Shown: positions 1 to 46,241 of the stretch, one piece after another | Layout: each line of letters begins with the position of its first letter | How positions within the stretch are numbered: position 1 is the first letter of the stretch | From: Dialister sp. CAG:486 | Lineage (GTDB): Bacteria; Bacteroidota; Bacteroidia; Bacteroidales; Paludibacteraceae | Reading direction: 5' to 3' | DNA: 46,241 nt | Assembly (NCBI GenBank): GCA_963635385.1 | Contig: CAVHGD010000009.1 | Location: forward strand, 1-46,241 | Notes under the pieces: generated by a model | What the model saw: only the letters and a program-made list of their open reading frames with translations | What the model was told of the DNA's origin: nothing | The model's database searches: none | Translations under genes and position numbers: made by a program

Positions 1-176
1 GCAATCGCTTCCGCGGCTACTCTGTCCGTCCTGTCTGCCCGAAATCTTCAACTGCCATAGTGTCTATAGTATCTAAAGCAGATGCCACCACATCGCAAAA
101 GGTACTCCATGGCGGGCAAGTCAATATTCTTCGCAATGGCAAGACCTACACCGTGACAGGCGTAGAGGTCAAGTAA
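1..176 (+). CDS. 3' end (truncated by the window) of a secreted/surface protein gene: last 57 codons plus TAA
   Basis: Frame 3 is open from base 3 to the TAA at 174-176: ...FRGYSVRPVCPKSS...KVLHGGQVNILRNGKTYTVTGVEVK*. GYSVRPV resembles the YYSVRLVYD end of the 23737-24516 lipoprotein. The last ~20 aa resemble the tail of the 20688-22883 LRR protein. It is absent from the ORF track because it has no start codon in the window. Confidence 0.5.
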   Translation, partial: NRFRGYSVRPVCPKSSTAIVSIVSKADATTSQKVLHGGQVNILRNGKTYTVTGVEVK

Positions 177-217
177 GACTCCGCCAACTCCCTCAAAGAG
201 GAGGCTAAATAAAGAAC

Positions 218-247
218 GGGGCTGCTCGATTGGGCAGCCTCTTTTCT
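218..247 (+). terminator. Intrinsic terminator-like hairpin after the truncated gene
   Basis: GGCTGC (220-225) pairs with GCAGCC (233-238) around a 7-nt loop (TCGATTG, 226-232), followed by CTTTTCT. Confidence 0.5.
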
Positions 248-435
248 GTGAAGGAAGCCTTTGGCGTAGCATAAGCGACAGTCACCTCTACCGACATTTG
301 CTCATTACCGTAGGCACACGCATATCAAATAGACTACCGTATTTTGCCGATTTAGGCCGCAAAATCTGTGCGAATCACAGAAAAAACTATAGTTTCCATT
401 TAGAAACGCAGCCATAGTCAGAAAATAGACTATAA

Positions 436-467
436 TTTGGGGATATCGGAAAAAAGCAGTACCTTTG
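436..467 (+). promoter_or_regulatory. Bacteroides-type sigma-A promoter (TTTG-N20-TACCTTTG)
   Basis: TTTG at 436-439 and TACCTTTG at 460-467 match the Bacteroidetes -33/-7 consensus TTTG / TAnnTTTG. The site is about 150 nt upstream of the ATG at 619. Confidence 0.5.
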
Positions 468-618
468 TGGTCTTTTTGAGGGGAATGGGGATTGGATTCG
501 TTTAGGTACTCACGTCAATATAACCGAAACGGCATGCTCTGCTTTGAAACAGAGGCACGCATAGCGCGTGGCGAAACCCAAGAAGCCATTCCGATTCACG
601 AAATCAACACGATTGGTA

Positions 619-2280
619 ATGAACTGGTTTGTCGAACTATTTATGGGCACCGGAATTGCCCACTCTATTTTTGTGTTGTCATTGGCCATCGCTTGTGGCG
701 TATTTCTCGGCAACAAACTGAAAATCAAAGGCGTAACACTCGGAATCACATGGATTCTGTTTTGCGGCATCGCATTCTCACACTTTGGAATGCGACTCGA
801 CCCGCAAGTGGAATCGTTCGCCAAAGACTTGGGACTGATTCTGTTTGTGTATTCGATTGGTCTGCAAGTGGGACCGAGCTTCTTCTCCTCGTTTAGCAAA
901 GGCGGACTGGCGCTGAACATGCTGGCGCTGAGCATCGTACTATTGGGCTGTGTGACGGCCTTTGTGATACACCTGATTTCGGGCGTGGATATAGCCACCA
1001 TGACCGGTGTGCTATTCGGTGCCGTGACCAACACGCCGGGTCTGGGTGCTGCCCAACAAGCATACGCAGACATAAAAGGGGTATCGAATCCGGACATAGC
1101 CACCGGCTACGCCATGGCCTATCCGCTGGGTGTGGTAGGCATATTGGTGGCGATGATGCTGATACGACTCTGCTTCAACATAAAAATCGACAAAGAGGAG
1201 AAACGAGTCAATGAAGAAAAAGGGGAACAAGAGGAGATTGAGCATATTGACGTGCTGCTGAAAAACCCGCAAGTGGAGGGCATTAAGGTGCGCGACCTGC
1301 ACAAGATATGCAATGTAAATTTTGTGGTGTCCCGACTGGTACATCCCGATGGGCGCGATGAGATGCCCGACCCCGAGACGGAACTGCACATAGATGACAA
1401 AGTGCGGATTGTAGTGGATAAATCGCACGAAAAGAACATTCTGCTGATAGGCGAAGCCACCATGATATCGCCCGAAAAGATAAAATCGACCCATTTCGTT
1501 TCGCGACACATTGTAGTGACTAAAAACGAACTGAACGGAAAACGCATTGGCGAACTGAACGTGCGTGCCGCTTACCACGTGACCATAACACGCATCCGCC
1601 GTGCCGGTATTGAGCTGCTGGCCACCAACGACCTGCGACTGCAGATAGGCGACCGACTGACCGTGGTGGGCGATGAAGGCGAAGTGGAGAAAGTGGCCAA
1701 AGTATTCGGTAACTCGGAGAAACGACTCGACATGCCAAACTTGGCTTCTATATTTATCGGAATCGTATTAGGCGTGGCGTTAGGCTCACTGCCGATTGCC
1801 TTCCCCGGACTGTCACAACCCTTCAAACTCGGATTGGCCGGCGGCTCGCTGATTGTGGCCATTCTGTTTGGGCGATTCGGGCCAAAACTGCACATTGTGA
1901 CCTACACCACCAGTAGCGCCAACCTGATGATACGAGAGATAGGTATCTCGCTATTCTTGGCAGCCGTCGGATTCGGTGCCGGCAAATCGTTTGTACCGAC
2001 CCTGCTGGCCGGCGGATACGTATGGATCGGCTACGGCGTGATTATCACGATGCTCCCACTGCTGATTGTGGGCATCATCGGACGCTCGTGGCTCAAGCTG
2101 GACTACTTCACGCTAATGGGACTGATAGCCGGCAGTACGACCGACCCGCCCGCACTGGCCTACGCCACCTCACACTCGACCACCAACGACCGTGCCGCCG
2201 TGGCCTACTCGACCGTGTATCCGCTCACGATGTTCCTGCGCGTACTGACAGGACAGATGATGATACTATTCTTCTTATAA
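619..2280 (+). CDS. YidE/YbjL-family (AspT/YidE/YbjL) putative transporter with two central RCK C-terminal (TrkA-C) domains
   Basis: The ORF track gives 568-2280 from a GTG. I prefer the ATG at 619 (MNWFVELF...). Motifs such as GLILFVYSIGLQVGPSFF and GAVTNTPGLGAAQQ match my recollection of E. coli YidE. Two soluble segments (IKVRDL...VRIVVD and KRIGEL...GDRLTVVGD) lie between two membrane halves. Confidence 0.85.
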   Translation: MNWFVELFMGTGIAHSIFVLSLAIACGVFLGNKLKIKGVTLGITWILFCGIAFSHFGMRLDPQVESFAKDLGLILFVYSIGLQVGPSFFSSFSKGGLALNMLALSIVLLGCVTAFVIHLISGVDIATMTGVLFGAVTNTPGLGAAQQAYADIKGVSNPDIATGYAMAYPLGVVGILVAMMLIRLCFNIKIDKEEKRVNEEKGEQEEIEHIDVLLKNPQVEGIKVRDLHKICNVNFVVSRLVHPDGRDEMPDPETELHIDDKVRIVVDKSHEKNILLIGEATMISPEKIKSTHFVSRHIVVTKNELNGKRIGELNVRAAYHVTITRIRRAGIELLATNDLRLQIGDRLTVVGDEGEVEKVAKVFGNSEKRLDMPNLASIFIGIVLGVALGSLPIAFPGLSQPFKLGLAGGSLIVAILFGRFGPKLHIVTYTTSSANLMIREIGISLFLAAVGFGAGKSFVPTLLAGGYVWIGYGVIITMLPLLIVGIIGRSWLKLDYFTLMGLIAGSTTDPPALAYATSHSTTNDRAAVAYSTVYPLTMFLRVLTGQMMILFFL

Positions 2281-2306
2281 AAACGACACGGACAGGACTA
2301 TAGAAC

Positions 2307-2338
2307 AGCAACGCTACTGAAAAAACGGTAGCGTTGCT
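2307..2338 (+). terminator. Perfect 11-bp stem hairpin downstream of the transporter gene
   Basis: AGCAACGCTAC (2307-2317) and GTAGCGTTGCT (2328-2338) are exact reverse complements, with loop TGAAAAAACG. There is no clear U-tract on the plus strand, so terminator function is inferred. Confidence 0.5.
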
Positions 2339-2382
2339 CTATGAATAAAGATACAAATCTTCATTATTGATTTTGCAATTGT

Positions 2383-3609
2383 ATGGCTATACATCATCCT
2401 TCGATACATGCCAATCTGCGCACACCTAAGGCAACGGAAGGGACAAGCTTTGTCATTCTGGTCGCCGTCGGGGTGTCGCACTTCTTGAACGACACCATTC
2501 AGTCGGTGATACCGGCTATCTACCCGATACTGAAAGAGAACTTTCAATTCAGTTTTGCACAGATAGGACTTATCGTGCTGTTCTTTCAGCTGGCGTCGTC
2601 GATCGTACAACCCGTGGTGGGATTCTACTCCGACCGCAAGCCTCACCCATACGCACTGACAACCGGCATGTGGCTCACGCTGGCAGGACTGATACTGCTC
2701 GCCTTTGCGAACAACTTAGTGCTGATAATCACTGCCGTAACGGTATTGGGATTCGGCTCTTCGATATTCCACCCCGAAGCCTCCCGCGTGGCACAGATAG
2801 CATCGGGCGGACGCAAGAGCCTCGCCCAATCGATATTCCAAGTGGGCGGGAATGCCGGCTGCGCCATCGGCCCGCTACTGGCAGCGTGGATGATACTCCC
2901 TTACGGGCAGACTGCCGTGTCGTGGGTGGGCGTGGTAGCCGTAATAGCCGCCATTCTACTATTCTGGGTAGGGCAATGGTATAGCAATGAGATAACTTAC
3001 CTATCGAATCGCCCCAAGAAGCAGGCGGGTGTGGCCTCTACCTACTCGAAAAAGAAAGTGCATTGGGCAATGGCGATACTGATTACGCTCATATTCTCGA
3101 AGTATATCTACATGTCGTGCATGACAAACTACTTCACGTTCTATCTGATGGACAAGTTCTCGCTATCGGTGCAGAATGCGCAATATTGCCTGTTTGCCGT
3201 GCTCGCCACCTCCGCCATCGGGACACTGGCAGGGGGCGCACTGGGCGACAAAGTGGGGCGCAAATATGTGATCCTAGGGTCTATCTTCGGGGCCGTGCCG
3301 TTTGCGCTGTTTATGCCGTACGTCGGATTGGGTTGGTGCGTGGCACTCGCCATCGTGGTAAGTCTGATTATTTCGTCCGCCTTCTCCTCCATACTGGTCT
3401 ATGCCACCGACTTGTATCCGACCAAAGTAGGCATGATTTCGGGACTGTTCTTCGGACTGATGTACGGCATTGCGGGAATCAGCTCCGCCTTCTTCGGGTG
3501 GCTCGCCGACAAGACAAGCATAGAATATATTTTCCATATCAGTACGCTGCTGCCGCTCATGGGAATCATTGCGGCCTTCTTGCCCAATCCGCAGAAGAAA
3601 CAAAAGTAA
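2383..3609 (+). CDS. fsr: MFS transporter, Fsr (fosmidomycin resistance) family
   Basis: 408 aa with about 12 hydrophobic segments. The N-terminal block SHFLNDTIQSVIPAIYPILKENFQFSFAQIGLIVLFFQLASSIVQPVVGFYSDRKP closely parallels my recollection of E. coli Fsr (SHLLNDMIQSLILAIYPLL...QLASSLLQPVVGYWTDK). Confidence 0.8.
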   Translation: MAIHHPSIHANLRTPKATEGTSFVILVAVGVSHFLNDTIQSVIPAIYPILKENFQFSFAQIGLIVLFFQLASSIVQPVVGFYSDRKPHPYALTTGMWLTLAGLILLAFANNLVLIITAVTVLGFGSSIFHPEASRVAQIASGGRKSLAQSIFQVGGNAGCAIGPLLAAWMILPYGQTAVSWVGVVAVIAAILLFWVGQWYSNEITYLSNRPKKQAGVASTYSKKKVHWAMAILITLIFSKYIYMSCMTNYFTFYLMDKFSLSVQNAQYCLFAVLATSAIGTLAGGALGDKVGRKYVILGSIFGAVPFALFMPYVGLGWCVALAIVVSLIISSAFSSILVYATDLYPTKVGMISGLFFGLMYGIAGISSAFFGWLADKTSIEYIFHISTLLPLMGIIAAFLPNPQKKQK

Positions 3610-3815
3610 CGGATTTTGGCAACTCGGCAACGAGAAGGCGCAGCGAAAGCAAATAGCAGGGGAACGCTATGGATTGCCTCGCTCGAAACAGGGCATTTGC
3701 AGGGCACTGGAAGCGTTTTGGTTCGGGAGTGGTTCGGGAAAAGAAAAAGTGCAAACGGCACAGAGGGCATTTAGAGGCGTTTTAGGACACGAAGCCCACA
3801 AAAACATATTCCCCT

Positions 3816-3847
3816 ATTGCATAACACAAAAGTTTTTTGTACCTTTG
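3816..3847 (+). promoter_or_regulatory. Candidate promoter for gyrB (ATTG-N20-TACCTTTG)
   Basis: TACCTTTG at 3840-3847 is a good -7 box. The -33 position has ATTG (3816-3819). This implies a leader of about 200 nt before the ATG at 4055. Confidence 0.4.
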
Positions 3848-4054
3848 CGCTGATTTTTGCCGTAATATGCCATGCTTGCATAGGTGATAGGAGGATTATG
3901 TAACAGGTCTGCGAGGACAAGTGAATAAAGTGGGTTTGCGTAATAGGTGCTGTATGGTGAGGTCCTGCGGGGATGAGTGGATTATGTGCAAAGAAATACA
4001 ACATTATAGAGAAACTACATACAACTACATATAGAGAAAAATAACAAAACATAC

Positions 4055-6091
4055 ATGGAAGAACAGGAAAAGTATGATGGGTCGAGCATTCAAGTGCTCG
4101 AAGGATTGGAAGCAGTGCGCAAACGCCCTGCAATGTATATTGGCGATATTTCGCAAAAAGGTCTGCACCACTTGGTATATGAGGTGGTGGACAACTCAAT
4201 AGACGAGGCATTAGCCGGATTCTGCAACCATATTGAGGTAACCATAAACGAAGACAACTCAATAACCGTTCAAGATAACGGGCGTGGTATCCCCGTGGAT
4301 ATGCACCCCAAAGAGCACCGCAGCGCATTGGAAGTGGTGATGACCGTACTCCATGCCGGCGGTAAATTCAACAAAGACAGCTACAAAGTGTCCGGCGGTC
4401 TGCACGGTGTGGGCGTGAGCTGCGTGAATGCACTCTCGACCAAACTGCACGTGGAAGTATATCGTGACGGGAAAATATACATGCAAGAATATGCCAAAGG
4501 CAAGCCGACCTGCGAAGTGCATGAGATAGGCACCTACGGCAGCGAGCGTGGGACCGGTACATGCGTACAATTCTGGCCCGACGGAAGCATATTCACCGAA
4601 ACGGTATATCAGTACGACATACTGGCAAACCGTATGCGCGAATTGGCCTACCTGAATGCCGGCGTGAAGATAACGCTGACCGACCGCCGTCACCCCATCA
4701 CCAAAGAGCCGGAGGCTCTGCCCGACGGAGAAGCATCGGCTGAACAGAAAGGTGTGGTAGCAGCTGACGGGAAGCGATACAAAGGGGAGATTTACTACTC
4801 GGAGAAAGGCTTGAGCGAGTTTGTGCGCTATATAGAAGGCACTCGTACCCCGCTGATTTCGGAGATAATTCACCTCAACACCGACAAATACGGCACACCC
4901 GTAGAGGTGGCCATGATATACAACACCGACTTCAACGAGAATGTACACTCGTACGTGAACAATATCAACACGATAGAAGGCGGTACGCATGTGGCCGGAT
5001 TCCGTGCTGCCCTGACGCGTGTGATGAAAAAATACGCTGAAGACAGCAAGCTGCTGGAGAAAGCCAAGCTGAAAGACAAAGACGGAAACTCGGCCATTGA
5101 CCCGAACGATTTCCGTGAAGGTCTGACAGCCGTTATATCGGTGAAAGTGGCAGAGCCGCAATTTGAGGGACAGACCAAGACCAAACTCGGCAACTCGGAA
5201 GTGGCCGGTATGGTGTCGTCTGCCGTAAGCGAGGCCCTGACCAACTACTTGGAGGAGCACCCAGACGACGCAAGACGCATTGTGGAGAAAGTGATTCTTG
5301 CCGCACAAGCCCGAATCGCCTCGCGCAACGCACGCCAAAGCGTGCTACGTAAATCGCCTCTCGGCGGCGGCGGACTGCCCGGAAAGCTGTCGGACTGCTC
5401 GAGCAAAGACCCTGCAGAATGCGAGCTATTCCTCGTGGAGGGAGACTCGGCAGGCGGTACCGCCAAGAAAGGACGTGACCGTGTTCGCCAAGCCATCCTG
5501 CCGCTCCGTGGTAAGATTCTAAATGTAGAGAAAGCGATGGAGCACAAGGTGTTCGAGAGCGAAGAGGTGCGTAACATATTCACCGCACTGGGCATCACCT
5601 TCGGAACGGAAGAAGACCCCAAAGCACTGAACCTGAGCAAGATACGCTATCACAAAGTAATCATCATGGCCGATGCCGATGTGGATGGTGCGCACATTGC
5701 CACCCTGATTATGACGCTATTCTTCCGTCACATGAAGGAGGTAATCGAACAAGGACACCTCTACATAGCCATGGCACCGCTCTACCTCTGCTCGAAAGGC
5801 AGCGTAAAAGAGTACTGCTGGAACGACCAACAGCTGAACGACTTCATTCAGCGCTACGGTAACGGCAACGAGAACCAAGTGAAGGTTCAACGATACAAAG
5901 GTTTGGGTGAGATGTCGGATACGCAGCTCTGGGAGACCACTATGGACCCTGAGCGCCGTATGCTGAAGAAAGTGACCATCGAGAATGCCGCCGAAGCAGA
6001 CCGCACCATTGCCATGCTGATGGGAGATGATGTGGCTCCACGCCGTCAGTTTATCGAGGAAAACGCCACCTACGCAAATATCGATGCCTGA
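4055..6091 (+). CDS. gyrB: DNA gyrase subunit B
   Basis: 678 aa. It has the GHKL ATPase N-terminus (YDGSSIQVLEGLEAVRKRPAMYIGD, EVVDNSIDEA, DNGRGIP), a Toprim region (LVEGDSAGG, IMADADVDGAHI) and the GyrB tail (QRYKGLGEM...PRRQFIEENA). Confidence 0.95.
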   Translation: MEEQEKYDGSSIQVLEGLEAVRKRPAMYIGDISQKGLHHLVYEVVDNSIDEALAGFCNHIEVTINEDNSITVQDNGRGIPVDMHPKEHRSALEVVMTVLHAGGKFNKDSYKVSGGLHGVGVSCVNALSTKLHVEVYRDGKIYMQEYAKGKPTCEVHEIGTYGSERGTGTCVQFWPDGSIFTETVYQYDILANRMRELAYLNAGVKITLTDRRHPITKEPEALPDGEASAEQKGVVAADGKRYKGEIYYSEKGLSEFVRYIEGTRTPLISEIIHLNTDKYGTPVEVAMIYNTDFNENVHSYVNNINTIEGGTHVAGFRAALTRVMKKYAEDSKLLEKAKLKDKDGNSAIDPNDFREGLTAVISVKVAEPQFEGQTKTKLGNSEVAGMVSSAVSEALTNYLEEHPDDARRIVEKVILAAQARIASRNARQSVLRKSPLGGGGLPGKLSDCSSKDPAECELFLVEGDSAGGTAKKGRDRVRQAILPLRGKILNVEKAMEHKVFESEEVRNIFTALGITFGTEEDPKALNLSKIRYHKVIIMADADVDGAHIATLIMTLFFRHMKEVIEQGHLYIAMAPLYLCSKGSVKEYCWNDQQLNDFIQRYGNGNENQVKVQRYKGLGEMSDTQLWETTMDPERRMLKKVTIENAAEADRTIAMLMGDDVAPRRQFIEENATYANIDA

Positions 6092-6097
6092 TTTTCT

Positions 6098-6631
6098 ATG
6101 CGTATCGCTGTTTATTGTAGTGCAAAGGACCAGATAGCCGAGGAATATCTCGCTTTGGGCGACCAAATCGGGAAATGGATAGGCGAAAACGGTCACACAT
6201 TAGTGTACGGCGGCGCGACGGGCGGACTGATGACGCGCGTTAGCAACGCCACAAAAGCCGCCGGCGGAGAGGTATTAGGTGTGATACCGCAACGCATCAT
6301 TGCCGCCAATCGGCAAGCCGACAACTGCGATAGCCTGTATCTCGTGACCACAATGAACGACCGGAAAGAACAAATGAAGCGGTTGGCTGACTGTTTTGTT
6401 TGTCTGCCCGGAAGCTACGGGACACTGGATGAGATGATGGATGTGATTGCAAGCGGGACGGTGGGAGAACACCGAAAACCGATATACATCCTGAACTACA
6501 AGGGATTCTATCAGCCGCTGATAGAACTCGCCGACCGAATGCGAGAACTGTCGTTCCTGCCACAACAGGAATCGTACAAACCACAATATGTCAATACGTT
6601 AGACGAACTTTTCGGAATACTAACCAAATAG
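6098..6631 (+). CDS. LOG-family (TIGR00730-type) Rossmann-fold nucleotide-binding protein / putative nucleotide 5'-monophosphate nucleosidase
   Basis: 177 aa. It has VYGGATGGLM and the PGSYGTLDEM (PGGxGTxxE-like) motif. It starts 6 nt after gyrB. Confidence 0.8.
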   Translation: MRIAVYCSAKDQIAEEYLALGDQIGKWIGENGHTLVYGGATGGLMTRVSNATKAAGGEVLGVIPQRIIAANRQADNCDSLYLVTTMNDRKEQMKRLADCFVCLPGSYGTLDEMMDVIASGTVGEHRKPIYILNYKGFYQPLIELADRMRELSFLPQQESYKPQYVNTLDELFGILTK

Positions 6632-6640
6632 AAAAATACA

Positions 6641-7954
6641 ATGAATCTATTAGCAAATTGGAAAAGCGATACGCTGACTACCGCTCAACTCGAGCAGCGT
6701 ATAGAACAGGTTAAGAAAGACATCGTGCGCTATCGCGAGGTTGAGAAATCGGCTGAATTGGCAGAGTTCCTATCGCTGCAAAAGATAGTGGAAACCCCTG
6801 AGTTCCAAAAGAACAAGACCTATTTGCTGACACGGAAGTATAAGGATACGGAAGAATACAAGACGCTGAATCGCTATCGCAGCCTGAAGCTGGCGCCGAT
6901 ATTGCATATCTACTATCTGATACTATCGTATCCGAACTTCAAAGAATATTTGGAATTCGCAAAAAGCGAACGCTATGCGCTGCTGAAAGACAAAGCGGCC
7001 GTAAAAGAATCGGCAGAGCTGAAGAAATTCCAATTCATTGACAAATCGTGGTCGCTCCGCAACTTCCGTCGCTGCGAGAAATCGCAAGACGTGCAGGACT
7101 ATCTGCGACTGAAAGTGGAGGTAAAGACCGAGGACTTTATCAAACGAAACGCATTCTGGGCAGACCCGAAGCGTTGGTACACTACCGAGGAGGGAAAGCA
7201 AGATGTGCGCTATCTGGAGCTGAAGGCCAATCCGGATATTCAGTTCTTCCTCGCTCAAGACGCAAAGAAAATAGCCGAATGGGAAAGCTACAAAACGCTG
7301 TACGATGAGGAGTTTGAGCTGAGCAACCTCTCACAGACCGGCTGGAAAGCAGGATTCTACTACACCAACAAGAACCTGAAAACCAACCACTCGTACGACA
7401 ACGAGCTGCAAGCCTACAATCAAGGCAAAAACAGCCATATCAGCAACAGCGCACTATGCGTTGAGACCAAAAAAGAAAACGCTACCGCTACGGCTTGGCA
7501 CCCTGTCAAAGGATTCATCACCAAAGAGTATCAATGGACGGGCGATGTGCTGCAAGCGGCTGAAGCATTCCAAGGCACTGACGGACTCTTTATGGCCAAA
7601 GTACGGGTATCGGGCGCTGCACACGCTGCCGTATATTTAGCTACCGGCGAGCGTACGCCGCTCATCAAACTGATGCAATGGAACGGCAAAGAAGTATCGA
7701 CCGGTCTGCGCACCGAGAAAGAAGAAGGACACACGACCATCGGCGGCATCCGTCCGGAGCAATGGTATGTGTATTCGGTGCAAATTACTCCCAAAGAAAT
7801 AGTTTGGTATATCAATAACCAAGAAGTGATGCGAGTAGCCAACACGCTACAGGGCGTGTCGCTCTACCCCGCTGTGGCGACCTATCTGCCGCAGGACGCA
7901 AATGCCGGCACGGGCAAAGTGGAAATAGACTGGGTACGCGTATATCACAACTAA
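6641..7954 (+). CDS. Hypothetical protein: helical repeat N-half plus concanavalin-like (GH16/LamG-like) C-terminal domain
   Basis: 437 aa. The C-terminus ...GTGKVEIDWVRVYHN is typical of the last strand of GH16/ConA-like beta-sandwiches. I saw no ExDxxE catalytic motif and no signal peptide. Coding is likely; the function is uncertain. Confidence 0.5.
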   Translation: MNLLANWKSDTLTTAQLEQRIEQVKKDIVRYREVEKSAELAEFLSLQKIVETPEFQKNKTYLLTRKYKDTEEYKTLNRYRSLKLAPILHIYYLILSYPNFKEYLEFAKSERYALLKDKAAVKESAELKKFQFIDKSWSLRNFRRCEKSQDVQDYLRLKVEVKTEDFIKRNAFWADPKRWYTTEEGKQDVRYLELKANPDIQFFLAQDAKKIAEWESYKTLYDEEFELSNLSQTGWKAGFYYTNKNLKTNHSYDNELQAYNQGKNSHISNSALCVETKKENATATAWHPVKGFITKEYQWTGDVLQAAEAFQGTDGLFMAKVRVSGAAHAAVYLATGERTPLIKLMQWNGKEVSTGLRTEKEEGHTTIGGIRPEQWYVYSVQITPKEIVWYINNQEVMRVANTLQGVSLYPAVATYLPQDANAGTGKVEIDWVRVYHN

Positions 7955-7969
7955 CAAAACAGAGCCGAA

Positions 7970-8767
7970 ATGTTTTTGATAGCCGGACCGTGCGCCATTG
8001 AGGATAGAGATACCGTGATGAAAACAGCCGACACGCTGCAGAGAGAATGCAGCGCGCTGGGTATTCACCTGATATTCAAGTCCTCGTACGACAAAGCCAA
8101 CCGTACCTCGAACTCACAACGAGGAGTCGGTATGGAAGAAGGACTGCGGATACTCCAAGAAGTGAAAGACCAATTCGGGCTGCCCATCCTGACAGATGTG
8201 CATGAGTCGTGGCAATGTGCTCCCGTGGCGGAAGTGGCCGATGTGCTACAGATACCGGCTTTCTTGAGTCGGCAGACGGACTTGATACAGGCTGCTGCCC
8301 GTACCGAGAAGATAGTGAATGTCAAGAAGGGGCAATTCATGGCACCGTGGGACATGCAAGGGGTGGTCAGCAAAGTAGAGGCTGTGCCTTCCGCCAAGGC
8401 CATTCATGAGCGTCTTTGGCTGACGGAAAGAGGGTCATCGTTCGGATATGGGAATCTGGTGGTGGATATGACCTCGCTGGTGGAGATGCGCAAGTTCGGC
8501 TGCCCTGTCGTATTCGACGCTACGCATTCGGTACAAAAGCCGAGCAGCCAACAGGGCGTTACGGGCGGGAACCGAGAGATGGTCCCCTACCTGATGCGAG
8601 CTGCCCTTGCCGTGGGAGTGGATGGGATATTTCTCGAAGTGCATCCCGACCCCGACCATGCAATATCCGACGCAGCAAATCAAGTGAAACTAAGTAATAT
8701 CCGTACAATTCTAACCGAGGCCGTCGCCATTGACAACCTTGTGCATACCCTTCAGACGGTAAAATAA
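7970..8767 (+). CDS. kdsA: 3-deoxy-8-phosphooctulonate (KDO-8-P) synthase
   Basis: 265 aa. Motifs: LIAGPCAIE, FKSSYDKANRTS, LTDVHE, LQIPAFLSRQTDL, NVKKGQFMAPWDM, FDATHSVQ. Confidence 0.93.
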   Translation: MFLIAGPCAIEDRDTVMKTADTLQRECSALGIHLIFKSSYDKANRTSNSQRGVGMEEGLRILQEVKDQFGLPILTDVHESWQCAPVAEVADVLQIPAFLSRQTDLIQAAARTEKIVNVKKGQFMAPWDMQGVVSKVEAVPSAKAIHERLWLTERGSSFGYGNLVVDMTSLVEMRKFGCPVVFDATHSVQKPSSQQGVTGGNREMVPYLMRAALAVGVDGIFLEVHPDPDHAISDAANQVKLSNIRTILTEAVAIDNLVHTLQTVK

Positions 8768-8789
8768 GAATATACGGGAAACACGATTT

Positions 8790-9746
8790 ATGGAAATGAC
8801 ATATTCCTTACGCGCAAAAGAGATTTTTGCAGAGGAGATAGATGAACTGAGCCGATTGGGCGCCTCGATAGACGAGAACTTCGACAAAGTGGTGGAGCTG
8901 ATATACGCCTGCAAAGGGAAATTAGTGGTGATGGGTATCGGAAAAACCGGAATTATCGGACACAAGATTGCCTCATCATTGGCCTCCACCGGAACATCCG
9001 CTATTTTTGTAAACGCCGTGGAGGCGGTGCATGGCGACCTCGGTATGGTGTGCCGAAACGACGTGGTGCTGCTCATCAGCAACAGCGGAGCCACCAACGA
9101 GATACTGAATGTAATCAATCCGCTACGCAATTTGGGCTGCCCGCTGATAGCCATGACCGGCAACCCCGAATCGAAACTTGCCAAAGCTTGCGACCTTGTA
9201 CTATCGGTGCATGTGGATAAAGAAGCATGCCCGCTTGGATTAGCTCCCACCACATCGACTACGGCGGCCACGCTGATGGGCGATGCGCTGATAGTATGCC
9301 TAATGGAGAAGCGCAAATTCAAAGCAGAGAACTTTGCGCTATACCACCCGGGCGGAGCGCTTGGCAGACGGCTATTAGGCCGTGTATATAACTGCATGCA
9401 AACGGCCGTGCCGAAGGTACAAGTCAGCACTTCGTTCCGTGACTTGGTGCGCGAGATGTCGGATAAGCACTTGGGCATGACCATGGTTTATGACGGAAAC
9501 ACCTGCATTGGTATCATAACCGACGGCGACCTACGCCGTGCCATTCAGAAATACGACGACCTGCACATCACCGCCAAAGATATTATGACCCCTTCGTACA
9601 AGCACATCCACAAAGATGCGCTGCTGACCGAGGCGTTGGCCATAATGGACAAATACAACATCACCACCCTTGCGGTGACCGAAAAGCCCGAATCGGAAGA
9701 GATTATCGGTATTCTCTCTATCCACCACATCATCGATTTTAACTAA
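8790..9746 (+). CDS. kdsD: Arabinose-5-phosphate isomerase (KpsF/GutQ family; SIS domain plus tandem CBS)
   Basis: 318 aa. It has an SIS domain (VVMGIGKTGIIGHKIASSLASTGTSA, ISNSGATNE) and C-terminal CBS pairs. It lies directly downstream of kdsA. Confidence 0.9.
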   Translation: MEMTYSLRAKEIFAEEIDELSRLGASIDENFDKVVELIYACKGKLVVMGIGKTGIIGHKIASSLASTGTSAIFVNAVEAVHGDLGMVCRNDVVLLISNSGATNEILNVINPLRNLGCPLIAMTGNPESKLAKACDLVLSVHVDKEACPLGLAPTTSTTAATLMGDALIVCLMEKRKFKAENFALYHPGGALGRRLLGRVYNCMQTAVPKVQVSTSFRDLVREMSDKHLGMTMVYDGNTCIGIITDGDLRRAIQKYDDLHITAKDIMTPSYKHIHKDALLTEALAIMDKYNITTLAVTEKPESEEIIGILSIHHIIDFN

Positions 9747-9757
9747 TTGGTTTGTAT

Positions 9758-11446
9758 ATGGAACCCACTATCACCATCTACTGCAAGAACACACAAACCT
9801 ACCACGAAGTGCCGCGCGGCATCTCGCTGGCAGAGCTGAGGGACATGCTGCACATTGAGCTGAAATACCCCATTGTGGCAGCGTTTGTAAACTACAAGGA
9901 GGAAAACATGGACTTCTTGCTCTACAAGCCCAAAGATGTGGAATTCTTAGATGCAAGCTCGGCCGGTGGTATGCGGTGCTATGTGCGGACTTTGAGTATG
10001 GTGTTGGCGTGCGCCATCAACGAACTCTATCCGCGTGCTGACCTACGCATAGAACATCCTATCTCAAAAGGCTATTATTGCACGCTGCAATGGCGCAAGG
10101 CAAAGGACAATCTGCAAGAAAAGCCCACGCTGACGCCCGAAATGGTGGAAGCTATCAAGCGGAGAATGATAACCATCATTGAAGAAGACCGCAAAATATA
10201 CGAGGAGGAGAAGCGCACCAAAGAGGTGATCAAGATGTTCAGCTCCCGCTCCGACGGCGAGACCACCATATTCGAGACCTTGGGCAACCCCTACTGCCGC
10301 TATTTCCGGATGGGCGACTACATCGACTACTACAGCAATGTGCTTATGCCCTCGTCCGGCTATGTGAAGGTATTCGACTTGGAGCCTTATTTTGACGGTA
10401 TGCTGCTGCGTATTCCGAACCGCAAGAACCCCGTCGAGCTGGAAGAGGCGATACCGCAAGGCAAGATGTTCGCCAGCTTCAGCGAATACGGCGGGTGGAA
10501 CAAGCTGCTGAATATCAATAATGTAAGCGACTTCAACACGGCCTGCAAAGGGAACCGTAGCTTTATGATGATAAAGCTGGCCGAGGCACTGCACGAGAAG
10601 AAGATTGCGCAGATAGCCGACGCCATCACCAACCGAGAAGAACGGCCGAAGTTTATTCTCATTTCGGGGCCGTCCTCTTCCGGCAAGACCACCTTCTCGA
10701 AGCGTCTGCAAGTGCAGCTGCTGGTGAACGGTATCAAGCCGCTCGTTATCTCGATGGACAACTATTTTGTCAACCGTGTGGATACACCGCGTGACGAGAA
10801 CGGCGATTGGGACTTTGAGAACATCAACGCCATCGACCTACCCTATTTCCGCCAACAGATGAGCGACCTGATGGACGGCAAGGAGATAGAGCTGCCTACC
10901 TACTCGTTCGAGCGGGGCGAGCGCATCTACGAGGGCAAGCGTATCAAATTGGAGAAGGACAATATCATTATTCTGGAGGGACTGCACGCGCTCAACCCCA
11001 CCCTGCTGCCGAACATTCCCCGCTCTGCTACCTTCAAGATATTCGTGTCGATACTGACCACTATCAATCTGGACAATCACAACTGGATACCGACTACCGA
11101 TATTCGCTTGATACGCCGAATAGTCCGCGATTATCGCTATCGAAACTATTCGGCGCGGGATACGATCGCCCGCTGTCCCTCGGTGCTGCGTGGCGAGCAG
11201 AAATGGATCTATCCCTATCAGGAAGAGGCGGATATGATGTTCAACTCGGCTCTGTTCTTTGAGCTGGCCGTACTGAAACGCCATGCGGAGCCTATCTTGG
11301 CGGAGGTGCCCAAATACTGCGATGAATATACGGAGGCACACCGTTTGATAAAATTCCTACAATACTTCGTTCCCATTCCGGAGCGGGAGATTCCGCCTAC
11401 CTCGCTGCTGCGTGAGTTCGTCGGCGGAAGCTCGTTCAACTACTAA
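9758..11446 (+). CDS. Uridine-kinase-family nucleoside kinase with an N-terminal TGS / ThrRS-like extension
   Basis: The ORF track starts at a TTG at 9752. I prefer the ATG at 9758. The P-loop ILISGPSSSGKTTFSKRL sits in the C-terminal half, and the long N-terminal domain resembles the ThrRS editing-adjacent fold. The family call is from memory of Bacteroides annotations. Confidence 0.75.
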   Translation: MEPTITIYCKNTQTYHEVPRGISLAELRDMLHIELKYPIVAAFVNYKEENMDFLLYKPKDVEFLDASSAGGMRCYVRTLSMVLACAINELYPRADLRIEHPISKGYYCTLQWRKAKDNLQEKPTLTPEMVEAIKRRMITIIEEDRKIYEEEKRTKEVIKMFSSRSDGETTIFETLGNPYCRYFRMGDYIDYYSNVLMPSSGYVKVFDLEPYFDGMLLRIPNRKNPVELEEAIPQGKMFASFSEYGGWNKLLNINNVSDFNTACKGNRSFMMIKLAEALHEKKIAQIADAITNREERPKFILISGPSSSGKTTFSKRLQVQLLVNGIKPLVISMDNYFVNRVDTPRDENGDWDFENINAIDLPYFRQQMSDLMDGKEIELPTYSFERGERIYEGKRIKLEKDNIIILEGLHALNPTLLPNIPRSATFKIFVSILTTINLDNHNWIPTTDIRLIRRIVRDYRYRNYSARDTIARCPSVLRGEQKWIYPYQEEADMMFNSALFFELAVLKRHAEPILAEVPKYCDEYTEAHRLIKFLQYFVPIPEREIPPTSLLREFVGGSSFNY

Positions 11447-11473
11447 GACACTCTAAAACAACTGCCATTCGCT

Positions 11474-11917
11474 ATGAAGCGTTTTTCTACCCTGCTGATA
11501 GTGGTACTGTCGGCGCTCGCAATGTACGCCGGCGACAGCCTGTCGGTTCGCCCCTATATTCTGGAGGATATGCCCAACGTACAAGTGCATCAGGACTCTC
11601 TCGTTGAGAAACTGCTGCACGACAAGATTTACGGCACATCGGACCTAATCGAGATAGACGGATACCGTGTGCAAATCTACTCTTCTAACCTGCAACAGAC
11701 AGCCAAGACCGAGGCGCTGCAACTCGAAAAGGAGATATCCGAGCAAGTGGCAGTGCCTGTGTATGTACTCTATCTGCCACCGTTCTGGAAGGTCCGTTTG
11801 GGCAACTTCCGCACCTTTGACGAGGCCAACAAATACAAATCACAGTTTATCGCGCAACATCCCACTATGCAAGGAGATACCTATATCGTGCGCGACAAAA
11901 TACAAGTAGCACAATGA
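11474..11917 (+). CDS. SPOR domain-containing protein with signal peptide
   Basis: 147 aa. It has an N-terminal signal-like segment and a SPOR-like C-terminus ([10 protein letters not shown]...[30 protein letters not shown]). Its ATGA overlaps folE. Confidence 0.75.
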
Positions 11918-12498
11918 ATCTGCAACCCTTCACCCCTAACGAGGACACCACCCACAAAATAGCCAACAACGTACAAGACGTACTGTCGCTGATAGGCGAG
12001 AACCCCTATCGGCAGGGATTAGTACGCACGCCGGAGCGTGTGGGCGAGGCCTTTCAGTTTCTCACCAAAGGCTATCAAGAAGACCCCGAAGCCATACTAC
12101 GCTCCGCTCTATTTGAAGAAGACTACCGCCAAATGGTTGTAGTGAAAGATATTGAGTTCTACTCGCTCTGCGAGCACCATCTGCTGCCGTTCTTCGGCAA
12201 AGCGCACGTGGCATATATTCCGAACGGTCGCATCACGGGGCTGAGCAAGATTGCCCGCGTGGTGGATGTCTATGCGCGTCGGCTGCAAGTACAAGAGCGA
12301 CTGACCACCGAGATAAAAGACTGCATTCAGAACACGCTCAATCCGTTGGGTGTGATGGTGGTGATAGAAGCAGAACATCTCTGTATGCAGATGCGGGGTG
12401 TGCAGAAGCCCCATAGCCTCACCACGACCTCTGACTTCACGGGCGCATTCACTCGTCAAGAGACCCGTGAGGAGTTTATGAATCTCATTCGGGGGTAG
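11914..12498 (+). CDS. folE: GTP cyclohydrolase I
   Basis: 194 aa. Motifs: [45 protein letters not shown]. Confidence 0.93.
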
Positions 12499-12577
12499 TT
12501 CTGTAACTTCCTTTATTTTTTATTAGGAACTATTTTTTCCCTTACTTCTTCGTTTGGGACTGATTTCCCTTACTTTG
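12499..12577. repeat. T/C-rich word repeats in the convergent folE/aat spacer
   Basis: TTTCCCTTACTT occurs twice (about 12537 and about 12564), with related words (TTCCTTTATTTTT, GTTTCCTTATTTTTT continuing into the aat 3' end). I found no convincing hairpin. Confidence 0.5.
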
Positions 12578-13249
12578 TTAGTCGGAGATAGTTTCCTTAT
12601 TTTTTACAATTTGGATACGGCGGAGGTATTCGTCGTAGCTCATGGTGCGCCCGCCCATGGCCTTGAGGTGGGGCGTCTCGAATTGGCAGTCTATCAGCCC
12701 GCCCCGCTGCTGCATGACCGATGCCAAATAGACCAACGCCACCTTCGATGCACTCGGAGCGAGCGAGAACATACTCTCGCCCATGAATCCGTTCCCGACG
12801 GTGACGCCATAGAGTCCGCCCACCAACGCATTTCCTTCCCATACCTCGACACTGGCGGCAAGCCCCATGCGGTGCAGCTCTCGGTAGGCGGGCAACATCC
12901 TCCCGCCGAGCCATGCATACGCCTCTTGGTCGCGCTGCTGTGCCGTGCTGCAGCCCGCTATCACTTGGTCGAAATCTGTATTCCACGACGCCCGATAGCG
13001 CCGGCTATGGAGCAGCTGACGCAGGCTGTGGCTGATATGTATCTCCTCGGGCAGAATGACAAAGCGGGTCATCGGGCAGTACCACTGTATCATCTCGGAG
13101 CGATAGGGATACCACGGAAAGATGCCCTGACTATAGGCGAGCCTCAGCCACTCCGGCGTCAGGTCGCCGCCCACCGCAAACAGTCCGTCCGGCTCGCCGT
13201 GGTGCGGGTCCGGAAACATAGGGGTCTCTTTGCGCAAATAGTATATCAT
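12578..13249 (-). CDS. aat: Leucyl/phenylalanyl-tRNA--protein transferase
   Basis: 223 aa. GIFPWY, QWYCPMTRFVILPEEIHISHSLRQ and the FMGESMFS block are typical of Aat. Confidence 0.9.
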   Translation of the reverse strand: MIYYLRKETPMFPDPHHGEPDGLFAVGGDLTPEWLRLAYSQGIFPWYPYRSEMIQWYCPMTRFVILPEEIHISHSLRQLLHSRRYRASWNTDFDQVIAGCSTAQQRDQEAYAWLGGRMLPAYRELHRMGLAASVEVWEGNALVGGLYGVTVGNGFMGESMFSLAPSASKVALVYLASVMQQRGGLIDCQFETPHLKAMGGRTMSYDEYLRRIQIVKNKETISD

Positions 13250-13270
13250 CGAATCGAACGAGGTGGTTTC

Positions 13271-13336
13271 GTGTCTTGTTTTCTGTCTTGTAGCGTATCG
13301 TGTCTTCTGTCTTGAATCGTGTCGTGTAGCGTATCG
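13271..13336. repeat. Imperfect tandem word repeat between clpA and aat
   Basis: GTGTCTTGTTTTCTGTCTTGTAGCGTATCG is followed by TGTCTTCTGTCTTGAATCGTGTCGTGTAGCGTATCG. The words GTCTTG and TAGCGTATCG recur. Confidence 0.6.
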
Positions 13337-13352
13337 AACGAGGCAGATTGTA

Positions 13353-15617
13353 TCACAGCGTCAAGTGGTCGCCTTGGCGGTCGACCTTTGCCACGCCGCC
13401 CTTGCGCAGTTTGCCAAACAGAATTTCCTTAATCAGCACCGACGTCAAGAGGCGATTGACAGTGCGGTCCATCTCGCGGGCTCCGTACTGCGCCGTAAAG
13501 CCTGTTTCGAGCAATAGCTCTCGCGCTGCATCCGACAAGACCAACTCCACTTGTTTGGTCGCCAACTTCTCCCGCAGCAGAGCCAACTTCTTGTCTAAGA
13601 CAAGGGCGGCCATCTCTCGGCTCATATCGTTGAAGACCACCGTGCCCGTCAGTCGGTTGATAAACTCCGGCTTGAAGGTCTTCTTGACGGTCTGCAGCAT
13701 GGCACCGCCTCGACTGACCACAGGGTCGAAGCCTATGGCGCTCGAGGCAAACTGTGCCCCCGCATTGCTCGTCATGATAAGGATGACATTGCGGAAATCG
13801 GCCTTATTGCCTTGGTTGTCGGTCAGCCGTGCATAGTCCATGACCTGCAACAGAAGGTTGTAGATGTCCTCGTGCGCCTTCTCAATCTCGTCGAGCAGCA
13901 GCACACAGTTGGGCGACTTGCGTATCGCCGCCGTCAGCAGACCGCCGTCCTCGTAGCCAACATAGCCTGCGGGAGAGCCGATTAGCTTGGCCACGGAGTG
14001 TTTCTCGACAAACTCACTCATATCGAAGCGCACCAACTCCACGCCCAACTCCTTGGCCAACACACGGCACAGCTCCGTCTTGCCCACTCCCGTTGGGCCG
14101 ACAAAGAGCAGGCTCGCCAACGGCTTGTCCGTGTCGTTGAGCCCCGATTTGGCCATATAGACCGCCTCCACGACCTGCTCGATGGCCTTCTCCTGCCCAA
14201 ATATCCGGGCCGACAAATGCTTGTGCAGCAAAGCGAGAGTGTCCGTGCCCTTATCGGCACTCGCCATCATATCATCCGACAGCTTGCCCACCTTCTTGAC
14301 GATGTCGGTTACCAACGCTTTTGTCACCACTTGCCGCTCGGTGGTGCCTCGGTGCATCTCGCAATAGGCTCCCGCCTCGTCCAAAATATCGATTGCCTTA
14401 TCGGGGAAGAAGCGGTCGGTCAAGTACTTGGCGCACAAATCCACCACATAAGGAATCAGCTCTTTGCGGTACTGCACGTGGTGGTACGCCTCGTAATGCG
14501 ACTTGAGGCCATTCAGGATACAGATGGTGTCCTCCTTGGAAGGCTCGGCGACATCGATCTTTTGGAAACGGCGCCCTATGCCCTGCGACTGCTTGAAATA
14601 CTTCTCGTACTCCTTATAGGTGGTCGCCCCGATAAAGCGTACATCGCCCGCTTCCAAATAGGACTTGAGCATATTGGCGCCATCGAGGTTGCTATCGCTC
14701 GTTGCGCCCGAGCCTATCAGCGTATGGATCTCATCGATATAGACAATGGCATTGCCCTGCTTCTGCACACCGTCCATGATTTTGACCAATCGCTCCTCGA
14801 AGTCGCCCCGATAGCGTGTGCCCGCCACCAAGGAGCCCATATCGACTTGGTATATCTTGGCCCCTTGCAAGCGGCTCGGCACCTGTCCGTCTTCGATACG
14901 CTGCGCCAAGCCATAGATTAACGACGTCTTCCCCACGCCCGGTTCGCCCACGTGCAGCGGGTTGTTCTTGTCCTTACGGCAGAGTATCTCCATGGTGCGC
15001 TCAAGCTCCTGCTCACGGCCTATCAGCGGGTTGTGCTGCGAGAGGCGGTCGTTGATACAGGTGACCAAGCTCTCCCATTTCTGCTCCCGCTCCGACTTAT
15101 CCCACTCGGCATCGTCCTCGTCGAACGGACCGAACATGTCGTCGTCCGTGGGGTCCTCATCCGAGGGGTCGGCATCCTCCTCGGCATAGACATCCAATAT
15201 CGAACGCATCAGGTTGCCCTCGTTGTTGGTGAATTTGGTGCGCAAGAGGTAGTTGGCAAAGGAGTCCTTGAGCTGCAGCATGGCATAGAGCACATGCGGC
15301 ACATCCACCTTATCTTTGCCCGCATCCTTGGCCTGTATCTCCGCCTGATAGAGCACCTGCAAGAACTGCTGCGAATAGCCCCATTGGTAGTCAGTCACAT
15401 CCTTGGGCACGAAATCGCCGAGATTGGCCAATATAGGGTCTTTGATATCGTCTATCAGTTGGACATGGTACTTGCTGCACAGCCATTGGAACTCGGTATT
15501 GGCATACGCGATTCCCAACAGCAGCACCTCCGGCGTAACATATTCCACACGCTTATCTACCGCCCATGCGCCCCCATATCCGATTGCCTCCTGCAACCGA
15601 TGTGTTTGTTCCATCAT
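13353..15617 (-). CDS. clpA: ATP-dependent Clp protease ATP-binding subunit ClpA
   Basis: 754 aa. It has two AAA+ modules (GEPGVGKTS and GPTGVGKTE Walker A motifs) and a Clp N-domain, and lies downstream of clpS. Confidence 0.93.
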   Translation of the reverse strand: MMEQTHRLQEAIGYGGAWAVDKRVEYVTPEVLLLGIAYANTEFQWLCSKYHVQLIDDIKDPILANLGDFVPKDVTDYQWGYSQQFLQVLYQAEIQAKDAGKDKVDVPHVLYAMLQLKDSFANYLLRTKFTNNEGNLMRSILDVYAEEDADPSDEDPTDDDMFGPFDEDDAEWDKSEREQKWESLVTCINDRLSQHNPLIGREQELERTMEILCRKDKNNPLHVGEPGVGKTSLIYGLAQRIEDGQVPSRLQGAKIYQVDMGSLVAGTRYRGDFEERLVKIMDGVQKQGNAIVYIDEIHTLIGSGATSDSNLDGANMLKSYLEAGDVRFIGATTYKEYEKYFKQSQGIGRRFQKIDVAEPSKEDTICILNGLKSHYEAYHHVQYRKELIPYVVDLCAKYLTDRFFPDKAIDILDEAGAYCEMHRGTTERQVVTKALVTDIVKKVGKLSDDMMASADKGTDTLALLHKHLSARIFGQEKAIEQVVEAVYMAKSGLNDTDKPLASLLFVGPTGVGKTELCRVLAKELGVELVRFDMSEFVEKHSVAKLIGSPAGYVGYEDGGLLTAAIRKSPNCVLLLDEIEKAHEDIYNLLLQVMDYARLTDNQGNKADFRNVILIMTSNAGAQFASSAIGFDPVVSRGGAMLQTVKKTFKPEFINRLTGTVVFNDMSREMAALVLDKKLALLREKLATKQVELVLSDAARELLLETGFTAQYGAREMDRTVNRLLTSVLIKEILFGKLRKGGVAKVDRQGDHLTL

Positions 15618-15665
15618 ATTCTTCGATTCGTATTTTGGTCGTTTTATATTCGTTGTTTGTTTTCT

Positions 15666-15968
15666 CTATGCCTCGCTGACGGACACCTGCAGGGGATAGC
15701 CCTCGTTGCGGGCCATCTCGGTGACCTTGCTCGCCTTGGTGATAGCGATGTCGTAGCTATAAGTGCCGACCACCGCCGCACCCTCGTGATGGACACGCAA
15801 CATCAGCTCCGTGGCCTTGTCCATCGGGTGGAGGAAGACGACGCGCAACACCTTGACCACGAAATCCATCGTGGTGATGTCGTCGTTGTGCAGCACGACA
15901 TGGTAGCGGCGGGGGACATGCACCCGACTTCGGGTCTTCAATGTACTTTGTGTATTTTCTTTTGCCAT
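15666..15968 (-). CDS. clpS: ATP-dependent Clp protease adaptor ClpS
   Basis: 100 aa. RRYHVVLHNDDITTMDFVVKVL...ATELMLRVHHEGAAVVG is the conserved ClpS core. Confidence 0.92.
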   Translation of the reverse strand: MAKENTQSTLKTRSRVHVPRRYHVVLHNDDITTMDFVVKVLRVVFLHPMDKATELMLRVHHEGAAVVGTYSYDIAITKASKVTEMARNEGYPLQVSVSEA

Positions 15969-16002
15969 AGTGAAATGGGGGGATGTGAGGTTTGTATTAT
16001 TA

Positions 16003-16053
16003 TGCTTTATTCTGCTTTGGGTCTGTATTTATTTTGCTTTATTCTGCTTTGGG
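16003..16053. repeat. Direct 19-bp repeat TGCTTTATTCTGCTTTGGG (x2) between the SprT-like gene and clpS
   Basis: Copies lie at 16003-16021 and 16035-16053. The second copy supplies the last codons (PKAE*) of the SprT-like gene on the minus strand. Confidence 0.7.
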
Positions 16054-16713
16054 GCGGATGACGGTACCTGTATTCTCTAATTCGAGGGCGCCTGTAAGGT
16101 AGTGGTAGAGCTTGTTGGCGGGGAGAGAAATAAACGCCGGCTCGACCCGTACGGGGAATCGCTCAAATATAGCCCGATTGCTCGCATACCACCGAACCGA
16201 TTGCACACCCGGCAGCTGCTTAGTGCACTCCCAATAGGCAAATAACTTGTTTCGAATCACCAACGCAACCGCACACGTTCCGTCCTCCTTCTCCAACACG
16301 CATATATAGCGCCACCCATTGCTCTCACGCATAATGGCGGACTCTTCATCGTCCGAGAAATAGACCGATATTCGGATTCCATACCGCTCGGTAATCTCTT
16401 TCATCTTCGCCAAGAAAACCCGTCCGTGCGGGGAGGTATCTTGGATATGGTTATACCCGATGTAGTAGTGAATCATCTCATGGACTATGGTATCGATATA
16501 CTCCTCCTCGGGCAAATCCATTCGATTGGAAATCTCTATGCGAAAGTGCTCGGAGACGGTGCCGTCCTGTTCTTGTTGGCGAAACGTGCAGGTACGGCCT
16601 AACGAGCTATACCGTGCGTTGATGGCTAATTCGGGGCGTGGTAATACCCCCTCAAAACAAAGCCGATTGTAGTAATCAAACTTCTCGATCACATAGTCTA
16701 ATGTCGCTCTCAT
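16039..16713 (-). CDS. SprT-like zinc metalloprotease domain protein (HExxH)
   Basis: 224 aa. The N-terminus FDYYNRLCFEGVLPRPELAINARYSSLGRT and VHEMIHYYI (HExxH) are typical of SprT-like/Wss1-like domains. The C-terminal ~100 aa is unassigned. Its ATGA start overlaps the stop of the upstream gene. Confidence 0.75.
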   Translation of the reverse strand: MRATLDYVIEKFDYYNRLCFEGVLPRPELAINARYSSLGRTCTFRQQEQDGTVSEHFRIEISNRMDLPEEEYIDTIVHEMIHYYIGYNHIQDTSPHGRVFLAKMKEITERYGIRISVYFSDDEESAIMRESNGWRYICVLEKEDGTCAVALVIRNKLFAYWECTKQLPGVQSVRWYASNRAIFERFPVRVEPAFISLPANKLYHYLTGALELENTGTVIRPKAE

Positions 16714-18815
16714 TCCGTGAATTCTCCCTGCTCGTCGATATAATACACATTCAGCGCTTTCAGCCTATCTATTGCCAACTCATCTCCTTTGGCTGCCGCC
16801 TTACGATACCAAAATATCGCTTTCTCTTGGTCGGCTTCCACGCCCATCCCTTGTTCGTACATCCAACCCAACCTATATTGCCCCACCTTATTGCCCTTTT
16901 CGGCGGCTCGGGTATGGAGCCGCACGGCTTCGGCCTCGTTTTTCTCAATCAACTCCCCTTTGCAATAGCAGTAGGCTAACTGCAGCATGGCGTCTTCATC
17001 CTCTTTTTCGATGGCCAATTCATACCAATGTTTCATTTCATCACCGCTTTTCGGCACCCCATCTCCGTATCGATAGCACCTTGCTATGTTACGCATAGCC
17101 GCAGCATACCCCTTATCCGCTGCCCGCCGATACCATTCGAGTGCCTTATCGTAATCCTGCTCACAACCGTTTCCGTCATGATAATAATTTGCCACATTAT
17201 TCATGGCGACAATACCTCCCAAATCGGCTGCTTTCAGGTACCATTCAAACGCTTTTTCATAATCCGCATCATCGCCGACTTGTCCTCTATCATACATACA
17301 TCCCAAATTATTCATAGCGGCATCGTTTCCCTCTTCCGCCAATTCCGAGTAGAGGCGAAAAGCTTTTTGATAGTCTGGTTCCACAGCCCCATTACCATCC
17401 GCATAGATATAAGCCACCTCAAATCGCACTTCCTTACTTCCGTTCGCCAACGCCATATCCCCCCATCGCACGGCTTCTTTATAGTCTTTCTGCCCGAACC
17501 AGCCATTGTAATAGGCCTTAACCAATCGCTCTTGTGCCGACACACAGCCCCTCTGCGCACTCTCGACATAACAAACACGCGCAAAGGTCGGGTTCTTCAC
17601 AAATCCATTCCAACCAAACAGAAAATCATCCCCATAGTCCTTTTGCCTTGCAGGCGTTTCATCACGGATATAGGCTCGGAGGTCGTCTTCGGTATCGATT
17701 GCCTTGGCGGCAATGGCTTGCATCCGAGCGAAACGAGATGCGCTCTGTGGCACCCCATATTTGCCCTCCTTATACGCCTCCGCCAACACCTTCGCATAGT
17801 TGGCATTCCCCGCTTGCGCCAATCGAGCCATCCACGGCAGAGCCAATACGGCTTGACGCTCGCCCCCTTCGCGATACAGCTCCACAATCCGCTCGCAGCT
17901 TTCTTGGTCGGCAAACTCGGACACACACTCCTTATACGCAGCTATCGCCTTCGCCTTGTCTTCGGCACACCCTACCCCATGTCGGTAGTCGTGCGCCACC
18001 TGCCGCATAGCAGGCAAATAGTGTTGCCGAGCCGCCTTTACCTCCCACTGGTGCGCCAATCGGTCACTCTTGGGGGCATGCGTCCCTTCACGGAACAGGG
18101 CCGCTATCTGCTGTTGGGCAATGGGGCAGATATGTTTCGCACCATATTGGCGGCTCAGCCCGCACTCCGTGCAGCCGTTTTGGGCTTCTTGCACCATTCG
18201 GCTATAGGCCTCCGTGTTGCATAGAGTAGTTTGATACCCCTGCAAGGCCTTCTGCCGCTCGCGACAATAGTCGGTCGGCGCAACCGGTGTGGCGGTAGGC
18301 AATTCAAAATCGAGGAGCGAGTCTTGCAGCCGTACCGACACCCCGAACAGGGAGTCATCCGCCCACACCGCTGCGCAATAGACCACACGACTTGCCGTCA
18401 CGAAATCGTTCCACGTCTTGGAGTGCATAAAGTCGTCCTCACCGTAGCCTGTCTCGGTGGTCAGATGCACTATCAATGCGCCCTCATGCACCAAAGGCCT
18501 GTCACCCCGCACATTCTTCCAATCCTGATAGATCGGCACGATGCGGGCCGTCTTGAAAAGCCGTTTCTCCATGGCGGTTGCCCGCTCCATATCCGCGCGG
18601 CGCTGACCATACAGGAATAGGGTCGTCACCAACTCCGTTGAACACCCCAAGTCTTTGAGCACCCGCGCAAACGCCTTGCTCCCCCGCAGACGCCCACGGT
18701 CCGCCCCCTCGCAGCGGTACTCCACAAGCGTGATAGACGGCACAACGGCTATCAGCCGACGCAGCTCGTCATTGTCCATCAGGGCTCTATATAAGGTATC
18801 GATATTAGCGGTCAT
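16710..18815 (-). CDS. 701-aa protein: unknown N-terminal domain (~265 aa) plus a long Sel1-like (SLR/TPR-like) repeat array
   Basis: From about residue 270 onward there are many repeats of the Sel1 pattern (A..WY.KAA..G...A...LG..Y..G.GV..D...A..W). I recognised no family for residues 1-265 and saw no TM segment or signal peptide. It overlaps the MotB-like gene by 11 nt. Confidence 0.75.
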   Translation of the reverse strand: MTANIDTLYRALMDNDELRRLIAVVPSITLVEYRCEGADRGRLRGSKAFARVLKDLGCSTELVTTLFLYGQRRADMERATAMEKRLFKTARIVPIYQDWKNVRGDRPLVHEGALIVHLTTETGYGEDDFMHSKTWNDFVTASRVVYCAAVWADDSLFGVSVRLQDSLLDFELPTATPVAPTDYCRERQKALQGYQTTLCNTEAYSRMVQEAQNGCTECGLSRQYGAKHICPIAQQQIAALFREGTHAPKSDRLAHQWEVKAARQHYLPAMRQVAHDYRHGVGCAEDKAKAIAAYKECVSEFADQESCERIVELYREGGERQAVLALPWMARLAQAGNANYAKVLAEAYKEGKYGVPQSASRFARMQAIAAKAIDTEDDLRAYIRDETPARQKDYGDDFLFGWNGFVKNPTFARVCYVESAQRGCVSAQERLVKAYYNGWFGQKDYKEAVRWGDMALANGSKEVRFEVAYIYADGNGAVEPDYQKAFRLYSELAEEGNDAAMNNLGCMYDRGQVGDDADYEKAFEWYLKAADLGGIVAMNNVANYYHDGNGCEQDYDKALEWYRRAADKGYAAAMRNIARCYRYGDGVPKSGDEMKHWYELAIEKEDEDAMLQLAYCYCKGELIEKNEAEAVRLHTRAAEKGNKVGQYRLGWMYEQGMGVEADQEKAIFWYRKAAAKGDELAIDRLKALNVYYIDEQGEFTE

Positions 18816-19512
18816 GGCGTATCAAATTTTCCAACACACGGTAGTCGTCGGTGATCAACTTTATCTCTACGCGGCGGGACTTGGCGCAATCGATTTGGCG
18901 CATATCCTCCACGAAACGGCCCTCCCCGTCGAGCGCTCGGCTGTAGGAATAGCCGTTAGCCGTCAGCCAAAAATCCACCTGCTTTCGGTCCGCCTCGGGC
19001 AATGCGGTGTATTCCGGCATGGTGCGAATATAGGCAATCACACTGCGGGCACGGTTCTGGGACAGCTTCAAGTTGGCCATATACGGATCGGGATCGAGCG
19101 CCGGGAATGGAATGGTATCGGTATGGCCCTCGATACGAATCTCCTTGATACTACCCCGCAGAGAATCCGCCAACAAGATATGCAGATAGGCCGGAATGAC
19201 CGACGAAAGCATAGCGGCAAACTCCGGCTTGATATGCCAATCGCCCCGACCGAACAGACTCTCCGCCCGCGTGAACCGCATCGTGAGGTCGCTGCCGATG
19301 GCCATCGTGCCCTCGCCTATCTCCTGCCGGAACTCCGTTTCTAACTTGTCGTGCAGCTGCTGCTTGGTATCGACATAGTCCGACAGGCGTACCTCCTTTT
19401 CCCGATTGAGCTGCATGGCCCGATGCATATACGCCACCGACACAAACAGGAAAATGACCATCAGCCCCGTCATGAGGTCCGACACCGACATCCATACATT
19501 CGTTTTTGCCAT
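18805..19512 (-). CDS. MotB-like / OmpA-family protein (N-terminal TM with conserved Asp, C-terminal peptidoglycan-binding OmpA domain)
   Basis: The ORF track starts at 19548. I prefer the ATG at 19512 (MAKTNVWMSVSDLMTGLMVIFLFV...), 7 nt after the upstream stop. It has the OmpA motif IRIEGHTDT...NLKLSQNRARSV...GYSYSRAL...SRRVEIKL. Confidence 0.8.
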   Translation of the reverse strand: MAKTNVWMSVSDLMTGLMVIFLFVSVAYMHRAMQLNREKEVRLSDYVDTKQQLHDKLETEFRQEIGEGTMAIGSDLTMRFTRAESLFGRGDWHIKPEFAAMLSSVIPAYLHILLADSLRGSIKEIRIEGHTDTIPFPALDPDPYMANLKLSQNRARSVIAYIRTMPEYTALPEADRKQVDFWLTANGYSYSRALDGEGRFVEDMRQIDCAKSRRVEIKLITDDYRVLENLIRHDR

Positions 19513-19519
19513 AGCCGTA

Positions 19520-20254
19520 CTATTTAGCGTTTTGCACAATAGCGTCAAGCTTCTCGGCCATCGACTTCACCTGCTCCGACAACTCGGACAGCGTATTCTC
19601 GATGGCGGCCGCCGACTCCGCCGTCGTCAGCCGGACTACCCCCTGACGGTCGTGCTGACCCGCCATCATATTCAGCGTCGTTGTCAATTCCTCCAGCCGG
19701 ACATTGATTTGCTCGATATCATCGCTTGCCTGACGGACGCTCGCCACCAAAGTGTCGATATTCAGGTCGGTCTTATCGGCCGAATCGGCGGATTGGAGCT
19801 GCTTGAGCTCATCGGTATGGAGCTGCTTTAGCTCGGCGGTACGAAGCTCCACCTCATGGCGCAGATTCTCTATGGCCGACACCACTCGGAGGACCATCTC
19901 GGAACGTTCCATCTCCCATTTCGCCTTTTTATCCAACTTGTCAAACCTACGATTCACCACGTGGCTCAAAATCAACGAGCCAATCATACCACAGATGGAG
20001 GTAAAAAAGGCGGTCTGCAAGCCCGAAAGCAACTCGGGGATACTGGCATCGATATCCGACACGTTGAAATTCGCCAAACCGACCGTGATACCAATGAAAG
20101 TGCCCAACACGCCCAAAGTCGAGACCAAGGCGGGGAACTGCTCAATCCATTGCCTGTTGGCCTGTATTTCACTATCTTCTTTCATGAAAAGGTACGCACG
20201 AGCCGTCAAAAACGCACCTACAATAAACATACAAAGCAGAATCGTTAATAGCAT
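19520..20254 (-). CDS. MotA/TolQ/ExbB-family proton-channel protein with a ~140-aa C-terminal coiled-coil tail
   Basis: 244 aa. It has three hydrophobic segments and the family signatures STLGVLGTFIGITVGL and GLQTAFFTSICGMIGSLIL. Residues ~105-244 are heptad-like and charged (ELRTAELKQLHTDELKQLQS...). Confidence 0.75.
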   Translation of the reverse strand: MLLTILLCMFIVGAFLTARAYLFMKEDSEIQANRQWIEQFPALVSTLGVLGTFIGITVGLANFNVSDIDASIPELLSGLQTAFFTSICGMIGSLILSHVVNRRFDKLDKKAKWEMERSEMVLRVVSAIENLRHEVELRTAELKQLHTDELKQLQSADSADKTDLNIDTLVASVRQASDDIEQINVRLEELTTTLNMMAGQHDRQGVVRLTTAESAAAIENTLSELSEQVKSMAEKLDAIVQNAK

Positions 20255-20438
20255 AATACTTTCTTTATTTTGTTTTTCTTTTGGGACAGTTTCGTTTTTA
20301 GGGGCTGTCGGGGGGGGCAGTGTTTATGCGGGAGACTTGAGAGTATGCTTATGCTAATTGGGAGTCGAGGCCGGTAGGGAGATGCGATAGTATCAATGAG
20401 CAGCGACAGCAAGCAAAGATAGCCACAAAAATAACAAG

Positions 20439-20470
20439 CAAAGATACAATAAAAAATCCGAATATCCAAG
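20439..20470 (-). promoter_or_regulatory. Candidate promoter(s) for the MotA-like operon
   Basis: On the minus strand TATCTTTG occurs twice (plus-strand CAAAGATA at 20414-20421 and 20439-20446). The distal box has CTTG 20 nt upstream. The boxes are about 160-190 nt upstream of the ATG at 20254. Confidence 0.4.
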
Positions 20471-20579
20471 TGCAGAGAGTGGATTTTTATAAAAATGTTT
20501 CAAAATAGGCAGCAAATAGGAATGGAGCGTTACTATAAGTGCCATCCATAGCAGAGAGAATACCATAGCATATAGAATC

Positions 20580-20631
20580 GAAAAAAAGACCCAATAGTCT
20601 TTCCATAATTCGGATAATGACTATTAGGTCT
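20580..20631 (-). terminator. Intrinsic terminator downstream of the LRR gene
   Basis: A 13-bp stem with one mismatch (AGACCCAATAGTC at 20587-20599 / GACTATTAGGTCT at 20619-20631) is followed on the minus strand by a U-run (plus-strand A7 at 20581-20587). Confidence 0.6.
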
Positions 20632-20687
20632 ATTTTGGAATTAGCGCCATTTGTTGCGATAGGCGCAGAAGCTACTTCCTATATCGG

Positions 20688-22883
20688 CTATTTTATTTCC
20701 ATACCGGTTGCGGTATAGGTCTTGTCACCGTTTTTGATGAGGATTTGACCGTTGCGCAGAATCTTATAGGCGTGAGACACCTGTTCCGTTTCCGTATTTT
20801 CAATGGCCGTTTCCGTCTCAATGAAGTTGGAGAACAAACACCATCCTTTTGCCGATTGGTAAGCGGACTTCGTACCACGCGGAATGTATATCGGAGTATC
20901 TAGATGTACACCTATAACAAAATAATATTGCCAGGAAACAGCACCTTCTAATACCGGTGGCGTTTCAGTTAAAATAGTCAGAGATTTAATTTTGGAACAC
21001 TTATAAAACGCCATATCTCCAATAGTTGTTACACTATGAGGGATAGTGATAGACCCTGTTGCAGCACTACTACATGCCAATAGTGTCGACCGTGTTGCAT
21101 CCTTATAGACTAAATAACCATCCACATACCCATTCATGCTTCTTGCATCCCATGGGGCATCTACTGAATCCGTTCCATTGTAAACAATATTTGGAACATA
21201 TTCAAAAGCAGAGTATCCAATAGTCTTTACACTATTTGGAATAGTGATTGTGGTAAGAGCGGTGCAATCTGCAAAGGCTAGATCTCCTATACTTGTTACA
21301 CTGTTTGGAATAGTGATAGACCCTGTTGCGGCACTACTGCATGCCAATAGTGTCGACCGTGTTGCATCTTTATAAACAAAATAGCCATCCACATACCCAT
21401 TTCTGCTTTTTTCATACCATTCTCCATATACAGAATCCGATCCGCTGTAAATGATATTTGGAACATTTTGAAAGGCCGCATCTCCAATAGTCTTTACACT
21501 ATTTGGGATTGTGAGGGAAATAAGAGCAGTACAATAAAAGAAAGCGCCGCCTCCAATGTCTGTTACACTATTTGGGATTGTTAGGCTCGTTAAAGCGCTA
21601 CACTCCGAAAATGCACCGTCTCCAATGCTTGTTACACCATTTGGGATGGTTGTTGATTTGCAACCTTTTACTAATGTATTCGTAGCTGTTTCTATAATGG
21701 CATTACAGTTATTACGGCTATCATACTTCGGATTTCCTTCTTCTACCACAATCGAAGAAAGATTATTACTGAAATACAAAACACAAGAGCCATAATCATC
21801 TACAATACTTGTTAGACTTTTGGGAATAGTAATAGAAGTCCAATCAATGTAGTCACAGAAAGCACCAGATTCTATACTTTGTACGCCATCCGGAATAAAT
21901 GTAGATTTGCAACCAAGTATTAATTTGTTCGTGGCAGTTTCTATGATAGCATTACATTTATCACGGCTATCATATTTCGGATTCCCTTTTTCAACCACAA
22001 TCGAAGAAAGACTACTACAGCCCCCAAAAGCATAATCCCCAATACTTGTTACACTGCTTGGGATGGTGATAGAATGCAGACCGACGCAATTGGTAAAAGC
22101 ACAATCTTCTATACTCGTTACACCCTCCGGAATAGTTGAATTTCTGCAACCTTGTACTAATTTATTCGTAGCTGTTTCTATGATGGCATTACAATTATCA
22201 CGACTATCATAATTCGGATTGCCTTCTTCTACCACAATCGAAGAAAGACTGATACAATCATCAAAAGGATATTGTGACTCATAAAATACATATTCATCAT
22301 CTACTGCGTTCCCAATACTTGTTACACTATTTGGGATGGTGACAGAGGTAAGAGCTGTGCATTCAGCAAAGGCGTTATTTCCTATACTTGTTACACTGTT
22401 AGGTATAGTGACAGAGGTAAGAGCTGTGCATTCAGCAAAGGCTCTATTTCCTATAGTCCGGACACCTTCCATATTGATAGAGGTAAGATTAGCACAGTCT
22501 GCAAAAGTTGATTTTTCAATGCTCGCAACACTATTAGGAATGGTAATTGAGGAGATACCAGACCCGTAAAATGCGTGATCTCCAATACTCGTTACGCTAT
22601 TGGGAATAGTAATAGAAATAAGTTCACTACAGTCCCCAAATGCATACTTGCGTATTCGCGTAACGCTATAGGATATCCCATTATATGTCACAGTGGATGG
22701 AATAGTAACCGTTGTGTAATGATAATGAGAAAAAGCATCTTCTATCGTATCTGACAATTCTACCGTATAGGGTGCAACACTACTTGTAATTTTATAAAAC
22801 AAGCCATCGTACTTAAAATCATACGCAAAAATGGCGGTGGTGGTAAATAATGCCACCAATAATGATAGGAATTTTGTTTTCAT
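20688..22883 (-). CDS. BspA-type leucine-rich repeat (LRR_5-like) surface protein with signal peptide
   Basis: The ORF track starts at 22913. I prefer the ATG at 22883 (MKTKFLSLLVALFTTTAIFA). It has about 23-aa repeats of the form IPNSVTSIGxxAFxxCxxLTSxT throughout, plus larger repeated modules (SSIVVEEGNP.YDSR.NCNAIIETATN.L..GC three times). Confidence 0.85.
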   Translation of the reverse strand: MKTKFLSLLVALFTTTAIFAYDFKYDGLFYKITSSVAPYTVELSDTIEDAFSHYHYTTVTIPSTVTYNGISYSVTRIRKYAFGDCSELISITIPNSVTSIGDHAFYGSGISSITIPNSVASIEKSTFADCANLTSINMEGVRTIGNRAFAECTALTSVTIPNSVTSIGNNAFAECTALTSVTIPNSVTSIGNAVDDEYVFYESQYPFDDCISLSSIVVEEGNPNYDSRDNCNAIIETATNKLVQGCRNSTIPEGVTSIEDCAFTNCVGLHSITIPSSVTSIGDYAFGGCSSLSSIVVEKGNPKYDSRDKCNAIIETATNKLILGCKSTFIPDGVQSIESGAFCDYIDWTSITIPKSLTSIVDDYGSCVLYFSNNLSSIVVEEGNPKYDSRNNCNAIIETATNTLVKGCKSTTIPNGVTSIGDGAFSECSALTSLTIPNSVTDIGGGAFFYCTALISLTIPNSVKTIGDAAFQNVPNIIYSGSDSVYGEWYEKSRNGYVDGYFVYKDATRSTLLACSSAATGSITIPNSVTSIGDLAFADCTALTTITIPNSVKTIGYSAFEYVPNIVYNGTDSVDAPWDARSMNGYVDGYLVYKDATRSTLLACSSAATGSITIPHSVTTIGDMAFYKCSKIKSLTILTETPPVLEGAVSWQYYFVIGVHLDTPIYIPRGTKSAYQSAKGWCLFSNFIETETAIENTETEQVSHAYKILRNGQILIKNGDKTYTATGMEIK
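22319..22456. repeat. Near-perfect 69-bp tandem duplication inside the LRR gene
   Basis: GACAGAGGTAAGAGCTGTGCATTCAGCAAAGGC occurs at 22341-22373 and 22410-22442 (period 69 nt, one 23-aa LRR unit). Confidence 0.8.
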
Positions 22884-22964
22884 TGTTCTTACTTTTTGAT
22901 AGAACCCACCCATCGATGGAAGTAAAATACGAACTTAACAGCATCAATGGATAAGCCATTATTG

Positions 22965-23017
22965 AAAAAATTGGATGGGGGGACTATCTAACACTCATAT
23001 ATTGTTAAGCAGTCCCC
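22965..23017 (-). terminator. Possible terminator after the HEPN-motif gene
   Basis: GGGGACT (22979-22985) pairs with AGTCCCC (23011-23017) around a loop of about 25 nt that has an inner TAACA/TGTTA stem. On the minus strand a U-run (plus-strand A6 at 22965-22970) lies 8 nt downstream. Confidence 0.35.
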
Positions 23018-23031
23018 TATTCCCTAATAAT

Positions 23032-23421
23032 TCATTTTTTACGACTATTCTCCAAAACAGCCACAAATTTCCAGAATATATTCAGAGATATCGACATCTC
23101 TAACGTATTTGTTCCTTTTTGGGAGTAATCCTTCAAAATGATATTTCCGTTCTCTTCTTTAACATGTCCATGTGCCATAGCATTTCGGATATGTCTTAGC
23201 AAATCATACACCTTATCTTTACTATATTGAAACTTACAATATTGCGATACATTATGCGAACCATTGTATTGGTAGAACAAACATTGAATGCCGTGTTCTT
23301 TGATAAACGATTGCAGACACTCATCATCCCAATTGTATTCATCATAATGTCCTTTTATCTCATTGGCAAATCGGACAATAAAGTCGTATCTCCTTGCTTT
23401 TTCTACTTTGGTGAGTTCCAT
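23032..23421 (-). CDS. Small (129 aa) protein with an RNxxxH HEPN-type motif (putative RNase/toxin)
   Basis: LLRHIRNAMAHGHV: R79-N-A-M-A-H84 is encoded at 23170-23187 (checked by hand: cga aat gct atg gca cat). The size and predicted helical character fit minimal HEPN domains. This is motif-level evidence only. Confidence 0.55.
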   Translation of the reverse strand: MELTKVEKARRYDFIVRFANEIKGHYDEYNWDDECLQSFIKEHGIQCLFYQYNGSHNVSQYCKFQYSKDKVYDLLRHIRNAMAHGHVKEENGNIILKDYSQKGTNTLEMSISLNIFWKFVAVLENSRKK

Positions 23422-23438
23422 TTCAAAATTTCTAATTT

Positions 23439-23663
23439 TTAGTTATTTGCAAGAGTCGGGTGAAATGGGTCAACGAATGTAACATCCTCGGGAGATACCC
23501 GATATACCTTATGAGTACCATTTTCTACAACAATGGCACAAGACTCATTGGCGATTGTATCACCGACATTGTTCATTATAGGCATTAGTCCCCATTCCTC
23601 AAACACACCTGTTTTCTCTTGCAACTGGTCGCCAATCTTAATTAAAAAATTTACGTTTCTCAT
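23439..23663 (-). CDS. Hypothetical 74-aa protein, upstream partner of the HEPN-motif gene
   Basis: The ORF ends 17 nt before the 129-aa gene on the same strand. I recognised no family. Confidence 0.45.
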   Translation of the reverse strand: MRNVNFLIKIGDQLQEKTGVFEEWGLMPIMNNVGDTIANESCAIVVENGTHKVYRVSPEDVTFVDPFHPTLANN

Positions 23664-23736
23664 TTTCTTGTAATTTAATTTTGTGAAACAATATATTTAT
23701 TCAGCGGGCAAAACATCATTGTGGTTTGCACTCGCA

Positions 23737-24516
23737 TTAGTTTAATTTGTCATAAACAAGACGTACGGAATAATATTTATATTTACCACTGCTAGAAACA
23801 TACAAATCATCATATCCATCAAAATAAAGAATATAAGCTCCATCATCGTCGTATTGTGTAGCAGACCAATAGTACAAACTAGCTTTGAGGTCGTTTGAAG
23901 ATGCAGGCAGGAATATAGCGCCTGCATTTTGCATACTTTCCCATTCCGATATGGTATAGACATTTGTCTTATAGCCATCGCCATAACCACTATCAAAAGT
24001 AAGCCCCTTAGGTGATTCGAAGTTATCCGGCAAAATAATAAGACCTTGCACATTATTCACTTTGGCAAGCCCCCACAATGCCTGTGAATTAAGACGGCCA
24101 CTTATTAAATAGGACCACTCATCGCTTTTCAATGTGCGCCATGAGTGATATGATCCGTCTATCGAATTAACGCCCCAATCGGTAAAAGAGCTCTTATACT
24201 CATAATAGCCGGCAATAAACATCGGGTCGCGACCTGTTCCCCATGCAAACAGATCTATCCAACCGTTGCCCCCGACATTATCATTAGCACTACGATTATA
24301 CACATCATATTGATGTTCTGCAAAGCGCCATGTTCCGGAACCTGGGGAGTACTGCAGATTTCCTTTTGAGAAAATAACCTTCTTGTTATCACCCACAGAA
24401 AAGTAGTGAACACTTGCCGATGGATCATCATCGGTGTCTAATCCGTTCTTGTCTTTGTTGCACGCTACAAAAGACATTGCAACAATACACAGTAACATAC
24501 TCATTAGTTTTTTCAT
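23737..24516 (-). CDS. Lipoprotein with a DUF1566/FISUMP-like C-terminal domain
   Basis: The ORF track starts at 24546. I prefer the ATG at 24516 (MKKLMSMLLCIVAMSFVAC, lipobox-like). WRTLKSDEWSYL...GAIFLPASS...YYWSAT...YYSVRLVYD resembles the WR.P...E...L...A.FLPA.G.R...YWS...SVR.V pattern of that fold. Confidence 0.65.
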   Translation of the reverse strand: MKKLMSMLLCIVAMSFVACNKDKNGLDTDDDPSASVHYFSVGDNKKVIFSKGNLQYSPGSGTWRFAEHQYDVYNRSANDNVGGNGWIDLFAWGTGRDPMFIAGYYEYKSSFTDWGVNSIDGSYHSWRTLKSDEWSYLISGRLNSQALWGLAKVNNVQGLIILPDNFESPKGLTFDSGYGDGYKTNVYTISEWESMQNAGAIFLPASSNDLKASLYYWSATQYDDDGAYILYFDGYDDLYVSSSGKYKYYSVRLVYDKLN

Positions 24517-24932
24517 AAAGATTTCCCTAATTCGTGTCGGGCGCAACTGTTAAGCGGTGGGCAGACGCATTGATTAAATAGGATTTTTGAAGGTATTTTG
24601 CCCATGATACCGTCATTCGATTTAGCGTTAGACACACAAAAAAAGCGCAGACCTCGTATTGTTTCATCGCAATCAGAGGCCTTCGCAATACCCTACACTT
24701 CGATAAACAATAGGAAACCTACGCTAATATGACGGCACACTATGCTTAGATACAACCAAGCATAGCATGACTAAACGTCATACCCATAGGCATCTATTGC
24801 TACTTTGCAGTTGAAGTGTATCGAAAGTTGCGAAGTTTCTGATTACAAGCCACAAAGCGTCAATAAACGCTATTCAATATGTCCAATCCACCCTGCAACG
24901 AGGACATACCCCCTTCAGCGTAGATTCGGCCA

Positions 24933-24964
24933 CAAAGATACTACTTTTGACGGAACTATGCAAA
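24933..24964 (-). promoter_or_regulatory. Canonical minus-strand promoter (TTTG-N20-TATCTTTG) about 410 nt upstream of the lipoprotein ATG
   Basis: Plus-strand CAAAGATA at 24933-24940 and CAAA at 24961-24964. Confidence 0.45.
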
Positions 24965-25204
24965 TACAAAGGGGGTATTTGATGGAGAGAAAAGAGAATA
25001 AGGATGTACAGAAATAGAATTGCTAGTCGTTGGGGATTTGTGTTTTTTTGGGGGCGTATGGAGATGTTTTTGGGTGGCTTTAGGGGAGGTCGTTGAGGAG
25101 AATTAGGATTGGCGTTGATGTGGCTATGGGAGAATTTTGGAGTGGATGCGGGGTGGGTTCAAAGTAGCTTCGAGGTGGCTAAAAAGTATTCAGAAAGTAT
25201 TCGT

Positions 25205-25240
25205 ATGCTTCGGTTATGCTTCGGTTATGTTTCGGTTATC
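25205..25240. repeat. Three tandem copies of an 11-12 bp unit (ATGCTTCGGTT)
   Basis: ATGCTTCGGTTATGCTTCGGTTATGTTTCGGTTATC, read directly. Confidence 0.8.
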
Positions 25241-25509
25241 CTATACGCAGGTCTCGGAAAAGACAGGGAGAGAAAGTGTGGAGATTTTCGTGAGGGTGAG
25301 GGGTGAGAGTTGAGGGGTGATAGCAGTTGTTCGGAATGGTTGAGTGCTTAGTGTTTAGAGTTTATCACAGTTTTTGGGAGAGATTGAGTGTTTAGTGTTG
25401 AGAGTTTAGCGCAGTGGAGAGGGGATAGTTTGGAGCGGGTTGGCGGGGAATGGAGAAGGGGCAGGAAAAGGAGCGGGAGGGGTTTCTTGCGGGGTTTTAT
25501 CGCTCACGG

Positions 25510-25541
25510 CTTGCATACGTAGCGAAAAAGTAGTAACTTTG
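25510..25541 (+). promoter_or_regulatory. Candidate promoter for fumarate hydratase (CTTG-N20-TAACTTTG)
   Basis: TAACTTTG at 25534-25541 and CTTG at 25510-13. The site is about 185 nt upstream of the ATG at 25724. Confidence 0.4.
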
Positions 25542-25685
25542 CAGCCGTTCTGTGCAATGTGGCGAACAAGCGATTGAGCAATGGGGGATGTAGAATGGTA
25601 TGCTGTTTGATGTATGAAGGAGAGGAGATAGCAACAGAAAGGCATGGAAATGGGTAATTGTTCATTGGTAATTGCCACAGGACAG

Positions 25686-25718
25686 GCATGTTAATTGTTA
25701 ATTCTTAATTGTTAATTG
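25686..25718 (-). repeat. AATTAACA-word repeat, inverted copy (contains a perfect 18-mer core)
   Basis: GCATGTTAATTGTTAATT at 25686-25703 is the reverse complement of AATTAACAATTAACATGC. It is followed by CTTAATTGTTAATTG. Confidence 0.85.
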
Positions 25719-25723
25719 AAGAT

Positions 25724-27364
25724 ATGGAATTCAAGTATGCGCCGATGTTTCAACTCGGCAAAGACGAGACAGAGTATTACCTGCTGACCAAAGACTTCGT
25801 GTCAGTGGGCGAGTTCGAAGGAAAACCCATCCTGAAAATAGAAAAGGAAGGTCTGACACGCATGGCACAACAAGCCTTCCACGACGTGAGCTTCATGCTG
25901 CGCCGCTCACACAACGAGCAAGTGGCCAAGATACTGCGCGACCCCGAGGCAAGCGCCAACGACAAGTATGTGGCACTCACCTTCTTGCGCAACGCCGAGG
26001 TGGCCTGCAAAGGGCAGTTGCCCCTCTGCCAAGATACCGGTACCGCCATTGTGCATGGCGAGAAAGGGCAGCAAGTATGGACCGGCTACTCGGACGAAGA
26101 GGCGCTGAGCCACGGCGTATACAACACCTACACGCAAGACAACTTGCGCTACTCACAGAACGCGCCGCTCTCGATGTACGAGGAGGTGAACACCAAGTGC
26201 AACCTGCCCGCACAGATAGACATTGAGGCCACCGAAGGCATGGAGTACCGTTTCCTGTGCGTGACCAAAGGCGGCGGCTCTGCCAACAAGACCTATCTCT
26301 ACCAAGAGACCAAGGCCCGCATACAGAACCCCGGCACCCTCATTCCGTTCCTTGTGGAGAAGATGAAGAGCCTCGGTACTGCGGCTTGCCCACCCTACCA
26401 TATCGCCTTTGTGATTGGCGGCACGAGCGCTGAGAAGAACCTGCTCACCGTCAAGTTGGCCTCGACCCACTACTACGACAACCTGCCGACCACGGGCGAC
26501 GAGACCGGGCGTGCCTTCCGCGATATAGAGCTCGAGAAACAGCTGCTGCAAGAGGCCTACAAGATAGGCTTGGGCGCTCAGTTCGGCGGCAAATATATGG
26601 CACACGACGTTCGCGTGGTGCGTCTGCCCCGACACGGCGCAAGCTGCCCCATCGGATTGGGCGTAAGCTGCTCCGCCGACCGTAACATCAAGTGCAAGAT
26701 AAACAAAGACGGTATCTGGATTGAGCGCATGGACAACAACCCGGGCAGTCTGATTCCCGCCGAGCTTCGACAAGCAGGCGAAGGCGATGCCGTGCGCATC
26801 GACCTCAACCAACCCATGCGGGATGTATGCAATATACTGACGCAATACCCGATTGGCACACGCCTCTCGCTGAACGGCACCATCATTGTGGGGCGCGACA
26901 TTGCGCACGCAAAGATTAAGGCCCGCCTCGACGCCGGCGAGCCGATGCCCGAATACCTGAAGAATCACCCTATCTACTATGCAGGCCCCGCCAAGACCCC
27001 TGCCGGCATGGCGTGCGGCTCGATGGGACCGACGACCGCCGGCCGTATGGACCCGTATGTAGATGAGTTCCAAGACCACGGAGGCTCGCTCATCATGCTG
27101 GCAAAGGGCAACCGCTCGATAGACGTGACCAATGCCTGCCAAAAGCACGGCGGATTCTACCTCGGCTCGATTGGCGGTCCTGCGGCCATCTTGGCACAAG
27201 AGAACATCAAGTCGATTGAGTGCGTGGAATACCCCGAGCTCGGCATGGAGGCAATATGGAAAATTGAGGTGGAGAACTTCCCCGCATTCATATTGGTGGA
27301 TGACAAGGGCAACGACTTCTTCAAACAACTGAAGCCTTGCACTGGATGCTCCATACTCAATTAA
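25724..27364 (+). CDS. Class I (Fe-S, FumA/FumB-type) fumarate hydratase
   Basis: The ORF track starts at a TTG at 25709, inside the repeat. I prefer the ATG at 25724 ([14 protein letters not shown]...). Motifs: [36 protein letters not shown], and a C-terminal beta-subunit-like domain. Confidence 0.92.
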
Positions 27365-27391
27365 CAGGTAACAATTAACAATTAACATGCA
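27358..27391 (+). repeat. AATTAACA-word repeat, direct copy (18-mer core at 27373-27390)
   Basis: CAATTAACAGGTAACAATTAACAATTAACATGCA overlaps the fumarase stop codon (27362-27364). Confidence 0.85.
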
Positions 27392-27418
27392 GGGCTGCGC
27401 ATAATTCGAATAGGCAGA

Positions 27419-28258
27419 ATGGGAAATCAACAACAGCAGAGTTTTTGGCAACGCATACGCCGTAAGTATCGGATAGCGGTGCTCGACGAGGGTACGCTCA
27501 ACGAACGGTGGCATCTGCGCCTCAGCGGGTTAGGCTCGCTGAGTCTGCTTTTTCTGCTGTTCCTGCTCACGCTGGCGGTTTTCTCCCTGCTGATAGTCTA
27601 TACGCCGATACGCACCATCCTGCCCGGCTACAGCGAAGACCTACGACGCCAACTGATTGTGGAGTCGGCTCGCGTGGATTCGATATCGACCTCGCTCGAT
27701 GTACAGCGGCAATACCTCGATGTCATCAAGCAGATTACGGCCGGCGAGGTGCAGTCCGACACGGTGCAACCCATCGACACGGTGCAGCTGATAGCGCGGG
27801 AAAAGATACTGCAAGAAGCCAAGAACGATGCACTCGCCGAGTTTGTGGCGCAATACGAGGAAAAGGAGAAAGACAACCTCTCGCTGTTTGATATTCAGCA
27901 CACACAGCCTATCATCAGCCTGTTTCGGCCTGTGCGAGGCGCTGTGCTGACGCATTGTATGCCCGAACAAGGACAGTATGCCGTGCTACTGCGCACCACC
28001 GACCACGAGAATGTCTGCTCCGTGCTGGCGGGGACCCTCATCTACACCTCGCACGAGCTGGACAATACGCACACCGTGGTGGTGCAGCACCAAGACTATG
28101 TCAGCATCTATCGCGGCGTGGAGTCGGTGCTCAAAACGATTGGCAGCAGCGTTCAGTCCGGCGAGACCATTGCCCTGATGGGGGCTGAAGGCACGCTCTC
28201 GTTTGAGCTATGGCGCAACGGACAGACCATCAATCCCGAAGAGGTAATTGCTTTCTAA
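27419..28258 (+). CDS. Membrane-anchored M23/LytM-domain protein, catalytically degenerate
   Basis: 279 aa. It has an N-terminal TM and a C-terminal LytM-like fold (...GETIALMGAEGTLSFELWRNGQTINP). The HxxxD position reads YAVLL and HLHFE reads TLSFE. Confidence 0.7.
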   Translation: MGNQQQQSFWQRIRRKYRIAVLDEGTLNERWHLRLSGLGSLSLLFLLFLLTLAVFSLLIVYTPIRTILPGYSEDLRRQLIVESARVDSISTSLDVQRQYLDVIKQITAGEVQSDTVQPIDTVQLIAREKILQEAKNDALAEFVAQYEEKEKDNLSLFDIQHTQPIISLFRPVRGAVLTHCMPEQGQYAVLLRTTDHENVCSVLAGTLIYTSHELDNTHTVVVQHQDYVSIYRGVESVLKTIGSSVQSGETIALMGAEGTLSFELWRNGQTINPEEVIAF

Positions 28259-28276
28259 CGCTTACATCTCAGAACA

Positions 28277-29443
28277 TTGGATACTACACAGAATAAAAAA
28301 CAAATCGCCCTATTAGGCAGCACCGGCAGCATCGGCACACAGACGTTAGATGTGGTGCGCAACCATCCCGATCGATTCGAGGTGTATGCGCTGTCGGCAC
28401 ACCGAAGCATCGACCTGCTGATTCGACAGGCACGCGAGTTCCACCCCGAAGTGGTCTGCATAGCTGACGAGACGCTCTACGAGCCGCTGCGGGATGCATT
28501 GGCCGATATGCCGATCAAAATATGGGCGGGCGCCGATGCCATTGCCGATATGGTAACGATGCCGAGCATTGACGTGGTGGTGGCCGCCATGGTGGGCTAC
28601 GCCGGGTTGCGCCCGACCATTGCCGCCATCCGTGCGGGCAAGACGATTGCACTCGCCAACAAGGAGACGTTGGTGGTGGCAGGCGACCTGATAAGCCGTT
28701 TGGCGCAAGAGCACCATACGCCCATCCTGCCGGTGGATAGCGAACACTCGGCAATATTCCAATCGCTTGCGGGCGAGGGGGACAACGAGATAGAAAAGAT
28801 ACTGCTCACCGCAAGCGGAGGGCCATTCCGCACCTTCTCGCTGGAACAGATGCGTACCGTTACGGCAGAACAGGCGCTGCACCACCCGAACTGGGACATG
28901 GGCGCCAAGATAACCATCGACTCGGCAAGCATGATGAACAAAGGCTTTGAGGTGATTGAAGCCAAGTGGCTGTTCGGGGTGCCCGTGGAGAAGATACAAG
29001 TGCTGGTCCATCCGCAGTCGATTGTCCATTCGGCGGTGCAGTTTGTGGACGGAGCGGTCAAAGCGCAACTCGGCACACCCGATATGCATTTGCCCATTCA
29101 GTATGCCCTATCCTATCCCGAACGCATCAGCAACCCTGCCGACCGACTCGACTTGTTTCGGGCGCACACGCTCACCTTTGAGGAGCCCGACCCCGAACGA
29201 TTCCCCAACCTGCGCCTTGCCTACGAGGCAACGCAACGAGGGGGGAATATGCCGTGCGTGCTGAATGCCGCCAACGAGGTGGTGAATCTCGCTTTCCGAG
29301 AGGGGAAATGCGGGTTCTTGCAGATGTCGGAAGTGATAGCCAAGACCCTGCAGCATGTAGATTTTATCCCTACCCCAACCTACGAGGACTATGTCGAGAC
29401 CGACCAAATAGCTCGAAACATTGCAAAACAATTGGTCTTGTAA
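28277..29443 (+). CDS. dxr: 1-deoxy-D-xylulose 5-phosphate reductoisomerase
   Basis: 388 aa. Motifs: LGSTGSIGTQTLDV, ANKETLV, DSEHSAIFQ, LTASGGPFR, HPNWDMG. There is no ATG before the GSTGSIG motif, so the TTG at 28277 is the likely start. Confidence 0.92.
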   Translation: MDTTQNKKQIALLGSTGSIGTQTLDVVRNHPDRFEVYALSAHRSIDLLIRQAREFHPEVVCIADETLYEPLRDALADMPIKIWAGADAIADMVTMPSIDVVVAAMVGYAGLRPTIAAIRAGKTIALANKETLVVAGDLISRLAQEHHTPILPVDSEHSAIFQSLAGEGDNEIEKILLTASGGPFRTFSLEQMRTVTAEQALHHPNWDMGAKITIDSASMMNKGFEVIEAKWLFGVPVEKIQVLVHPQSIVHSAVQFVDGAVKAQLGTPDMHLPIQYALSYPERISNPADRLDLFRAHTLTFEEPDPERFPNLRLAYEATQRGGNMPCVLNAANEVVNLAFREGKCGFLQMSEVIAKTLQHVDFIPTPTYEDYVETDQIARNIAKQLVL

Positions 29444-29487
29444 GTTAGTCTGTTTGTAAGTTTGTCTGTTTGTAAGTTTGTAAATGG
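29440..29487. repeat. GTTTGTAAGTTTGT word repeat between dxr and rseP
   Basis: GTAAGTTAGTCTGTTTGTAAGTTTGTCTGTTTGTAAGTTTGTAAATGG contains TAAGTTTG (a TAnnTTTG match) at 29457-29464 and 29473-29480. Confidence 0.75.
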
Positions 29488-29576
29488 ATTCGTGGGAGGA
29501 TGGTTACAGGGGGCATTTACAAAGTTAGTTAGATACAAAAGAGATTGATATAATTCTTAATTCATAATTCGCATCC

Positions 29577-31118
29577 ATGCAGTGGATTCAACTCATTTTA
29601 GCGCTTAGTTTCTTAGTTGTTATACACGAACTCGGACACTTCACCTTTGCCCGCATATTCAAAGTGCGGGTCGAGAAATTCTATATGTTCTTCAACCCCC
29701 AAATCTCGCTATTCCGTGCCAAGAAAGTGGATGGCAAGTGGAGGGTGCGGTTCTTTGCCAAGAACATTGAGCCGGCCATTGTGCCGTTGAAGGACGAGAT
29801 TACTCACCAAGACAAATTAGACGAGAAGGGCAATCCCCTATTCCGCCCGATGACGGATGAGGAGCGCAGCGCTCTGCCCGAAGGCGACTGGCGGCGCGAC
29901 CCCGACAACACCGAATGGGGTATCGGTTGGGTGCCGTTCGGCGGCTACTGCTCCATAGCAGGTATGGTGGATGAGACCAAATCGATTACCGACCTGCCGT
30001 CGGAGCCGCAAGCATGGGAGTTCCGCTCGAAGCCCGCTTGGCAACGGCTGCTCATCATCTTGGGCGGTATATTGGTCAATTTCATAGCCGCACTGGTGCT
30101 ATTCTCTATCCTGATTGGGCATTGGGGCACCGATACGCTGCCGCTCCGCAATATCGATTCGGGACTGTACTACTCCGAGATACTGCAACAGGAAGGCTTC
30201 CGCCAACAAGACAAGATACTGAGCATTGACGGACAAGAACCGCAAGAGCTGTCCGACGTGGTGCAATGGCTGATAATAGAGGGCAAACGCAATGTGGTCG
30301 TACTGCGGGGGCAAGATACACTCGGACTGGTGATGTCGAAAGACTTAGGCAAGCGGTACCTCGCCGCACAGAACGAATACGACCGTGAGGAGCGGCAGAA
30401 AGAGCACGCCGACGCCAACTATGTGCGCCGTCCGTTTGTGCTTATCACGGAATACATTCCTTTTGTAATTGACTCGGTAATGCCCGGAAATGCCGCCGCA
30501 CTGGCAGGACTGCAGGCGGGCGACAGCATTGTGGCCGTGGCGGGCGTACCCACTCCGTGCAGCGTGGAGGTGTCCGAAGAACTGCTACACCACCCATGCG
30601 ACAGCGTGACGATAGACTACTACCGCCATGGCGAGGCGCAAGTGGCACACCTGTTCATCGGCGACCAATGCCGCTTGGGCGTGTATCAGAAGTCTAAATA
30701 CGCTTTCTTCCCCATTGAACATACCGACTACTCGTTCTTTGAGGCGATACCCGCAGGCATAAAATACGGCTGGGACATGCTGGCGATGTATGTCAAGCAA
30801 TTCCGGCTGGTATTCACCAAGGAGGGGGCGCAGTCGGTAGGCGGATTCGGCGCTATCGGCAACATGTTCCCCACCTCGTGGAATTGGTACGCGTTCTGGC
30901 ACATGACCGCCTTCTTGAGCCTTATTCTCGCCTTTATGAACTTCCTGCCGATTCCCGCACTCGACGGCGGCTACATCCTGTTCCTGCTTTGGGAAATCAT
31001 TACTCGCCACAAACCGAGCGACAAGTTTCTGGAAGTGGCGAACAACATCGGATTCTGGCTGCTGCTGGCGCTGCTGATTTACGCTAACGGAAACGATATA
31101 TTCAAGGCGTTTTTCTAA
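29577..31118 (+). CDS. rseP: RIP metalloprotease RseP (site-2 protease, M50 family)
   Basis: 513 aa. HELGHF near the N-terminus, internal PDZ-like regions, and MNFLPIPALDGG near the C-terminus. The dxr-rseP synteny is conserved. Confidence 0.9.
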   Translation: MQWIQLILALSFLVVIHELGHFTFARIFKVRVEKFYMFFNPQISLFRAKKVDGKWRVRFFAKNIEPAIVPLKDEITHQDKLDEKGNPLFRPMTDEERSALPEGDWRRDPDNTEWGIGWVPFGGYCSIAGMVDETKSITDLPSEPQAWEFRSKPAWQRLLIILGGILVNFIAALVLFSILIGHWGTDTLPLRNIDSGLYYSEILQQEGFRQQDKILSIDGQEPQELSDVVQWLIIEGKRNVVVLRGQDTLGLVMSKDLGKRYLAAQNEYDREERQKEHADANYVRRPFVLITEYIPFVIDSVMPGNAAALAGLQAGDSIVAVAGVPTPCSVEVSEELLHHPCDSVTIDYYRHGEAQVAHLFIGDQCRLGVYQKSKYAFFPIEHTDYSFFEAIPAGIKYGWDMLAMYVKQFRLVFTKEGAQSVGGFGAIGNMFPTSWNWYAFWHMTAFLSLILAFMNFLPIPALDGGYILFLLWEIITRHKPSDKFLEVANNIGFWLLLALLIYANGNDIFKAFF

Positions 31119-31175
31119 ATCCGCTATCTAGATTGTAAGGTATCCGAGTATAGAACACGAAATAAAAAGCCGCCT

Positions 31176-31772
31176 ATGCAAACCACACACGATGACTATT
31201 TTGTTCACCCCTCCTCGTACATCGACGACGGATGTAGTATCGGGCGAGGCACGAAGATTTGGCACTTCTCGCACATCATGGCGGGCTGCACGATAGGCGA
31301 AGACTGCAACATCGGACAGAATGTGGTGATATCGCCGCAAGTGGTATTAGGGCGCAACTGCAAGATACAGAACAATGTGTCGGTCTATACGGGGGTGCGC
31401 TGCGAAGACGATGTGTTTTTGGGGCCGAGCATGGTATTCACCAATGTGATCAATCCGCGTGCTGCCGTAAGCCGCAAATCGGAATATCGGGAGACCCTCA
31501 TCCGTCGGGGCGCCTCGGTGGGGGCCAACGCAACCATCGTTTGCGGACATAATTTGGGCGCCTACTGTATGATTGGAGCCGGCTCGGTGGTGACCAAAGA
31601 TGTGCCGGATTTTGCACTGATGGTCGGCAATCCTGCCCGCCGTATCGGTTGGGTGAGCCGATACGGCGAGAAGCTCCGTTTTGATGAACAGGGCTACGCC
31701 ACCTGTCCCGCCACAGGCGAACGCTACCGATTGGAAAATGATCGTGTAACGCTACTGGCCGAACCCCACTAA
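31176..31772 (+). CDS. Hexapeptide-repeat (left-handed beta-helix) sugar N-acetyltransferase, WbpD/WlbB-like
   Basis: 198 aa. CKIQNNVSVY, GPSMVFTNVINPRA, SEYRETLIRRGASVGANATIVCG and ALMVGNPARRIGWVSRYGEKL closely parallel my recollection of P. aeruginosa WbpD. Confidence 0.8.
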   Translation: MQTTHDDYFVHPSSYIDDGCSIGRGTKIWHFSHIMAGCTIGEDCNIGQNVVISPQVVLGRNCKIQNNVSVYTGVRCEDDVFLGPSMVFTNVINPRAAVSRKSEYRETLIRRGASVGANATIVCGHNLGAYCMIGAGSVVTKDVPDFALMVGNPARRIGWVSRYGEKLRFDEQGYATCPATGERYRLENDRVTLLAEPH

Positions 31773-31817
31773 CAAGCCAATCCACTCTCCGAAATCCTAT
31801 AAAACGAGTAATCCAAT

Positions 31818-34256
31818 ATGCATATCAATCGTGTTTTTCTTCTGCTGCTCGCTTTCGTTTGTTTTGCAGCCGGGCTCTCGGCCCAACGCTATACCATTAG
31901 CGGATATATCACAGACGCCGAATCGGGCGAACGACTGTTAGGCGCATCGATTTACGACACCATCTCACGCCAAGGTGTGGTCAGCAACAATGCCGGATTC
32001 TTCACGCTGACGCTGCCCGCAGGCGAGCATGCCCTACAAGCCAACTACGTAGGCTATCACCCTTCGGCCGTACAAGTGCTGACGCTTAGCCGCGACACCA
32101 CCCTATCGGTGCTGCTGCGCTCCTCGCTCCGATTAGAGGAAGTGGAGGTGGTGGGACGCCGCTCCGTTAGCGGACCGCAAGCCGTACAGATGTCCGCCAT
32201 TGAAGTGCCCGTTGGGCAGATTCAGAACATTCCCGCCATAGGCGGCGAGGTGGATGTGCTGAAAGCCATTCAGCTGCTGCCGGGCGTACAATCGGGCTCA
32301 GAAGGCAATTCGGGTATCTATGTGCGTGGCGGTGGCCCCGATGAAAACCTGATTATGTTAGACGGCGTGCCGCTCTACAATGTGAGCCACGCCATGGGAA
32401 TGTTCTCGGTATTCAACGCAGACGCCATAAAGAGCGTGACGCTATACAAAGGCAACTTCCCCGCTCGATTCGGTTCCCGCTTGAGCTCGGTGATAGACAT
32501 CCACACCAACGACGGCAACAACAGCTTCTGGCACGGCGGCATCACGGTCGGACTGATTGCCTCGAAACTGAATTTGGAAGGTCCGATATTCACTAAACGG
32601 CAATTGGACTCGCTCAAGCAAGGCTACGAACCGCGTGCGAAAACAACTTTCAATATCTCGGCTCGACGCACCTACTACGACCTTATCATGGCCCCCATTA
32701 TGTCCACCGTAACGGCTGCTATGGGCGAAGGGATCTCATCGGCGGGCGGATATTACTTCTACGACGTGAATGCCAAAGTGGCCCACACCTTCTCCGACAA
32801 AGACAAACTGACCGCCTCTTTCTACATGGGCGATGACGTGATGTATGCACGCACCTCGGAGAAAGACAAAGACGAATACGGGAAAACCGAAAAGACAAAG
32901 CTGAACATGCGTTTTACATGGGGCAACATTCTGGCGGCCGTCAACTGGGAGCACCAACTGTCGTCTCATCTCTATAGTAATGTGCAGGCGGCTTACACCC
33001 GATATCTGTTTCGGGTGGGGCAATCGATGACGTCAAGCGGTTCGGGCTTCTCGTTCGACCAATCGATGTCGTACGCCTCGACCATCCACGATGCGGCTCT
33101 ATCCGCCCAATTCGACTACGCCCCGACCAACCAACACGACATCAAATTCGGCGCAAACTACACCTATCACAATTTCCGCCCGTCGATAGGGAACTTCTAT
33201 CTCTACGAGAAAGATGAGGCAGAAACGTTCAAGGAAGACACCACCTACGGGGGATACACCATTCACGGACACGAGGCAGCGCTGTTTATCGAAGACACCT
33301 ATTCGCCATGGCAATGGCTGCGACTGAATGTGGGACTACGCGGCGCACTCTACGGACTGAACGGAAAAGTATATCCGTCCATCGAGCCGCGCGTGGGACT
33401 GCGGGCACTGCTATACAAAGACTTGGCGTTCAAAGTGTCGTACTCGTACATGTCGCAATATGTGCACCTGCTGTCCAACTCCTCGGTAACGCTCCCCACC
33501 GACCTGTGGGTGCCGATAACCAAAAAGATACCACCGATGCGCTCGATGCAAGTGGCGGCGGGGCTGTCGTACAACATTCTTAATCAGGTGGAGATATCGG
33601 TCGAGGGCTATTACAAATACTCGAAGAACCTGATGGAATACAAAGAGGGTGCCACCTTCTCGTTCAGTGCGCACAACTGGGATGAGCAAGTGGTGCTCGG
33701 CAATGGCTGGAGCTACGGAGTAGAAGTGCTGCTACAACGCTCCGTCGGCCCCGTGACGGGCTGGGTGGGCTACACGTGGAGCCGCACGATGCGCCAATTT
33801 GATGCGCTAAACTACGGAAAGCCTTTCCACGCCAAGTACGACCGAGAGCACGACGTGTCGATAACGCTACAATATGCCATCACCAAGCTGTTTGACATCT
33901 CCGCCACCTTTGTGTATGGCACAGGCAACCGCGCCACGTTGGCCACGCAGACCTACTACGACCCGACGCTGGGCAGTTTTATCGACTATGAGCCGGAACG
34001 CAACAACTTCAAGATGCCGGACTACCACCGCATGGACATCGGTATGAATTTCCACGTGCCGCACAAGCGTTCGGGCGATGCCGGTAAGTCGAAAGGCGGA
34101 TGGCTGAAAAATGCGGAACACATTGTGAACATCAGCGTCTATAATGTGTATAACCACCAAAATCCCTATATGCTGTACTCGGCCGGAGATGGGACCCTAT
34201 ACCAAATTTCCATATTCCCCATCCTACCGAGCCTGTCGTATCGCTTCAAGTTCTAA
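31818..34256 (+). CDS. TonB-dependent receptor with an N-terminal CarboxypepD_reg-like domain
   Basis: 812 aa. It has a signal peptide, YTISGYITDAESGERLLGASIY (carboxypeptidase-regulatory-like), a plug region (IYVRGGGPDENLIMLDGVPLYN) and a C-terminal aromatic end ...LSYRFKF. Confidence 0.9.
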   Translation: MHINRVFLLLLAFVCFAAGLSAQRYTISGYITDAESGERLLGASIYDTISRQGVVSNNAGFFTLTLPAGEHALQANYVGYHPSAVQVLTLSRDTTLSVLLRSSLRLEEVEVVGRRSVSGPQAVQMSAIEVPVGQIQNIPAIGGEVDVLKAIQLLPGVQSGSEGNSGIYVRGGGPDENLIMLDGVPLYNVSHAMGMFSVFNADAIKSVTLYKGNFPARFGSRLSSVIDIHTNDGNNSFWHGGITVGLIASKLNLEGPIFTKRQLDSLKQGYEPRAKTTFNISARRTYYDLIMAPIMSTVTAAMGEGISSAGGYYFYDVNAKVAHTFSDKDKLTASFYMGDDVMYARTSEKDKDEYGKTEKTKLNMRFTWGNILAAVNWEHQLSSHLYSNVQAAYTRYLFRVGQSMTSSGSGFSFDQSMSYASTIHDAALSAQFDYAPTNQHDIKFGANYTYHNFRPSIGNFYLYEKDEAETFKEDTTYGGYTIHGHEAALFIEDTYSPWQWLRLNVGLRGALYGLNGKVYPSIEPRVGLRALLYKDLAFKVSYSYMSQYVHLLSNSSVTLPTDLWVPITKKIPPMRSMQVAAGLSYNILNQVEISVEGYYKYSKNLMEYKEGATFSFSAHNWDEQVVLGNGWSYGVEVLLQRSVGPVTGWVGYTWSRTMRQFDALNYGKPFHAKYDREHDVSITLQYAITKLFDISATFVYGTGNRATLATQTYYDPTLGSFIDYEPERNNFKMPDYHRMDIGMNFHVPHKRSGDAGKSKGGWLKNAEHIVNISVYNVYNHQNPYMLYSAGDGTLYQISIFPILPSLSYRFKF

Positions 34257-34274
34257 TCCAACCTACCCCAAAAT

Positions 34275-35414
34275 ATGCAAACGTTACGAATCCATATACT
34301 CCCCATTCTGCTGCTCGCCGTGCTGCTGACGGCGTGCCGAAAAGAGATAACCTACGATGGCGATGCCTTCGACCCGCTGCTCGTGGTGTCGTCGAATATG
34401 TGCGCCGACAGTGCTCTCTGCTGCTATCTGACCGCCACGACCTCCACGTACGGCGATTTTCCGACGGACAGTCTATACCAGCGCTCGAAAAACTACGTGA
34501 CCGATGCCACGGTGCAGATGCGTATCAACGGCGGGGCTTGGCTGCCGACCATCTACAAAGACAACTGCTACATGGTGGAAGGCGTACAAGCCCAAGCGGG
34601 CGACCGGATAGACCTAAAAGTGGAGAACAGCGGATACGACAAAGCCTCAGCGACCGAACAAGTGCCGGAGAAACTGACTATCACAGCCGTCCATACCGCC
34701 GACCGCTACCCTGTTGCCAACGACAGCGGATGGGTACAGTTCGCTTTAGACATCGCTCCCTACTCGGCAGAAGACAGTGCCTACATCGGGATAAAACTCA
34801 TCGGAGGCAGTTTTATCTGTGTGAAACAGAAAGTACAGCGTGTATCCGAAAGAGTGGATGACGGAGCGGGACACTTCTACTATACAGACCGATACGACAC
34901 CACTGCCGTGCGGGACACCGTAGCGTTGGACTACCTCTACACAAGCGGTGAGCGATGGAATATGTATCTCAACAACCATGCCTTAGGCTCCCCCTACTAT
35001 GGGGTGGACAAAGGAGAATGGATGTATCTATCCACCGCCCATGCACGCGAAGGACTCAGCTTGGACCTGTTTGCGGAACATTGTTGGGATTATGAACAAA
35101 TCGCAGGATTGGATAGCGTAGAGGTACAGAATTTGCAGCTTGAGATACGAACCTTCTCGCTCAACCACATACGCTACCTAACCACCATTGAGCGCAACAA
35201 AGGGAGAAGCGGATATATACGGCTGCCCTCCTTTACCGAATATGACGACCAATATGATGATGAAGAGGAGTTTGACATCATAGAAGAACTACTCGAACTA
35301 TTGGCTGAGCTGAGCATGTTGGGCGGACAAGAAGGCGTCACTATCTACTCGAATGTAGACGGCGCAATCGGCTGCGTGAGAGCCTACACCACGCAAACCG
35401 TAGAGGTGTACTGA
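34275..35414 (+). CDS. Lipoprotein, DUF4249-like partner of the TonB-dependent receptor
   Basis: 379 aa. It has a lipoprotein signal (LLLAVLLTAC). Its position directly after a CarboxypepD_reg-type receptor is the usual DUF4249 context. It has an acidic C-terminal stretch (YDDQYDDEEEFDIIEELLELL). The family call is from context and memory. Confidence 0.5.
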   Translation: MQTLRIHILPILLLAVLLTACRKEITYDGDAFDPLLVVSSNMCADSALCCYLTATTSTYGDFPTDSLYQRSKNYVTDATVQMRINGGAWLPTIYKDNCYMVEGVQAQAGDRIDLKVENSGYDKASATEQVPEKLTITAVHTADRYPVANDSGWVQFALDIAPYSAEDSAYIGIKLIGGSFICVKQKVQRVSERVDDGAGHFYYTDRYDTTAVRDTVALDYLYTSGERWNMYLNNHALGSPYYGVDKGEWMYLSTAHAREGLSLDLFAEHCWDYEQIAGLDSVEVQNLQLEIRTFSLNHIRYLTTIERNKGRSGYIRLPSFTEYDDQYDDEEEFDIIEELLELLAELSMLGGQEGVTIYSNVDGAIGCVRAYTTQTVEVY

Positions 35415-35480
35415 TTAGGAATTAGGAATTAGGAATTAGGAATTGAGGTTAGGAATTGAGGTTAGGAATTGGAAATTAAA
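35415..35480 (+). repeat. TTAGGAATT microsatellite-like array
   Basis: TTAGGAATTAGGAATTAGGAATTAGGAATTGAGGTTAGGAATTGAGGTTAGGAATTGGAAATTAAA starts 1 nt after the stop at 35412-35414. Confidence 0.85.
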
Positions 35481-35513
35481 AAACAATAATAAAACAGTAA
35501 GGAACGTTCCCTG

Positions 35514-35597
35514 TTTTTTTCCTTGGTTTTTCCCTGTTTCTTCCTTGTGGTTACCTTGTGGTTGTAACGATTATTCCATTAACAATTAATAAGTAAT
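35514..35597 (+). repeat. TTTTCCTTGGTTTTTCC / TTACCTTGTG / AACAATTAATAA composite repeat (copy A)
   Basis: The 17-mer TTTTCCTTGGTTTTTCC at 35517-35533 and TTACCTTGTG at 35551-35560 recur at 41772-41788 and 41795-41804. ATTAACAATTAATAAG lies at 35578-35593. Confidence 0.8.
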
Positions 35598-35690
35598 ATA
35601 TGGGGGACTGGTTGTGCGAACGATGAGAAGCAGGGACCACCAGCAGCGCACCAAAGACACCTATAAAAACGAAAATAATACTTACGTCGT

Positions 35691-36287
35691 ATGATACAAA
35701 GAATACAAACTCTTTATCTGCTTTTGATTGTGGTACTCGGCATTACTCTATGCTTTGTGCCTGTCGTACAACTGACCACCCCCGAAGAGGCTGCCGAACA
35801 ACGCATGTACGAGATGAAAGCCATCGGATTGCATGAGATTCCAATTAACAATGAACTTGCGTCAATTAACAATGAACAATTAACAATTAACATGCAGAGG
35901 GATAGTGCGGTGCAAACCACCATGGAGAGTATGAAAGCTACAGATAGTGCGGAAACTACTGCTGCGCAGACATCGAAAGGCTTGAACGGGCTGTGGGGAC
36001 TGCTGCTGACAACACTGTGTATTCCCGTGCTGGCGTTGGTGGATATATTCCTCTACAAGAAACGCATCCTGCAAGCACGACTGAATATATTCTTGGCGGT
36101 GCTTTGCATAGGCTACTACGGCATACTGGCCATGTTTATTTGGTTTGCCAAAATGAATCTCGGCACGGAATGGCACCTCTATTTCTGGAGCGGAATCCCC
36201 TTGATATGCCTCGTGCTGACGCTAATGGCAACCCGACGCATTCTGAAAGATGAGGCCCTTGTGCGTGCCGCCGACAGACTGAGATAA
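35691..36287 (+). CDS. DUF4293-like membrane protein with an expanded first loop
   Basis: 198 aa. The MIQRIQTLYLLL start is typical of DUF4293 as I recall it. It has four hydrophobic segments, with about 80 aa between TM1 and TM2 that include repeat-encoded PINNELASINNEQLTINMQ. Confidence 0.65.
   Translation: MIQRIQTLYLLLIVVLGITLCFVPVVQLTTPEEAAEQRMYEMKAIGLHEIPINNELASINNEQLTINMQRDSAVQTTMESMKATDSAETTAAQTSKGLNGLWGLLLTTLCIPVLALVDIFLYKKRILQARLNIFLAVLCIGYYGILAMFIWFAKMNLGTEWHLYFWSGIPLICLVLTLMATRRILKDEALVRAADRLR
35842..35896 (+). repeat. AATTAACA-word repeat embedded in frame in the DUF4293-like CDS (18-mer core at 35878-35895)
   Basis: CAATTAACAATGAACTTGCGTCAATTAACAATGAACAATTAACAATTAACATGCAG. Confidence 0.85.
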
Positions 36288-36322
36288 TTAGGAATTAGGA
36301 ATTAAGAATTAGGAATTAATTC
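36286..36322 (+). repeat. TTAGGAATT array, second copy
   Basis: AATTAGGAATTAGGAATTAAGAATTAGGAATTAATTC overlaps the stop of the DUF4293-like gene. Confidence 0.85.
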
Positions 36323-36334
36323 TAGTAATCCATC

Positions 36335-37336
36335 ATGCTATATTTAGATATTGAGATACCTGCGACGACGCCATCGATTCCGCCCACCGACTCCATTCGG
36401 CAGGTGACGGAGGAGATAATTCGTCAAGCCACCACCGACCCCGAAACCTTTTGGCAAGGGGTGCTGAACAGCGCACTGCACTTCGGGCTGAAAGTGATCG
36501 TGGCATTGCTGATCTATATGATCGGTGCATGGGTGATTCGCCGCATTAAGAAGATACTCTACCGTGTATTCGAGCGGCGACACACCGAGCGCACGCTGGC
36601 GACCTTTATCTCCTCGCTGGTCAGCATCACGCTGACTGTACTATTGGTATTGGCTACCATCGGCACCTTAGGTGTAGACACCACCTCGTTTGCCGCCCTG
36701 CTAACCGCAGGCGGTATGGCGATAGGTATGGCGCTGTCGGGTACGGTGCAGAACTTTGCGGGCGGAATCATGCTGCTGATATTCCGCCCCTTCAAAGCGG
36801 GCGACTTTATCAAAGCCAGTGGCGAGTCGGGAACCGTGATGGAAGTAACGATCGTATCGACCAAGATACTGACTACGGACAACCGTGTCATCATTCTGCC
36901 CAATGGCGCTCTCTTCAGCGGGAACATTGAGAATGTGTCCGCCCAACCGCTTCGGCGAGTGGAATGGACGGTAAGTGTGGAATACGGTTCCGATGCGCAA
37001 CTGTGTATGGACACCCTGCAGGAAATACTCCATTCCGACAGCCGCATACTCACATCGAAGGACAAACGCCCCAAGACGGACTCTCGCTCAGCGGTAAAAA
37101 CGAGCGACTTGCCGATACCCGACCCCTTTGTAGCACTCTCCTCGCTCAACAGCAACGACATATCGTTCTTGGTTCGGGCATGGGTACGCTCGGCAGACTA
37201 TTGGGATGTGTTCTACGACCTGAATAAACGATTCTACACCGAACTGCCGCAACACGGATTCGGGTTTGCTTACCCGCATGTGGATGTAAATATTCTGTCC
37301 GCACCGGCAAGCGGCACGGACAAACCGAAAGCATAG
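36335..37336 (+). CDS. Mechanosensitive ion channel family protein (MscS-like)
   Basis: 333 aa. It has three TM segments, then FKAGDFIKASGESGTVMEVTIVSTKILTTDNRVIILPNGALFSGNIENVS (MscS beta-domain pattern). Confidence 0.88.
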   Translation: MLYLDIEIPATTPSIPPTDSIRQVTEEIIRQATTDPETFWQGVLNSALHFGLKVIVALLIYMIGAWVIRRIKKILYRVFERRHTERTLATFISSLVSITLTVLLVLATIGTLGVDTTSFAALLTAGGMAIGMALSGTVQNFAGGIMLLIFRPFKAGDFIKASGESGTVMEVTIVSTKILTTDNRVIILPNGALFSGNIENVSAQPLRRVEWTVSVEYGSDAQLCMDTLQEILHSDSRILTSKDKRPKTDSRSAVKTSDLPIPDPFVALSSLNSNDISFLVRAWVRSADYWDVFYDLNKRFYTELPQHGFGFAYPHVDVNILSAPASGTDKPKA

Positions 37337-37337
37337 T

Positions 37338-38441
37338 ATGGAGACACTATTAGGAAAAACGGTATCGGAGCTGCAAGAAGTGGCGCTGAGTGTGGGCTTG
37401 CAGAAGTTTGCGGGCAAACAATTGGCGGAGTGGCTGTACAAGCGGCGAGCCACCTCGTTTGATGAGATGACCAACATCTCGTTGCGGGGGCGGCAGGCAT
37501 TGGCGGAACGCTACACAATAGGGCGCCATGCCCCCGTGGCACACGCCGAGTCGGAAGACGGCACGCGAAAGTTCCTCTTCCAAATAGGCGACCAATACAT
37601 CGAGTCGGTCTATATTCCGGAAGACGACCGTGCCACGCTCTGCGTATCGACCCAAATGGGCTGCAAGATGGGCTGCCGTTTCTGCATGACGGGCACTTTG
37701 GGCTTCCACGGACAACTGACCGCCGGCGAGATACTCAACCAGATACTCTATTTCCCGCTGACCTCACAGACACCGACTCCCCCTGCTATCTCTAAGGAGG
37801 GAGAGAAAGATTTGCTGCCCCTAACCAACATCGTCTATATGGGCGAGGGGGAGCCGATGGACAACCTCGATAACGTACTGCGCTCGCTGGAGGTGATGAC
37901 CGCCGAGTGGGGCTGCGCATGGTCGGCAAAGCGTATCACGGTGTCGTCTGTGGGCGTGCTGCCACAACTGAAACGCTATTTGGACGAGAGCGAGTGCCAT
38001 TTGGCTATCTCGCTGCACAATCCGTTCGGGCGAGAACGGAGCGAGATAATGCCCGCCGAAAAGATGTACCCGCTAACGGATGTGCTGAGCCTGCTCAAGC
38101 AGTACGACTGGGCGCACCAACGGCGAATCAGTTTTGAGTATATCTGCTGGGCGGGGCAAAACGACACGCCCAAACATGCTAAGGAGTTGGTTCGGCTGCT
38201 TCGGGGATTGAATTGCCGTGTGAACTTGATACGCTTCCATGCCGGCGTGGAAGAAGTGTCGCACCGAGCCGAACAGCAGACCTTCCCCGCCAGCGATGAG
38301 CGGCAAATGGAATGGCTGCGCGACTACTTGACGGACAATGGTGTAACGACCACCATCCGCCGAAGCCGCGGCGAAGACATCCTCGCCGCTTGCGGTATGC
38401 TCGTCAACGCCCTGCAAAACGAATCGAAACATAGCGTATGA
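37338..38441 (+). CDS. rlmN: 23S rRNA/tRNA (adenine-C2)-methyltransferase RlmN (radical SAM)
   Basis: 367 aa. CVSTQMGCKMGCRFCMTG (CxxxCxxC), IVYMGEGEP, the GEDILAACG end, and the SAM-dependent RlmN/Cfr layout. Confidence 0.9.
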   Translation: METLLGKTVSELQEVALSVGLQKFAGKQLAEWLYKRRATSFDEMTNISLRGRQALAERYTIGRHAPVAHAESEDGTRKFLFQIGDQYIESVYIPEDDRATLCVSTQMGCKMGCRFCMTGTLGFHGQLTAGEILNQILYFPLTSQTPTPPAISKEGEKDLLPLTNIVYMGEGEPMDNLDNVLRSLEVMTAEWGCAWSAKRITVSSVGVLPQLKRYLDESECHLAISLHNPFGRERSEIMPAEKMYPLTDVLSLLKQYDWAHQRRISFEYICWAGQNDTPKHAKELVRLLRGLNCRVNLIRFHAGVEEVSHRAEQQTFPASDERQMEWLRDYLTDNGVTTTIRRSRGEDILAACGMLVNALQNESKHSV

Positions 38442-38995
38442 CACCCCAAAACGAAACGATTACCCTGCACGAGATTACGACAGCGGATAGTGCGTACTCG
38501 TTTGTCGAAAATCTATGGCTCAACGCCTTTCCCGAAATAGAACGCAGGGACACCGCCGAGCAACGAGCTAAAATAGACCAAGGAGAGCTGCTGCATTGTA
38601 TGGTGGCCCGACTGCAAGAGCGCCCTATCGGGCTATTTACCTATTGGGACTTCGGCACATTCGCCTACGGGGAACACTTTGCGACGGACACGACGGTGCG
38701 TGGGAACGGCTACGGAGCGCAAATCATACAGCAAGTGCTTCACAGAACGAGCAAACCGTTCATACTCGAAGTGGAATTGCCCGAAAACGAGATGAGCCGG
38801 CGGCGAATCGCATTCTACAAGCGAAATGGGCTCGAGCTGCGGCAAGATGTGGAATATATTCAGCCCTCGTATCGGATTGGTGCCGGTGCAGAGCTGCCTA
38901 TGGCACTGATGACCACGCCGGACTTTGACCGACAAGTAGCTATCCACGAAGCCATCCGCACCATTCGCACGTATGTGTATGGCTGCGAGAGATAA
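38438..38995 (+). CDS. GNAT-family N-acetyltransferase
   Basis: 185 aa. VRGNGYGAQIIQQVL (R/Q-x-x-G-x-G/A acetyl-CoA motif) and FYKRNGL. Its ATGA overlaps rlmN. Confidence 0.7.
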   Translation: MTPQNETITLHEITTADSAYSFVENLWLNAFPEIERRDTAEQRAKIDQGELLHCMVARLQERPIGLFTYWDFGTFAYGEHFATDTTVRGNGYGAQIIQQVLHRTSKPFILEVELPENEMSRRRIAFYKRNGLELRQDVEYIQPSYRIGAGAELPMALMTTPDFDRQVAIHEAIRTIRTYVYGCER

Positions 38996-39009
38996 GACAA
39001 CAGGACAAG

Positions 39010-39057
39010 AAACAGACACGCCCAGCGGGATTGACTCTCGTTGGGCGTGTTTCTTTG
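39010..39057 (+). terminator. Terminator hairpin in the convergent GNAT / DUF2520 spacer
   Basis: ACACGCCCA (39016-39024) pairs with TGGGCGTGT (39042-39050), followed by TTCTTTGTATT. Confidence 0.6.
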
Positions 39058-39116
39058 TATTGTACTATAAATCAAACAGTTCGACTATCATACGATAGCG
39101 ATACCAGTTATTCGCA

Positions 39117-39830
39117 TTAGGAGCGGTAGTTCTGCTGAATCATGGCAGACAGCAGCCGATAGACTTCTCGCTCCTGCTCCGAGGACAAGAGCGAAAGATG
39201 GTGCTGCATGACCGCCGTATCGCCCCGCCGAGCCGGACCCGTCTGCGCCTCACGAGGCGAGAGCGTATGCACCTTGGCGGCCGTTTGGTCTATTAACGGC
39301 AGCAGGACTTGGAACGGAATCGTTGTATTCTGCAGTAAATCAGCAGCTATCGAATACATCAAGTTTGAGAAATTATTGGCAAACACCCCCGCCACATGCA
39401 GGCGCTCCCGCTCGGCTTGCGTCGTCTCGTAGATGTGCGAAGTGAGCGTCTGCGCAAGCGTGTAGATGGCCGTCACATCGTCGAGCGTACTTCCCTCAAT
39501 GAAAACAGGGATAGAACGGAAATCGTCGATGAGCCGGGCCTTGCTGAACGACTGAAAGAAATAGAGCACGCCCGCATGCGGTTTGTCCGCACCGAAAACC
39601 GAAAGCGGCATCGTGCCCGATGTATGCACGTGCAGGGCTTGCGGCGCATGCACTTGCGCTACGACTTGCGCCAGCGCCTCATCCCGAACGGCATAGATAA
39701 ACACATCCGCATCGGGCAGAGAATCCAGCCCCTCACGAGAGGAAACCATATTGACCGAGACGCCATTCAAGCCAAACGCATGCTGCAAGTTGCACGCCAC
39801 ATTGCCCGTTCCCACAATAGTGATACGCAT
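39117..39830 (-). CDS. Rossmann-like NAD(P)-binding plus DUF2520 domain protein
   Basis: The ORF track extends to 40316 through the 3' end of the neighbouring gene. The real start is the ATG at 39830 (MRITIVGTGNVACNL, a dinucleotide-binding GxGxxA-like motif). The C-terminal GPARRGD...HL..L is typical of DUF2520. Confidence 0.7.
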   Translation of the reverse strand: MRITIVGTGNVACNLQHAFGLNGVSVNMVSSREGLDSLPDADVFIYAVRDEALAQVVAQVHAPQALHVHTSGTMPLSVFGADKPHAGVLYFFQSFSKARLIDDFRSIPVFIEGSTLDDVTAIYTLAQTLTSHIYETTQAERERLHVAGVFANNFSNLMYSIAADLLQNTTIPFQVLLPLIDQTAAKVHTLSPREAQTGPARRGDTAVMQHHLSLLSSEQEREVYRLLSAMIQQNYRS

Positions 39831-39841
39831 AGTCTGTATAG

Positions 39842-41224
39842 TTAGTCTGCTATCAGAGCAGGGTAATTTTTGTAGAATTCGGTGACGGCAACGATACCTT
39901 TCTCCCACACCTCCAAATCCATCGACTCGTTGGGTGAATGGATGGCGTTCTGCTCGAGCCCGAAGCCCATCAGAATGGTTTTCACGCCCAATATCTGCTC
40001 GAATGTGGAAATGATAGGAATACTTCCGCCTCGGCGAGCCGCCAACGGACGCTTGCCGAATGCCACCTCGAATCCTTTCTCCGCCGCACGATAAGCGGGC
40101 AAATCGATGGGGCAGACATAGCCCTGCCCGCCATGCATCGGTGTGACGGACACACGCACACCCGCCGGGGCGAGCTGCTGCATATAATCGGCAAAAGCCT
40201 GCGAAATCTCGGTATGGGACTGGTTCGCCACCAAGCGACACGACACCTTGGCATACGCACGGATCGGCAGCACCGTCTTGCTCCCTTCGCCCGTGTAGCC
40301 GCCCCACATACCACAAATATCAAACGAGGGGCGGCACGAGTTGCGCTCGAGCGTGGAATAGCCGACCTCGCCTGCCACATCCTCCACGCCGATGGACTGC
40401 TTGTACTTTTCCAAATCGAAGGGGATATGCGCTATCATTTCGCGCTCCTCGGCCGGAATGGGCAACACTCGGTCGTAGAAATGCGGAATCGTGATGCGCC
40501 CCTCCTTGTCTATCACCTGTGCCAACATCTCACACAAGGCATTGAGCGGATTCTTGACCGCCCCGCCGAAATGGCCGGAATGCAAATCCCGATTCGGCCC
40601 CGTAACCTCTATCTGCCAATACGCCAAACCACGCAGACCCGTCGTGATAGAAGGCGTGTCTTTGCCTATCATGGAGGTATCGCTCACCAAGATGACGTCG
40701 CATGCCAACAAGTCTTTATGCTGCTCGACAAAAGCCTCCAACGAAGGACTGCCTATCTCCTCCTCGCCCTCAAAAATGAATTTGACACGACACTGCAGCA
40801 GCCCCTCGTGCGCCATATACTCAAAAGCCTTGGCTTGAATCATGGCCTGCCCCTTGTCGTCGTCCGCCCCACGCGCATACAATCGGCCGTTGCGAACGGT
40901 CGGCTCCCACGGGTCGGACTGCCACTCTTCCAACGGCTCGACGGGCATTACATCGTAATGCGCATAGACCAAGACGGTGGGAAGGGAGGCGGTTGCTTCC
41001 ACATTCGGCGTATATTCGGCAAAAACAAACGGATTGCCCGCCGAGGGCAGTACTTCGGCTCGCTGGCAGCCGGCTGACAACAGCAAATCGCGCCACCGCT
41101 CTGCACAGCGCACCATATCGGCATGATGCTCAGGCTGACAACTGACACTCGGAATGCGAATCAAACTCGCCCACTCGGAGAGAAAACGCTCTCGGTTGGA
41201 CTGAATATAGTCGGAAATATTCAT
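39842..41224 (-). CDS. M20-family dipeptidase / metallohydrolase
   Basis: 460 aa. Motifs: VYAHYDVMP, ARGADDDKGQ, FEGEEEIGS, a dimerisation lid, and HSPNE near the C-terminus. Confidence 0.88.
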   Translation of the reverse strand: MNISDYIQSNRERFLSEWASLIRIPSVSCQPEHHADMVRCAERWRDLLLSAGCQRAEVLPSAGNPFVFAEYTPNVEATASLPTVLVYAHYDVMPVEPLEEWQSDPWEPTVRNGRLYARGADDDKGQAMIQAKAFEYMAHEGLLQCRVKFIFEGEEEIGSPSLEAFVEQHKDLLACDVILVSDTSMIGKDTPSITTGLRGLAYWQIEVTGPNRDLHSGHFGGAVKNPLNALCEMLAQVIDKEGRITIPHFYDRVLPIPAEEREMIAHIPFDLEKYKQSIGVEDVAGEVGYSTLERNSCRPSFDICGMWGGYTGEGSKTVLPIRAYAKVSCRLVANQSHTEISQAFADYMQQLAPAGVRVSVTPMHGGQGYVCPIDLPAYRAAEKGFEVAFGKRPLAARRGGSIPIISTFEQILGVKTILMGFGLEQNAIHSPNESMDLEVWEKGIVAVTEFYKNYPALIAD

Positions 41225-41281
41225 ATTTTTAGTCGTTATTAGTGGTTCGTTTCTATTAGCTGCTCCTAATCCGTTTGCGGT

Positions 41282-41722
41282 TTATTTTTCCGCTTTGGCG
41301 CGTTTTGGCAGCAATTTATCAATATGGAAGGCGAGGTTTTCCTGAAACTTCTGCGGGTCGGAACGCGCATACTGATAGGCATTCTGCGTCAAATCGTAAA
41401 TGCGGTTGCGACGGGCAACAACCAGTCCCGTCAGCACGATATTGCACTTCGCCGCAATTTTCTGCCCCGTGGACGACGCCAAATCCACCTTATAGAATAT
41501 CACATCACCTTTGTCCATCTGCACCTGATACTGCTTGGCAAGCAGGTTTTCGGTGAGGAACATGGTCTGATTGCTCACATCCGTAGGCATACGGCTGTCG
41601 TAGAAATAATAGACCTGCACACTGCCCGTATGAGCCACAGGGCGCGGTTGGTTGGCTCCCCGCTCGTTGCTGAACGAGAGCGAGAGCAGCAACATGACAT
41701 AGTACCAAAACGAGATGTTCAT
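41282..41722 (-). CDS. Hypothetical exported protein
   Basis: It has an N-terminal hydrophobic signal-like segment (MNISFWYYVMLLLSLSF). An alternative start lies at 41731. I recognised no family. Confidence 0.5.
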   Translation of the reverse strand: MNISFWYYVMLLLSLSFSNERGANQPRPVAHTGSVQVYYFYDSRMPTDVSNQTMFLTENLLAKQYQVQMDKGDVIFYKVDLASSTGQKIAAKCNIVLTGLVVARRNRIYDLTQNAYQYARSDPQKFQENLAFHIDKLLPKRAKAEK

Positions 41723-41733
41723 CTGTATCAACT

Positions 41734-41863
41734 AAGAATTAACAATTAATAATCTATGTGCGTAGAGGGTATTTTCCTTGGTTTTTCCTTGGTTTTACCT
41801 TGTGCTTATGCTGTAGATGCTGAATGCGTAAATTAACAATTAATAATTAACAATTAACATGCA
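41734..41863 (+). repeat. Composite repeat (copy B): AATTAACAATTAATAA - TTTTCCTTGGTTTTTCC...TTACCTTGTG - AATTAACAATTAATAATTAACAATTAACATGCA
   Basis: The 18-mer core lies at 41845-41862, the 17-mer at 41772-41788 and TTACCTTGTG at 41795-41804, all read directly. Confidence 0.85.
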
Positions 41864-41973
41864 AAGTATGATGTCGGCTTTATACTATATCTACCTTGTA
41901 TCCTCCTTATTCCTCCTTGCAAATAAGGCGACACATCATTGCACTTATGTTTGCTCCTAACGGCACGCCCCTC

Positions 41974-42891
41974 TTACTTCAGCGAGACAAATCGGTAGTT
42001 GATTTGGCTGCCCATTTCCACCACCATATAGTATGGATGCGGTTCCGGGTCTTGGCAAGTATTGACAATGATACACGTGGTACCCGCATAGTTTGTCACT
42101 TGGCGGCTATGGTCGTGCCCGCACCAATACATATCAACGCCGTACTTCCCCATCAGCCCCGTAATCTCGTACGTTTCCTCCATCGCATAGTTGGAGGTAT
42201 GCCCCTGCGAGGCGTCCTGCTTGTAGAGATGGGTGTGCGTAAAGAGAATAATATGGCGATAGTGCTGTTTGCTCTTGTCTTTCAGCAAGTTACGTAGCCA
42301 TTTGAGTTGCGCCGTACCGAGCGTGCCTTCTGCCGAATCGAAAGAGATATAAAGGTCAAGCTTCTCCCCCGTAGTATGGTCGTAAGTGTCAAACCAATAC
42401 GCTGAAGTGTGAAAACGGGAACGGAAATCCGCCCACTGATTGAAATAGATGTCGTGGTTGCCGGGCGTGATAAACAGCGTATCGTGGTGCGACACAGCAG
42501 GTTCGGTCTGCAGCACCTGATAGGCGTTTTCGTAATAATGCGCATTGATAAGGTCGCCCAAATGGATGGCAAAGGAGCAAAGGGTGTCCGTCTTGTAGTC
42601 CAACACAAAACGCTCTAAGTTATGGTGCGTGGTGTCGATATGCGAGTCGGTGCAGACATAGACCCGGTAGTCGGCGGGAACGGCAAGGTGCATCTCGCCC
42701 CGCTGCTCGTTGTACGCCATCGACTCCGAGAAACGAGTTGCCACCTCCGGACTCGTACCATTGAACATACCCGGAACATCATAATTCGGCATACTGCAGG
42801 CCGCCAAGAGAAGTGTTGCTAACGGCAAGAGAATGTGTAGTTTATCTCTCAACGCAAGATAGAAAAGTCGTATATTATGAGGATTTTGCAT
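41974..42891 (-). CDS. Metallophosphoesterase (calcineurin-like) lipoprotein
   Basis: 305 aa. It has a LLAAC lipobox-like signal and the motifs VCTDSHID, HLGDLI, GNHD, FTHTH and CGHDH. Confidence 0.85.
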   Translation of the reverse strand: MQNPHNIRLFYLALRDKLHILLPLATLLLAACSMPNYDVPGMFNGTSPEVATRFSESMAYNEQRGEMHLAVPADYRVYVCTDSHIDTTHHNLERFVLDYKTDTLCSFAIHLGDLINAHYYENAYQVLQTEPAVSHHDTLFITPGNHDIYFNQWADFRSRFHTSAYWFDTYDHTTGEKLDLYISFDSAEGTLGTAQLKWLRNLLKDKSKQHYRHIILFTHTHLYKQDASQGHTSNYAMEETYEITGLMGKYGVDMYWCGHDHSRQVTNYAGTTCIIVNTCQDPEPHPYYMVVEMGSQINYRFVSLK

Positions 42892-42902
42892 AGCGGTTCA
42901 AG

Positions 42903-43649
42903 TTAGAAAGTGTACGTAAAACCGGTGCGGAGATAGGCGGCGTAGAAAGTGGCATTGAGGTGAAACATACCCGTCGGTTTGCACTCCGCCGACAGCAGTA
43001 CCCGCCAATGCGAATCGACATCGTAGTGCCCGCCGAGCAGGAAAATGGGTTGCCACATACGCTCCATTTGGTAGTCGTCGATATTGGCCATACAAGCGGA
43101 GATATTCCAGCGGCAAGTCTGCGGACGGCAGAACACCTCAAAGCGATAGAGCAGATTGAACGGCTCGCAGTTGAACACCTCCGTCGTGCGCCATTCTCTG
43201 TCCCAAGACGCCATCACACGGCTGAACATACCCACTTGCACCGACACATAGTCCATCCGATAGCCCACGGATAGGGCCGTGCAGAGGTCGTGCTGACGGC
43301 TACGCGCTACAGCTTTGTAGAGCAACTCCGTCTCGGCAAATAGTTCGCCGACGGGCAAAGCAAAACGAGGGCGCAATATAGCAGCCCCCGTATAGACATT
43401 GGCGGTGGATAGTTGGAAATTGACCTGCAAATCGAAATGCGGGTTGATGGGCATAAGCGACTGAATATCAAGATTGCCGTAATGCTCCCAAGTACGATTG
43501 TAGGCATACTCGCCCATCACGGAGAGTTGGTAGCCCTGCGTGCCGAAGCCCCGCAGCGAATGACCGTCTCGAGCGGTGTATTCTTTCGGCGCAGCCCACA
43601 GCCCAACCGCAAGAAGCCAAGCGAAAAGAGTAGATAAAACTTTATGCAT
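42903..43649 (-). CDS. Hypothetical outer-membrane beta-barrel-like protein
   Basis: 248 aa. It has a signal peptide (LLAVGLWAAP), an alternating hydrophobic pattern, and a C-terminal ...GFTYTF aromatic end. Confidence 0.5.
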   Translation of the reverse strand: MHKVLSTLFAWLLAVGLWAAPKEYTARDGHSLRGFGTQGYQLSVMGEYAYNRTWEHYGNLDIQSLMPINPHFDLQVNFQLSTANVYTGAAILRPRFALPVGELFAETELLYKAVARSRQHDLCTALSVGYRMDYVSVQVGMFSRVMASWDREWRTTEVFNCEPFNLLYRFEVFCRPQTCRWNISACMANIDDYQMERMWQPIFLLGGHYDVDSHWRVLLSAECKPTGMFHLNATFYAAYLRTGFTYTF

Positions 43650-43847
43650 TCGTATATCTTTTTACCGTATTGGATGGCGTATCGGTAGTAAATCGTTCTA
43701 ACGTGCTGATATTCTGCAATATATATAGCAAAACTATCTTATACTAAATGATTCCACTTCCGATTTTCAAAGAATATCGGGAGTAGAGCTTCCAATTTTT
43801 CGAGAAAATTAGGAGTAGCACTTCCGCTATTCAAAGAATATCAAGCG

Positions 43848-43879
43848 CAAAGGTACAGATTTTTCTCCGTTTGGACAAA
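43848..43879 (-). promoter_or_regulatory. Canonical minus-strand promoter (TTTG-N20-TACCTTTG) about 190 nt upstream of the 42903-43649 gene
   Basis: Plus-strand CAAAGGTA at 43848-43855 and CAAA at 43876-43879. Confidence 0.5.
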
Positions 43880-43975
43880 TTAGGCAAAAGATTGTTGGAA
43901 AACATCGTAAAACAGCACTACAAAGGTAAAACCATTCACCCTATCGAATGCACAATAGTAGAAATACTATTTCTA

Positions 43976-44003
43976 AAAGAAAAAAGCGGCCACGTGGGTC
44001 GCT
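43976..44003 (-). terminator. Possible minus-strand terminator (GC hairpin around the CCACGTGG palindrome plus U-run)
   Basis: AGCGGCCACGTGGGTCGCT (43985-44003) forms an imperfect hairpin. The plus-strand A-rich run at 43976-43985 gives UUUUUUCUUUU on the minus strand. Confidence 0.35.
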
Positions 44004-44213
44004 ACGACAGTTCAATTAACATCATACCCCTCGCGAGATATCATACGTTCTAATCGCACCGCAGAGATACAGCATTTATCCTACCCGCACAAAAAACTCT
44101 TGCGCTTGGTAAGTATGAAGGCGAGCCACATTGTTAAGAGGTAGTCGCAAAAAGTCCACCTCACGATGGTACACTGGCTTATTCAAACACAAGAGTTATA
44201 AGAATTTACGCTG

Positions 44214-44244
44214 CAAAGATACACCTTTTCTCTCACATTGCAAA
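44214..44244 (-). promoter_or_regulatory. Promoter P1 (TTTG-N19-TATCTTTG)
   Basis: Plus-strand CAAAGATA at 44214-44221 and CAAA at 44241-44244. Confidence 0.5.
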
Positions 44245-44271
44245 ATTTTATCATAAATTTCGCAAAGAAGG

Positions 44272-44306
44272 CGCTAAATAAATGAGAGGAGATAACTCTC
44301 CTCTCA
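44272..44306 (-). terminator. Intrinsic terminator T1
   Basis: TGAGAGGAG (44283-44291) pairs with CTCCTCTCA (44298-44306), loop ATAACT. The minus strand continues UUUAUUUAG. Confidence 0.55.
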
Positions 44307-44416
44307 ATAAGCACACTCACCGTAGTAGCTGCTTTCTCGAATTTAATCGGTTGTTACGATGTGACCCGTGCAAAGGTCGTACAAAGCAAATGGAAAAGAG
44401 AGTTGCACCTCTCAAA
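44275..44416 (-). ncRNA. Candidate ~140-nt small RNA (unit Y1: promoter P2 to terminator T1)
   Basis: It is bounded by a canonical promoter and a hairpin plus U-run on the same strand. The minus-sense segment has no ATG. It has internal hairpins (GAGAG-GUGCAA-CUCUC). It is duplicated as Y2. Confidence 0.35.
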
Positions 44417-44423
44417 TCCACTG

Positions 44424-44454
44424 CAAAGATACACAATTTCTTTCAGATCGCAAA
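44424..44454 (-). promoter_or_regulatory. Promoter P2 (TTTG-N19-TATCTTTG)
   Basis: Plus-strand CAAAGATA at 44424-44431 and CAAA at 44451-44454. Confidence 0.5.
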
Positions 44455-44639
44455 ATTTTACCATAAATTTCGCAAAAAATGGGCGTGCAAAGATACAGCA
44501 TTTATTCCCCCCGCATAAAAAACTCTTGCGCTTGGTAAGTATGAAGGCGAGCCCCATTGTTAAGCGGGGGTCGCAAAAAGTCCACCTCACGATGGTACAC
44601 TGGCTTACTCAAACACAAGAGTTGTAAGAATTTATGTTG

Positions 44640-44670
44640 CAAAGATACACCATTTCTTTCACAACGCAAA
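44640..44670 (-). promoter_or_regulatory. Promoter P3 (TTTG-N19-TATCTTTG)
   Basis: Plus-strand CAAAGATA at 44640-44647 and CAAA at 44667-44670. Confidence 0.5.
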
Positions 44671-44697
44671 ATTTTATCATAAATTCCGCAAAGAATG

Positions 44698-44731
44698 GGA
44701 TAAAAAATGAGAGGAGATAACTCTCCTCTCA
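44698..44731 (-). terminator. Intrinsic terminator T2
   Basis: TGAGAGGAG (44708-44716) pairs with CTCCTCTCA (44723-44731). The minus strand continues UUUUUUAUCCC. Confidence 0.6.
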
Positions 44732-44842
44732 ATAAGTACACTCACCGTAGTGGCTACTTTCACGAACTTAATCGGTTGCTTACGATGTGACCTGTGCAAA
44801 GGTCGGACAAAGCAAGATGGAAATAGAGTTGCACCTCTCAAA
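44700..44842 (-). ncRNA. Candidate ~140-nt small RNA (unit Y2: promoter P4 to terminator T2)
   Basis: It is a paralogous copy of Y1 with the same promoter/terminator architecture. Confidence 0.35.
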
Positions 44843-44849
44843 TCCGCTG

Positions 44850-44881
44850 CAAAGATACACCATTTTTCTCACCCTCGCAAA
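44850..44881 (-). promoter_or_regulatory. Promoter P4 (TTTG-N20-TATCTTTG)
   Basis: Plus-strand CAAAGATA at 44850-44857 and CAAA at 44878-44881. Confidence 0.5.
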
Positions 44882-44973
44882 TCTCGGGACAAAATTGTCG
44901 TACTTTTCCCTATTATTCAGTTTTACAATACTAAAAATTGCGTTTCTAAACGGGAACTATAGCTGAACAAAAA

Positions 44974-45891
44974 CTATGGTTCGTTTATATAATGTTCAAG
45001 TAGGGTCGTTAACTTCTGTGCTCCACACTCATTCAGGTGGTCGGCATCAAAGAAATCGTCCGCTACAAAATTCGAATCCCGTAAACTATTAATATAGACT
45101 ACATTCGGATAACGTTGCTCCCACTGTTGACAAGCGGCTATAAACTCATTGCATTGCTCTTTCTCTAACAGGTCGTAATACGAATGATATGTAGGCGTGG
45201 TAAGCAAAATGACGTTCACTCCTCGCTGCTGACAGTCTTGTAATATGCGCTCAATCCGTTCCATATTGTCTGCCACATATTTTGTATCCGCATGAGTGTG
45301 CCGTTTCGCCGCCCGTACTCCGCTGTCGTATAAAGCAGTATCTCTGTTGGCCTTTGAGTAACCTAAGCCAAATCCATATTGATCGCATGAAATATAGAAA
45401 AGTTTCTCTTTTGACGTCAGCGAGGGTATCACATTGCGTATTTTTCCCTTTGTAGCTAATTCAAGATTATACCGAAACTCTCCCCTGTGGTAGTTGCACC
45501 CCATATAGATGCAATAGCCCTTCACTCGCCAATACTCGCTTCCGTCTTCCAATTCGCTCCGCAGCGAACAATAATCTACCGGCAGAATCACATATTGCAA
45601 CGAATCGCAGCGGGTGGCATATTGAAAATACAGAAAGTAATCGTACTTGATGCTTTGGGATATATAGCCCAAATTAAAAGCAGGGCGAGAAAAGAATTCC
45701 GGACGAATGCCGTAATACCCGTGCGAGGAACCGAAACTAAGTATCTTCACGCACTCTCTGTTTTCCGCCATCCACTGGTCCTCGTAGCTATAATCATTCG
45801 GAATACGCCGCAAAGACCACTCGCAAAAAGCGACCATACACCCAACCGGCAAGAACACGAGAAAAACGACTTGCAATAGAAACTTCTTCAT
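44974..45891 (-). CDS. SGNH/DltD-like membrane-anchored protein, partner of the MBOAT acyltransferase
   Basis: 305 aa. It has an N-terminal TM, FGSSHG (block I Ser-like) and FDADHLN (DxxH block V-like). It lies immediately downstream of the MBOAT gene. Confidence 0.6.
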   Translation of the reverse strand: MKKFLLQVVFLVFLPVGCMVAFCEWSLRRIPNDYSYEDQWMAENRECVKILSFGSSHGYYGIRPEFFSRPAFNLGYISQSIKYDYFLYFQYATRCDSLQYVILPVDYCSLRSELEDGSEYWRVKGYCIYMGCNYHRGEFRYNLELATKGKIRNVIPSLTSKEKLFYISCDQYGFGLGYSKANRDTALYDSGVRAAKRHTHADTKYVADNMERIERILQDCQQRGVNVILLTTPTYHSYYDLLEKEQCNEFIAACQQWEQRYPNVVYINSLRDSNFVADDFFDADHLNECGAQKLTTLLEHYINEP

Positions 45892-45919
45892 TTATGGAAT
45901 TTTTTAGAGGGGCCCTCCG

Positions 45920-46241
45920 TTAGAATTGGAAATAGATAAAGGTCTGCTCCGCCCCCGCATTGACAATGATATAAATCATCAGCACATAATAAATTGCCAA
46001 ACGGACACCCAATGGTTTTATTTTGCTCAGCTCCAAGCCATGCGCTTGATTCCGATTGAGCCATTCCACGCCAAATACAATCAGTATGGCACAGAATAAC
46101 GGAATATAGAACGCCCTGTTTATCAGCCACGGCACCGAAAACAGGCTCTTGCTGCATATCCCCACCACATAACCGCCGAACTGCGTAATCGTATCTGCCC
46201 GAAAGAGAATCCAACCCAAGGCAACAAGCACAAAAGTAACA
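45920..46241 (-). CDS. MBOAT-family O-acyltransferase (AlgI/DltB-like), C-terminal part, truncated by the window end
   Basis: The frame is open to the window edge. It is hydrophobic, has ...GWILFRADT..., and the characteristic C-terminal ...FIYFQF* as I recall it for AlgI/DltB-type proteins. Confidence 0.75.
   Translation of the reverse strand, partial: VTFVLVALGWILFRADTITQFGGYVVGICSKSLFSVPWLINRAFYIPLFCAILIVFGVEWLNRNQAHGLELSKIKPLGVRLAIYYVLMIYIIVNAGAEQTFIYFQF

What the first reader, a model, noticed from the sequence alone, without database searches (positions are those of the whole stretch)
16039..20470. Candidate undescribed system: MotA/MotB-like stator unit coupled to a Sel1-repeat protein and a SprT-like metalloprotease
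Four minus-strand genes are packed for translational coupling, with a 7-nt gap, an 11-nt overlap and a 4-nt ATGA overlap.

- (i) The first is a 244-aa MotA/TolQ/ExbB-family protein. It has the signatures STLGVLGTFIGITVGL and GLQTAFFTSICGMIGSL and a ~140-aa coiled-coil tail.
- (ii) The second is a MotB-like protein with the TM aspartate context (WMSVSDLMTGLMVIFLF) and a full OmpA peptidoglycan-binding domain.
- (iii) The third is a 701-aa soluble protein with an unrecognised N-domain and a long Sel1 array.
- (iv) The fourth is a SprT-like HExxH protease.

There is no ExbD/TolR, TonB/TolA, flagellar or gliding partner nearby, so this does not look like Tol, Ton, Mot or Gld. An envelope-anchored 5:2-type proton motor with a cytoplasmic tail plus soluble effectors is the logic established for the Zorya anti-phage system (ZorAB plus ZorC/D or ZorE). 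Here the tail is far shorter and the effectors (a Sel1 scaffold and a Spartan/Wss1-like protease) differ from any Zorya type I know. The operon could be a compact envelope-sensing defence or stress-signalling module with a proteolytic output.
Basis: partly seen in the sequence, partly recalled or inferred. Interest (0 to 1): 0.85.

Follow-up and report, generated by a model that had tools for sequence, protein, structure and literature searches.

The report
Short-tailed Zorya variant with protease effector
This is a previously undescribed variant of the Zorya anti-phage motor from gut Bacteroidales, in which the usual nuclease is replaced by a repeat-protein scaffold plus a Spartan-like protease, and in some lineages it is fused into one operon with the cell's N-end-rule protein-degradation genes.

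Summary

- **The stator pair is a true Zorya II homologue, not just an analogue.** ZorA-like matches PADLOC ZorA2 at 1e-41, but only over the first 234 of 505 profile positions. ZorB-like matches ZorB2 at 7e-66 over its full length. They are 55% and 48% identical to a complete ZorA-ZorB-ZorE system from Bacteroides.
- **The tail and effectors are new.** The tail is about 140 aa, against about 415 aa in that system. ZorE is replaced by a Sel1-repeat protein and a 224-aa protease. The Sel1 protein has an orphan N-domain and an invariant Cys4 knuckle. The protease has a Spartan-type HEMIH…H site.
- **The four genes travel together.** They keep the same order in 23 distinct Bacteroidales loci.
- **Contexts vary and are often defence-related.** Neighbours include restriction-modification genes, BREX, an integrase and conflict-system genes.
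- **The protease recurs in defence.** Its paralogues close a BREX-type island.
In seven cassette sequences, the window included, ClpS-ClpA-Aat follows directly.

I found no described system that covers the cassette. Verdict: a new Zorya subtype with a proteolytic output. Defence activity is inferred, not shown.

The parts
20255..20470 (-). Upstream leader of the cassette, with three TAnnTTTG motifs (Bacteroides -7 promoter type) at 20446-20439, 20433-20426 and 20421-20414.
   Evidence: Read from the sequence. Treating the motifs as promoter elements rests on my own knowledge of Bacteroides promoters and is an inference. The 74-aa ORF listed here is probably spurious.
19520..20254 (-). ZorA-like subunit, 244 aa. 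It has three TM helices and a MotA/ExbB channel core (residues 1-105), followed by a short coiled-coil tail of about 140 aa with conserved motifs (Q175, D178, D179, E181; T210, S214, N220).
   Evidence: PADLOC ZorA2 PDLC00635 at 1.2e-41, covering profile positions 12-234 of 505. Residues 4-108 are 55% identical to the ZorA2 of a complete Zorya II system. The solved type II ZorA 8vvi_F matches at 1.6e-18. Family alignment A1. The database gene call is 236 aa, starting at Met9.
18805..19512 (-). ZorB-like subunit, 235 aa. It has an N-terminal TM helix carrying the conserved Asp (WMSVSDLMTG) and an OmpA-like peptidoglycan-binding domain.
   Evidence: PADLOC ZorB2 PDLC00641 at 7.1e-66 over the full length. 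8vvi_A matches at 1e-28 and EcZorB 8qyd_F at 3.5e-7, with the Asp and the NLxLSxxR motif aligned. It is 48% identical over its full length to the ZorB2 of L032.
18276..18815 (-). Orphan N-terminal domain (about residues 1-180) of the 701-aa Sel1 protein.
   Evidence: No Pfam, PDB or PADLOC match. Only 17 representative clusters among 1.84 billion proteins match it. Apart from two short fragments and one repeat-type match, they align at the N-terminus of 640-1030-aa proteins. Invariant residues: Y33, W99, H117, Y146. No signal peptide is visible in the sequence.
18126..18266 (-). Invariant four-cysteine knuckle (C184, C215, C218, C230) in the Sel1 protein, probably a zinc site.
   Evidence: All four cysteines are invariant across 14 orthologues. 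Zinc binding is inferred.
16710..18125 (-). Sel1-repeat solenoid (residues about 231-701) of the same protein.
   Evidence: Pfam Sel1 at 4.9e-56, six or more repeats. Matches to solved Sel1 proteins start at profile position 231. Array length varies among orthologues, giving proteins of 676-1002 aa.
16039..16713 (-). SprT/Spartan-type zinc metalloprotease, 224 aa. The protease domain spans residues 1-120 with H78-E79-M80-I81-H82 and H96. A C-terminal alpha/beta domain of unknown kind spans residues 121-224.
   Evidence: Pfam SprT-like at 47.4 bits. The family profile matches the human Spartan protease domain 6mdw at 5e-13, with the HEMIH…HG site aligned. The catalytic residues are invariant in 45 sequences. 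AlphaFold2 model has pLDDT 92.8. Foldseek finds phage SprT homologues but nothing significant in the PDB.
15969..16038 (-). 70-nt spacer between the SprT-like gene and clpS. It is lengthened by a 25-nt direct repeat (15997-16021 and 16029-16053) that duplicates the 3' end of the SprT-like gene.
   Evidence: In other lineages the same junction is only 1-4 nt.
15666..15968 (-). ClpS, the N-degron adaptor. It lies directly downstream on the same strand.
   Evidence: Pfam ClpS at 2.8e-32. It follows the cassette in seven distinct cassette sequences and three partial loci.
13353..15617 (-). ClpA, an AAA+ unfoldase.
   Evidence: Pfam AAA_2, AAA, AAA_lid_9 and ClpB_D2-small.
12578..13249 (-). Aat, the leucyl/phenylalanyl-tRNA-protein transferase.
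   Evidence: Pfam Leu_Phe_trans at 4.2e-61.

Best explanation
The locus is a new subtype of the Zorya anti-phage system. Its sensor module descends from the Bacteroidales type II ZorA-ZorB lineage. Its output module is new.

**Shown by homology**
- ZorB-like has the channel Asp and a peptidoglycan-binding domain.
- ZorA-like has the ZorA channel core.
- Both effector proteins lack signal peptides.
- The SprT-like protein has an intact Spartan-type zinc site.

**Inferred by analogy with Zorya I and II**
1. A ZorA5B2 complex is anchored to the cell wall.
2. Damage to the envelope at the point of phage entry opens the ion path, and ZorA turns around ZorB.
3. The short coiled-coil tail, through its conserved acidic and Thr/Ser/Asn motifs, passes the signal to the large Sel1/Cys4 protein.
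4. The Sel1 protein acts as an adaptor or target-recognition scaffold.
5. The scaffold positions or activates the SprT-like protease close to the entry site.

**Inferred from the Spartan/Wss1 family**
The protease cuts proteins that are bound to DNA. Candidates are proteins that enter with, or load onto, the incoming phage genome. This would replace the DNA cutting done by ZorE or ZorD.

**Inferred from gene order**
In lineages where the cassette is fused to clpS-clpA-aat, the cleavage products may be cleared by the N-degron pathway.
For: **The motor is Zorya**
- PADLOC gives ZorA2 at 1.2e-41 and ZorB2 at 7.1e-66.
- The best solved relatives are the type II ZorAB complex 8vvi.
- Identity to a complete ZorA2-ZorB2-ZorE2 locus in Bacteroides sp. 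Marseille-P3684 is 55% for the channel core and 48% for ZorB. That locus hits the very same profiles.

**The four genes form one unit**
- Same order and orientation in 23 distinct sequences, with ZorA-like identity down to 31-39%.
- The Sel1 N-domain essentially occurs only in these proteins.

**Defence-like distribution**
- At least 13 of 185,579 species representatives carry the cassette. This is a lower bound, because only the best 80 loci were kept.
- They are scattered over Bacteroidaceae, Muribaculaceae, 'Porphyromonadaceae' and the P3 lineage.
- Flanks vary: AlwI and Eco57I-type restriction genes and an HNH endonuclease; PglZ-BrxL, TOTE and MoxR conflict genes; an integrase, ERF, YqaJ and a polyvalent giant protein; a VapE primase; Vsr and a PglZ response regulator; HepT/MNT and a dGTPase-like protein.

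**The protease family recurs in defence**
- Full-length paralogues at 37-40% identity close a PglX…PglZ-BrxA-Z1 helicase island.

**The protease looks active**
- HEMIH and H96 are invariant and align with Spartan.
Against: - No experiment supports any of this. Defence is inferred from homology and neighbourhood only.
- Published work states that long tails occur in all Zorya types, and that every tail truncation tested in E. coli ZorA abolished defence (PMC11946911). This tail is only about 140 aa.
- In the window and its relatives the cassette sits between housekeeping genes. It is conserved in place down to 56% ZorA-like identity, which is unusual for a defence system.
- No nuclease is present.
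- Neither DNA binding nor DNA dependence of the protease could be tested.
- The protease's C-terminal domain and the Sel1 N-domain have no recognisable relatives.
- PADLOC's type II model would not call this a complete system, because ZorE is absent and only about 44% of the ZorA2 profile is covered. This is my inference.
Confidence: 0.6

Rival explanations
1. Housekeeping stress module. A wall-anchored ion-driven sensor reports envelope damage of any cause. It triggers SprT-like cleavage of cellular proteins, and the fragments are removed by the co-transcribed ClpS-ClpA-Aat N-degron pathway. On this reading the system is part of proteostasis, not immunity.
For: - ClpS-ClpA-Aat follows the SprT-like gene directly in seven of the 23 distinct cassette sequences and three partial loci. 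Gaps are 1-4 nt where gene ends could be read (70 nt in the window), and no terminator-like site intervenes.
- These loci fall in two separate parts of the cassette tree.
- Their outer flanks differ: fumarase, the NQR operon, or other genes. The seven-gene block is therefore the conserved unit.
- Cassette proteins and ClpA/ClpS/Aat have diverged to similar degrees, about 50% against L007 and L018. This fits long joint vertical descent.
- The window's flanks are housekeeping genes.
Against: - 14 of the 23 distinct cassette sequences have no ClpS nearby. Several of those sit among restriction, BREX, TOTE or MoxR genes, or next to mobile elements.
- The cassette is rare and patchy, found in at least 13 of 185,579 species representatives. 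A housekeeping function would be expected to be widespread.
- The nearest relatives of the motor are bona fide Zorya II systems.
Confidence: 0.2
2. Abortive-infection version of the same system. Once triggered, the SprT-like protease destroys essential host proteins, so the infected cell stops growing or dies instead of clearing the phage directly.
For: - Protease effectors in other defence systems commonly act on host targets (general knowledge, not tested here).
- There is no evidence of a DNA-binding domain like Spartan's zinc-binding sub-domain.
- A large repeat scaffold could hold the protease inactive until it is released (inference).
Against: - Published Zorya I work is summarised as a local, direct response through effector recruitment rather than cell death (PMC11946911 and PMC11890865).
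- Linkage to ClpS/ClpA would fit clearance of limited cleavage products better than wholesale proteolysis (inference).
- Nothing in the sequence discriminates between the two modes.
Confidence: 0.15
3. Decayed remnant. A Zorya II locus lost the distal tail and ZorE, and now lies by chance next to unrelated Sel1 and SprT-like genes, with no joint function.
For: - The ZorA-like protein covers only the first 234 of 505 ZorA2 profile positions, and ZorE is absent.
Against: - The short form is the rule in a whole family of 68 database clusters, listed at 136-406 aa with the near-full-length ones about 220-330 aa.
- The tail carries its own nearly invariant motifs.
- All four ORFs are intact and tightly packed in 23 distinct sequences across several families.
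- The catalytic and cysteine motifs are invariant.
Confidence: 0.03

Closest known systems
Zorya type II (ZorA2-ZorB2-ZorE), e.g. the complete locus in Bacteroides sp. Marseille-P3684 (L032) and the solved ZorAB complex 8vvi
   Same: - The ZorA channel core is 55% identical and ZorB is 48% identical over its full length.
- Both hit the same PADLOC profiles, PDLC00635 and PDLC00641.
- The TM Asp and the peptidoglycan-binding motif are conserved.
- Gene order is ZorA then ZorB then effector(s), with tight packing.
   Different: - The tail is about 140 aa here, against about 415 aa in L032 and about 270 aa in 8vvi ZorA. It shows no sequence similarity beyond coiled-coil character.
- The ZorE HNH nuclease is absent.
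- In its place are a 701-aa Sel1/Cys4 protein and a Spartan-type protease. The protease matches no defence model and the Sel1 protein gives only a weak generic one (PtuA, 1.2e-4).
Zorya type I (ZorABCD) of E. coli, structures 8qyd and others
   Same: A 5:2-type ZorAB architecture is expected. ZorB-like aligns with EcZorB, including the Asp and the wall-binding motif (3.5e-7). The family profile aligns with the EcZorA core.
   Different: - EcZorA is 729 aa with a very long tail, and all tested truncations of that tail abolished defence.
- Its effectors are the DNA-binding ZorC and the Snf2-type nuclease/helicase ZorD, not a protease.
Spartan (SPRTN) / Wss1 / bacterial SprT family of DNA-protein-crosslink proteases (Pfam PF10263; structure 6mdw)
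   Same: The protease domain matches Spartan at 5e-13. HExxH and the third His align within the same HEMIH…(N)xxD…HG context.
   Different: - The C-terminal half (residues 121-224) has no detectable similarity to Spartan's zinc-binding, DNA-binding sub-domain or to anything in the PDB.
- Here the protein is an operon partner of a membrane motor, not a replication-coupled repair factor.
SprT-like paralogues that close BREX-type islands (PglX…PglZ-BrxA-Z1 helicase-SprT) in rumen and gut metagenomes, e.g. L112
   Same: Same 224-aa two-domain protein, 37-40% identical over its full length, and always the last gene of a defence cassette.
   Different: Its upstream partners are a PglZ protein, a BrxA-like protein and a 989-aa Z1-domain helicase, instead of ZorA, ZorB and the Sel1 protein. 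As far as I could find, this association is also undescribed.
Bacterial Leu/N-degron pathway operon (clpS-clpA with aat nearby, as in E. coli)
   Same: ClpS, ClpA and Aat are all present in that order directly after the cassette. The comparison with E. coli gene order is from my own knowledge.
   Different: No upstream protease or membrane sensor is known to be linked to clpS in the model organisms. No paper in the searched library contains both SprT and ClpS or N-degron.

Membership tests
Zorya anti-phage system (ZorAB core) | A ZorA subunit: a MotA/ExbB-type channel protein that matches ZorA-specific profiles. | tested here: met
   PADLOC ZorA2 at 1.2e-41 plus 13 further ZorA models. 55% identity to the ZorA2 of a complete system. 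8vvi_F at 1.6e-18. NCBIfam ZorA models are hit, but far below their equivalog cut-offs.
Zorya anti-phage system (ZorAB core) | A ZorB subunit with a TM-helix Asp and a C-terminal peptidoglycan-binding domain. | tested here: met
   PADLOC ZorB2 at 7.1e-66 over the full length. Alignments to 8vvi_A and 8qyd_F keep the Asp (SDLMT) and the NLxLSxxR motif.
Zorya anti-phage system (ZorAB core) | A long cytoplasmic ZorA tail, reported for all three known types and required for defence. | tested here: not met
   The tail is about 140 aa. Only profile positions 12-234 of 505 are covered. L032 ZorA2 is 529 aa. The literature statement is in PMC11946911.
Zorya anti-phage system (types I, II, III) | The type-defining soluble partners: ZorC and ZorD, ZorE, or ZorF and ZorG. 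| tested here: not met
   The SprT-like protein has no PADLOC match. The Sel1 protein has only a weak generic hit, PtuA at 1.2e-4. By contrast, the gene after ZorB in L032 is ZorE2 at 1.7e-114.
Zorya anti-phage system | Protection against phage infection that depends on the ZorB Asp and on the effectors. | not testable with these tools
   Needs phage challenge experiments.
Zorya anti-phage system | ZorA5:ZorB2 stoichiometry, with the tail forming a pentameric bundle. | not tested
   No multimer prediction tool was available.
SprT/Spartan/Wss1 metalloproteases (PF10263) | HExxH plus a downstream third His as zinc ligands, within a SprT-like fold. | tested here: met
   Pfam gives 47.4 bits against a cut-off of 25.6. 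H78, E79, H82 and H96 are invariant in 45 sequences. They align with the Spartan active site.
SprT/Spartan/Wss1 metalloproteases (PF10263) | DNA-dependent cleavage of DNA-bound proteins through an adjacent DNA-binding sub-domain. | not testable with these tools
   The C-terminal domain is confidently modelled but matches nothing in the PDB. Its function is unknown.
Sel1-like repeat (SLR) proteins | Tandem Sel1 repeats. | tested here: met
   Pfam Sel1 at 185.6 bits. Matches to solved SLR proteins run from position 231 onward.
Tol-Pal, ExbBD-TonB and flagellar MotAB/PomAB stators (with MotX) | Family-specific A and B subunits with their partners: TolR/TolA/Pal, ExbD/TonB, or flagellar genes and periplasmic MotX/MotY. 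| tested here: not met
   - The best non-Zorya NCBIfam hits are MotA at 27.9 bits against a cut-off of 340, and a MotB family model at 32.4 against 259.
- None of the partner genes turned up in the flanks I scanned.
- The MotX hit is 60.6 bits against a cut-off of 330. It reflects generic Sel1 repeats. The protein has no signal peptide, whereas MotX is periplasmic (the last point is my own knowledge).
Leu/N-degron pathway (ClpS-ClpAP-Aat), as functional partner | ClpS, ClpA and Aat are present and act on products of the cassette. | tested here: inconclusive
   The three genes are present. They are directly fused to the cassette in seven of 23 distinct cassette sequences, but absent next to 14 others. 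Functional coupling cannot be tested here.

The most novel reading that the evidence does not exclude
The Zorya-like motor controls a dedicated endoprotease, the SprT-like protein positioned by the Sel1 scaffold. Its cleavage products carry destabilising N-termini and are handed to the co-transcribed ClpS-ClpA-Aat machinery. This would be the first case of a signal-triggered endoprotease genetically wired to the bacterial N-degron pathway. It would also be the first Zorya-type immune or stress sensor whose output is targeted protein degradation rather than DNA degradation.
Probability: 0.2. Interest if true: 0.88.

Novelty: new variant of a known kind. Interest (0 to 1): 0.68.

Why it matters
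- **Effector type.** The Zorya effectors whose function is known (ZorC/ZorD and ZorE) act on DNA. A natural variant that couples the same wall-anchored rotary sensor to a Spartan-like protease would show that the ZorAB sensor is a general-purpose trigger that can drive quite different outputs.
- **Tail length.** The tail is about half the length of the shortest tail seen so far, in the solved type II complex. This gives a natural test of how tail length and tail motifs transmit the signal.
- **Protease family.** The same two-domain protease also appears at the end of BREX-type islands. This points to an unrecognised protease effector family in Bacteroidales immunity.
- **N-degron link.** The repeated operon fusion with clpS-clpA-aat offers a concrete, testable lead on an old question: which endoproteases generate the substrates of the bacterial N-end-rule pathway.
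- **Practical relevance.** The hosts are gut and rumen Bacteroidales, so the system bears on phage-host dynamics in those microbiomes.

Tried and rejected
1. **Homologue search with the Sel1 N-domain.** The word-indexed database returned nothing. The exhaustive search found only 17 clusters; apart from two short fragments and one repeat-type match, all have the same protein architecture.
2. **Structure prediction of the N-domain.** The single-sequence job gave pLDDT 35 and is unusable. The fold of the N-domain therefore remains unknown.
3. **Foldseek of the good SprT-like model against the PDB.** No significant match, best E-value 0.1. Only the sequence profile linked it to Spartan, and the viral library linked it to phage SprT homologues.
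4. **Tol/Exb/Mot reading.** Rejected, because the Zorya-specific profiles win by tens of orders of magnitude and no partner genes are present.
5. **MotX reading of the Sel1 protein.** Rejected as a generic repeat hit far below the cut-off.
6. **Phage-borne cassette.** Rejected. Viral contigs hold only the protease half, at about 30% identity, without ZorAB or the Sel1 protein.
7. **Apparent loss of the Sel1 gene in the 97% relative L216.** This is an artefact of a masked run of N. The reading frame is open.
8. **Rfam scan of 11-26 kb.** Nothing found.
9. **Sigma-70 promoter and terminator scan.** Fewer sites than in shuffled sequence, and no terminator-like site between the genes. The promoter model does not suit Bacteroidota in any case.
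10. **Pfam family PF28082 'ZorA-like_t1'.** It is recorded as a weak precomputed hit for some family members. It is not in the local Pfam copy, so I could not read its definition.
11. **Literature.** Searches for Zorya with SprT, Sel1, 'type IV' or 'ZorA-like' found nothing relevant. The recent BREX survey mentions none of SprT, Wss1, metalloprotease, Zorya or Sel1.

Full report
**1. What is in the window**

- 19520-20254, 244 aa
- 18805-19512, 235 aa from the ATG
- 16710-18815, 701 aa
- 16039-16713, 224 aa

The junctions, read from the sequence, are a 7-nt gap, an 11-nt overlap (ATGACCGCTAA) and a 4-nt ATGA overlap. Pfam gives MotA_ExbB, a sub-threshold OmpA hit, Sel1 (185.6 bits) and SprT-like (47.4 bits).

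A simple scan finds no terminator-like site between any of the seven genes.

The 70-nt spacer before clpS contains a 25-nt direct repeat that duplicates the end of the SprT-like gene.

**2. The stator pair is Zorya by homology, not only by analogy**

- Against PADLOC, the first protein hits ZorA2 model PDLC00635 at 1.2e-41, but only over profile positions 12-234 of 505. The second hits ZorB2 model PDLC00641 at 7.1e-66 over its full length.
- NCBIfam also ranks Zorya II models first, although far below the equivalog cut-offs. Flagellar MotA/MotB models are much weaker.
- Among solved structures, the best matches are the type II ZorAB complex 8vvi: ZorB at 1e-28, and ZorA at 1.6e-18 with the family profile. 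E. coli type I ZorAB comes next. The channel Asp (WMSVSDLMTG) and the wall-binding NLxLSxxR motif are aligned.
- A census locus from Bacteroides sp. Marseille-P3684 (L032) is a complete type II system: ZorA2 of 529 aa at 1e-229, ZorB2 at 4e-80 and ZorE2 at 2e-114. The window's proteins are 55% identical to its ZorA over the channel core and 48% identical to its ZorB over the full length. The tails share nothing beyond coiled-coil character.

The motor therefore comes from the Bacteroidales Zorya II lineage. Its tail is about 140 aa instead of about 415 aa.

**3. The short tail is a family trait**

The database search found 68 clusters, listed at 136-406 aa; the near-full-length ones are about 220-330 aa. 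In the alignment the channel core is nearly invariant. The tail is variable, but it keeps its own nearly invariant residues: Q175, D178, D179, E181, T210, S214 and N220. This argues against a decayed gene.

**4. The two soluble proteins**

*The 701-aa protein*
- It has an N-terminal domain of about 180 residues, then four invariant cysteines (C184, C215, C218, C230), then Sel1 repeats from about residue 231.
- The N-domain has no Pfam, PDB or PADLOC relative. In an exhaustive search of 1.84 billion representative proteins it matched only 17 clusters. Apart from two short fragments and one repeat-type match, they align at the N-terminus of 640-1030-aa proteins.
- Its structure could not be predicted.
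- The repeat array varies in length among orthologues, giving proteins of 676-1002 aa.
- The N-domain (about 25-29% identity) and the ZorA tail are the fastest-evolving parts. ZorB and SprT stay near 50%. This would fit a co-evolving contact between tail and N-domain, but that is an inference.

*The 224-aa protein*
- It is a Spartan-type protease. H78-E79-M80-I81-H82 and H96 are invariant in 45 sequences.
- The family profile matches the human Spartan protease domain 6mdw at 5e-13, with the active site aligned.
- The AlphaFold2 model is confident, with pLDDT 92.8, and shows two domains.
- The C-terminal domain matches nothing in the PDB. Phage SprT homologues are the best structural neighbours.
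- Neither protein has a signal peptide, so both should be cytoplasmic. This is read from the sequences.

**5. Co-conservation and distribution**

- A scan of one genome per species (185,579 species) with the ZorA-like alignment, followed by tblastn annotation, split the hits into two groups. One is canonical long-tailed ZorA plus ZorB. The other is the short-tailed form, which is always followed by ZorB, the Sel1 protein and the SprT-like protein.
- With the metagenome scan and contig look-ups, there are 23 distinct cassette sequences. All have the four genes in the same order.
- The named hosts are all Bacteroidales MAGs from gut or rumen: Bacteroidaceae, Muribaculaceae including Sodaliphilus and Sangeribacter, 'Porphyromonadaceae' and bacterium P3.
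- The count of at least 13 species representatives is a lower bound, since only the best 80 of 256 hits were kept.

**6. Genomic contexts**

Many cassettes lie among defence or mobile genes:
- an AlwI restriction enzyme (L046)
- an Eco57I-type restriction-methylase-helicase and an HNH endonuclease (L105)
- a TOTE-system protein, an SF1 helicase and PglZ-BrxL (L110)
- an SNF2 helicase and a MoxR ternary-system ATPase (L107)
- an integrase, ERF, YqaJ and a 4516-aa polyvalent protein (L101, L102)
- a VapE-like primase and a large DEAD helicase (L099)
- Vsr and a PglZ response regulator (L095)
- a UvrD/PD-(D/E)xK protein, HepT/MNT and an HD protein (L097)

Others have ordinary neighbours, such as HisG, DbpA and thioredoxin-like proteins.

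In the window the flanks are housekeeping genes: fumarate hydratase, an M23 peptidase and Dxr on one side, and folE, PRK, SIS/CBS and KDO8P-type synthase genes on the other. A strain-specific low-GC insertion of about 4.3 kb carries a BspA-type LRR protein and a small HEPN protein. It separates ZorA from fumarase and is absent in a 97%-identical relative.

**7. The ClpS-ClpA-Aat link**

- Seven of the 23 distinct cassette sequences are followed at once by ClpS-ClpA-Aat: the window, L001, L004/6, L007/8, L018, L104 and L021. Three partial loci (L103, L106, L109) show the same arrangement.
- Where gene ends could be read, the gaps are 1-4 nt.
- In a neighbour-joining tree of ZorB plus SprT, these loci fall in two separate places, with ClpS-free loci nested among them.
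- Their outer flanks differ.
- Cassette proteins and ClpA/ClpS/Aat are about equally diverged, at about 50% between the window and L007 or L018.

This pattern is more than one would expect from random insertion. It is compatible with an old operon fusion kept by selection, or with an insertion-prone site. I found no paper that links SprT to ClpS or to the N-degron pathway.

**8. The protease family outside the cassette**

- The metagenome scan also found full-length relatives at 37-40% identity that lack ZorAB and the Sel1 protein. In at least six loci they are the last gene of PglZ-BrxA-like-Z1 helicase (989 aa)-SprT. This sits inside an island with PglX, PDC-M59A/B, DUF262/GmrSD-like proteins and a WYL protein.
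- More distant relatives, at about 32% identity, stand alone among ordinary genes.
- Phage contigs, including jumbo phages of about 400 kb, carry only the protease half.

The two-domain protease is thus used repeatedly as the terminal gene of defence cassettes. This supports an effector role.

**9. How it most likely works**

*Shown:* a ZorB-type wall anchor with the channel Asp; a ZorA-type channel core; a short coiled-coil tail with conserved motifs; two cytoplasmic partners, one a repeat scaffold with a probable zinc knuckle and one an intact Spartan-type protease.

*Inferred from published Zorya I and II work* (PMC11946911, PMC11890865): envelope damage at phage entry activates ion flow and rotation, and the tail relays this to the soluble partners, which act locally.

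*Inferred from the Spartan/Wss1 family:* the protease cuts DNA-bound proteins. Possible targets are proteins that accompany or load onto the entering genome.

*Inferred from gene order:* fragments may be cleared through ClpS-ClpAP where the operons are fused.

The main counter-arguments are as follows. The tail is far shorter than any functional Zorya tail known, and truncations abolished defence in E. coli. The window's lineage holds the cassette in a stable, core-like position. No experiment exists.

**10. Comparison, novelty and verdict**

- The ZorAB core passes the membership tests for Zorya. The long tail and the type-defining effectors fail them.
- It is therefore best filed as a new variant (subtype) of a known kind, not as a member of types I-III.
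- PADLOC 2.0 has no model for the SprT-like protein, and the Sel1 protein gives only a weak generic match, PtuA at 1.2e-4.
- The searched literature recognises three subtypes and never pairs Zorya with SprT or Sel1.
- My confidence that this is a Zorya-derived defence system with a proteolytic output is about 0.6. A non-immune, ClpS-coupled stress role is the main rival, at about 0.2.

Noticed in passing
window 20300-25600: A low-GC (35-42%) insertion of about 4.3 kb lies between the ZorA-like gene and fumarate hydratase. It is absent from a 97%-identical relative (L216). It carries a BspA-type LRR protein (20688-22913, minus strand), a 129-aa HEPN protein of the pEK499_p136 kind (23032-23421, minus strand) with a 74-aa ORF just upstream (23439-23663), and a 269-aa ORF without matches (23737-24546).
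   Followed up: partly
window 15997-16053: A 25-nt direct repeat (15997-16021 and 16029-16053, 96% identical) duplicates the 3' end of the SprT-like gene. It stretches the SprT-clpS spacer to 70 nt, against 1-4 nt in other lineages.
   Followed up: yes
L112:37-16038 (also L113, L116, L124, L126, L128): Full-length paralogues of the 224-aa SprT-like protein (37-40% identity) are the last gene of a PglZ-BrxA-like-Z1 helicase cassette. The cassette sits inside a BREX-type island with PglX, PDC-M59A/B, DUF262/GmrSD-like proteins and a WYL protein. A 2026 BREX survey mentions none of SprT, Wss1 or metalloprotease.
   Followed up: partly
L009:3442-11266 and L013:2980-9232: A different ZorAB-related cassette. 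ZorA-like appears as two ORFs (271 or 286 aa, then about 247 aa), followed by ZorB and a 270-314-aa ORF, and preceded by 816-902-aa and smaller unknown ORFs. In L009 it lies in an island with a type ISP restriction enzyme, SIR2, and RloB with an AAA_15 ATPase.
   Followed up: no
L183-L215 (viral contigs, e.g. L187, L191, L195, L196 from phages of about 410 kb): Phage and jumbo-phage contigs encode relatives of only the protease half (residues 1-116, about 30% identity). They have no ZorAB or Sel1 partners.
   Followed up: no
window 20414-20446, minus strand: Three TAnnTTTG motifs (Bacteroides -7 promoter type) lie within 33 nt, 160-190 nt upstream of the ZorA-like ATG. This implies a long leader if any of them is used.
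   Followed up: no
window 20230-20254: The public gene call for the ZorA-like protein is 236 aa, starting at Met9. The family alignment supports the 244-aa form, whose N-terminus aligns with the first TM helix of the orthologues.
   Followed up: partly
L099:10758-12350 and L108:6234-7301: In one sub-clade the cassette is followed by a DUF1848 protein, and in L099 also by a further small Sel1 protein (180 aa) and a 1377-aa DEAD/ResIII helicase. These may be additional partners.
   Followed up: no

What the first reader, a model, noticed from the sequence alone, without database searches (positions are those of the whole stretch)
23032..23663. Two-gene module: 74-aa protein plus 129-aa RNxxxH (HEPN-type) protein, a possible toxin-antitoxin or abortive-infection pair
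The 129-aa ORF contains LLRHIRNAMAHGHV, where R79-N-x-x-x-H84 is the catalytic signature of HEPN RNases (Rx4-6H, often RNxxxH). It is preceded by a 74-aa ORF on the same strand with 17 nt between the two genes. A small upstream gene followed by a downstream toxin is the classic TA layout. The 74-aa protein shows no minimal-nucleotidyltransferase (MNT) motifs, so if this is a TA pair the antitoxin would be of a different type. Its location in a low-GC island fits an accessory defence or addiction function.
Basis: partly seen in the sequence, partly recalled or inferred. Interest (0 to 1): 0.6.

Follow-up and report, generated by a model that had tools for sequence, protein, structure and literature searches.

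The report
HEPN RNase pair in surface-protein operon
A gut Bacteroidales genome carries a likely HEPN-type RNase gene preceded by a rare, phage-related small protein gene. The two sit at the end of a mobile surface-lipoprotein operon beside a Zorya defence locus, so a defence or addiction role is plausible, but the small protein is not always needed alongside the RNase.

Summary
**Observation.** Both ORFs are real. They lie on the minus strand, 17 nt apart, and are under purifying selection.

**HEPN call.**
- The 129-aa protein just passes Pfam's cutoff for HEPN family PF18736.
- R79, N80 and H84 are invariant in 14 homologues down to 16% identity.
- The motif sits at the end of the third helix of the model, as in HEPN.
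- No solved structure matches it. Comparison with core PF18736 members matches only around the motif. I put HEPN at about 0.8.

**The 74-aa protein.** It is an acidic SH3-like β-barrel from a very rare family. Its structural and distant sequence relatives are small phage proteins.

**Is it a toxin-antitoxin pair?**
- The pair is adjacent in 8 lineages sharing 41-67% identity.
- A sister genome has two intact HEPN copies and no small gene.
- Two lineages carry an FRG gene (defence candidate PDC-S15) in place of the HEPN.
- Distant relatives of the small protein sit next to lipoprotein genes, or in phages, without a HEPN.
- A toxin-antitoxin or abortive-infection reading is plausible (about 0.4) but not shown.

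**Context.** The pair is the last part of one unit: promoter, structured ~300-nt leader RNA, lipoprotein gene, small gene, HEPN gene, terminator. The unit lies in a low-GC island next to ZorA/ZorB-like genes.

**Earlier scan notes.** First readers noted look-alike leaders in eight other genomes. The HEPN pair itself was noted only on this window.

Interest is moderate. The leader RNA family is the more novel by-product.

The parts
23032..23421 (-). 129-aa HEPN-like protein, a predicted metal-independent RNase. The catalytic motif R79-N80-x3-H84 is encoded at 23187-23170.
   Evidence: ORF. PF18736 scores 27.4 bits against a 26.6 cutoff, Ribonuc_2-5A scores 22 bits, and PADLOC CARF_HEPN has E 5e-4. 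H77, R79, N80, A83, H84 and D98 are invariant in 14 homologues. The AF2 model has pLDDT 80, with the motif at the end of helix 70-83. dN/dS is 0.13-0.31.
23439..23663 (-). 74-aa acidic protein (pI 4.7) with an SH3-like beta-barrel fold. It is the candidate partner of the HEPN protein and belongs to a rare family related to small phage proteins.
   Evidence: ORF. No hit in Pfam, NCBIfam, PADLOC or PHROGs. AF2 pLDDT is 87 and the model is all-beta. The best PDB match has E 0.09, to generic Tudor/KOW/WYL barrels. The best BFVD hits are phage proteins of 66-76 aa with TM 0.67-0.71. Only 5 clusters were found among 1.84 billion representative proteins. dN/dS is 0.08-0.25.
23422..23438 (-). 17-nt spacer between the small gene and the HEPN gene. 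It holds no promoter motif.
   Evidence: Spacers in homologous pairs range from -23 to +20 nt.
23737..24516 (-). Surface lipoprotein gene and first gene of the unit. The likely start is the ATG at 24516 (MKKLMSMLLCIVAMSFVAC...). The mechanical ORF list starts it at the TTG at 24546.
   Evidence: It shares 50-64% identity with the genes upstream of the pair in L001, L003, L007 and L008. It has a weak Lcl_C hit.
24933..24964 (-). Bacteroidetes-type promoter, with -33 TTTG elements and the -7 box TATCTTTG at 24940-24933. It is the only such intergenic motif on this strand in the island.
   Evidence: The motif aligns in all copies of the leader.
24633..24929 (-). Structured leader RNA of about 300 nt. 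It ends in a hairpin plus U-run that looks like an attenuator. It is a multi-copy family found upstream of accessory surface-protein and defence cassettes.
   Evidence: Alignment. RNAalifold gives 57 pairs, 12 of them with compensatory changes. A long-range helix covaries: each copy's own arms pair at -12.7 kcal/mol, against -6.1 for arms swapped between copies. No Rfam match.
22965..23017 (-). Terminator-like hairpin plus U-run just after the HEPN stop codon. It marks the end of the transcription unit.
   Evidence: dG is -22.7 kcal/mol and z is -2.2. Intrinsic terminators also follow the HEPN gene in L133/L134 and in L114, L118, L022, L023 and L031.
20688..22913 (-). 741-aa BspA-type LRR surface protein. 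It lies downstream on the same strand within the same low-GC island.
   Evidence: LRR_5 hit with E 9e-117. BspA-type genes also follow distant HEPN homologues in L024, L025 and L029.
18805..20254 (-). ZorB-like (18805-19548) and ZorA-like (19520-20254) genes that abut the island. They give the region a defence context.
   Evidence: PADLOC ZorA2 at E 1e-41 and ZorB2 at E 2e-67.

Best explanation
The 129-aa protein is a minimal HEPN-type RNase from a divergent clade at the fringe of Pfam PF18736. Together with the 74-aa acidic SH3-like protein it forms a two-gene cargo module.

The module occupies the 3' end of a horizontally mobile operon. That operon runs: Bacteroidetes promoter, structured leader RNA, surface lipoprotein gene, small gene, HEPN gene, terminator.

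The most likely mechanism is toxin-antitoxin-like or abortive-infection-like:
- The HEPN protein dimerises, and R79, N80 and H84 form a metal-independent RNase site.
- The small protein is made from the same transcript and binds and restrains the RNase.
- Phage infection, or loss of the cassette, releases RNA cleavage and stops growth.
- Distant phage homologues of the small protein could be mimics that neutralise such RNases.

Shown here: gene structure, family signal, conservation, co-location, mobility and defence neighbourhood. Inferred: RNase activity, toxicity, binding between the two proteins, and the trigger.
For: **HEPN call.**
- PF18736 scores above its gathering cutoff, and every secondary hit is another HEPN family.
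- R79, N80 and H84 are invariant across 14 homologues.
- The motif sits at the end of helix 3, with an insert between helices 2 and 3, as PMC3710099 describes for HEPN.

**Pairing.**
- The two genes are adjacent and co-directional, with spacers of -23 to +20 nt, in 8 lineages sharing 41-67% identity. These are the window, L001, L003, L007, L133/L134, L022, L114 and L118.
- The pair stays together while the upstream surface-protein gene changes type.
- Both genes are under purifying selection.
- The small protein is consistently acidic, with pI 4.3-4.8.

**Defence context.**
- In two lineages the HEPN is swapped for an FRG protein that matches PADLOC PDC-S15 over its full length (E 2e-67). This is what is expected of one partner serving alternative effectors.
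- ZorA2/ZorB2-like genes abut the island.
- The island is low in GC and is not syntenic in 12 same-genus genomes.
- The module is rare. The HEPN was found in 3 of 83 same-genus genomes (the window's own and 2 of 82 others).
- The small protein's relatives lie in phage early regions.
Against: - G392, a same-genus genome that is 94% complete, has two HEPN genes with an intact RHIRNAIAHG motif directly after a surface-protein gene. It has no small-protein homologue anywhere. The positive controls did hit.
- The DNA comparison shows a clean replacement. The small gene is gone, while the HEPN and its flank stay 82-83% identical.
- More distant HEPN homologues have unrelated neighbours or none.
- Distant small-protein relatives sit next to lipoprotein genes or in phages, without a HEPN.
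- The pair has no promoter motif of its own.
- Foldseek found no HEPN match or any other fold match for the model, with TM 0.2-0.3.
- hhalign to two core PF18736 members gives only 18-54% probability over 20-44 columns.
- No PADLOC system model matches.
- No expression or toxicity data could be obtained.
Confidence: 0.4

Rival explanations
1. The HEPN protein is a stand-alone conflict or defence RNase. It may be self-limited, or controlled at the level of the leader RNA. The 74-aa protein is functionally independent of it. It could be a phage-derived accessory gene tied to the lipoprotein gene, for example part of a moron-like surface or exclusion module. On this view the adjacency reflects shared descent of the cassette.
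For: - G392 keeps two intact HEPN copies without the small gene.
- The small gene stays with the lipoprotein gene when the HEPN is replaced by an FRG gene.
- In G177 and G332, and in P0022 contexts, relatives of the small protein are followed by lipoprotein genes and no HEPN.
- Single-gene HEPN defences are known, for example HEC-08, where the H of Rx4-6H is required (bioRxiv 10.1101/2024.01.29.577857).
Against: - The pair persists as neighbours, with spacers of 1-20 nt or an overlap, while the upstream surface-protein gene changes architecture.
- The small protein is cytoplasmic and acidic, with no signal peptide.
Confidence: 0.3
2. The HEPN-like protein is not a toxin. It is a cis-acting regulatory or processing RNase for accessory surface-protein operons, acting for example on the structured leader or on the polycistronic mRNA.
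For: - Members of the HEPN clade consistently sit inside or just upstream of genes for surface proteins: lipoprotein, DUF4988-collagen and BspA-LRR types.
- The operon carries a conserved structured leader with an attenuator-like terminator.
- HEPN without the small protein is tolerated.
Against: - Most leader-controlled surface-protein cassettes have no HEPN.
- The HEPN is rare. It was found in 3 of 83 same-genus genomes (the window's own and 2 of 82 others).
- It is interchangeable with defence candidates rather than with regulators.
Confidence: 0.15
3. The protein is not a functional HEPN RNase. The RNxxAH segment is then a conserved motif in an unrelated alpha/beta fold with another role, such as ligand or protein binding.
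For: - There is no structural neighbour in the PDB, and the top hits are roadblock- or GAF-like folds at TM about 0.3.
- The model has a four-stranded sheet that is not part of the canonical four-helix HEPN core.
- The Pfam score is only 0.8 bits over the cutoff and covers profile positions 71-140 of 152.
- hhalign to core members is weak.
- There is no PDB sequence hit.
Against: - Four independent HEPN models (PF18736, PF06479, PF18735 and PADLOC CARF_HEPN) all hit the same motif region, and nothing else does.
- R, N and H are strictly invariant.
- The motif's position at the end of helix 3 matches the published HEPN topology, and beta-hairpin inserts are known in Csx1 HEPN.
- Core PF18736 members show the same order of elements: RNxIAH, then a hairpin, then a terminal helix.
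Confidence: 0.15

Closest known systems
pEK499_p136-like HEPN family (Pfam PF18736; Anantharaman et al. 2013, PMC3710099)
   Same: The R-N-x-x-A-H motif is followed by a beta-hairpin segment and a terminal helix. The family is predicted to be metal-independent RNases, it is scattered in mobile and defence contexts, and no member has been tested experimentally.
   Different: The core members found here are about 184 aa. They match this clade only around the motif, with hhalign probability 18-54%. The published neighbourhoods are R-M, ART/Macro, NamA and Pgl operons, not surface-lipoprotein operons or an SH3-like partner.
HepT-MntA (HEPN-MNT) type VII toxin-antitoxin systems
   Same: It has a minimal HEPN toxin of about 130 aa with an Rx4-6H motif, in a tightly linked two-gene arrangement with the partner gene upstream (general knowledge; abstract of PMC11586414).
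   Different: The partner here is not a nucleotidyltransferase. It has no MNT profile hit and an all-beta SH3-like fold, so neutralisation by AMPylation is excluded.
RnlA-RnlB / LsoA-LsoB with the phage T4 inhibitor Dmd
   Same: A HEPN RNase toxin acts in anti-phage defence and is restrained by a small protein that binds it directly. Phages encode small proteins that take over that role. This is the same logic I infer for the phage homologues of the 74-aa protein (own knowledge; RnlA abstract of PMC8266594).
   Different: RnlA is a large multi-domain protein and its antitoxin gene lies downstream. There is no sequence or fold relationship to the proteins here, and binding has not been shown here.
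Single-gene HEPN defences (AbiV-type; HEC-08 of Payne et al., bioRxiv 10.1101/2024.01.29.577857)
   Same: A HEPN RNase serves as the sole effector, and its activity depends on the H of Rx4-6H. This fits the HEPN genes in G392 that lack a partner.
   Different: HEC-08 is DUF3644 plus zinc-ribbon domains. It belongs to a different family and has a different architecture.
PADLOC phage defence candidate PDC-S15 (FRG-domain protein)
   Same: In L008 and in L135/L136 it occupies the same slot after the small gene that the HEPN gene occupies here.
   Different: It is an unrelated 307-aa protein with an FRG domain. It is itself only a prediction made by guilt-by-embedding.

Membership tests
HEPN superfamily | Conserved Rx4-6H motif with a polar residue (N, D or H) right after the R | tested here: met
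   R79-N80-A-M-A-H84. R, N and H are invariant in 14 homologues sharing 16-66% identity. The definition is from PMC3710099.
HEPN superfamily | Four-helix up-down core, with an insert between helices 2 and 3 and the motif at the end of helix 3 | tested here: inconclusive
   The AF2 model (pLDDT 80) has H5-24, H34-42, an insert, H70-83 carrying the motif at its C-terminal end, a beta-hairpin insert, and H113-124. This agrees with the description. However, Foldseek against the PDB gave no HEPN match or any other significant match.
HEPN superfamily | Profile similarity to established HEPN families | tested here: met
   PF18736 has E 3e-6, PF06479 E 2e-4 and PADLOC CARF_HEPN E 5e-4. Thirteen of 14 clade members hit PF18736, 4 hit PF06479 and 2 hit PF18735. 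No non-HEPN family recurs.
HEPN superfamily | Metal-independent RNase activity that depends on the R and the H | not testable with these tools
   This needs biochemistry.
Pfam PF18736 (pEK499_p136) | Score at or above the gathering cutoff, with alignment across the domain | tested here: inconclusive
   The score is 27.4 bits against a cutoff of 26.6, but it covers only profile positions 71-140 of 152. hhalign to two strong members (84 and 69 bits) gives 18% and 54% probability over 20-44 columns. I therefore treat this as a fringe or sister clade.
Type II-like toxin-antitoxin pair | Adjacent, co-directional, tightly spaced small genes | tested here: met
   The spacer is 17 nt here and -23 to +20 nt in 7 other lineages.
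Type II-like toxin-antitoxin pair | Obligate co-occurrence of toxin and antitoxin | tested here: not met
   G392 has two intact HEPN genes and no small-protein homologue, with working positive controls. The small protein occurs without a HEPN in at least 6 contexts.
Type II-like toxin-antitoxin pair | Own autoregulated promoter and an antitoxin with a DNA-binding domain | tested here: not met
   There is no TAnnTTTG motif in the 73-nt spacer upstream of the small gene. The only intergenic promoter motif is at 24940-24933, ahead of the leader. The small protein has no HTH, RHH or AbrB profile hit. The promoter test is a simple motif scan.
Type II-like toxin-antitoxin pair | Toxicity of the toxin and neutralisation by the partner | not testable with these tools
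   This needs expression experiments.
HepT-MntA type VII TA | The partner is a minimal nucleotidyltransferase (MNT) | tested here: not met
   There is no NTP-transferase hit in Pfam, NCBIfam or PADLOC, and the fold is an all-beta SH3-like barrel.
Known anti-phage systems in PADLOC v2 | A match to a system model | tested here: not met
   The HEPN protein has only a weak CARF_HEPN motif hit (E 5e-4), and the small protein has no hit.

The most novel reading that the evidence does not exclude
The locus may belong to a class of leader-RNA-gated 'outside-in' cassettes in gut Bacteroidales. Each cassette would couple a variable surface lipoprotein with an intracellular conflict effector.

On this reading, the rare phage-derived SH3-like protein is an exchangeable adaptor or inhibitor. 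It serves alternative effectors, either the HEPN RNase or the FRG/PDC-S15 protein. Its phage homologues would act as counter-defence mimics.

The structured ~300-nt leader, which is not in Rfam, would set when the whole cassette is expressed.
Probability: 0.15. Interest if true: 0.7.

Novelty: new variant of a known kind. Interest (0 to 1): 0.45.

Why it matters
- If the small beta-barrel protein restrains the HEPN RNase, it defines a new antitoxin or regulator family for HEPN toxins. Phage-borne relatives would hint at an anti-defence role.
- It would also add a defence or addiction module from uncultured gut Bacteroidales, where few such systems have been tested.
- The consistent placement of HEPN, FRG (PDC-S15) and DUF2971 (PDC-S31) genes inside leader-controlled surface-protein operons suggests a link. 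Surface variation and intracellular defence may be co-regulated in these bacteria.
- The structured leader RNA family is not in Rfam, is multi-copy and shows covariation. It is a concrete and testable by-product.

Tried and rejected
- **Family scans.** Pfam, NCBIfam, PADLOC and PHROGs gave nothing for the 74-aa protein.
- **PDB sequence searches.** Clade profiles for both proteins gave only chance-level hits.
- **Foldseek, HEPN model against the PDB.** No significant match, with TM 0.2-0.3. The structural test of HEPN was therefore uninformative rather than negative.
- **Foldseek, small protein against the PDB.** Only generic SH3-like barrels, with E at least 0.09.
- **Pattern scan of named genomes for the small protein.** No confirmed relatives.
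- **Rfam scan of the island.** Only a chance U6atac hit.
- **Sigma-70 promoter scan.** Not informative for Bacteroidota. I replaced it with a TAnnTTTG search.
- **Downstream genes in the phage contexts (L113, L116).** I tested whether these 133-153-aa proteins are HEPN. They have no RNxxxH motif and no family hit.
- **Remnants of the HEPN gene in the FRG variants and in G358.** None found.
- **tRNA genes as integration sites.** None in the window.
- **Rejected reading: HepT-MntA.** There is no MNT partner.
- **Rejected reading: integron cassette or prophage.** The window has no integrase, though a XerD-like integrase flanks the FRG variant.

Full report
**1. Observation**

Both ORFs exist as described, but on the minus strand:
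- The 74-aa ORF is at 23439-23663.
- The 129-aa ORF is at 23032-23421.
- A 17-nt spacer separates them.

The motif R79-N80-A-M-A-H84 is encoded at 23187-23170. The region from 20 to 25 kb has 35-42% GC, against 50-58% in the flanks.

The motif on its own is weak evidence. RNxxxH appears in 2.1% of shuffles of this protein's composition, and the looser Rx4-6H appears in 57%.

Both genes are under purifying selection. On pairs that are not saturated, dN/dS is 0.08-0.25 for the small gene and 0.13-0.31 for the HEPN gene.

The host is an uncultured gut or rumen Bacteroidales bacterium. The assembly is 2.25 Mb and 95% complete. The nearest fumarase genes are in Hadza gut MAGs and in rumen MAGs labelled 'Paludibacteraceae'.

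**2. Is the 129-aa protein a HEPN?**

Evidence in favour:
- Pfam PF18736 (HEPN pEK499_p136) scores 27.4 bits against a 26.6 cutoff (E 3e-6).
- Weaker hits go to RNase 2-5A/KEN (22 bits) and to PADLOC CARF_HEPN (E 5e-4).
- I collected 14 homologues sharing 16-66% identity. Thirteen hit PF18736, 4 hit PF06479 and 2 hit the RiboL-PSP HEPN family. No non-HEPN family recurs.
- The invariant residues are H77, R79, N80, A83, H84 and D98.
- The AF2 model has pLDDT 80 and pTM 0.73. It shows helices at 5-24, 34-42, 70-83 and 113-124. There is a loop insert after helix 2, and a beta-hairpin insert between helices 3 and 4. The motif sits at the C-terminal end of the third helix.
- Anantharaman et al. place the Rx4-6H motif in that position and describe the same H2-H3 insert (PMC3710099).

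Evidence against, or neutral:
- Foldseek against the PDB found nothing significant, with TM 0.2-0.3.
- PDB sequence searches found nothing.
- Two strong PF18736 members from other Bacteroidota (84 and 69 bits) share the order RNxIAH, hairpin, terminal helix. They align to the clade profile with only 18% and 54% hhalign probability.

I conclude that this is a HEPN-superfamily protein with probability of about 0.8. It is a divergent sister or fringe clade of PF18736.

**3. The 74-aa protein**

- It has no hit in any of the four family libraries.
- AF2 gives a confident all-beta model, with pLDDT 87.
- PDB neighbours are generic SH3-like barrels: SAWADEE/Tudor, integrase C-terminal domain, KOW and WYL. 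The best E-value is 0.09.
- In BFVD the best matches are uncharacterised phage proteins of 66-76 aa, with TM 0.67-0.71 and E 9e-4 to 4e-3.
- An exhaustive HMM search of 1.84 billion representative proteins found only 5 clusters. A profile search of the indexed database found 28 clusters at 90% identity.
- The family is acidic, with pI 4.3-4.8.
- Conserved motifs are G-x-F-[HE]-x-W-G, A-I-V-E and Y-x-V-x-P-E-x-V-x-F.

**4. Co-occurrence**

The pair is adjacent, with the small gene first, in 8 lineages sharing 41-67% identity with the window's small protein:
- the window
- L001/L002
- L003-L006
- L007
- L133/L134 (in L133 the HEPN gene was simply not called)
- L022 (genome G362)
- L114/L115
- L118/L119

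In every one of these a surface-protein gene precedes the pair. That gene varies in type:
- a lectin-like lipoprotein of 259-368 aa
- a DUF4988-collagen-BspA-LRR protein
- a DUF4988-collagen-lectin protein

Exceptions:
- **(a) FRG instead of HEPN.** In L008-L013 and L135/L136 the small gene is followed by a hairpin and then a 307-aa FRG protein. That protein matches PADLOC PDC-S15 over its full length (E 2e-67). A XerD-like integrase gene lies beyond it.
- **(b) Neither gene.** G358 has the same lipoprotein gene at the same Lon-adjacent site as L001. An unrelated 179-aa gene follows it, with neither the small gene nor the HEPN gene.
- **(c) HEPN without the small gene.** G392 has two HEPN genes with an intact RHIRNAIAHG motif, each 35 nt after a collagen-like surface-protein gene. 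It has no small-protein homologue anywhere in the genome, and the positive controls G000 and G362 did hit. DNA comparison with L118 shows that homology resumes 10-15 nt before the HEPN start. It continues at 82-83% identity through the gene and its flank.
- **(d) Distant HEPN homologues.** Those sharing 16-32% identity have other small neighbours or none. BspA-type genes often lie downstream of them.
- **(e) Distant relatives of the small protein.** Those sharing 32-39% identity lie in phage early regions with RecT/YqaJ or VapE genes. Others, more distant still, lie next to small lipoprotein or membrane-protein genes. None has a HEPN beside it.

**5. Transcription unit and context**

- The only intergenic Bacteroidetes -7 motif on the minus strand of the island is TATCTTTG at 24940-24933.
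- A leader of about 300 nt follows it (24929-24633). The leader is conserved in at least 12 copies across the genus and in L114 and L118. It ends in GGCCTC...GAGG plus a T-run.
- RNAalifold predicts 57 pairs for the leader, 12 of them with compensatory changes.
- A long-range helix covaries. Each copy's own arms pair at -12.7 kcal/mol, against -6.1 for arms swapped between copies.
- The leader has no Rfam match.
- The genes behind other copies are almost always secreted proteins or lipoproteins. In one case the gene is a DUF2971 protein matching PDC-S31 (E 1e-26).
- An intrinsic terminator follows every HEPN gene I examined.

The unit is therefore: promoter, leader, lipoprotein gene, small gene, HEPN gene, terminator.

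The island is not syntenic in 12 same-genus genomes. It abuts genes matching ZorA2 (E 1e-41) and ZorB2 (E 2e-67). That agrees with an earlier follow-up note on this window.

**6. Interpretation**

The evidence supports a HEPN-type RNase carried as accessory, mobile cargo in a defence-rich neighbourhood.

For a toxin-antitoxin or abortive-infection pair with the small protein as the restraining partner:
- tight coupling between the two genes
- persistence of the pair across changing upstream genes
- the acidity of the small protein
- its exchange between two putative effectors
- its phage relatives, by analogy with the phage T4 inhibitor Dmd acting on RnlA

Against it:
- the G392 genes that lack a partner
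- the pair has no promoter of its own
- the wider family of the small protein associates with lipoprotein genes rather than with HEPN genes

My estimates are:

| Reading | Probability |
|---|---|
| Partnered toxin-antitoxin or abortive-infection module | 0.40 |
| Independent HEPN effector plus an unrelated small gene | 0.30 |
| Operon-specific regulatory RNase | 0.15 |
| Not a HEPN RNase | 0.15 |

**7. Novelty**

PF18736 HEPN proteins have been described computationally (PMC3710099), and I found no experimental test of one. Three things are not described in the libraries or papers I searched:
- the small partner family
- its pairing with a HEPN protein
- the placement of both at the 3' end of leader-controlled surface-lipoprotein operons

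I classify the finding as a new variant of a known kind, of moderate interest. The leader RNA family is the most novel by-product. First readers flagged look-alike leaders in eight other genomes.

Noticed in passing
window 24633-24964 (minus strand); copies in L126, L127, L140-L147, L114, L118: A structured leader RNA family of about 300 nt with its own Bacteroidetes promoter and a terminal hairpin plus U-run. There are at least 12 copies, with covarying helices and no Rfam match. It almost always sits upstream of accessory secreted-protein, lipoprotein or BspA operons, or of defence-candidate genes. It is probably an attenuator or regulatory leader.
   Followed up: partly
window 16039-20254 (minus strand): Genes matching ZorA2 (E 1e-41) and ZorB2 (E 2e-67) directly abut the island. 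An earlier follow-up note calls this a short-tailed Zorya variant. I verified only the ZorA and ZorB hits.
   Followed up: partly
L127 (G000 contig C113) 3213-4891: A second copy of the leader in the same genome precedes a 251-aa DUF2971 protein that matches PADLOC PDC-S31 (E 1e-26). A secreted surface-protein gene follows it.
   Followed up: partly
L008 1220-2143; L135 482-1405: A 307-aa FRG-domain protein matches PDC-S15 (E 2e-67) and replaces the HEPN gene after the small gene. It is flanked by a XerD-like tyrosine recombinase gene and two deoxynucleoside kinase genes. A perfect 12-bp hairpin separates the small gene from the FRG gene.
   Followed up: partly
window 25147-25271 and 25649-25728: Two short multi-copy elements, of about 100 nt and 40-70 nt. 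They occur on many contigs of this genome and of relatives. The second lies just upstream of the fumarate hydratase start. The plus strand at 25001-26000 has a GC skew of +0.39.
   Followed up: no
L118 3660-3760, L114, L022, L023, L031 (3' of the HEPN terminator): A conserved block of about 80 nt (…TTCAAGTGCTCCTTCGGCAAGGGTTCGGTATCC…) lies directly after the HEPN terminator in the DUF4988-collagen clade. Its function is unknown. It may be a repeat or a recombination anchor.
   Followed up: no
L126 (G358 contig C88) 2666-3205 (minus strand): A 179-aa protein with no family hit occupies the slot after the lipoprotein gene, at the same Lon-adjacent site where L001 carries the small-plus-HEPN pair.
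   Followed up: no
L024-L026 1895-2182; L029 1695-1922; L028 1900-2208: Distant HEPN homologues have different small neighbours: 95 aa and 75 aa downstream, and 102 aa upstream. None of these has a family hit. They could be alternative partners.
   Followed up: no
window 20688-22913 (minus strand): A 741-aa BspA-type LRR protein built of near-identical repeats. Its repeat units match many loci across same-genus genomes.
   Followed up: no

What the first reader, a model, noticed from the sequence alone, without database searches (positions are those of the whole stretch)
25686..27391. Perfect 18-mer AATTAACAATTAACATGC present four times, with two inverted copies bracketing the fumarate hydratase gene
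Exact copies lie at 27373-27390, 35878-35895 and 41845-41862 on the plus strand and at 25686-25703 as the reverse complement. Four identical 18-mers in 46 kb cannot be chance. Each is embedded in longer AATTAACA/AATTAATAA word arrays. The inverted pair lies 21 nt upstream of the fumarase ATG and 9 nt downstream of its stop. A transcript spanning both could form a long-range stem enclosing the whole mRNA, or the pair could be the ends of a MITE-like or cassette-like unit or paired protein-binding sites. The core ends in ATGC(A). I do not recognise this as a described repeat family.
Basis: seen in the sequence. Interest (0 to 1): 0.6.

Follow-up and report, generated by a model that had tools for sequence, protein, structure and literature searches.

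The report
Oriented heptamer repeat modules at gene edges
The repeated 18-mer is the capped end of a 7-base tandem-repeat module that sits about 80 times between genes of this uncultured gut Bacteroidales bacterium, always with the same end against a stop or start codon. It is a new, AT-rich example of the known but unexplained bacterial heptamer repeats, not a unit built around the fumarase gene.

Summary
The 18-mer lies exactly at the four stated places, where chance predicts none. Its period is 7, not 8. It is the distal part of a roughly 36-nt module: C-AATTAAC-AATTAAN-AATTAAC-AATTAAC-ATGC(AGGG).

The genome holds 39 exact copies and 82 copies with at most 1 mismatch, within at least 202 AATTANN heptad arrays (mode 4 units), of which 194 are intergenic.

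The heptad "head" abuts a stop codon (sense strand, often supplying the stop) or a start codon (antisense strand, typically 6-7 nt away). The ATGC "tail" faces the spacer interior. For this module the count is 35:0 here and 32:0 in loci from a couple of dozen other MAGs that share the exact 32-mer.

The inverted pair around the fumarase gene follows from this rule. Genes with arrays at both ends are no commoner than chance (about 2 seen, 1.6 expected).

I found no RAYT gene, no IVS-protein gene, no target duplication and no excess of inverted partners. RNA folding shows no pairing of solo arrays.

Unit numbers differ between close species. The module is kept at orthologous sites at about 95% identity while the surrounding spacer is unalignable.

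This matches the heptameric intergenic repeats of Xanthomonas/Nostoc (Rehm 2015) and the TAACTGA repeats (MacGregor 2015). This scan has already reported the class in at least 72 other genomes. Function remains unknown.

The parts
25686..25717 (-). Capped heptamer module (A family) upstream of the fumarase gene. On the minus strand it reads AATTAAC-AATTAAG-AATTAAC-AATTAAC-ATGC. Its head is 6 nt (GAAGAT) from the ATG at 25724. It contains the 18-mer at 25686-25703.
   Evidence: The same module sits at the same distance from the ATG in G312 (2 differences in 41 nt) and in G230.
25653..25673 (-). Degenerate second module (AATTACC-AATGAAC-AATTACC). The close relative G230 has a canonical A module at the orthologous place.
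25534..25541 (+). Bacteroidota-type -7 promoter motif TAACTTTG of the fumarase gene. It places both upstream modules in a 5' UTR of about 175 nt.
   Evidence: The motif and its context are conserved in relatives. Promoter function is inferred from the known TAnnTTTG consensus.
25724..27364 (+). Class I fumarate hydratase gene (546 aa). It is an ordinary housekeeping gene that happens to have arrays at both ends.
   Evidence: Pfam Fumerase and Fumerase_C.
27359..27390 (+). Capped heptamer array after the fumarase gene: AATTAAC-AGGTAAC-AATTAAC-AATTAAC-ATGC. The first heptad supplies the Asn codon and the TAA stop. It contains the 18-mer at 27373-27390.
   Evidence: G230 has one unit fewer. G312 has AAGTAAC units. 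G006 has AATTAAG units at the same place.
27387..27405 (+). Cap-loop-cap ATGC-AGGGCTGC-GCAT followed by a single CATAATT unit. This may be the remnant of an inverted partner arm.
   Evidence: Read from the sequence. This is an inference.
29549..29569 (-). Three-unit array of another AATTANN family (AATTATG-AATTAAG-AATTATA), with its head 7 nt from the ATG at 29577.
   Evidence: G230 has about 7 units at this place.
35420..35440 (+). AATTAGG x3 array, with its head 5 nt after the stop codon at 35414.
35843..35895 (+). Two A-type modules lying in frame inside the DUF4293-like ORF (35691-36287). They are part of an insertion of roughly 33-48 codons that orthologues lack. AATGAAC variants keep the frame open.
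36286..36320 (+). Five-unit AATTAGG/AATTAAG array that overlaps the TAA stop of the gene at 35691-36287.
41737..41750 (+). Decayed A module, with its head 14 nt from the start (41722) of a minus-strand gene. G230 has the canonical capped module here.
41776..41802 (+). B module: CCTTGGTTTTT 11-mers with phased T tracts. It is often joined to the tail of A modules.
   Evidence: 32 copies in the genome.
41831..41862 (+). Interior capped A module (AATTAAC-AATTAAT-AATTAAC-AATTAAC-ATGC) holding the 18-mer at 41845-41862. It lies in a 251-nt spacer that is only 22 nt long in G312.

Best explanation
The 18-mer is the tail of a capped heptanucleotide repeat module, C-(AATTAAC)-(AATTAAN)-(AATTAAC)-(AATTAAC)-ATGC(AGGG). 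The module is one sequence family within a genome-wide population of AATTANN seven-base tandem arrays. These arrays belong to the known class of bacterial heptameric intergenic simple-sequence repeats (LSSR/STRR type).

Shown:
- The arrays sit almost only between genes, mostly at co-directional junctions that lack a promoter motif, and these junctions are inflated (median 193 nt against 66 nt).
- The arrays are strictly oriented. The heptad head lies against the stop codon (sense strand, often providing the stop) or against the start codon (antisense strand, 6-7 nt away). The cap points into the spacer.
- Unit number changes in steps of 7 nt between close species.
- Genome-specific unit variants appear at orthologous arrays.
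- The exact 32-mer persists in many species.

Inferred:
- Arrays change length by slipped-strand mispairing.
- Copies are kept alike by recombination between copies, by selection, or by both.
- The module behaves as the terminal piece of mosaic non-coding inserts that land in the few tolerated bases between a stop and the next start. Such an insert, in either orientation, would give equal numbers at stops and starts and an absolute head-to-gene polarity.
- In mRNA the arrays are unstructured, AU-rich and hold stop codons in every frame, so they are tolerated at cistron edges and may buffer them.

The inverted pair around the fumarase gene is a by-product of the polarity rule and not a unit.
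For: **Period and abundance.** TRF shows excesses at periods 7 and 11. There are 202 AATTANN arrays with a mode of 4 units.

**Placement.** 194 of 202 arrays are intergenic.

**Polarity.** 86 head-near against 10 tail-near arrays overall (p = 3e-16), and 35:0 for the A module. The G312 sample gives 18:3. Loci of other species that carry the exact 32-mer give 32:0, split 16 at starts and 16 at stops.

**Distances.** Head to ATG peaks at 6-7 nt. Head to stop is -6 (16 arrays), -2 (15 arrays) or +2 to +6.

**Bracketing.** Genes with arrays at both ends are not enriched.

**Unit-number change.** G000 against G230: 4 against 3 units, and 3 against about 7 units.

**Concerted change.** G312 has AAGTAAC units at the orthologous fumarase array, and this variant occurs at many other G312 loci.

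**Module conservation.** About 95% identity at orthologous sites while the rest of the spacer is unalignable.

**Spacer gain or loss.** 22 nt against 251 nt at one junction.

**Module edges.** The module has sharp edges with no conserved flanks.

**Junction type.** Array-bearing co-directional spacers have a median of 193 nt against 66 nt. Only 7.5% of start-adjacent arrays have a promoter motif upstream in the same spacer.

**Published class.** The same polarity, the same mode of 4 units and the same placement mostly between co-oriented genes are reported for GGGAATC and GGGGAYT repeats (PMC4692102). Heptamers a few nt upstream of start codons are reported in PMC4679880.
Against: - A slippage-driven microsatellite would not by itself keep an exact 32-mer across a couple of dozen MAGs or hold a tight 3-5 unit size. 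This points to selection or to an active copying process that I did not identify.
- The 'terminal piece of an insert' idea lacks a defined other end, a target duplication or a mobilising enzyme. Some spacers consist of the module alone (C61, 43 nt).
- Two strains at 99.5% identity show no length change at 2.5 arrays, so slippage is not fast.
- My gene calls come from a home-made hexamer model, so individual start codons may be wrong.
Confidence: 0.6

Rival explanations
1. The module is a functional cis-signal at cistron edges. As DNA, or as nascent RNA, it is read by a dedicated or general factor, for example ribosomal protein S1, a cold-shock-type OB-fold protein taking about 7 nt per domain, or a DNA-binding protein. 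On this reading it tunes translation initiation, re-initiation or termination in Bacteroidales, which lack Shine-Dalgarno sequences.
For: - The exact 32-mer is shared by a couple of dozen MAGs.
- The module is more conserved than the flanking spacer, and even than coding DNA, at orthologous sites.
- The distance to the ATG is a tight 6-7 nt and the size is a tight 4 units.
- Arrays lie mostly in promoter-less junctions that must be co-transcribed.
- The arrays are unstructured (-1.9 to -3.3 kcal/mol).
- MacGregor proposed S1, Csp or Csr binding for TAACTGA repeats (PMC4679880).
Against: - Opposite strands are presented at stops and at starts, so one RNA-sequence reader cannot serve both.
- Close relatives lack the module at the same genes and use ordinary A-rich leaders. 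About half of the orthologous sites in G312 lack it.
- The neighbouring genes include ordinary housekeeping genes (fumarase, dxr); gene classes were not tallied.
- No factor was identified and no expression data were available.
Confidence: 0.2
2. The modules are the arms (terminal inverted repeats) of a hairpin-type mobile element or cassette. This would be like MITEs, REP/REPIN elements, or the heptamer-armed cassettes related to 23S rRNA intervening sequences. Solo modules would be decayed halves.
For: - In other species the same module often occurs as tail-to-tail inverted pairs with loops of 15-45 nt.
- G000 has 13 tail-in pairs closer than 300 nt.
- The fumarase downstream spacer reads cap-loop-cap with a one-unit remnant arm.
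- Whole spacer segments are gained or lost between species.
- One module lies inside a CDS loop.
- Earlier scan notes describe heptamer-armed cassettes elsewhere.
Against: - No Y1 (RAYT) transposase and no PF05635 gene were found. The single PF13366 gene has no arms.
- No target duplication and no conserved element body were seen.
- Inverted partners (13/73) are no commoner than direct ones (20/73), and about 60% of arrays have no partner.
- Solo arrays are not paired in predicted RNA folds.
- There are no matches in 2.9 million viral contigs.
- No movement is seen between strains at 99.5% identity.
Confidence: 0.15
3. The inverted pair is specific to the fumarase gene. Its 5' UTR and 3' UTR arrays pair in the mRNA and enclose the whole message, for stability or RNase III processing.
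For: The two arrays can form a duplex of about 28 bp at -29.6 kcal/mol, against -10 +/- 2.8 for shuffles. Both arrays are retained in G230 and G312.
Against: - Genes flanked at both ends are at chance level.
- Arrays at the two ends of a gene are usually of different families.
- Most close relatives have the downstream array but no upstream one.
- The 1.65-kb loop would be translated, and translation would unwind the stem.
Confidence: 0.03

Closest known systems
G-rich heptameric intergenic repeats of Xanthomonas (GGGAATC) and Nostoc PCC 7120 (GGGGAYT), Rehm et al. 2015, PMC4692102
   Same: The unit is 7 nt with a clear preference for about four units. About 90% or more are intergenic, mostly between co-oriented genes, and both strands are used equally. 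The polarity is identical: on the non-coding strand within 0-50 bp upstream of an ORF, and on the coding strand just after or overlapping the stop. Sites are kept between related species while length and sequence vary. No function is known.
   Different: Here the units are AT-rich (AATTANN) and cannot form G-quadruplexes. The four-unit preference and the polarity therefore cannot be explained by G4 formation. This family also has a fixed ATGC cap and a module-level consensus shared across many species. Convergent spacers are depleted here, whereas divergent spacers are depleted there.
TAACTGA direct repeats of marine Beggiatoaceae, some cyanobacteria and five Bacteroidetes (MacGregor 2015, PMC4679880)
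   Same: These are intergenic heptamers, 2-6 copies per set, lying within a few nt upstream of start codons. They sometimes overlap the upstream gene's stop codon and have stops in all three frames. The coding-strand reading upstream of starts here (TAATTGT) resembles TAACTGA at 5 of 7 positions.
   Different: The unit is different. TAACTGA sets are overwhelmingly in one orientation, toward a start codon. Here half of the modules sit at stops on the other strand, and there is no association with an alternative RNA polymerase subunit.
STRR (short tandemly repeated repetitive sequences) of heterocystous cyanobacteria, and heptanucleotide long simple-sequence repeats (Mrazek et al. 2007, as summarised in PMC4679880 and PMC4692102)
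   Same: Tandem heptanucleotides are dispersed at many intergenic loci, with lineage-specific units. Polymerase slippage is the suggested source.
   Different: The phylum and units are different. The capped, size-restricted module with cross-species identity is more element-like than a plain microsatellite.
REP/BIME mosaic elements with RAYT transposases
   Same: Both are short (about 35 nt) dispersed extragenic units, combined with other short modules into mosaic spacers, transcribed within operons and present in hundreds of copies.
   Different: The module is not a palindrome (self-fold -1.9 to -3.3 kcal/mol). No RAYT gene is present. The module has internal 7-nt periodicity. REPs avoid divergent spacers and favour 3' ends.

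Membership tests
Heptameric intergenic simple-sequence repeats (LSSR/STRR class) | Tandem units of 7 nt at many dispersed loci | tested here: met
   TRF shows a period-7 excess (266 arrays). 202 AATTANN arrays have 3 or more units.
Heptameric intergenic simple-sequence repeats (LSSR/STRR class) | Strong bias to non-coding DNA | tested here: met
   194 of 202 arrays are intergenic in a genome that is 85% coding.
Heptameric intergenic simple-sequence repeats (LSSR/STRR class) | Close to ORFs with fixed polarity: non-coding strand upstream, coding strand downstream or overlapping the stop (Rehm 2015) | tested here: met
   86:10 overall, 35:0 for the A module, and 32:0 in other species' loci.
Heptameric intergenic simple-sequence repeats (LSSR/STRR class) | Sites kept between relatives while unit number and sequence vary | tested here: met
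   Fumarase, 29.5-kb and other junctions compared between G000, G230 and G312.
G-quadruplex-forming heptamer repeats (Rehm subfamily) | Four G-tracts able to form a G4 | tested here: not met
   The units are AATTAAC, AATTAGG and AATTAAG, which have no G-tracts.
TAACTGA repeats (MacGregor 2015) | Unit TAACTGA, forward orientation toward a start codon | tested here: not met
   The unit differs. Half of the modules are at stops on the other strand.
REP/REPIN with RAYT | Palindromic unit and a Y1 (RAYT) transposase gene in the genome | tested here: not met
   The module folds at only -1.9 to -3.3 kcal/mol. PF01797 was not found in a genome that is 95% complete.
MITE | Terminal inverted repeats, target-site duplication and a defined element body | tested here: not met
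   No conservation beyond the roughly 36-nt module and no duplication. Inverted partners are found for 13 of 73 arrays and direct partners for 20 of 73.
Heptamer-armed PF05635 (23S rRNA IVS-protein) cassette | A PF05635 gene between inverted heptamer arms | tested here: not met
   No PF05635 match in G000. The control genome (B. thetaiotaomicron) was detected.
PF13366 (GxxExxY) / Ssn-type nuclease framed by repeats | Nuclease gene between inverted repeat arms | tested here: not met
   There is one PF13366 gene at C50:12512-12925, and its flanks hold no heptad arrays.
Phase-variable contingency-locus SSR | Unit number hypervariable between strains, linked to surface or virulence genes | tested here: inconclusive
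   The 2.5 arrays that could be compared are identical between strains at 99.5% identity. The neighbours include housekeeping genes. No read-level data were available.

The most novel reading that the evidence does not exclude
The capped heptamer module may be a conserved, orientation-specific punctuation signal. A dedicated heptad-reading factor would recognise it and mark the outer edges of cistrons in operons of Bacteroidales, which lack Shine-Dalgarno sequences. This AT-rich family reproduces the four-unit preference and the ORF-facing polarity that were attributed to G-quadruplexes in Xanthomonas and Nostoc. The same composition-independent machinery or process, rather than G4 formation, could therefore underlie bacterial heptamer repeats in general.
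Probability: 0.12. Interest if true: 0.75.

Novelty: new member of a known kind. Interest (0 to 1): 0.3.

Why it matters
Heptamer repeats are the commonest long simple-sequence repeats in bacteria, and nobody knows why they exist or why they face genes in a fixed way. This family gives three things:
- An AT-rich counter-example. The 'four units' and 'polarity' features are not products of G-quadruplex formation.
- An unusually clean polarity: 67:0 over this genome and a couple of dozen other MAGs.
- A sequence-defined, capped module that is conserved across species. It could be tested directly in reporter constructs in a laboratory Bacteroides strain.

On the practical side, these arrays break short-read assemblies (contigs end in them), inflate operon spacers about three-fold, can supply stop codons, and can enter coding loops. 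Gene callers and comparative pipelines for gut Bacteroidales should take them into account.

Tried and rejected
- **Rfam.** A search of the whole window at gathering thresholds gave no match.
- **Exact-protein look-ups.** Two of three look-ups meant to find more same-species contigs found nothing. One gave strain L081.
- **RAYT and cassette enzymes.** PF01797 and PF05635 are absent. PF13366 is present once, without arms.
- **Gene-bracketing pairs.** They occur at chance level.
- **Head-in pairs.** They enclose ordinary genes of various sizes, not a recurrent small cassette gene.
- **Palindromic tail-to-tail junctions (…ATGCAT…).** None are present in this genome. This weakens an end-extension-and-annealing origin that I considered.
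- **Inverted-partner search and RNA folding of single-array spacers.** Neither showed enrichment.
- **'Safety net of stop codons' as the general explanation.** Rejected, because convergent spacers (two stops) are depleted of arrays (3 of about 190) and the homologous G-rich repeats of other phyla contain no stops.
- **Random truncation of ORF 3' ends by arrays.** Rejected, because head-to-stop offsets are -6 or -2 and almost never -13 or -20.
- **Phage carriage.** The module was not found in viral contigs.
- **Reversed-genome control for AATTA arrays.** It proved invalid, because AATTAAC read backwards is a cyclic permutation of itself.
Full report
**1. Observation**

The 18-mer AATTAACAATTAACATGC occurs exactly at 25686-25703 (-), 27373-27390 (+), 35878-35895 (+) and 41845-41862 (+). 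A 2-mismatch copy lies at 35843-35860. None of 100 dinucleotide-preserving shuffles produced a match.

Each 18-mer is the last two heptads plus an ATGC cap of a four-heptad module. An information profile over 81 genomic copies gives the consensus C-AATTAAC-AATTAAa-AATTAAC-AATTAAC-ATGCAGGG. Nothing is conserved on either side of it.

**2. Organism and abundance**

The window is contig C9 of a 2.25-Mb assembly of 140 contigs, 51% G+C and 95% complete. Fumarase relatives identify it as an uncultured gut or rumen Bacteroidales, usually labelled Paludibacteraceae in GenBank.

The genome has 39 exact copies of the 18-mer and 82 copies with at most 1 mismatch. TRF shows excesses of tandem repeats at periods 7 and 11.

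A direct scan finds 202 arrays of three or more AATTANN units. The unit counts are AATTAAC 187, AATTAGG 171, AATTAAG 110, then AATTAAT, AATTATG and AATTAAA. Array sizes are sharply limited: 92 have four units, 58 have three and 44 have five.

Frequent-k-mer assembly shows further short modules:
- CCTTGGTTTTT 11-mers (B module).
- GGTTCGGGAGT 11-mers.
- TCCCCTCCTTTGGAGGGG hairpins.
- A structured element of about 90 nt.

**3. Placement**

I called genes with a hexamer model trained on long ORFs. It gave 1641 genes covering 85% of the genome.

- 194 of 202 arrays are intergenic.
- Most lie between co-directional genes.
- Convergent spacers hold 3 arrays against about 17 expected by spacer count.
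- Divergent spacers hold about the expected number.

The main result is a polarity. I call the heptad end the head and the ATGC end the tail.

| Measure | Value |
|---|---|
| Median head distance to a CDS boundary | 8-9 nt |
| Median tail distance to a CDS boundary | 129 nt |
| Head near only vs tail near only, all arrays | 86 vs 10 (p = 3e-16) |
| Same, A module only | 35 vs 0 |

After stop codons the coding strand reads AATTANN. In 31 of 57 cases the first heptad contains the stop codon (offsets -6 or -2). Offsets of -13 or -20, which random truncation of ORFs would produce, are almost absent.

Before start codons the coding strand reads GCAT(GTTAATT)4. The head lies mostly 6-7 nt from the ATG, in 24 of 48 cases.

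All eight arrays in the window obey the rule. This includes both fumarase arrays.
- The upstream module ends 6 nt before the ATG.
- The downstream array supplies the last codon and the TAA stop.

**4. The 'bracketing' is a by-product**

48 genes have a head-in array at the start and 56 have one at the stop. Only one gene has both, or two if fumarase is counted (its second unit, AGGTAAC, escaped my detector). Independence predicts 1.6.

The two fumarase arrays could form a duplex of about 28 bp at -29.6 kcal/mol. Shuffles give -10 +/- 2.8. The bracketing is therefore not a recurrent design.

In 58 single-array co-directional spacers, 42% of array bases are paired in the minimum-energy fold, against 44% when the rest of the spacer is shuffled.

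Partner arrays in the same spacer are inverted in 13 of 73 cases and direct in 20 of 73 cases. Most arrays have no partner.

**5. Context**

Array-bearing co-directional spacers have a median length of 193 nt, against 66 nt for the others. Only 19% contain a Bacteroidota -7 promoter motif (TAnnTTTG). Only 7.5% of start-adjacent arrays have such a motif upstream in the same spacer.

Most arrays are therefore extra DNA inside junctions that are probably co-transcribed. This step is inferred.

The fumarase upstream module is an exception. It lies in a 5' UTR, about 145 nt downstream of a conserved TAACTTTG promoter motif.

**6. Evolution**

*Same species.* A second strain (L081, 99.5% identical) has identical arrays at 27373 and 29549. 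Its contig breaks inside the upstream array.

*G230, 94-98% identical.*
- The fumarase downstream array has three units instead of four.
- The array before the gene at 29577 has about seven units instead of three.
- The fumarase 5' UTR has three tandem canonical modules, where G000 has one plus a decayed one.

*G312, 81-84% identical.*
- The upstream module is kept at the same 6-nt distance from the ATG, with 2 differences in 41 nt, while the rest of the UTR is unalignable.
- The downstream array is kept but is built of AAGTAAC units. This variant is common elsewhere in G312 and rare in G000, so the change is concerted.

*Other congeners.* They have no upstream module. At the fumarase stop they carry short arrays of their own units (AATTAAG, AATTGAG, AATTACG and others).

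*Orthologous spacers.* Of ten array-bearing spacers compared between G000 and G312, about half keep the module. The others are replaced wholesale. One junction is 22 nt in G312 and 251 nt in G000.

*Inside a gene.* One module pair lies in frame inside a loop of a DUF4293-like protein. It is part of an insertion of 33-48 codons that is absent from 36 congeners.

**7. Distribution**

- The 18-mer (at most 1 mismatch) is abundant in a subgroup of the genus: G230 94, G312 72, G300 67, G215 32 and G298 29. It is at 0-1 copies in 24 other species.
- Four-unit AATTANN arrays occur in 74 of 151 genomes of the family, very unevenly.
- The exact 32-mer (one free position) was found in at least 111 stretches from a couple of dozen MAGs from horse, ruminant, chicken and human guts.
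- In those loci the polarity is again absolute: 32 head-near, 0 tail-near, 16 at starts and 16 at stops.
- In several of those species the module often forms tail-to-tail inverted pairs with loops of 15-45 nt.
- No match was found in 2.9 million viral contigs.

**8. Mobile-element tests**

- No Y1 (RAYT) transposase was found.
- No PF05635 IVS-protein gene was found.
- One PF13366 gene is present, with no heptad arms.
- No target duplication and no conserved body were seen.

**9. Comparison with the literature**

Rehm et al. 2015 (PMC4692102) describe GGGAATC and GGGGAYT heptamers of Xanthomonas and Nostoc. These show:
- A preference for four units.
- About 90% intergenic location.
- Placement mostly between co-oriented genes.
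- Equal use of both strands.
- The same polarity as here: non-coding strand within 0-50 bp upstream of an ORF, and coding strand just after or overlapping the stop.
- Retention of sites between related species with length variation.
- No identified function.

The authors linked the four-unit preference to G-quadruplex formation.

MacGregor 2015 (PMC4679880) describes TAACTGA heptamers a few nt upstream of start codons in Beggiatoaceae, cyanobacteria and a few Bacteroidetes, including Paludibacter.

The present family fits this class. Because it is AT-rich, it shows that the four-unit preference and the polarity do not depend on G4 potential.

This scan has already reported oriented heptamer arrays in at least 72 other, mostly Bacteroidales, genomes. 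It has also reported heptamer-armed cassettes in other genomes. I tested the cassette leads here and they do not apply to this genome.

**10. Mechanism**

*Shown:*
- Class membership.
- The polarity.
- Unit-number change in 7-nt steps.
- Concerted unit variants.
- Conservation of the module above that of the surrounding spacer.
- Absence of known mobilising genes.

*Inferred, and the most likely reading (about 0.6):* these are slippage-prone repeat modules kept alike by exchange between copies, by selection, or by both. They act as the terminal piece of mosaic non-coding inserts in the few tolerated bases of operon junctions. This alone would give the 1:1 ratio of stops to starts, the mirrored strands and the absolute polarity. 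The arrays are tolerated because they are unstructured, AU-rich and full of stop codons.

One constraint may add to the polarity at start codons. In the orientation that is never seen, the AUG in the cap would lie downstream of all the array's stop codons and just before the real start. In the observed orientation, a ribosome starting at the cap AUG stops after six codons within the array. This is read from the sequence and is untested.

*Unexplained:* what keeps an exact 32-mer across species and limits arrays to 3-5 units. A functional reader (about 0.2) or a hairpin-type mobile element (about 0.15) remains possible.

**11. Verdict**

The fumarase-centred interpretation is not supported. The feature is a new AT-rich member of a known, unexplained repeat class. 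Interest is modest because the class is in print and this scan has met it repeatedly. The clean polarity and the counter-example to the G4 explanation are the useful additions.

Noticed in passing
window 41776-41802 (32 copies in the genome): The B module consists of CCTTGGTTTTT 11-mers with T tracts phased at about one helical turn. It is usually joined to the tail of A modules (…ATGCAGGGTGG-TTTTCCTTGG…). The phasing suggests intrinsically bent DNA. Its function is unknown.
   Followed up: partly
window 3720-3739; 134 matches genome-wide: A second abundant period-11 family (GGTTCGGGAGT tandem units) is the most frequent non-heptamer repeat of the genome.
   Followed up: no
G000 contigs C39, C85, C100, C121 and others (19 copies; none in the window): A structured repeat of about 90 nt (…GGCGGCTCTTGCGAGCCGTTCGGGCGGGATACTATCCCGCGCTAAGAAACCGCTA…) has two perfect hairpins and often follows an A module. 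It may be a small RNA or a MITE body. Rfam was not run on it.
   Followed up: no
window 29438-29490: A 16-nt tandem repeat (TTGTAAGTTTGTCTGT) follows the dxr stop codon. The close relative G230 has one unit fewer.
   Followed up: partly
window 35838-35981 within the ORF at 35691-36287: The DUF4293-like membrane protein carries an in-frame insertion of 33-48 codons in its first loop, which includes two heptamer modules. 36 congeners lack it.
   Followed up: partly
window about 30061 onward, against L081: The same-species strain L081 aligns at 99.5% without gaps up to window position 30061. The last 300 nt or so of the locus do not align, inside the gene at 29577-31118. This could be a recombination tract or an assembly chimera.
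   Followed up: no
G000 contig C37 (11 copies): A repeat (CACCCCACTGCGCAAGCTTGTGGGGACCCCGCAGAGAG) clusters on one contig and could be a CRISPR array.
   Followed up: no
loci L161, L184, L215 (= G312) and L173, L182, L196: Several GenBank bins that carry this Bacteroidales repeat are labelled Azospirillum sp. CAG:239, Firmicutes bacterium CAG:95, uncultured Clostridium or Bacteroides uniformis. These organism labels are unreliable.
   Followed up: no
G300 contig C92, positions 37-410: Five exact copies of the 18-mer are spaced exactly 89 nt apart. In that species the A module is part of a higher-order 89-nt tandem repeat.
   Followed up: no

Follow-up and report, generated by a model that had tools for sequence, protein, structure and literature searches.

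Classical type III antitoxins (ToxI, CptI and TenpI) are short direct repeats of ~36 nt which lie upstream of the toxin gene in the same operon and are processed by the toxin, and Bacillus prophages harbour type I toxin-antitoxin systems, txpA/RatA and bsrG/SR4, with convergent antisense RNAs that overlap at the 3' end. Bacteroidales also carry acquired interbacterial defence clusters. Arrays of orphan immunity genes have been termed 'polyimmunity loci' (PMC11699363). In two studies of MuF toxins, the immunity described is conferred by proteins only, encoded beside the toxin (PMC5576092, PMC11699363). Immunity ORFs normally lie next downstream of MuF toxin genes, about one in ten of which has no small ORF after it (PMC5576092), and the Bacteroides prophage MuF toxin Bxa has been neutralised experimentally by an arrangement of a hydrolase and a small protein (PMC11699363). 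Among the papers listed by our literature search for an RNA partner, none combined 'RNA antitoxin' and 'polymorphic toxin'. Here, we describe four predicted genes for structured small RNAs that are arrayed in tandem along the minus strand of the 46,241-nt stretch of DNA that was analysed (the window), in the order A2-B2-A1-B1. The two RNA families, A and B, derive from temperate Prevotella/Segatella phages, and their position and linkage there suggest that each could serve as an RNA antidote against its cognate MuF toxin domain.

The array arose by duplication of a 426-bp A-B unit. The original prediction placed five promoters on the minus strand, and at all five positions we find an exact match to TTTG-N19/20-TAnnTTTG: those of RNA B1 (44214-44244), A1 (44424-44454), B2 (44640-44670) and A2 (44850-44881; TTTG-N20-TATCTTTG), and a fifth at 43848-43879 that belongs to the operon beyond the array. 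By sequence match these are predicted promoters of the Bacteroidota primary sigma factor (-33 TTTG and -7 TAnnTTTG boxes, ~19-21 nt apart), a pattern of which the window holds ten exact matches versus 0.56 expected from shuffles, none of 100 shuffles reaching ten. In S. copri, more than 70% of primary transcription start sites have the -7 box and 15% have the -33 box (bioRxiv 10.1101/2024.04.05.588293). The A2 promoter aligns as a homologue of the A promoters of phage loci, and that of B2 is a copy of the A-type promoter. Degenerate third promoters follow both B genes on the same strand, one after B1 at 44062-44095 (TTTG-N20-TATCTCTG, with the -7 box at 44062-44069, as judged by comparison with the promoter of L002) and one after B2 at 44488-44520, in which a TATCTTTG box at 44488-44495 is paired with a poor -33 box. 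The proposed tandem duplication of 424 bp was recovered by Tandem Repeats Finder as a 426-bp unit present in 1.9 copies at 44061-44865, with 90% matches between copies and a weaker internal period of 216. A sub-repeat had also been said to accompany four of the promoters: three ~62-bp copies (44212-44273, 44422-44483 and 44638-44699; 85-90% identity) are indeed phased at 210 and 216 bp, but the promoter at 44850-44881 sits at the array edge, and so has just the 35-40 nt nearest the promoter in common with them. At a syntenic locus (L003, in a short-read metagenome-assembled genome) there is a single A-B unit.

The suggestion that the phased promoters belong to small independent transcription units is supported, each being followed by a predicted structured RNA of 120-145 nt and a terminator, and A and B both recurring elsewhere as stand-alone promoter-RNA-terminator genes. 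We found no credible ORF in the 1.3-kb gap, as had been noted for 0.8 kb of it. A terminator-like hairpin and T run closes each unit, in a region that holds nine such sites against 3.2 expected, and units of both families end in the G+C-rich hairpin and U run of an intrinsic terminator. In the A units, this is a 10-bp stem followed by T6 or TTTATTT, and the terminator helix covaries across homologues.

RNA A is represented by A2 (minus strand, 44699-44846, ~145 nt) and A1 (minus strand, 44274-44420), which score 166.9 and 173.4 bits against covariance model R1, with fold z-scores of -3.9 and -4.9 and terminators at 44708-44731 and 44283-44306, respectively. The predicted fold of A2 runs from a 5' hairpin with a GUGCAA loop through a central one with a UUGCAC loop, a small CGA/UCG hairpin and a variable hairpin to the terminator with its U run. 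Across 14 sequences, compensatory changes affect 17 of the 31 base pairs and 97.4% of pairs are formed, in an alignment fitted by a covariance model, which favours structure; an independent analysis with MAFFT/RNAalifold gave the same helices. None of 500 shuffles was as good, slid controls dropped to 41-59% paired, and the G-U pairs are compatible with the minus strand alone. A1 and A2 differ by 10%, with some of the differences preserving base pairs (U-A/C-G in hairpin 4, U-G/U-A in hairpin 3), and loops and linkers of the family, GACCUUUGCACGGGUCACAUCGUAA among them, are near-invariant. No ORF is conserved on either strand, such frames being broken or absent in several members of A, and family A is on this evidence a structured non-coding RNA.

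Family B comprises six sequences in four lineages, with conserved core hairpins and clear sequence homology (97-143 bits against covariance model R2). Its members in the window are B2 (minus strand, 44509-44642, ~120 nt; a covariance-model span that also covers the last few promoter bases), placed by alignment with the phage B RNAs and scoring 141 bits with a fold z-score of -4.1, and B1 (minus strand, 44083-44216), scoring 139.7 bits with a fold z-score of only -1.4. The B units terminate in a 14-bp closing stem followed by U6, and in the core of B2 a hairpin with a GUGA loop is predicted alongside a second one, GCGACCCCCGCUUAACAAUGGGGCUCGC; in B1, the inner hairpin is weakened (CUACC/GUGG). 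Double changes occur in 9 of the 23 predicted pairs, among six sequences only and mostly in the poorly aligned closing stem/terminator, and the B RNAs of the window diverge from those of the phages at both ends. A long-range pairing after the B U run, CCCCCGC/GCGGGGGG, showed apparent covariation between B1 and B2 and was rejected, since L003 mixes a B2-type left arm with a B1-type right arm, a combination which breaks it.

An Rfam search, which the original prediction had proposed, matched no known RNA family: no Rfam 15 family reached its gathering threshold anywhere in the window, and in 43600-45000 a relaxed threshold gave chance-level matches only (E 0.1 or worse). No tRNA or tmRNA was detected. 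Candidate small peptides were also considered, and none is conserved across homologues: B offers MGLAFILTKRKSF.., A contains an ORF of 8 aa, and antisense to A runs a further ORF, MRGD.., which is ATGA-coupled. Within the accessible portion of El Mouali 2024, none of the S. copri Northern probe primers inspected by eye matches A or B, and six 11-14-mers derived from A and B had no match in the part of its supplements that was searched. Scans with exact patterns gave three matches in genomes, two in metagenomes and one in viral contigs; the RNA family was then gathered through the neighbouring protein and the covariance model. A search for related loci with one protein returned the same viral contig only.

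Homologues of A with their own promoter and terminator were found at L002, L004-L007, L009, L011, L013, L015, L017, L020 and L022, and homologues of B at L018, L052 and L054. Each phage has one RNA unit of 120-145 nt, which is the sole cassette-specific element between the MuF head-morphogenesis/toxin gene and the scaffold genes, within a head module that has a portal gene upstream of the MuF gene and scaffold and capsid genes downstream. The RNA gene, which has its own promoter, and the toxin gene are convergent, with an overlap of about 8-11 nt between the terminator of the former and the stop codon of the latter. The upstream small-RNA unit in the slot of L011 has no similarity to B, and the unique spacer of the window (43880-44060) has no match among the phage loci. 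The window retains, on the plus strand at 44657-44710, what is left of a phage MuF-toxin gene at its 3' end, where tblastn and DNA alignments reveal a frame reading ..KFYHKFRKEWDKK*. It matches residues 351-367 of P0031 (tblastn; 71% identity, E 0.011), aligns at the DNA level to the toxin gene ends in L002, L006 and L009, and, as the last ~45 nt of such a gene, makes up the half of each promoter module that lies upstream, with further copies at about 44231-44285 and 44455-44483. When 120 MuF homologues were compared with the 46-kb window by tblastn, this 17-aa relic was the only match and no toxin gene was found; within the window, the putative antidote genes stand without a cognate toxin gene.

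The MuF proteins of these loci are 350-540 aa long, and the toxin candidate is the C-terminal domain (~160 aa in the A-type). In their N-terminal part they share 48-82% identity with proteins whose toxin domain is an ADP-ribosyltransferase (PF03496); this part is recognisable as MuF, though weakly both for PF04233 (20.8-22.6 bits against a cut-off of 29.6) and for phrog_595. Variable C-terminal domains are carried on this conserved part, comprising at least the A-type (CdiA_C-like), the B-type (phrog_23416), ADP-ribosyltransferase, further types and short forms, and the divergence of the two parts is uncorrelated. The A-type domain of P0038 matches PF18451 at 28.5 bits (cut-off 26.6), with other members at 14-21 bits, so that most fall below. 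A PDB sequence profile search with the A-type domain gave 4g6v (E 0.006), and the top Foldseek match of an AlphaFold2 model of the isolated C-terminal domain (pLDDT 87) was 4g6v_A (E 7e-4, probability 1.0, TM 0.45/0.53). With moderate confidence, we regard the A-type domain as a putative nuclease resembling CdiA-CT(Bp1026b). A fold search with the whole protein (352-aa model, pTM 0.54) gave no significant match. For the B-type domain, neither a fold nor a family could be recognised, and hhalign detected no homology between the A-type and B-type domains.

The RNAs follow these domains closely. RNA A is present in all ten distinct loci with an A-type domain versus none of the 12 with other types, and RNA B in all three loci with the second domain type versus none of the other 19; identity among the A RNAs tracks that of the C-terminal domains (Spearman 0.68, Mantel p 0.003) and not that of the MuF N-terminal part (0.14), although the loci share ancestry, such that the Fisher and Mantel p-values overstate their independence. 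Co-inheritance of toxin domain and RNA could be set in part by where recombination breakpoints fall. In loci of the ADP-ribosyltransferase type, the same slot is filled in the same orientation by protein immunity genes, with a convergent ~100-aa ORF, a ~260-aa ORF, which in L021 is an ADP-ribosylglycohydrolase (PF03747), and small ORFs. No gene for a cognate immunity protein was found beside the toxin in A-type and B-type loci, where the slot contains no conserved ORF, and the only other small gene near it is conserved regardless of the C-terminal domain type. A and B thus occupy the slot in which toxin-bearing capsid genes keep their antidote gene, which is why we propose that they may be RNA antidotes. 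If this is the case, the likeliest mechanism would be binding of the toxin protein in trans, in the manner of type III antitoxins, and the chromosomal array would be an orphan RNA-immunity cluster of two specificities, shielding the cell from toxins introduced by related phages. This reading as a whole, with a phage-derived array of four genes, antidotes to cognate MuF toxins and an orphan immunity cluster, seems to us plausible, if somewhat short of an even chance. We are more tentative in suggesting that A and B represent the first case of a polymorphic toxin system with RNAs as its immunity factors, each specific to one MuF C-terminal toxin domain and collected without toxins into chromosomal orphan arrays; here, the RNA would inhibit the toxin by direct action and move together with it in one cassette, and the orphan arrays would guard against toxins injected by related phages.

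Compared with the systems described above, the phage loci resemble MuF toxin/immunity cassettes in their MuF N-terminal module, swappable C-terminal toxin domains and antidote locus placed directly after the toxin gene within the head-morphogenesis module, and the ADP-ribosyltransferase-type relatives show the published layout of hydrolase plus small protein; what differs is that the slot for two of the toxin-domain types holds a non-coding RNA, predicted to be structured, and no protein gene. The architecture of A and B fits neither classical type III nor type I systems. With type III systems (ToxIN, CptIN, TenpIN; AvcID, PMC10511110) they would share a structured RNA that neutralises a protein toxin, and they share the link to phages and defence and, in the window, RNA in tandem copies. 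Unlike these, A and B are multi-hairpin RNAs of 120-145 nt, convergent to the toxin gene and with their own promoter, in place of a repeat array upstream in the toxin operon; the candidate toxin is carried on a capsid protein as a fused domain, and its binding by the RNA is a prediction. The type I pairs txpA/RatA and bsrG/SR4 likewise have a convergent RNA gene, overlapping 3' ends and a prophage location, but in type I systems the antisense RNA binds the mRNA of the toxin, a small hydrophobic peptide, whereas here the candidate is a nuclease-like domain of a 500-aa protein, the overlap is only about 10 nt, and sequence and fold are kept far beyond what antisense pairing needs. Orphan immunity arrays offer a parallel in that antidotes of several specificities are clustered in the chromosome without toxins, probably against non-self toxins, but known arrays encode proteins whereas that of the window would encode RNAs and stems from phage, not from a T6SS or CDI system. 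Tandem paralogous sRNA genes (PrrF1/PrrF2, OmrA/OmrB, Qrr, LhrC1-5, and FopS of B. thetaiotaomicron, PMC7366714) are also head-to-tail duplicates with their own promoter and terminator; unlike the window array, those RNAs base-pair with host mRNAs, whereas the array alternates two unrelated RNA bodies behind copies of one promoter, both traceable to phage toxin cassettes. Even on a conservative reading, A and B are two new sRNA families absent from Rfam, and a phage fragment has been stripped down to its RNA genes and then amplified. Two toxin-domain types of widespread gut Prevotella/Segatella phages have a dedicated and conserved RNA, predicted to be highly structured, just where an immunity protein would be expected. 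If these RNAs are antidotes, then RNA antitoxins reach beyond small toxin-antitoxin modules to polymorphic toxins in phage capsids, orphan RNA arrays would be a new kind of acquired defence, and MuF toxin genes without a small ORF (PMC5576092) might be explained in part.

Other functions need to be considered for RNAs placed in this way. A and B might regulate the phage late operon in cis, as antisense RNAs. In lysogens, they would be transcribed opposite the 3' end of the toxin gene and the intergenic region from MuF to scaffold, and would silence toxin or capsid genes by pairing with read-through late mRNA, much like type I antitoxins on Bacillus prophages, which are also convergent and overlap at the 3' end. 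Alternatively, they might act as trans antisense RNAs that exclude superinfection by related phages. The convergent orientation and the terminator lying across the MuF stop codon fit this, as do the requirement for the late operon to cross the slot on its way to the conserved downstream structural genes and the strong promoters of the RNAs, as in morons expressed in lysogeny. Pure cis-antisense action would, however, impose no constraint on sequence or fold, and A keeps its loops, linkers and compensated helices across phages whose proteins are only 40-77% identical; nor would it predict a strict link to toxin-domain type instead of to the downstream genes. Solo chromosomal copies of A (in the window, L003 and L004) have no phage mRNA with which to pair; under the cis version, those of the window would be relics. 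We consider this explanation unlikely. That A and B are ordinary trans-acting sRNAs, phage morons which pair with host mRNAs in lysogenic conversion and lie near a toxin gene incidentally, is in our view quite unlikely. Stand-alone promoter-RNA-terminator units are typical of Bacteroidota sRNAs, the conserved unpaired stretches CUUGCUUUG and CCGAUUAA are possible seed regions, and solo chromosomal copies exist (L004); 27 intergenic sRNAs have been reported in S. copri (bioRxiv 10.1101/2024.04.05.588293). What such a role leaves unexplained is the tie of A to one toxin-domain type, the second RNA family with a second domain type, and the swap for protein immunity genes in other types. It also fails to account for the chromosomal two-part modules, in which A accompanies a truncated MuF-toxin gene whose protein is under purifying selection (dN/dS 0.17).

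It may also be that the array is a decaying prophage remnant without present function, its 426-bp duplication a product of neutral slippage or unequal crossing-over. The surviving toxin-gene relic, the degenerate third promoters, the weakened B1 hairpin and the single A-B unit at L003 are all compatible with decay. All four array promoters are nevertheless still exact consensus matches, both A copies score level with phage copies against the covariance model, their divergence includes changes that preserve pairs, and the loss of the phage save for its RNA genes is the pattern expected under selection for the RNAs, so that we regard a functionless remnant as very unlikely. The original prediction offered one further possibility, that the promoters form a stack jointly driving the operon at 41974-43649 (minus strand), which comprises genes for a 248-aa protein without a Pfam match and a 305-aa metallophosphoesterase. 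The five promoters and the operon are co-oriented and some terminator read-through is conceivable, but a strong hairpin and U run closes each of the four units, and a further terminator-like hairpin (GCGACCCACGUGGCCGC and a U run, minus strand, 43976-44002, fold computed) intervenes in the unique spacer that separates the operon promoter from the array. The same RNA units also occur at unrelated loci where the neighbours are different or convergent, and we find the stack barely credible. The operon is a neighbour of the RNA array and not a member of it, and is served by its own promoter at 43848-43879 (minus strand; TTTG-N20-TACCTTTG), which lies outside the repeat, 190 nt upstream of the operon ATG, is unrelated to the A promoter and is conserved in L001 and L003.

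The original prediction placed five minus-strand promoters in an intergenic stretch of the window, four of them phased within a tandem duplication. All five TTTG-N19/20-TAnnTTTG matches were confirmed exactly in position; across the whole window the motif occurs 10 times, compared with 0.56 expected after dinucleotide-preserving shuffling. The remaining five exact -33/-7 matches, at 436-467(+), 19942-19970(-), 20414-20442(-), 21878-21909(+) and 24933-24964(-), are presumably ordinary gene promoters. Tandem Repeats Finder recovered the duplication, predicted at ~424 bp, as a 426-bp unit (44061-44865; 1.9 copies, 90% identity) with a weak internal period of 216. The ~65-bp sub-repeat said to accompany all four phased promoters is present as 62-nt copies at 44212, 44422 and 44638 (85-90% identity), but the fourth promoter retains its proximal half only. 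No credible protein ORF occupies the 1.3 kb that separate the minus-strand genes at 44974-45891 and 42903-43649, and the genes flanking the array are cellular.

Downstream of these near-identical promoters, two distinct RNA bodies alternate on the minus strand in the order A2 (44846-44699), B2 (about 44636-44515), A1 (44420-44274) and B1 (about 44210-44090). Each promoter is followed by a short, well-folding region closed by a hairpin and T run; terminator-like sites in the array region number 9 against 3.2 expected, the A units have fold z-scores of -3.9 and -4.9, B2 one of -4.1 and B1 a weaker -1.4, and the G-U pairs are compatible with the minus strand only. The array is a set of four sRNA genes of two families, and with a promoter, folded RNA and hairpin plus T run in each, the suggestion of small independent transcription units is supported. 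No Rfam 15 family matched the array RNAs and a tRNA search found none. Downstream of each B unit lies yet another A-type promoter, a degenerate third copy (44488-44495 and 44062-44069); one of the two has an intact -7 box and a poor -33 box, the other an intact -33 box and TATCTCTG. It could drive a transcript of ~85 nt ending at a hairpin at 43986-44002, or alternatively might be left over from the rearrangement that put B behind the A promoter.

Beyond the window, Prevotella sp. P5-108 and a metagenome-assembled genome of Segatella copri share an exact 21-mer of RNA A. A conserved 25-mer added one viral contig (IMG/VR) and two from metagenomes, and a covariance model built from seven copies then detected A in many more loci. 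Across 14 sequences the six helices of A are 97.4% paired, with changes on both sides in 17 of 31 pairs; 0 of 500 shuffles were as good, and pairing fell to 41-59% when the 3' partners were slid. MAFFT/RNAalifold, run independently, recovered identical helices. Covariation extends to every one of the five pairs in the central hairpin; its loop UUGCAC is nearly invariant, as is its exact complement, GUGCAA, in the loop of the 5' hairpin (in A2, minus strand, 44785-44790 and 44829-44834, respectively). The most divergent member, at locus L017, has GUGGA and UCCAC in place of GUGCAA and UUGCAC, and this hints, on just two variant sequences, at a putative loop-loop contact, which might be a kissing loop, a pseudoknot or a dimer joined by the palindromic UGCA. 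A homologs contain no conserved ORF on either strand.

The syntenic locus L003 (92-98% identity over aligned blocks) carries a single A-B unit, which could be a collapsed repeat in this short-read assembly with a nearby run of Ns (3130-3192). Since short-read assemblies of this locus are interrupted in or close to the repeat (L003, and the Logan SRR13434623 contig L001, which stops within B1), the number of 426-bp units may be underestimated in public assemblies. Solo A genes, each with a promoter and terminator of its own, occur at two other loci, L002 and L004. The latter (4312-5371, S. copri) adjoins a DUF3791-DUF3990-DUF3791 gene trio; DUF3990 has been put forward as a toxin-like ADP-ribosyltransferase, and if it is such a toxin, this A gene could sit in another conflict-system neighbourhood.

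RNA A is also found within phage head modules (L005, L006, L009, L011, L013, L015 and L017; L005, L007, L008 and L043 are one and the same viral contig). Here the gene order runs from portal to a MuF/SPP1-gp7-like head-morphogenesis gene, A on the opposite strand, a small conserved protein, and then scaffold and major capsid, with the A terminator overlapping the MuF stop codon. In these polymorphic MuF proteins a conserved N-terminal ~300 aa is joined to differing C-terminal domains, and an HMM built on the C-terminal domain of the A-bearing loci picks out all of those loci and no others. This A-type domain accompanies A in 10 distinct loci, whereas A is absent from all 12 loci with other domain types (Fisher's exact p 1.5e-6, the loci not being independent) and likewise from the short MuF loci, of which there are at least 8. 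Since RNA A identity tracks that of the C-terminal domain (Spearman 0.68, Mantel p 0.003) and not that of the MuF N-terminal part (0.14), the two parts of the protein themselves being uncorrelated (0.12), domain and RNA travel jointly as a cassette. In L011 a second promoter-RNA-terminator unit of ~105 nt (4270-4420, minus) lies upstream of A behind a duplicate of A's promoter; it is not similar to B and may represent a third family of such RNAs. The head module of L005 also encodes a QueC-like protein (about 7051-7707, by eye from translation), which would suggest 7-deazaguanine DNA modification.

RNA B was initially apparent only in the window and L003. The MuF protein of phage locus L018, P0007, ends in another type of domain (phrog_23416), and in this locus the slot between the MuF toxin and scaffold genes lacks A and instead holds a promoter, RNA and terminator, the 3' half of which aligns to B (score 34 vs 16.6 +/- 2 for shuffles). 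Two loci whose MuF proteins have the same domain type, L052 (P0047) and L054 (P0024), likewise carry a compact promoter-RNA-terminator gene in the slot, sharing a B core that includes GCGACCCCCGCTTAA[C/T]AATGGGGCT (identical to B2 in L054, one base off in L052). Hits of the B covariance model are confined to the window (two hits), L003 and the three distinct phage loci just named, so that B accompanies the B-type domain in 3/3 loci and other types in 0/19. Promoter type and first transcript bases (GCAGCGGAUU) are common to A and phage B. No homology is detectable between the A-type and B-type domains, and an apparent homology from an earlier comparison was an artefact. A and B are both of phage origin, and the linkage of each to a single MuF toxin-domain type is strict; our confidence in anatomy and linkage together is high.

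Similarity searches tentatively relate the A-type domain to a known toxin. In Pfam, the A-type MuF protein P0038 scored 28.5 bits against PF18451 (CdiA_C; cut-off 26.6) and other members 14-21 bits, and a profile of the domain matched only 4g6v chain A among PDB sequences (E 0.006). The isolated domain modelled by AlphaFold2 (pLDDT 86.9, pTM 0.83) had 4g6v_A as its top and only significant Foldseek match (E 6.9e-4, probability 1.0, TM 0.45/0.53). This chain belongs to a CdiA-CT/CdiI complex from Burkholderia pseudomallei, whose toxin is a tRNase with a restriction-endonuclease-like fold.

A and B each occupy a slot that carries immunity genes in related phages. In L021 the MuF protein ends in an ADP-ribosyltransferase domain (PF03496), and loci of this type fill the slot with convergent genes (a ~100-aa ORF, a ~260-aa ORF and small ORFs), the ~260-aa gene of L021 being an ADP-ribosylglycohydrolase (PF03747); L029, L032 and L044 are assigned from gene layout rather than family-typed domains. 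A minus-strand consensus promoter was found in the slots of L021 and L032. Experiments have shown that such an arrangement neutralises Bxa, a MuF toxin of a Bacteroides prophage (PMC11699363), and small immunity ORFs follow MuF toxins in general (PMC5576092). Other domain types have a convergent small protein gene of 83 aa (L035) or about 85 aa (L036). At A-type loci the RNA is the sole content of the slot, and no conserved protein partner is present in A- or B-type slots. The small plus-strand gene after the slot (M..KRYIKVTPKGE..) was ruled out as a domain-specific partner, being homologous across C-terminal domain types.

Some chromosomal copies of A resemble two-part toxin/RNA units that would lack a protein antidote. 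In L020 (2501-3699) and L022-L025, a MuF-toxin gene truncated at its N-terminal end (351/352 aa) precedes A, at one conserved chromosomal site between DUF2461 and S41 peptidase genes. With dN/dS of 0.17 between two variants, and 0.15 in the C-terminal domain, the protein is maintained by purifying selection; its synonymous divergence is 1.2 in the C-terminal domain vs 0.22 in the N-terminal part, which hints at cassette exchange. A similar module in L002 is flanked on one side by a type I restriction-modification specificity gene and on the other by an AAA_14/DUF4143 gene, upstream of which are several direct repeats, TTACT(C/T)A(C/A)(T/A)TTTGCGTATT (5640-5760).

In the window, the plus strand just past each A terminator reads ..KFYHKFRKEWDKK*, which corresponds to the C-terminal end of A-type MuF proteins (71% over 17 aa by tblastn, E 0.011), with DNA homology to phage gene ends over 30-48 nt. 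The upstream half of the 65-bp sub-repeat is this relic and the downstream half the A promoter. Because this relic-plus-promoter module stands ahead of both A and B, and a degenerate promoter follows B, the array derives from a phage fragment that was stripped down to its RNA genes, linked to a B body and then duplicated as the 426-bp unit. Tandem sRNA units with a duplicated promoter occur within the phage slot too, in L011. The 46-kb window contains no MuF gene. One rival reading is that the array is now a functionless relic; all four phased promoters are still exact motif matches, and the ~10% divergence of A1 and A2 since duplication includes pair-preserving changes (U-A vs C-G, U-G vs U-A).

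As to function, we tentatively propose, with rather less than even confidence, that RNAs A and B are antidotes to their cognate toxin domains. They would probably act in trans on the toxin protein, since sequence and fold are conserved far beyond the needs of antisense pairing and solo and orphan copies exist, points that also argue against cis-antisense control of the phage late operon. They might instead be ordinary host-targeting sRNAs. In S. copri, 63 sRNAs have been catalogued by dRNA-seq. Two papers on MuF toxins (PMC5576092, PMC11699363) speak of protein immunity only, and a literature search turned up no paper that contained both 'RNA antitoxin' and 'polymorphic toxin'. The originally proposed alternative, a promoter stack feeding the downstream operon (43649-41974), is not supported because a unique spacer with the terminator-like hairpin at 43986-44002 and the operon's own, unrelated minus-strand promoter (43848-43879) intervene. 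The predicted feature is real and of more interest than first proposed: the array reveals two new sRNA families and, plausibly, a new kind of toxin antidote that is open to direct test.

The predicted 5' leader of the operon (~190 nt, from its promoter to the ATG at 43649) contains 2.8 copies of a 32-bp repeat (43756-43843, 67% matches). Each unit contains an inverted repeat, ACTTCCGAT..ATCGGGAGT, which suggests hairpins or a regulator-binding site, and the 32-bp repeat is also conserved in L001 and L003.
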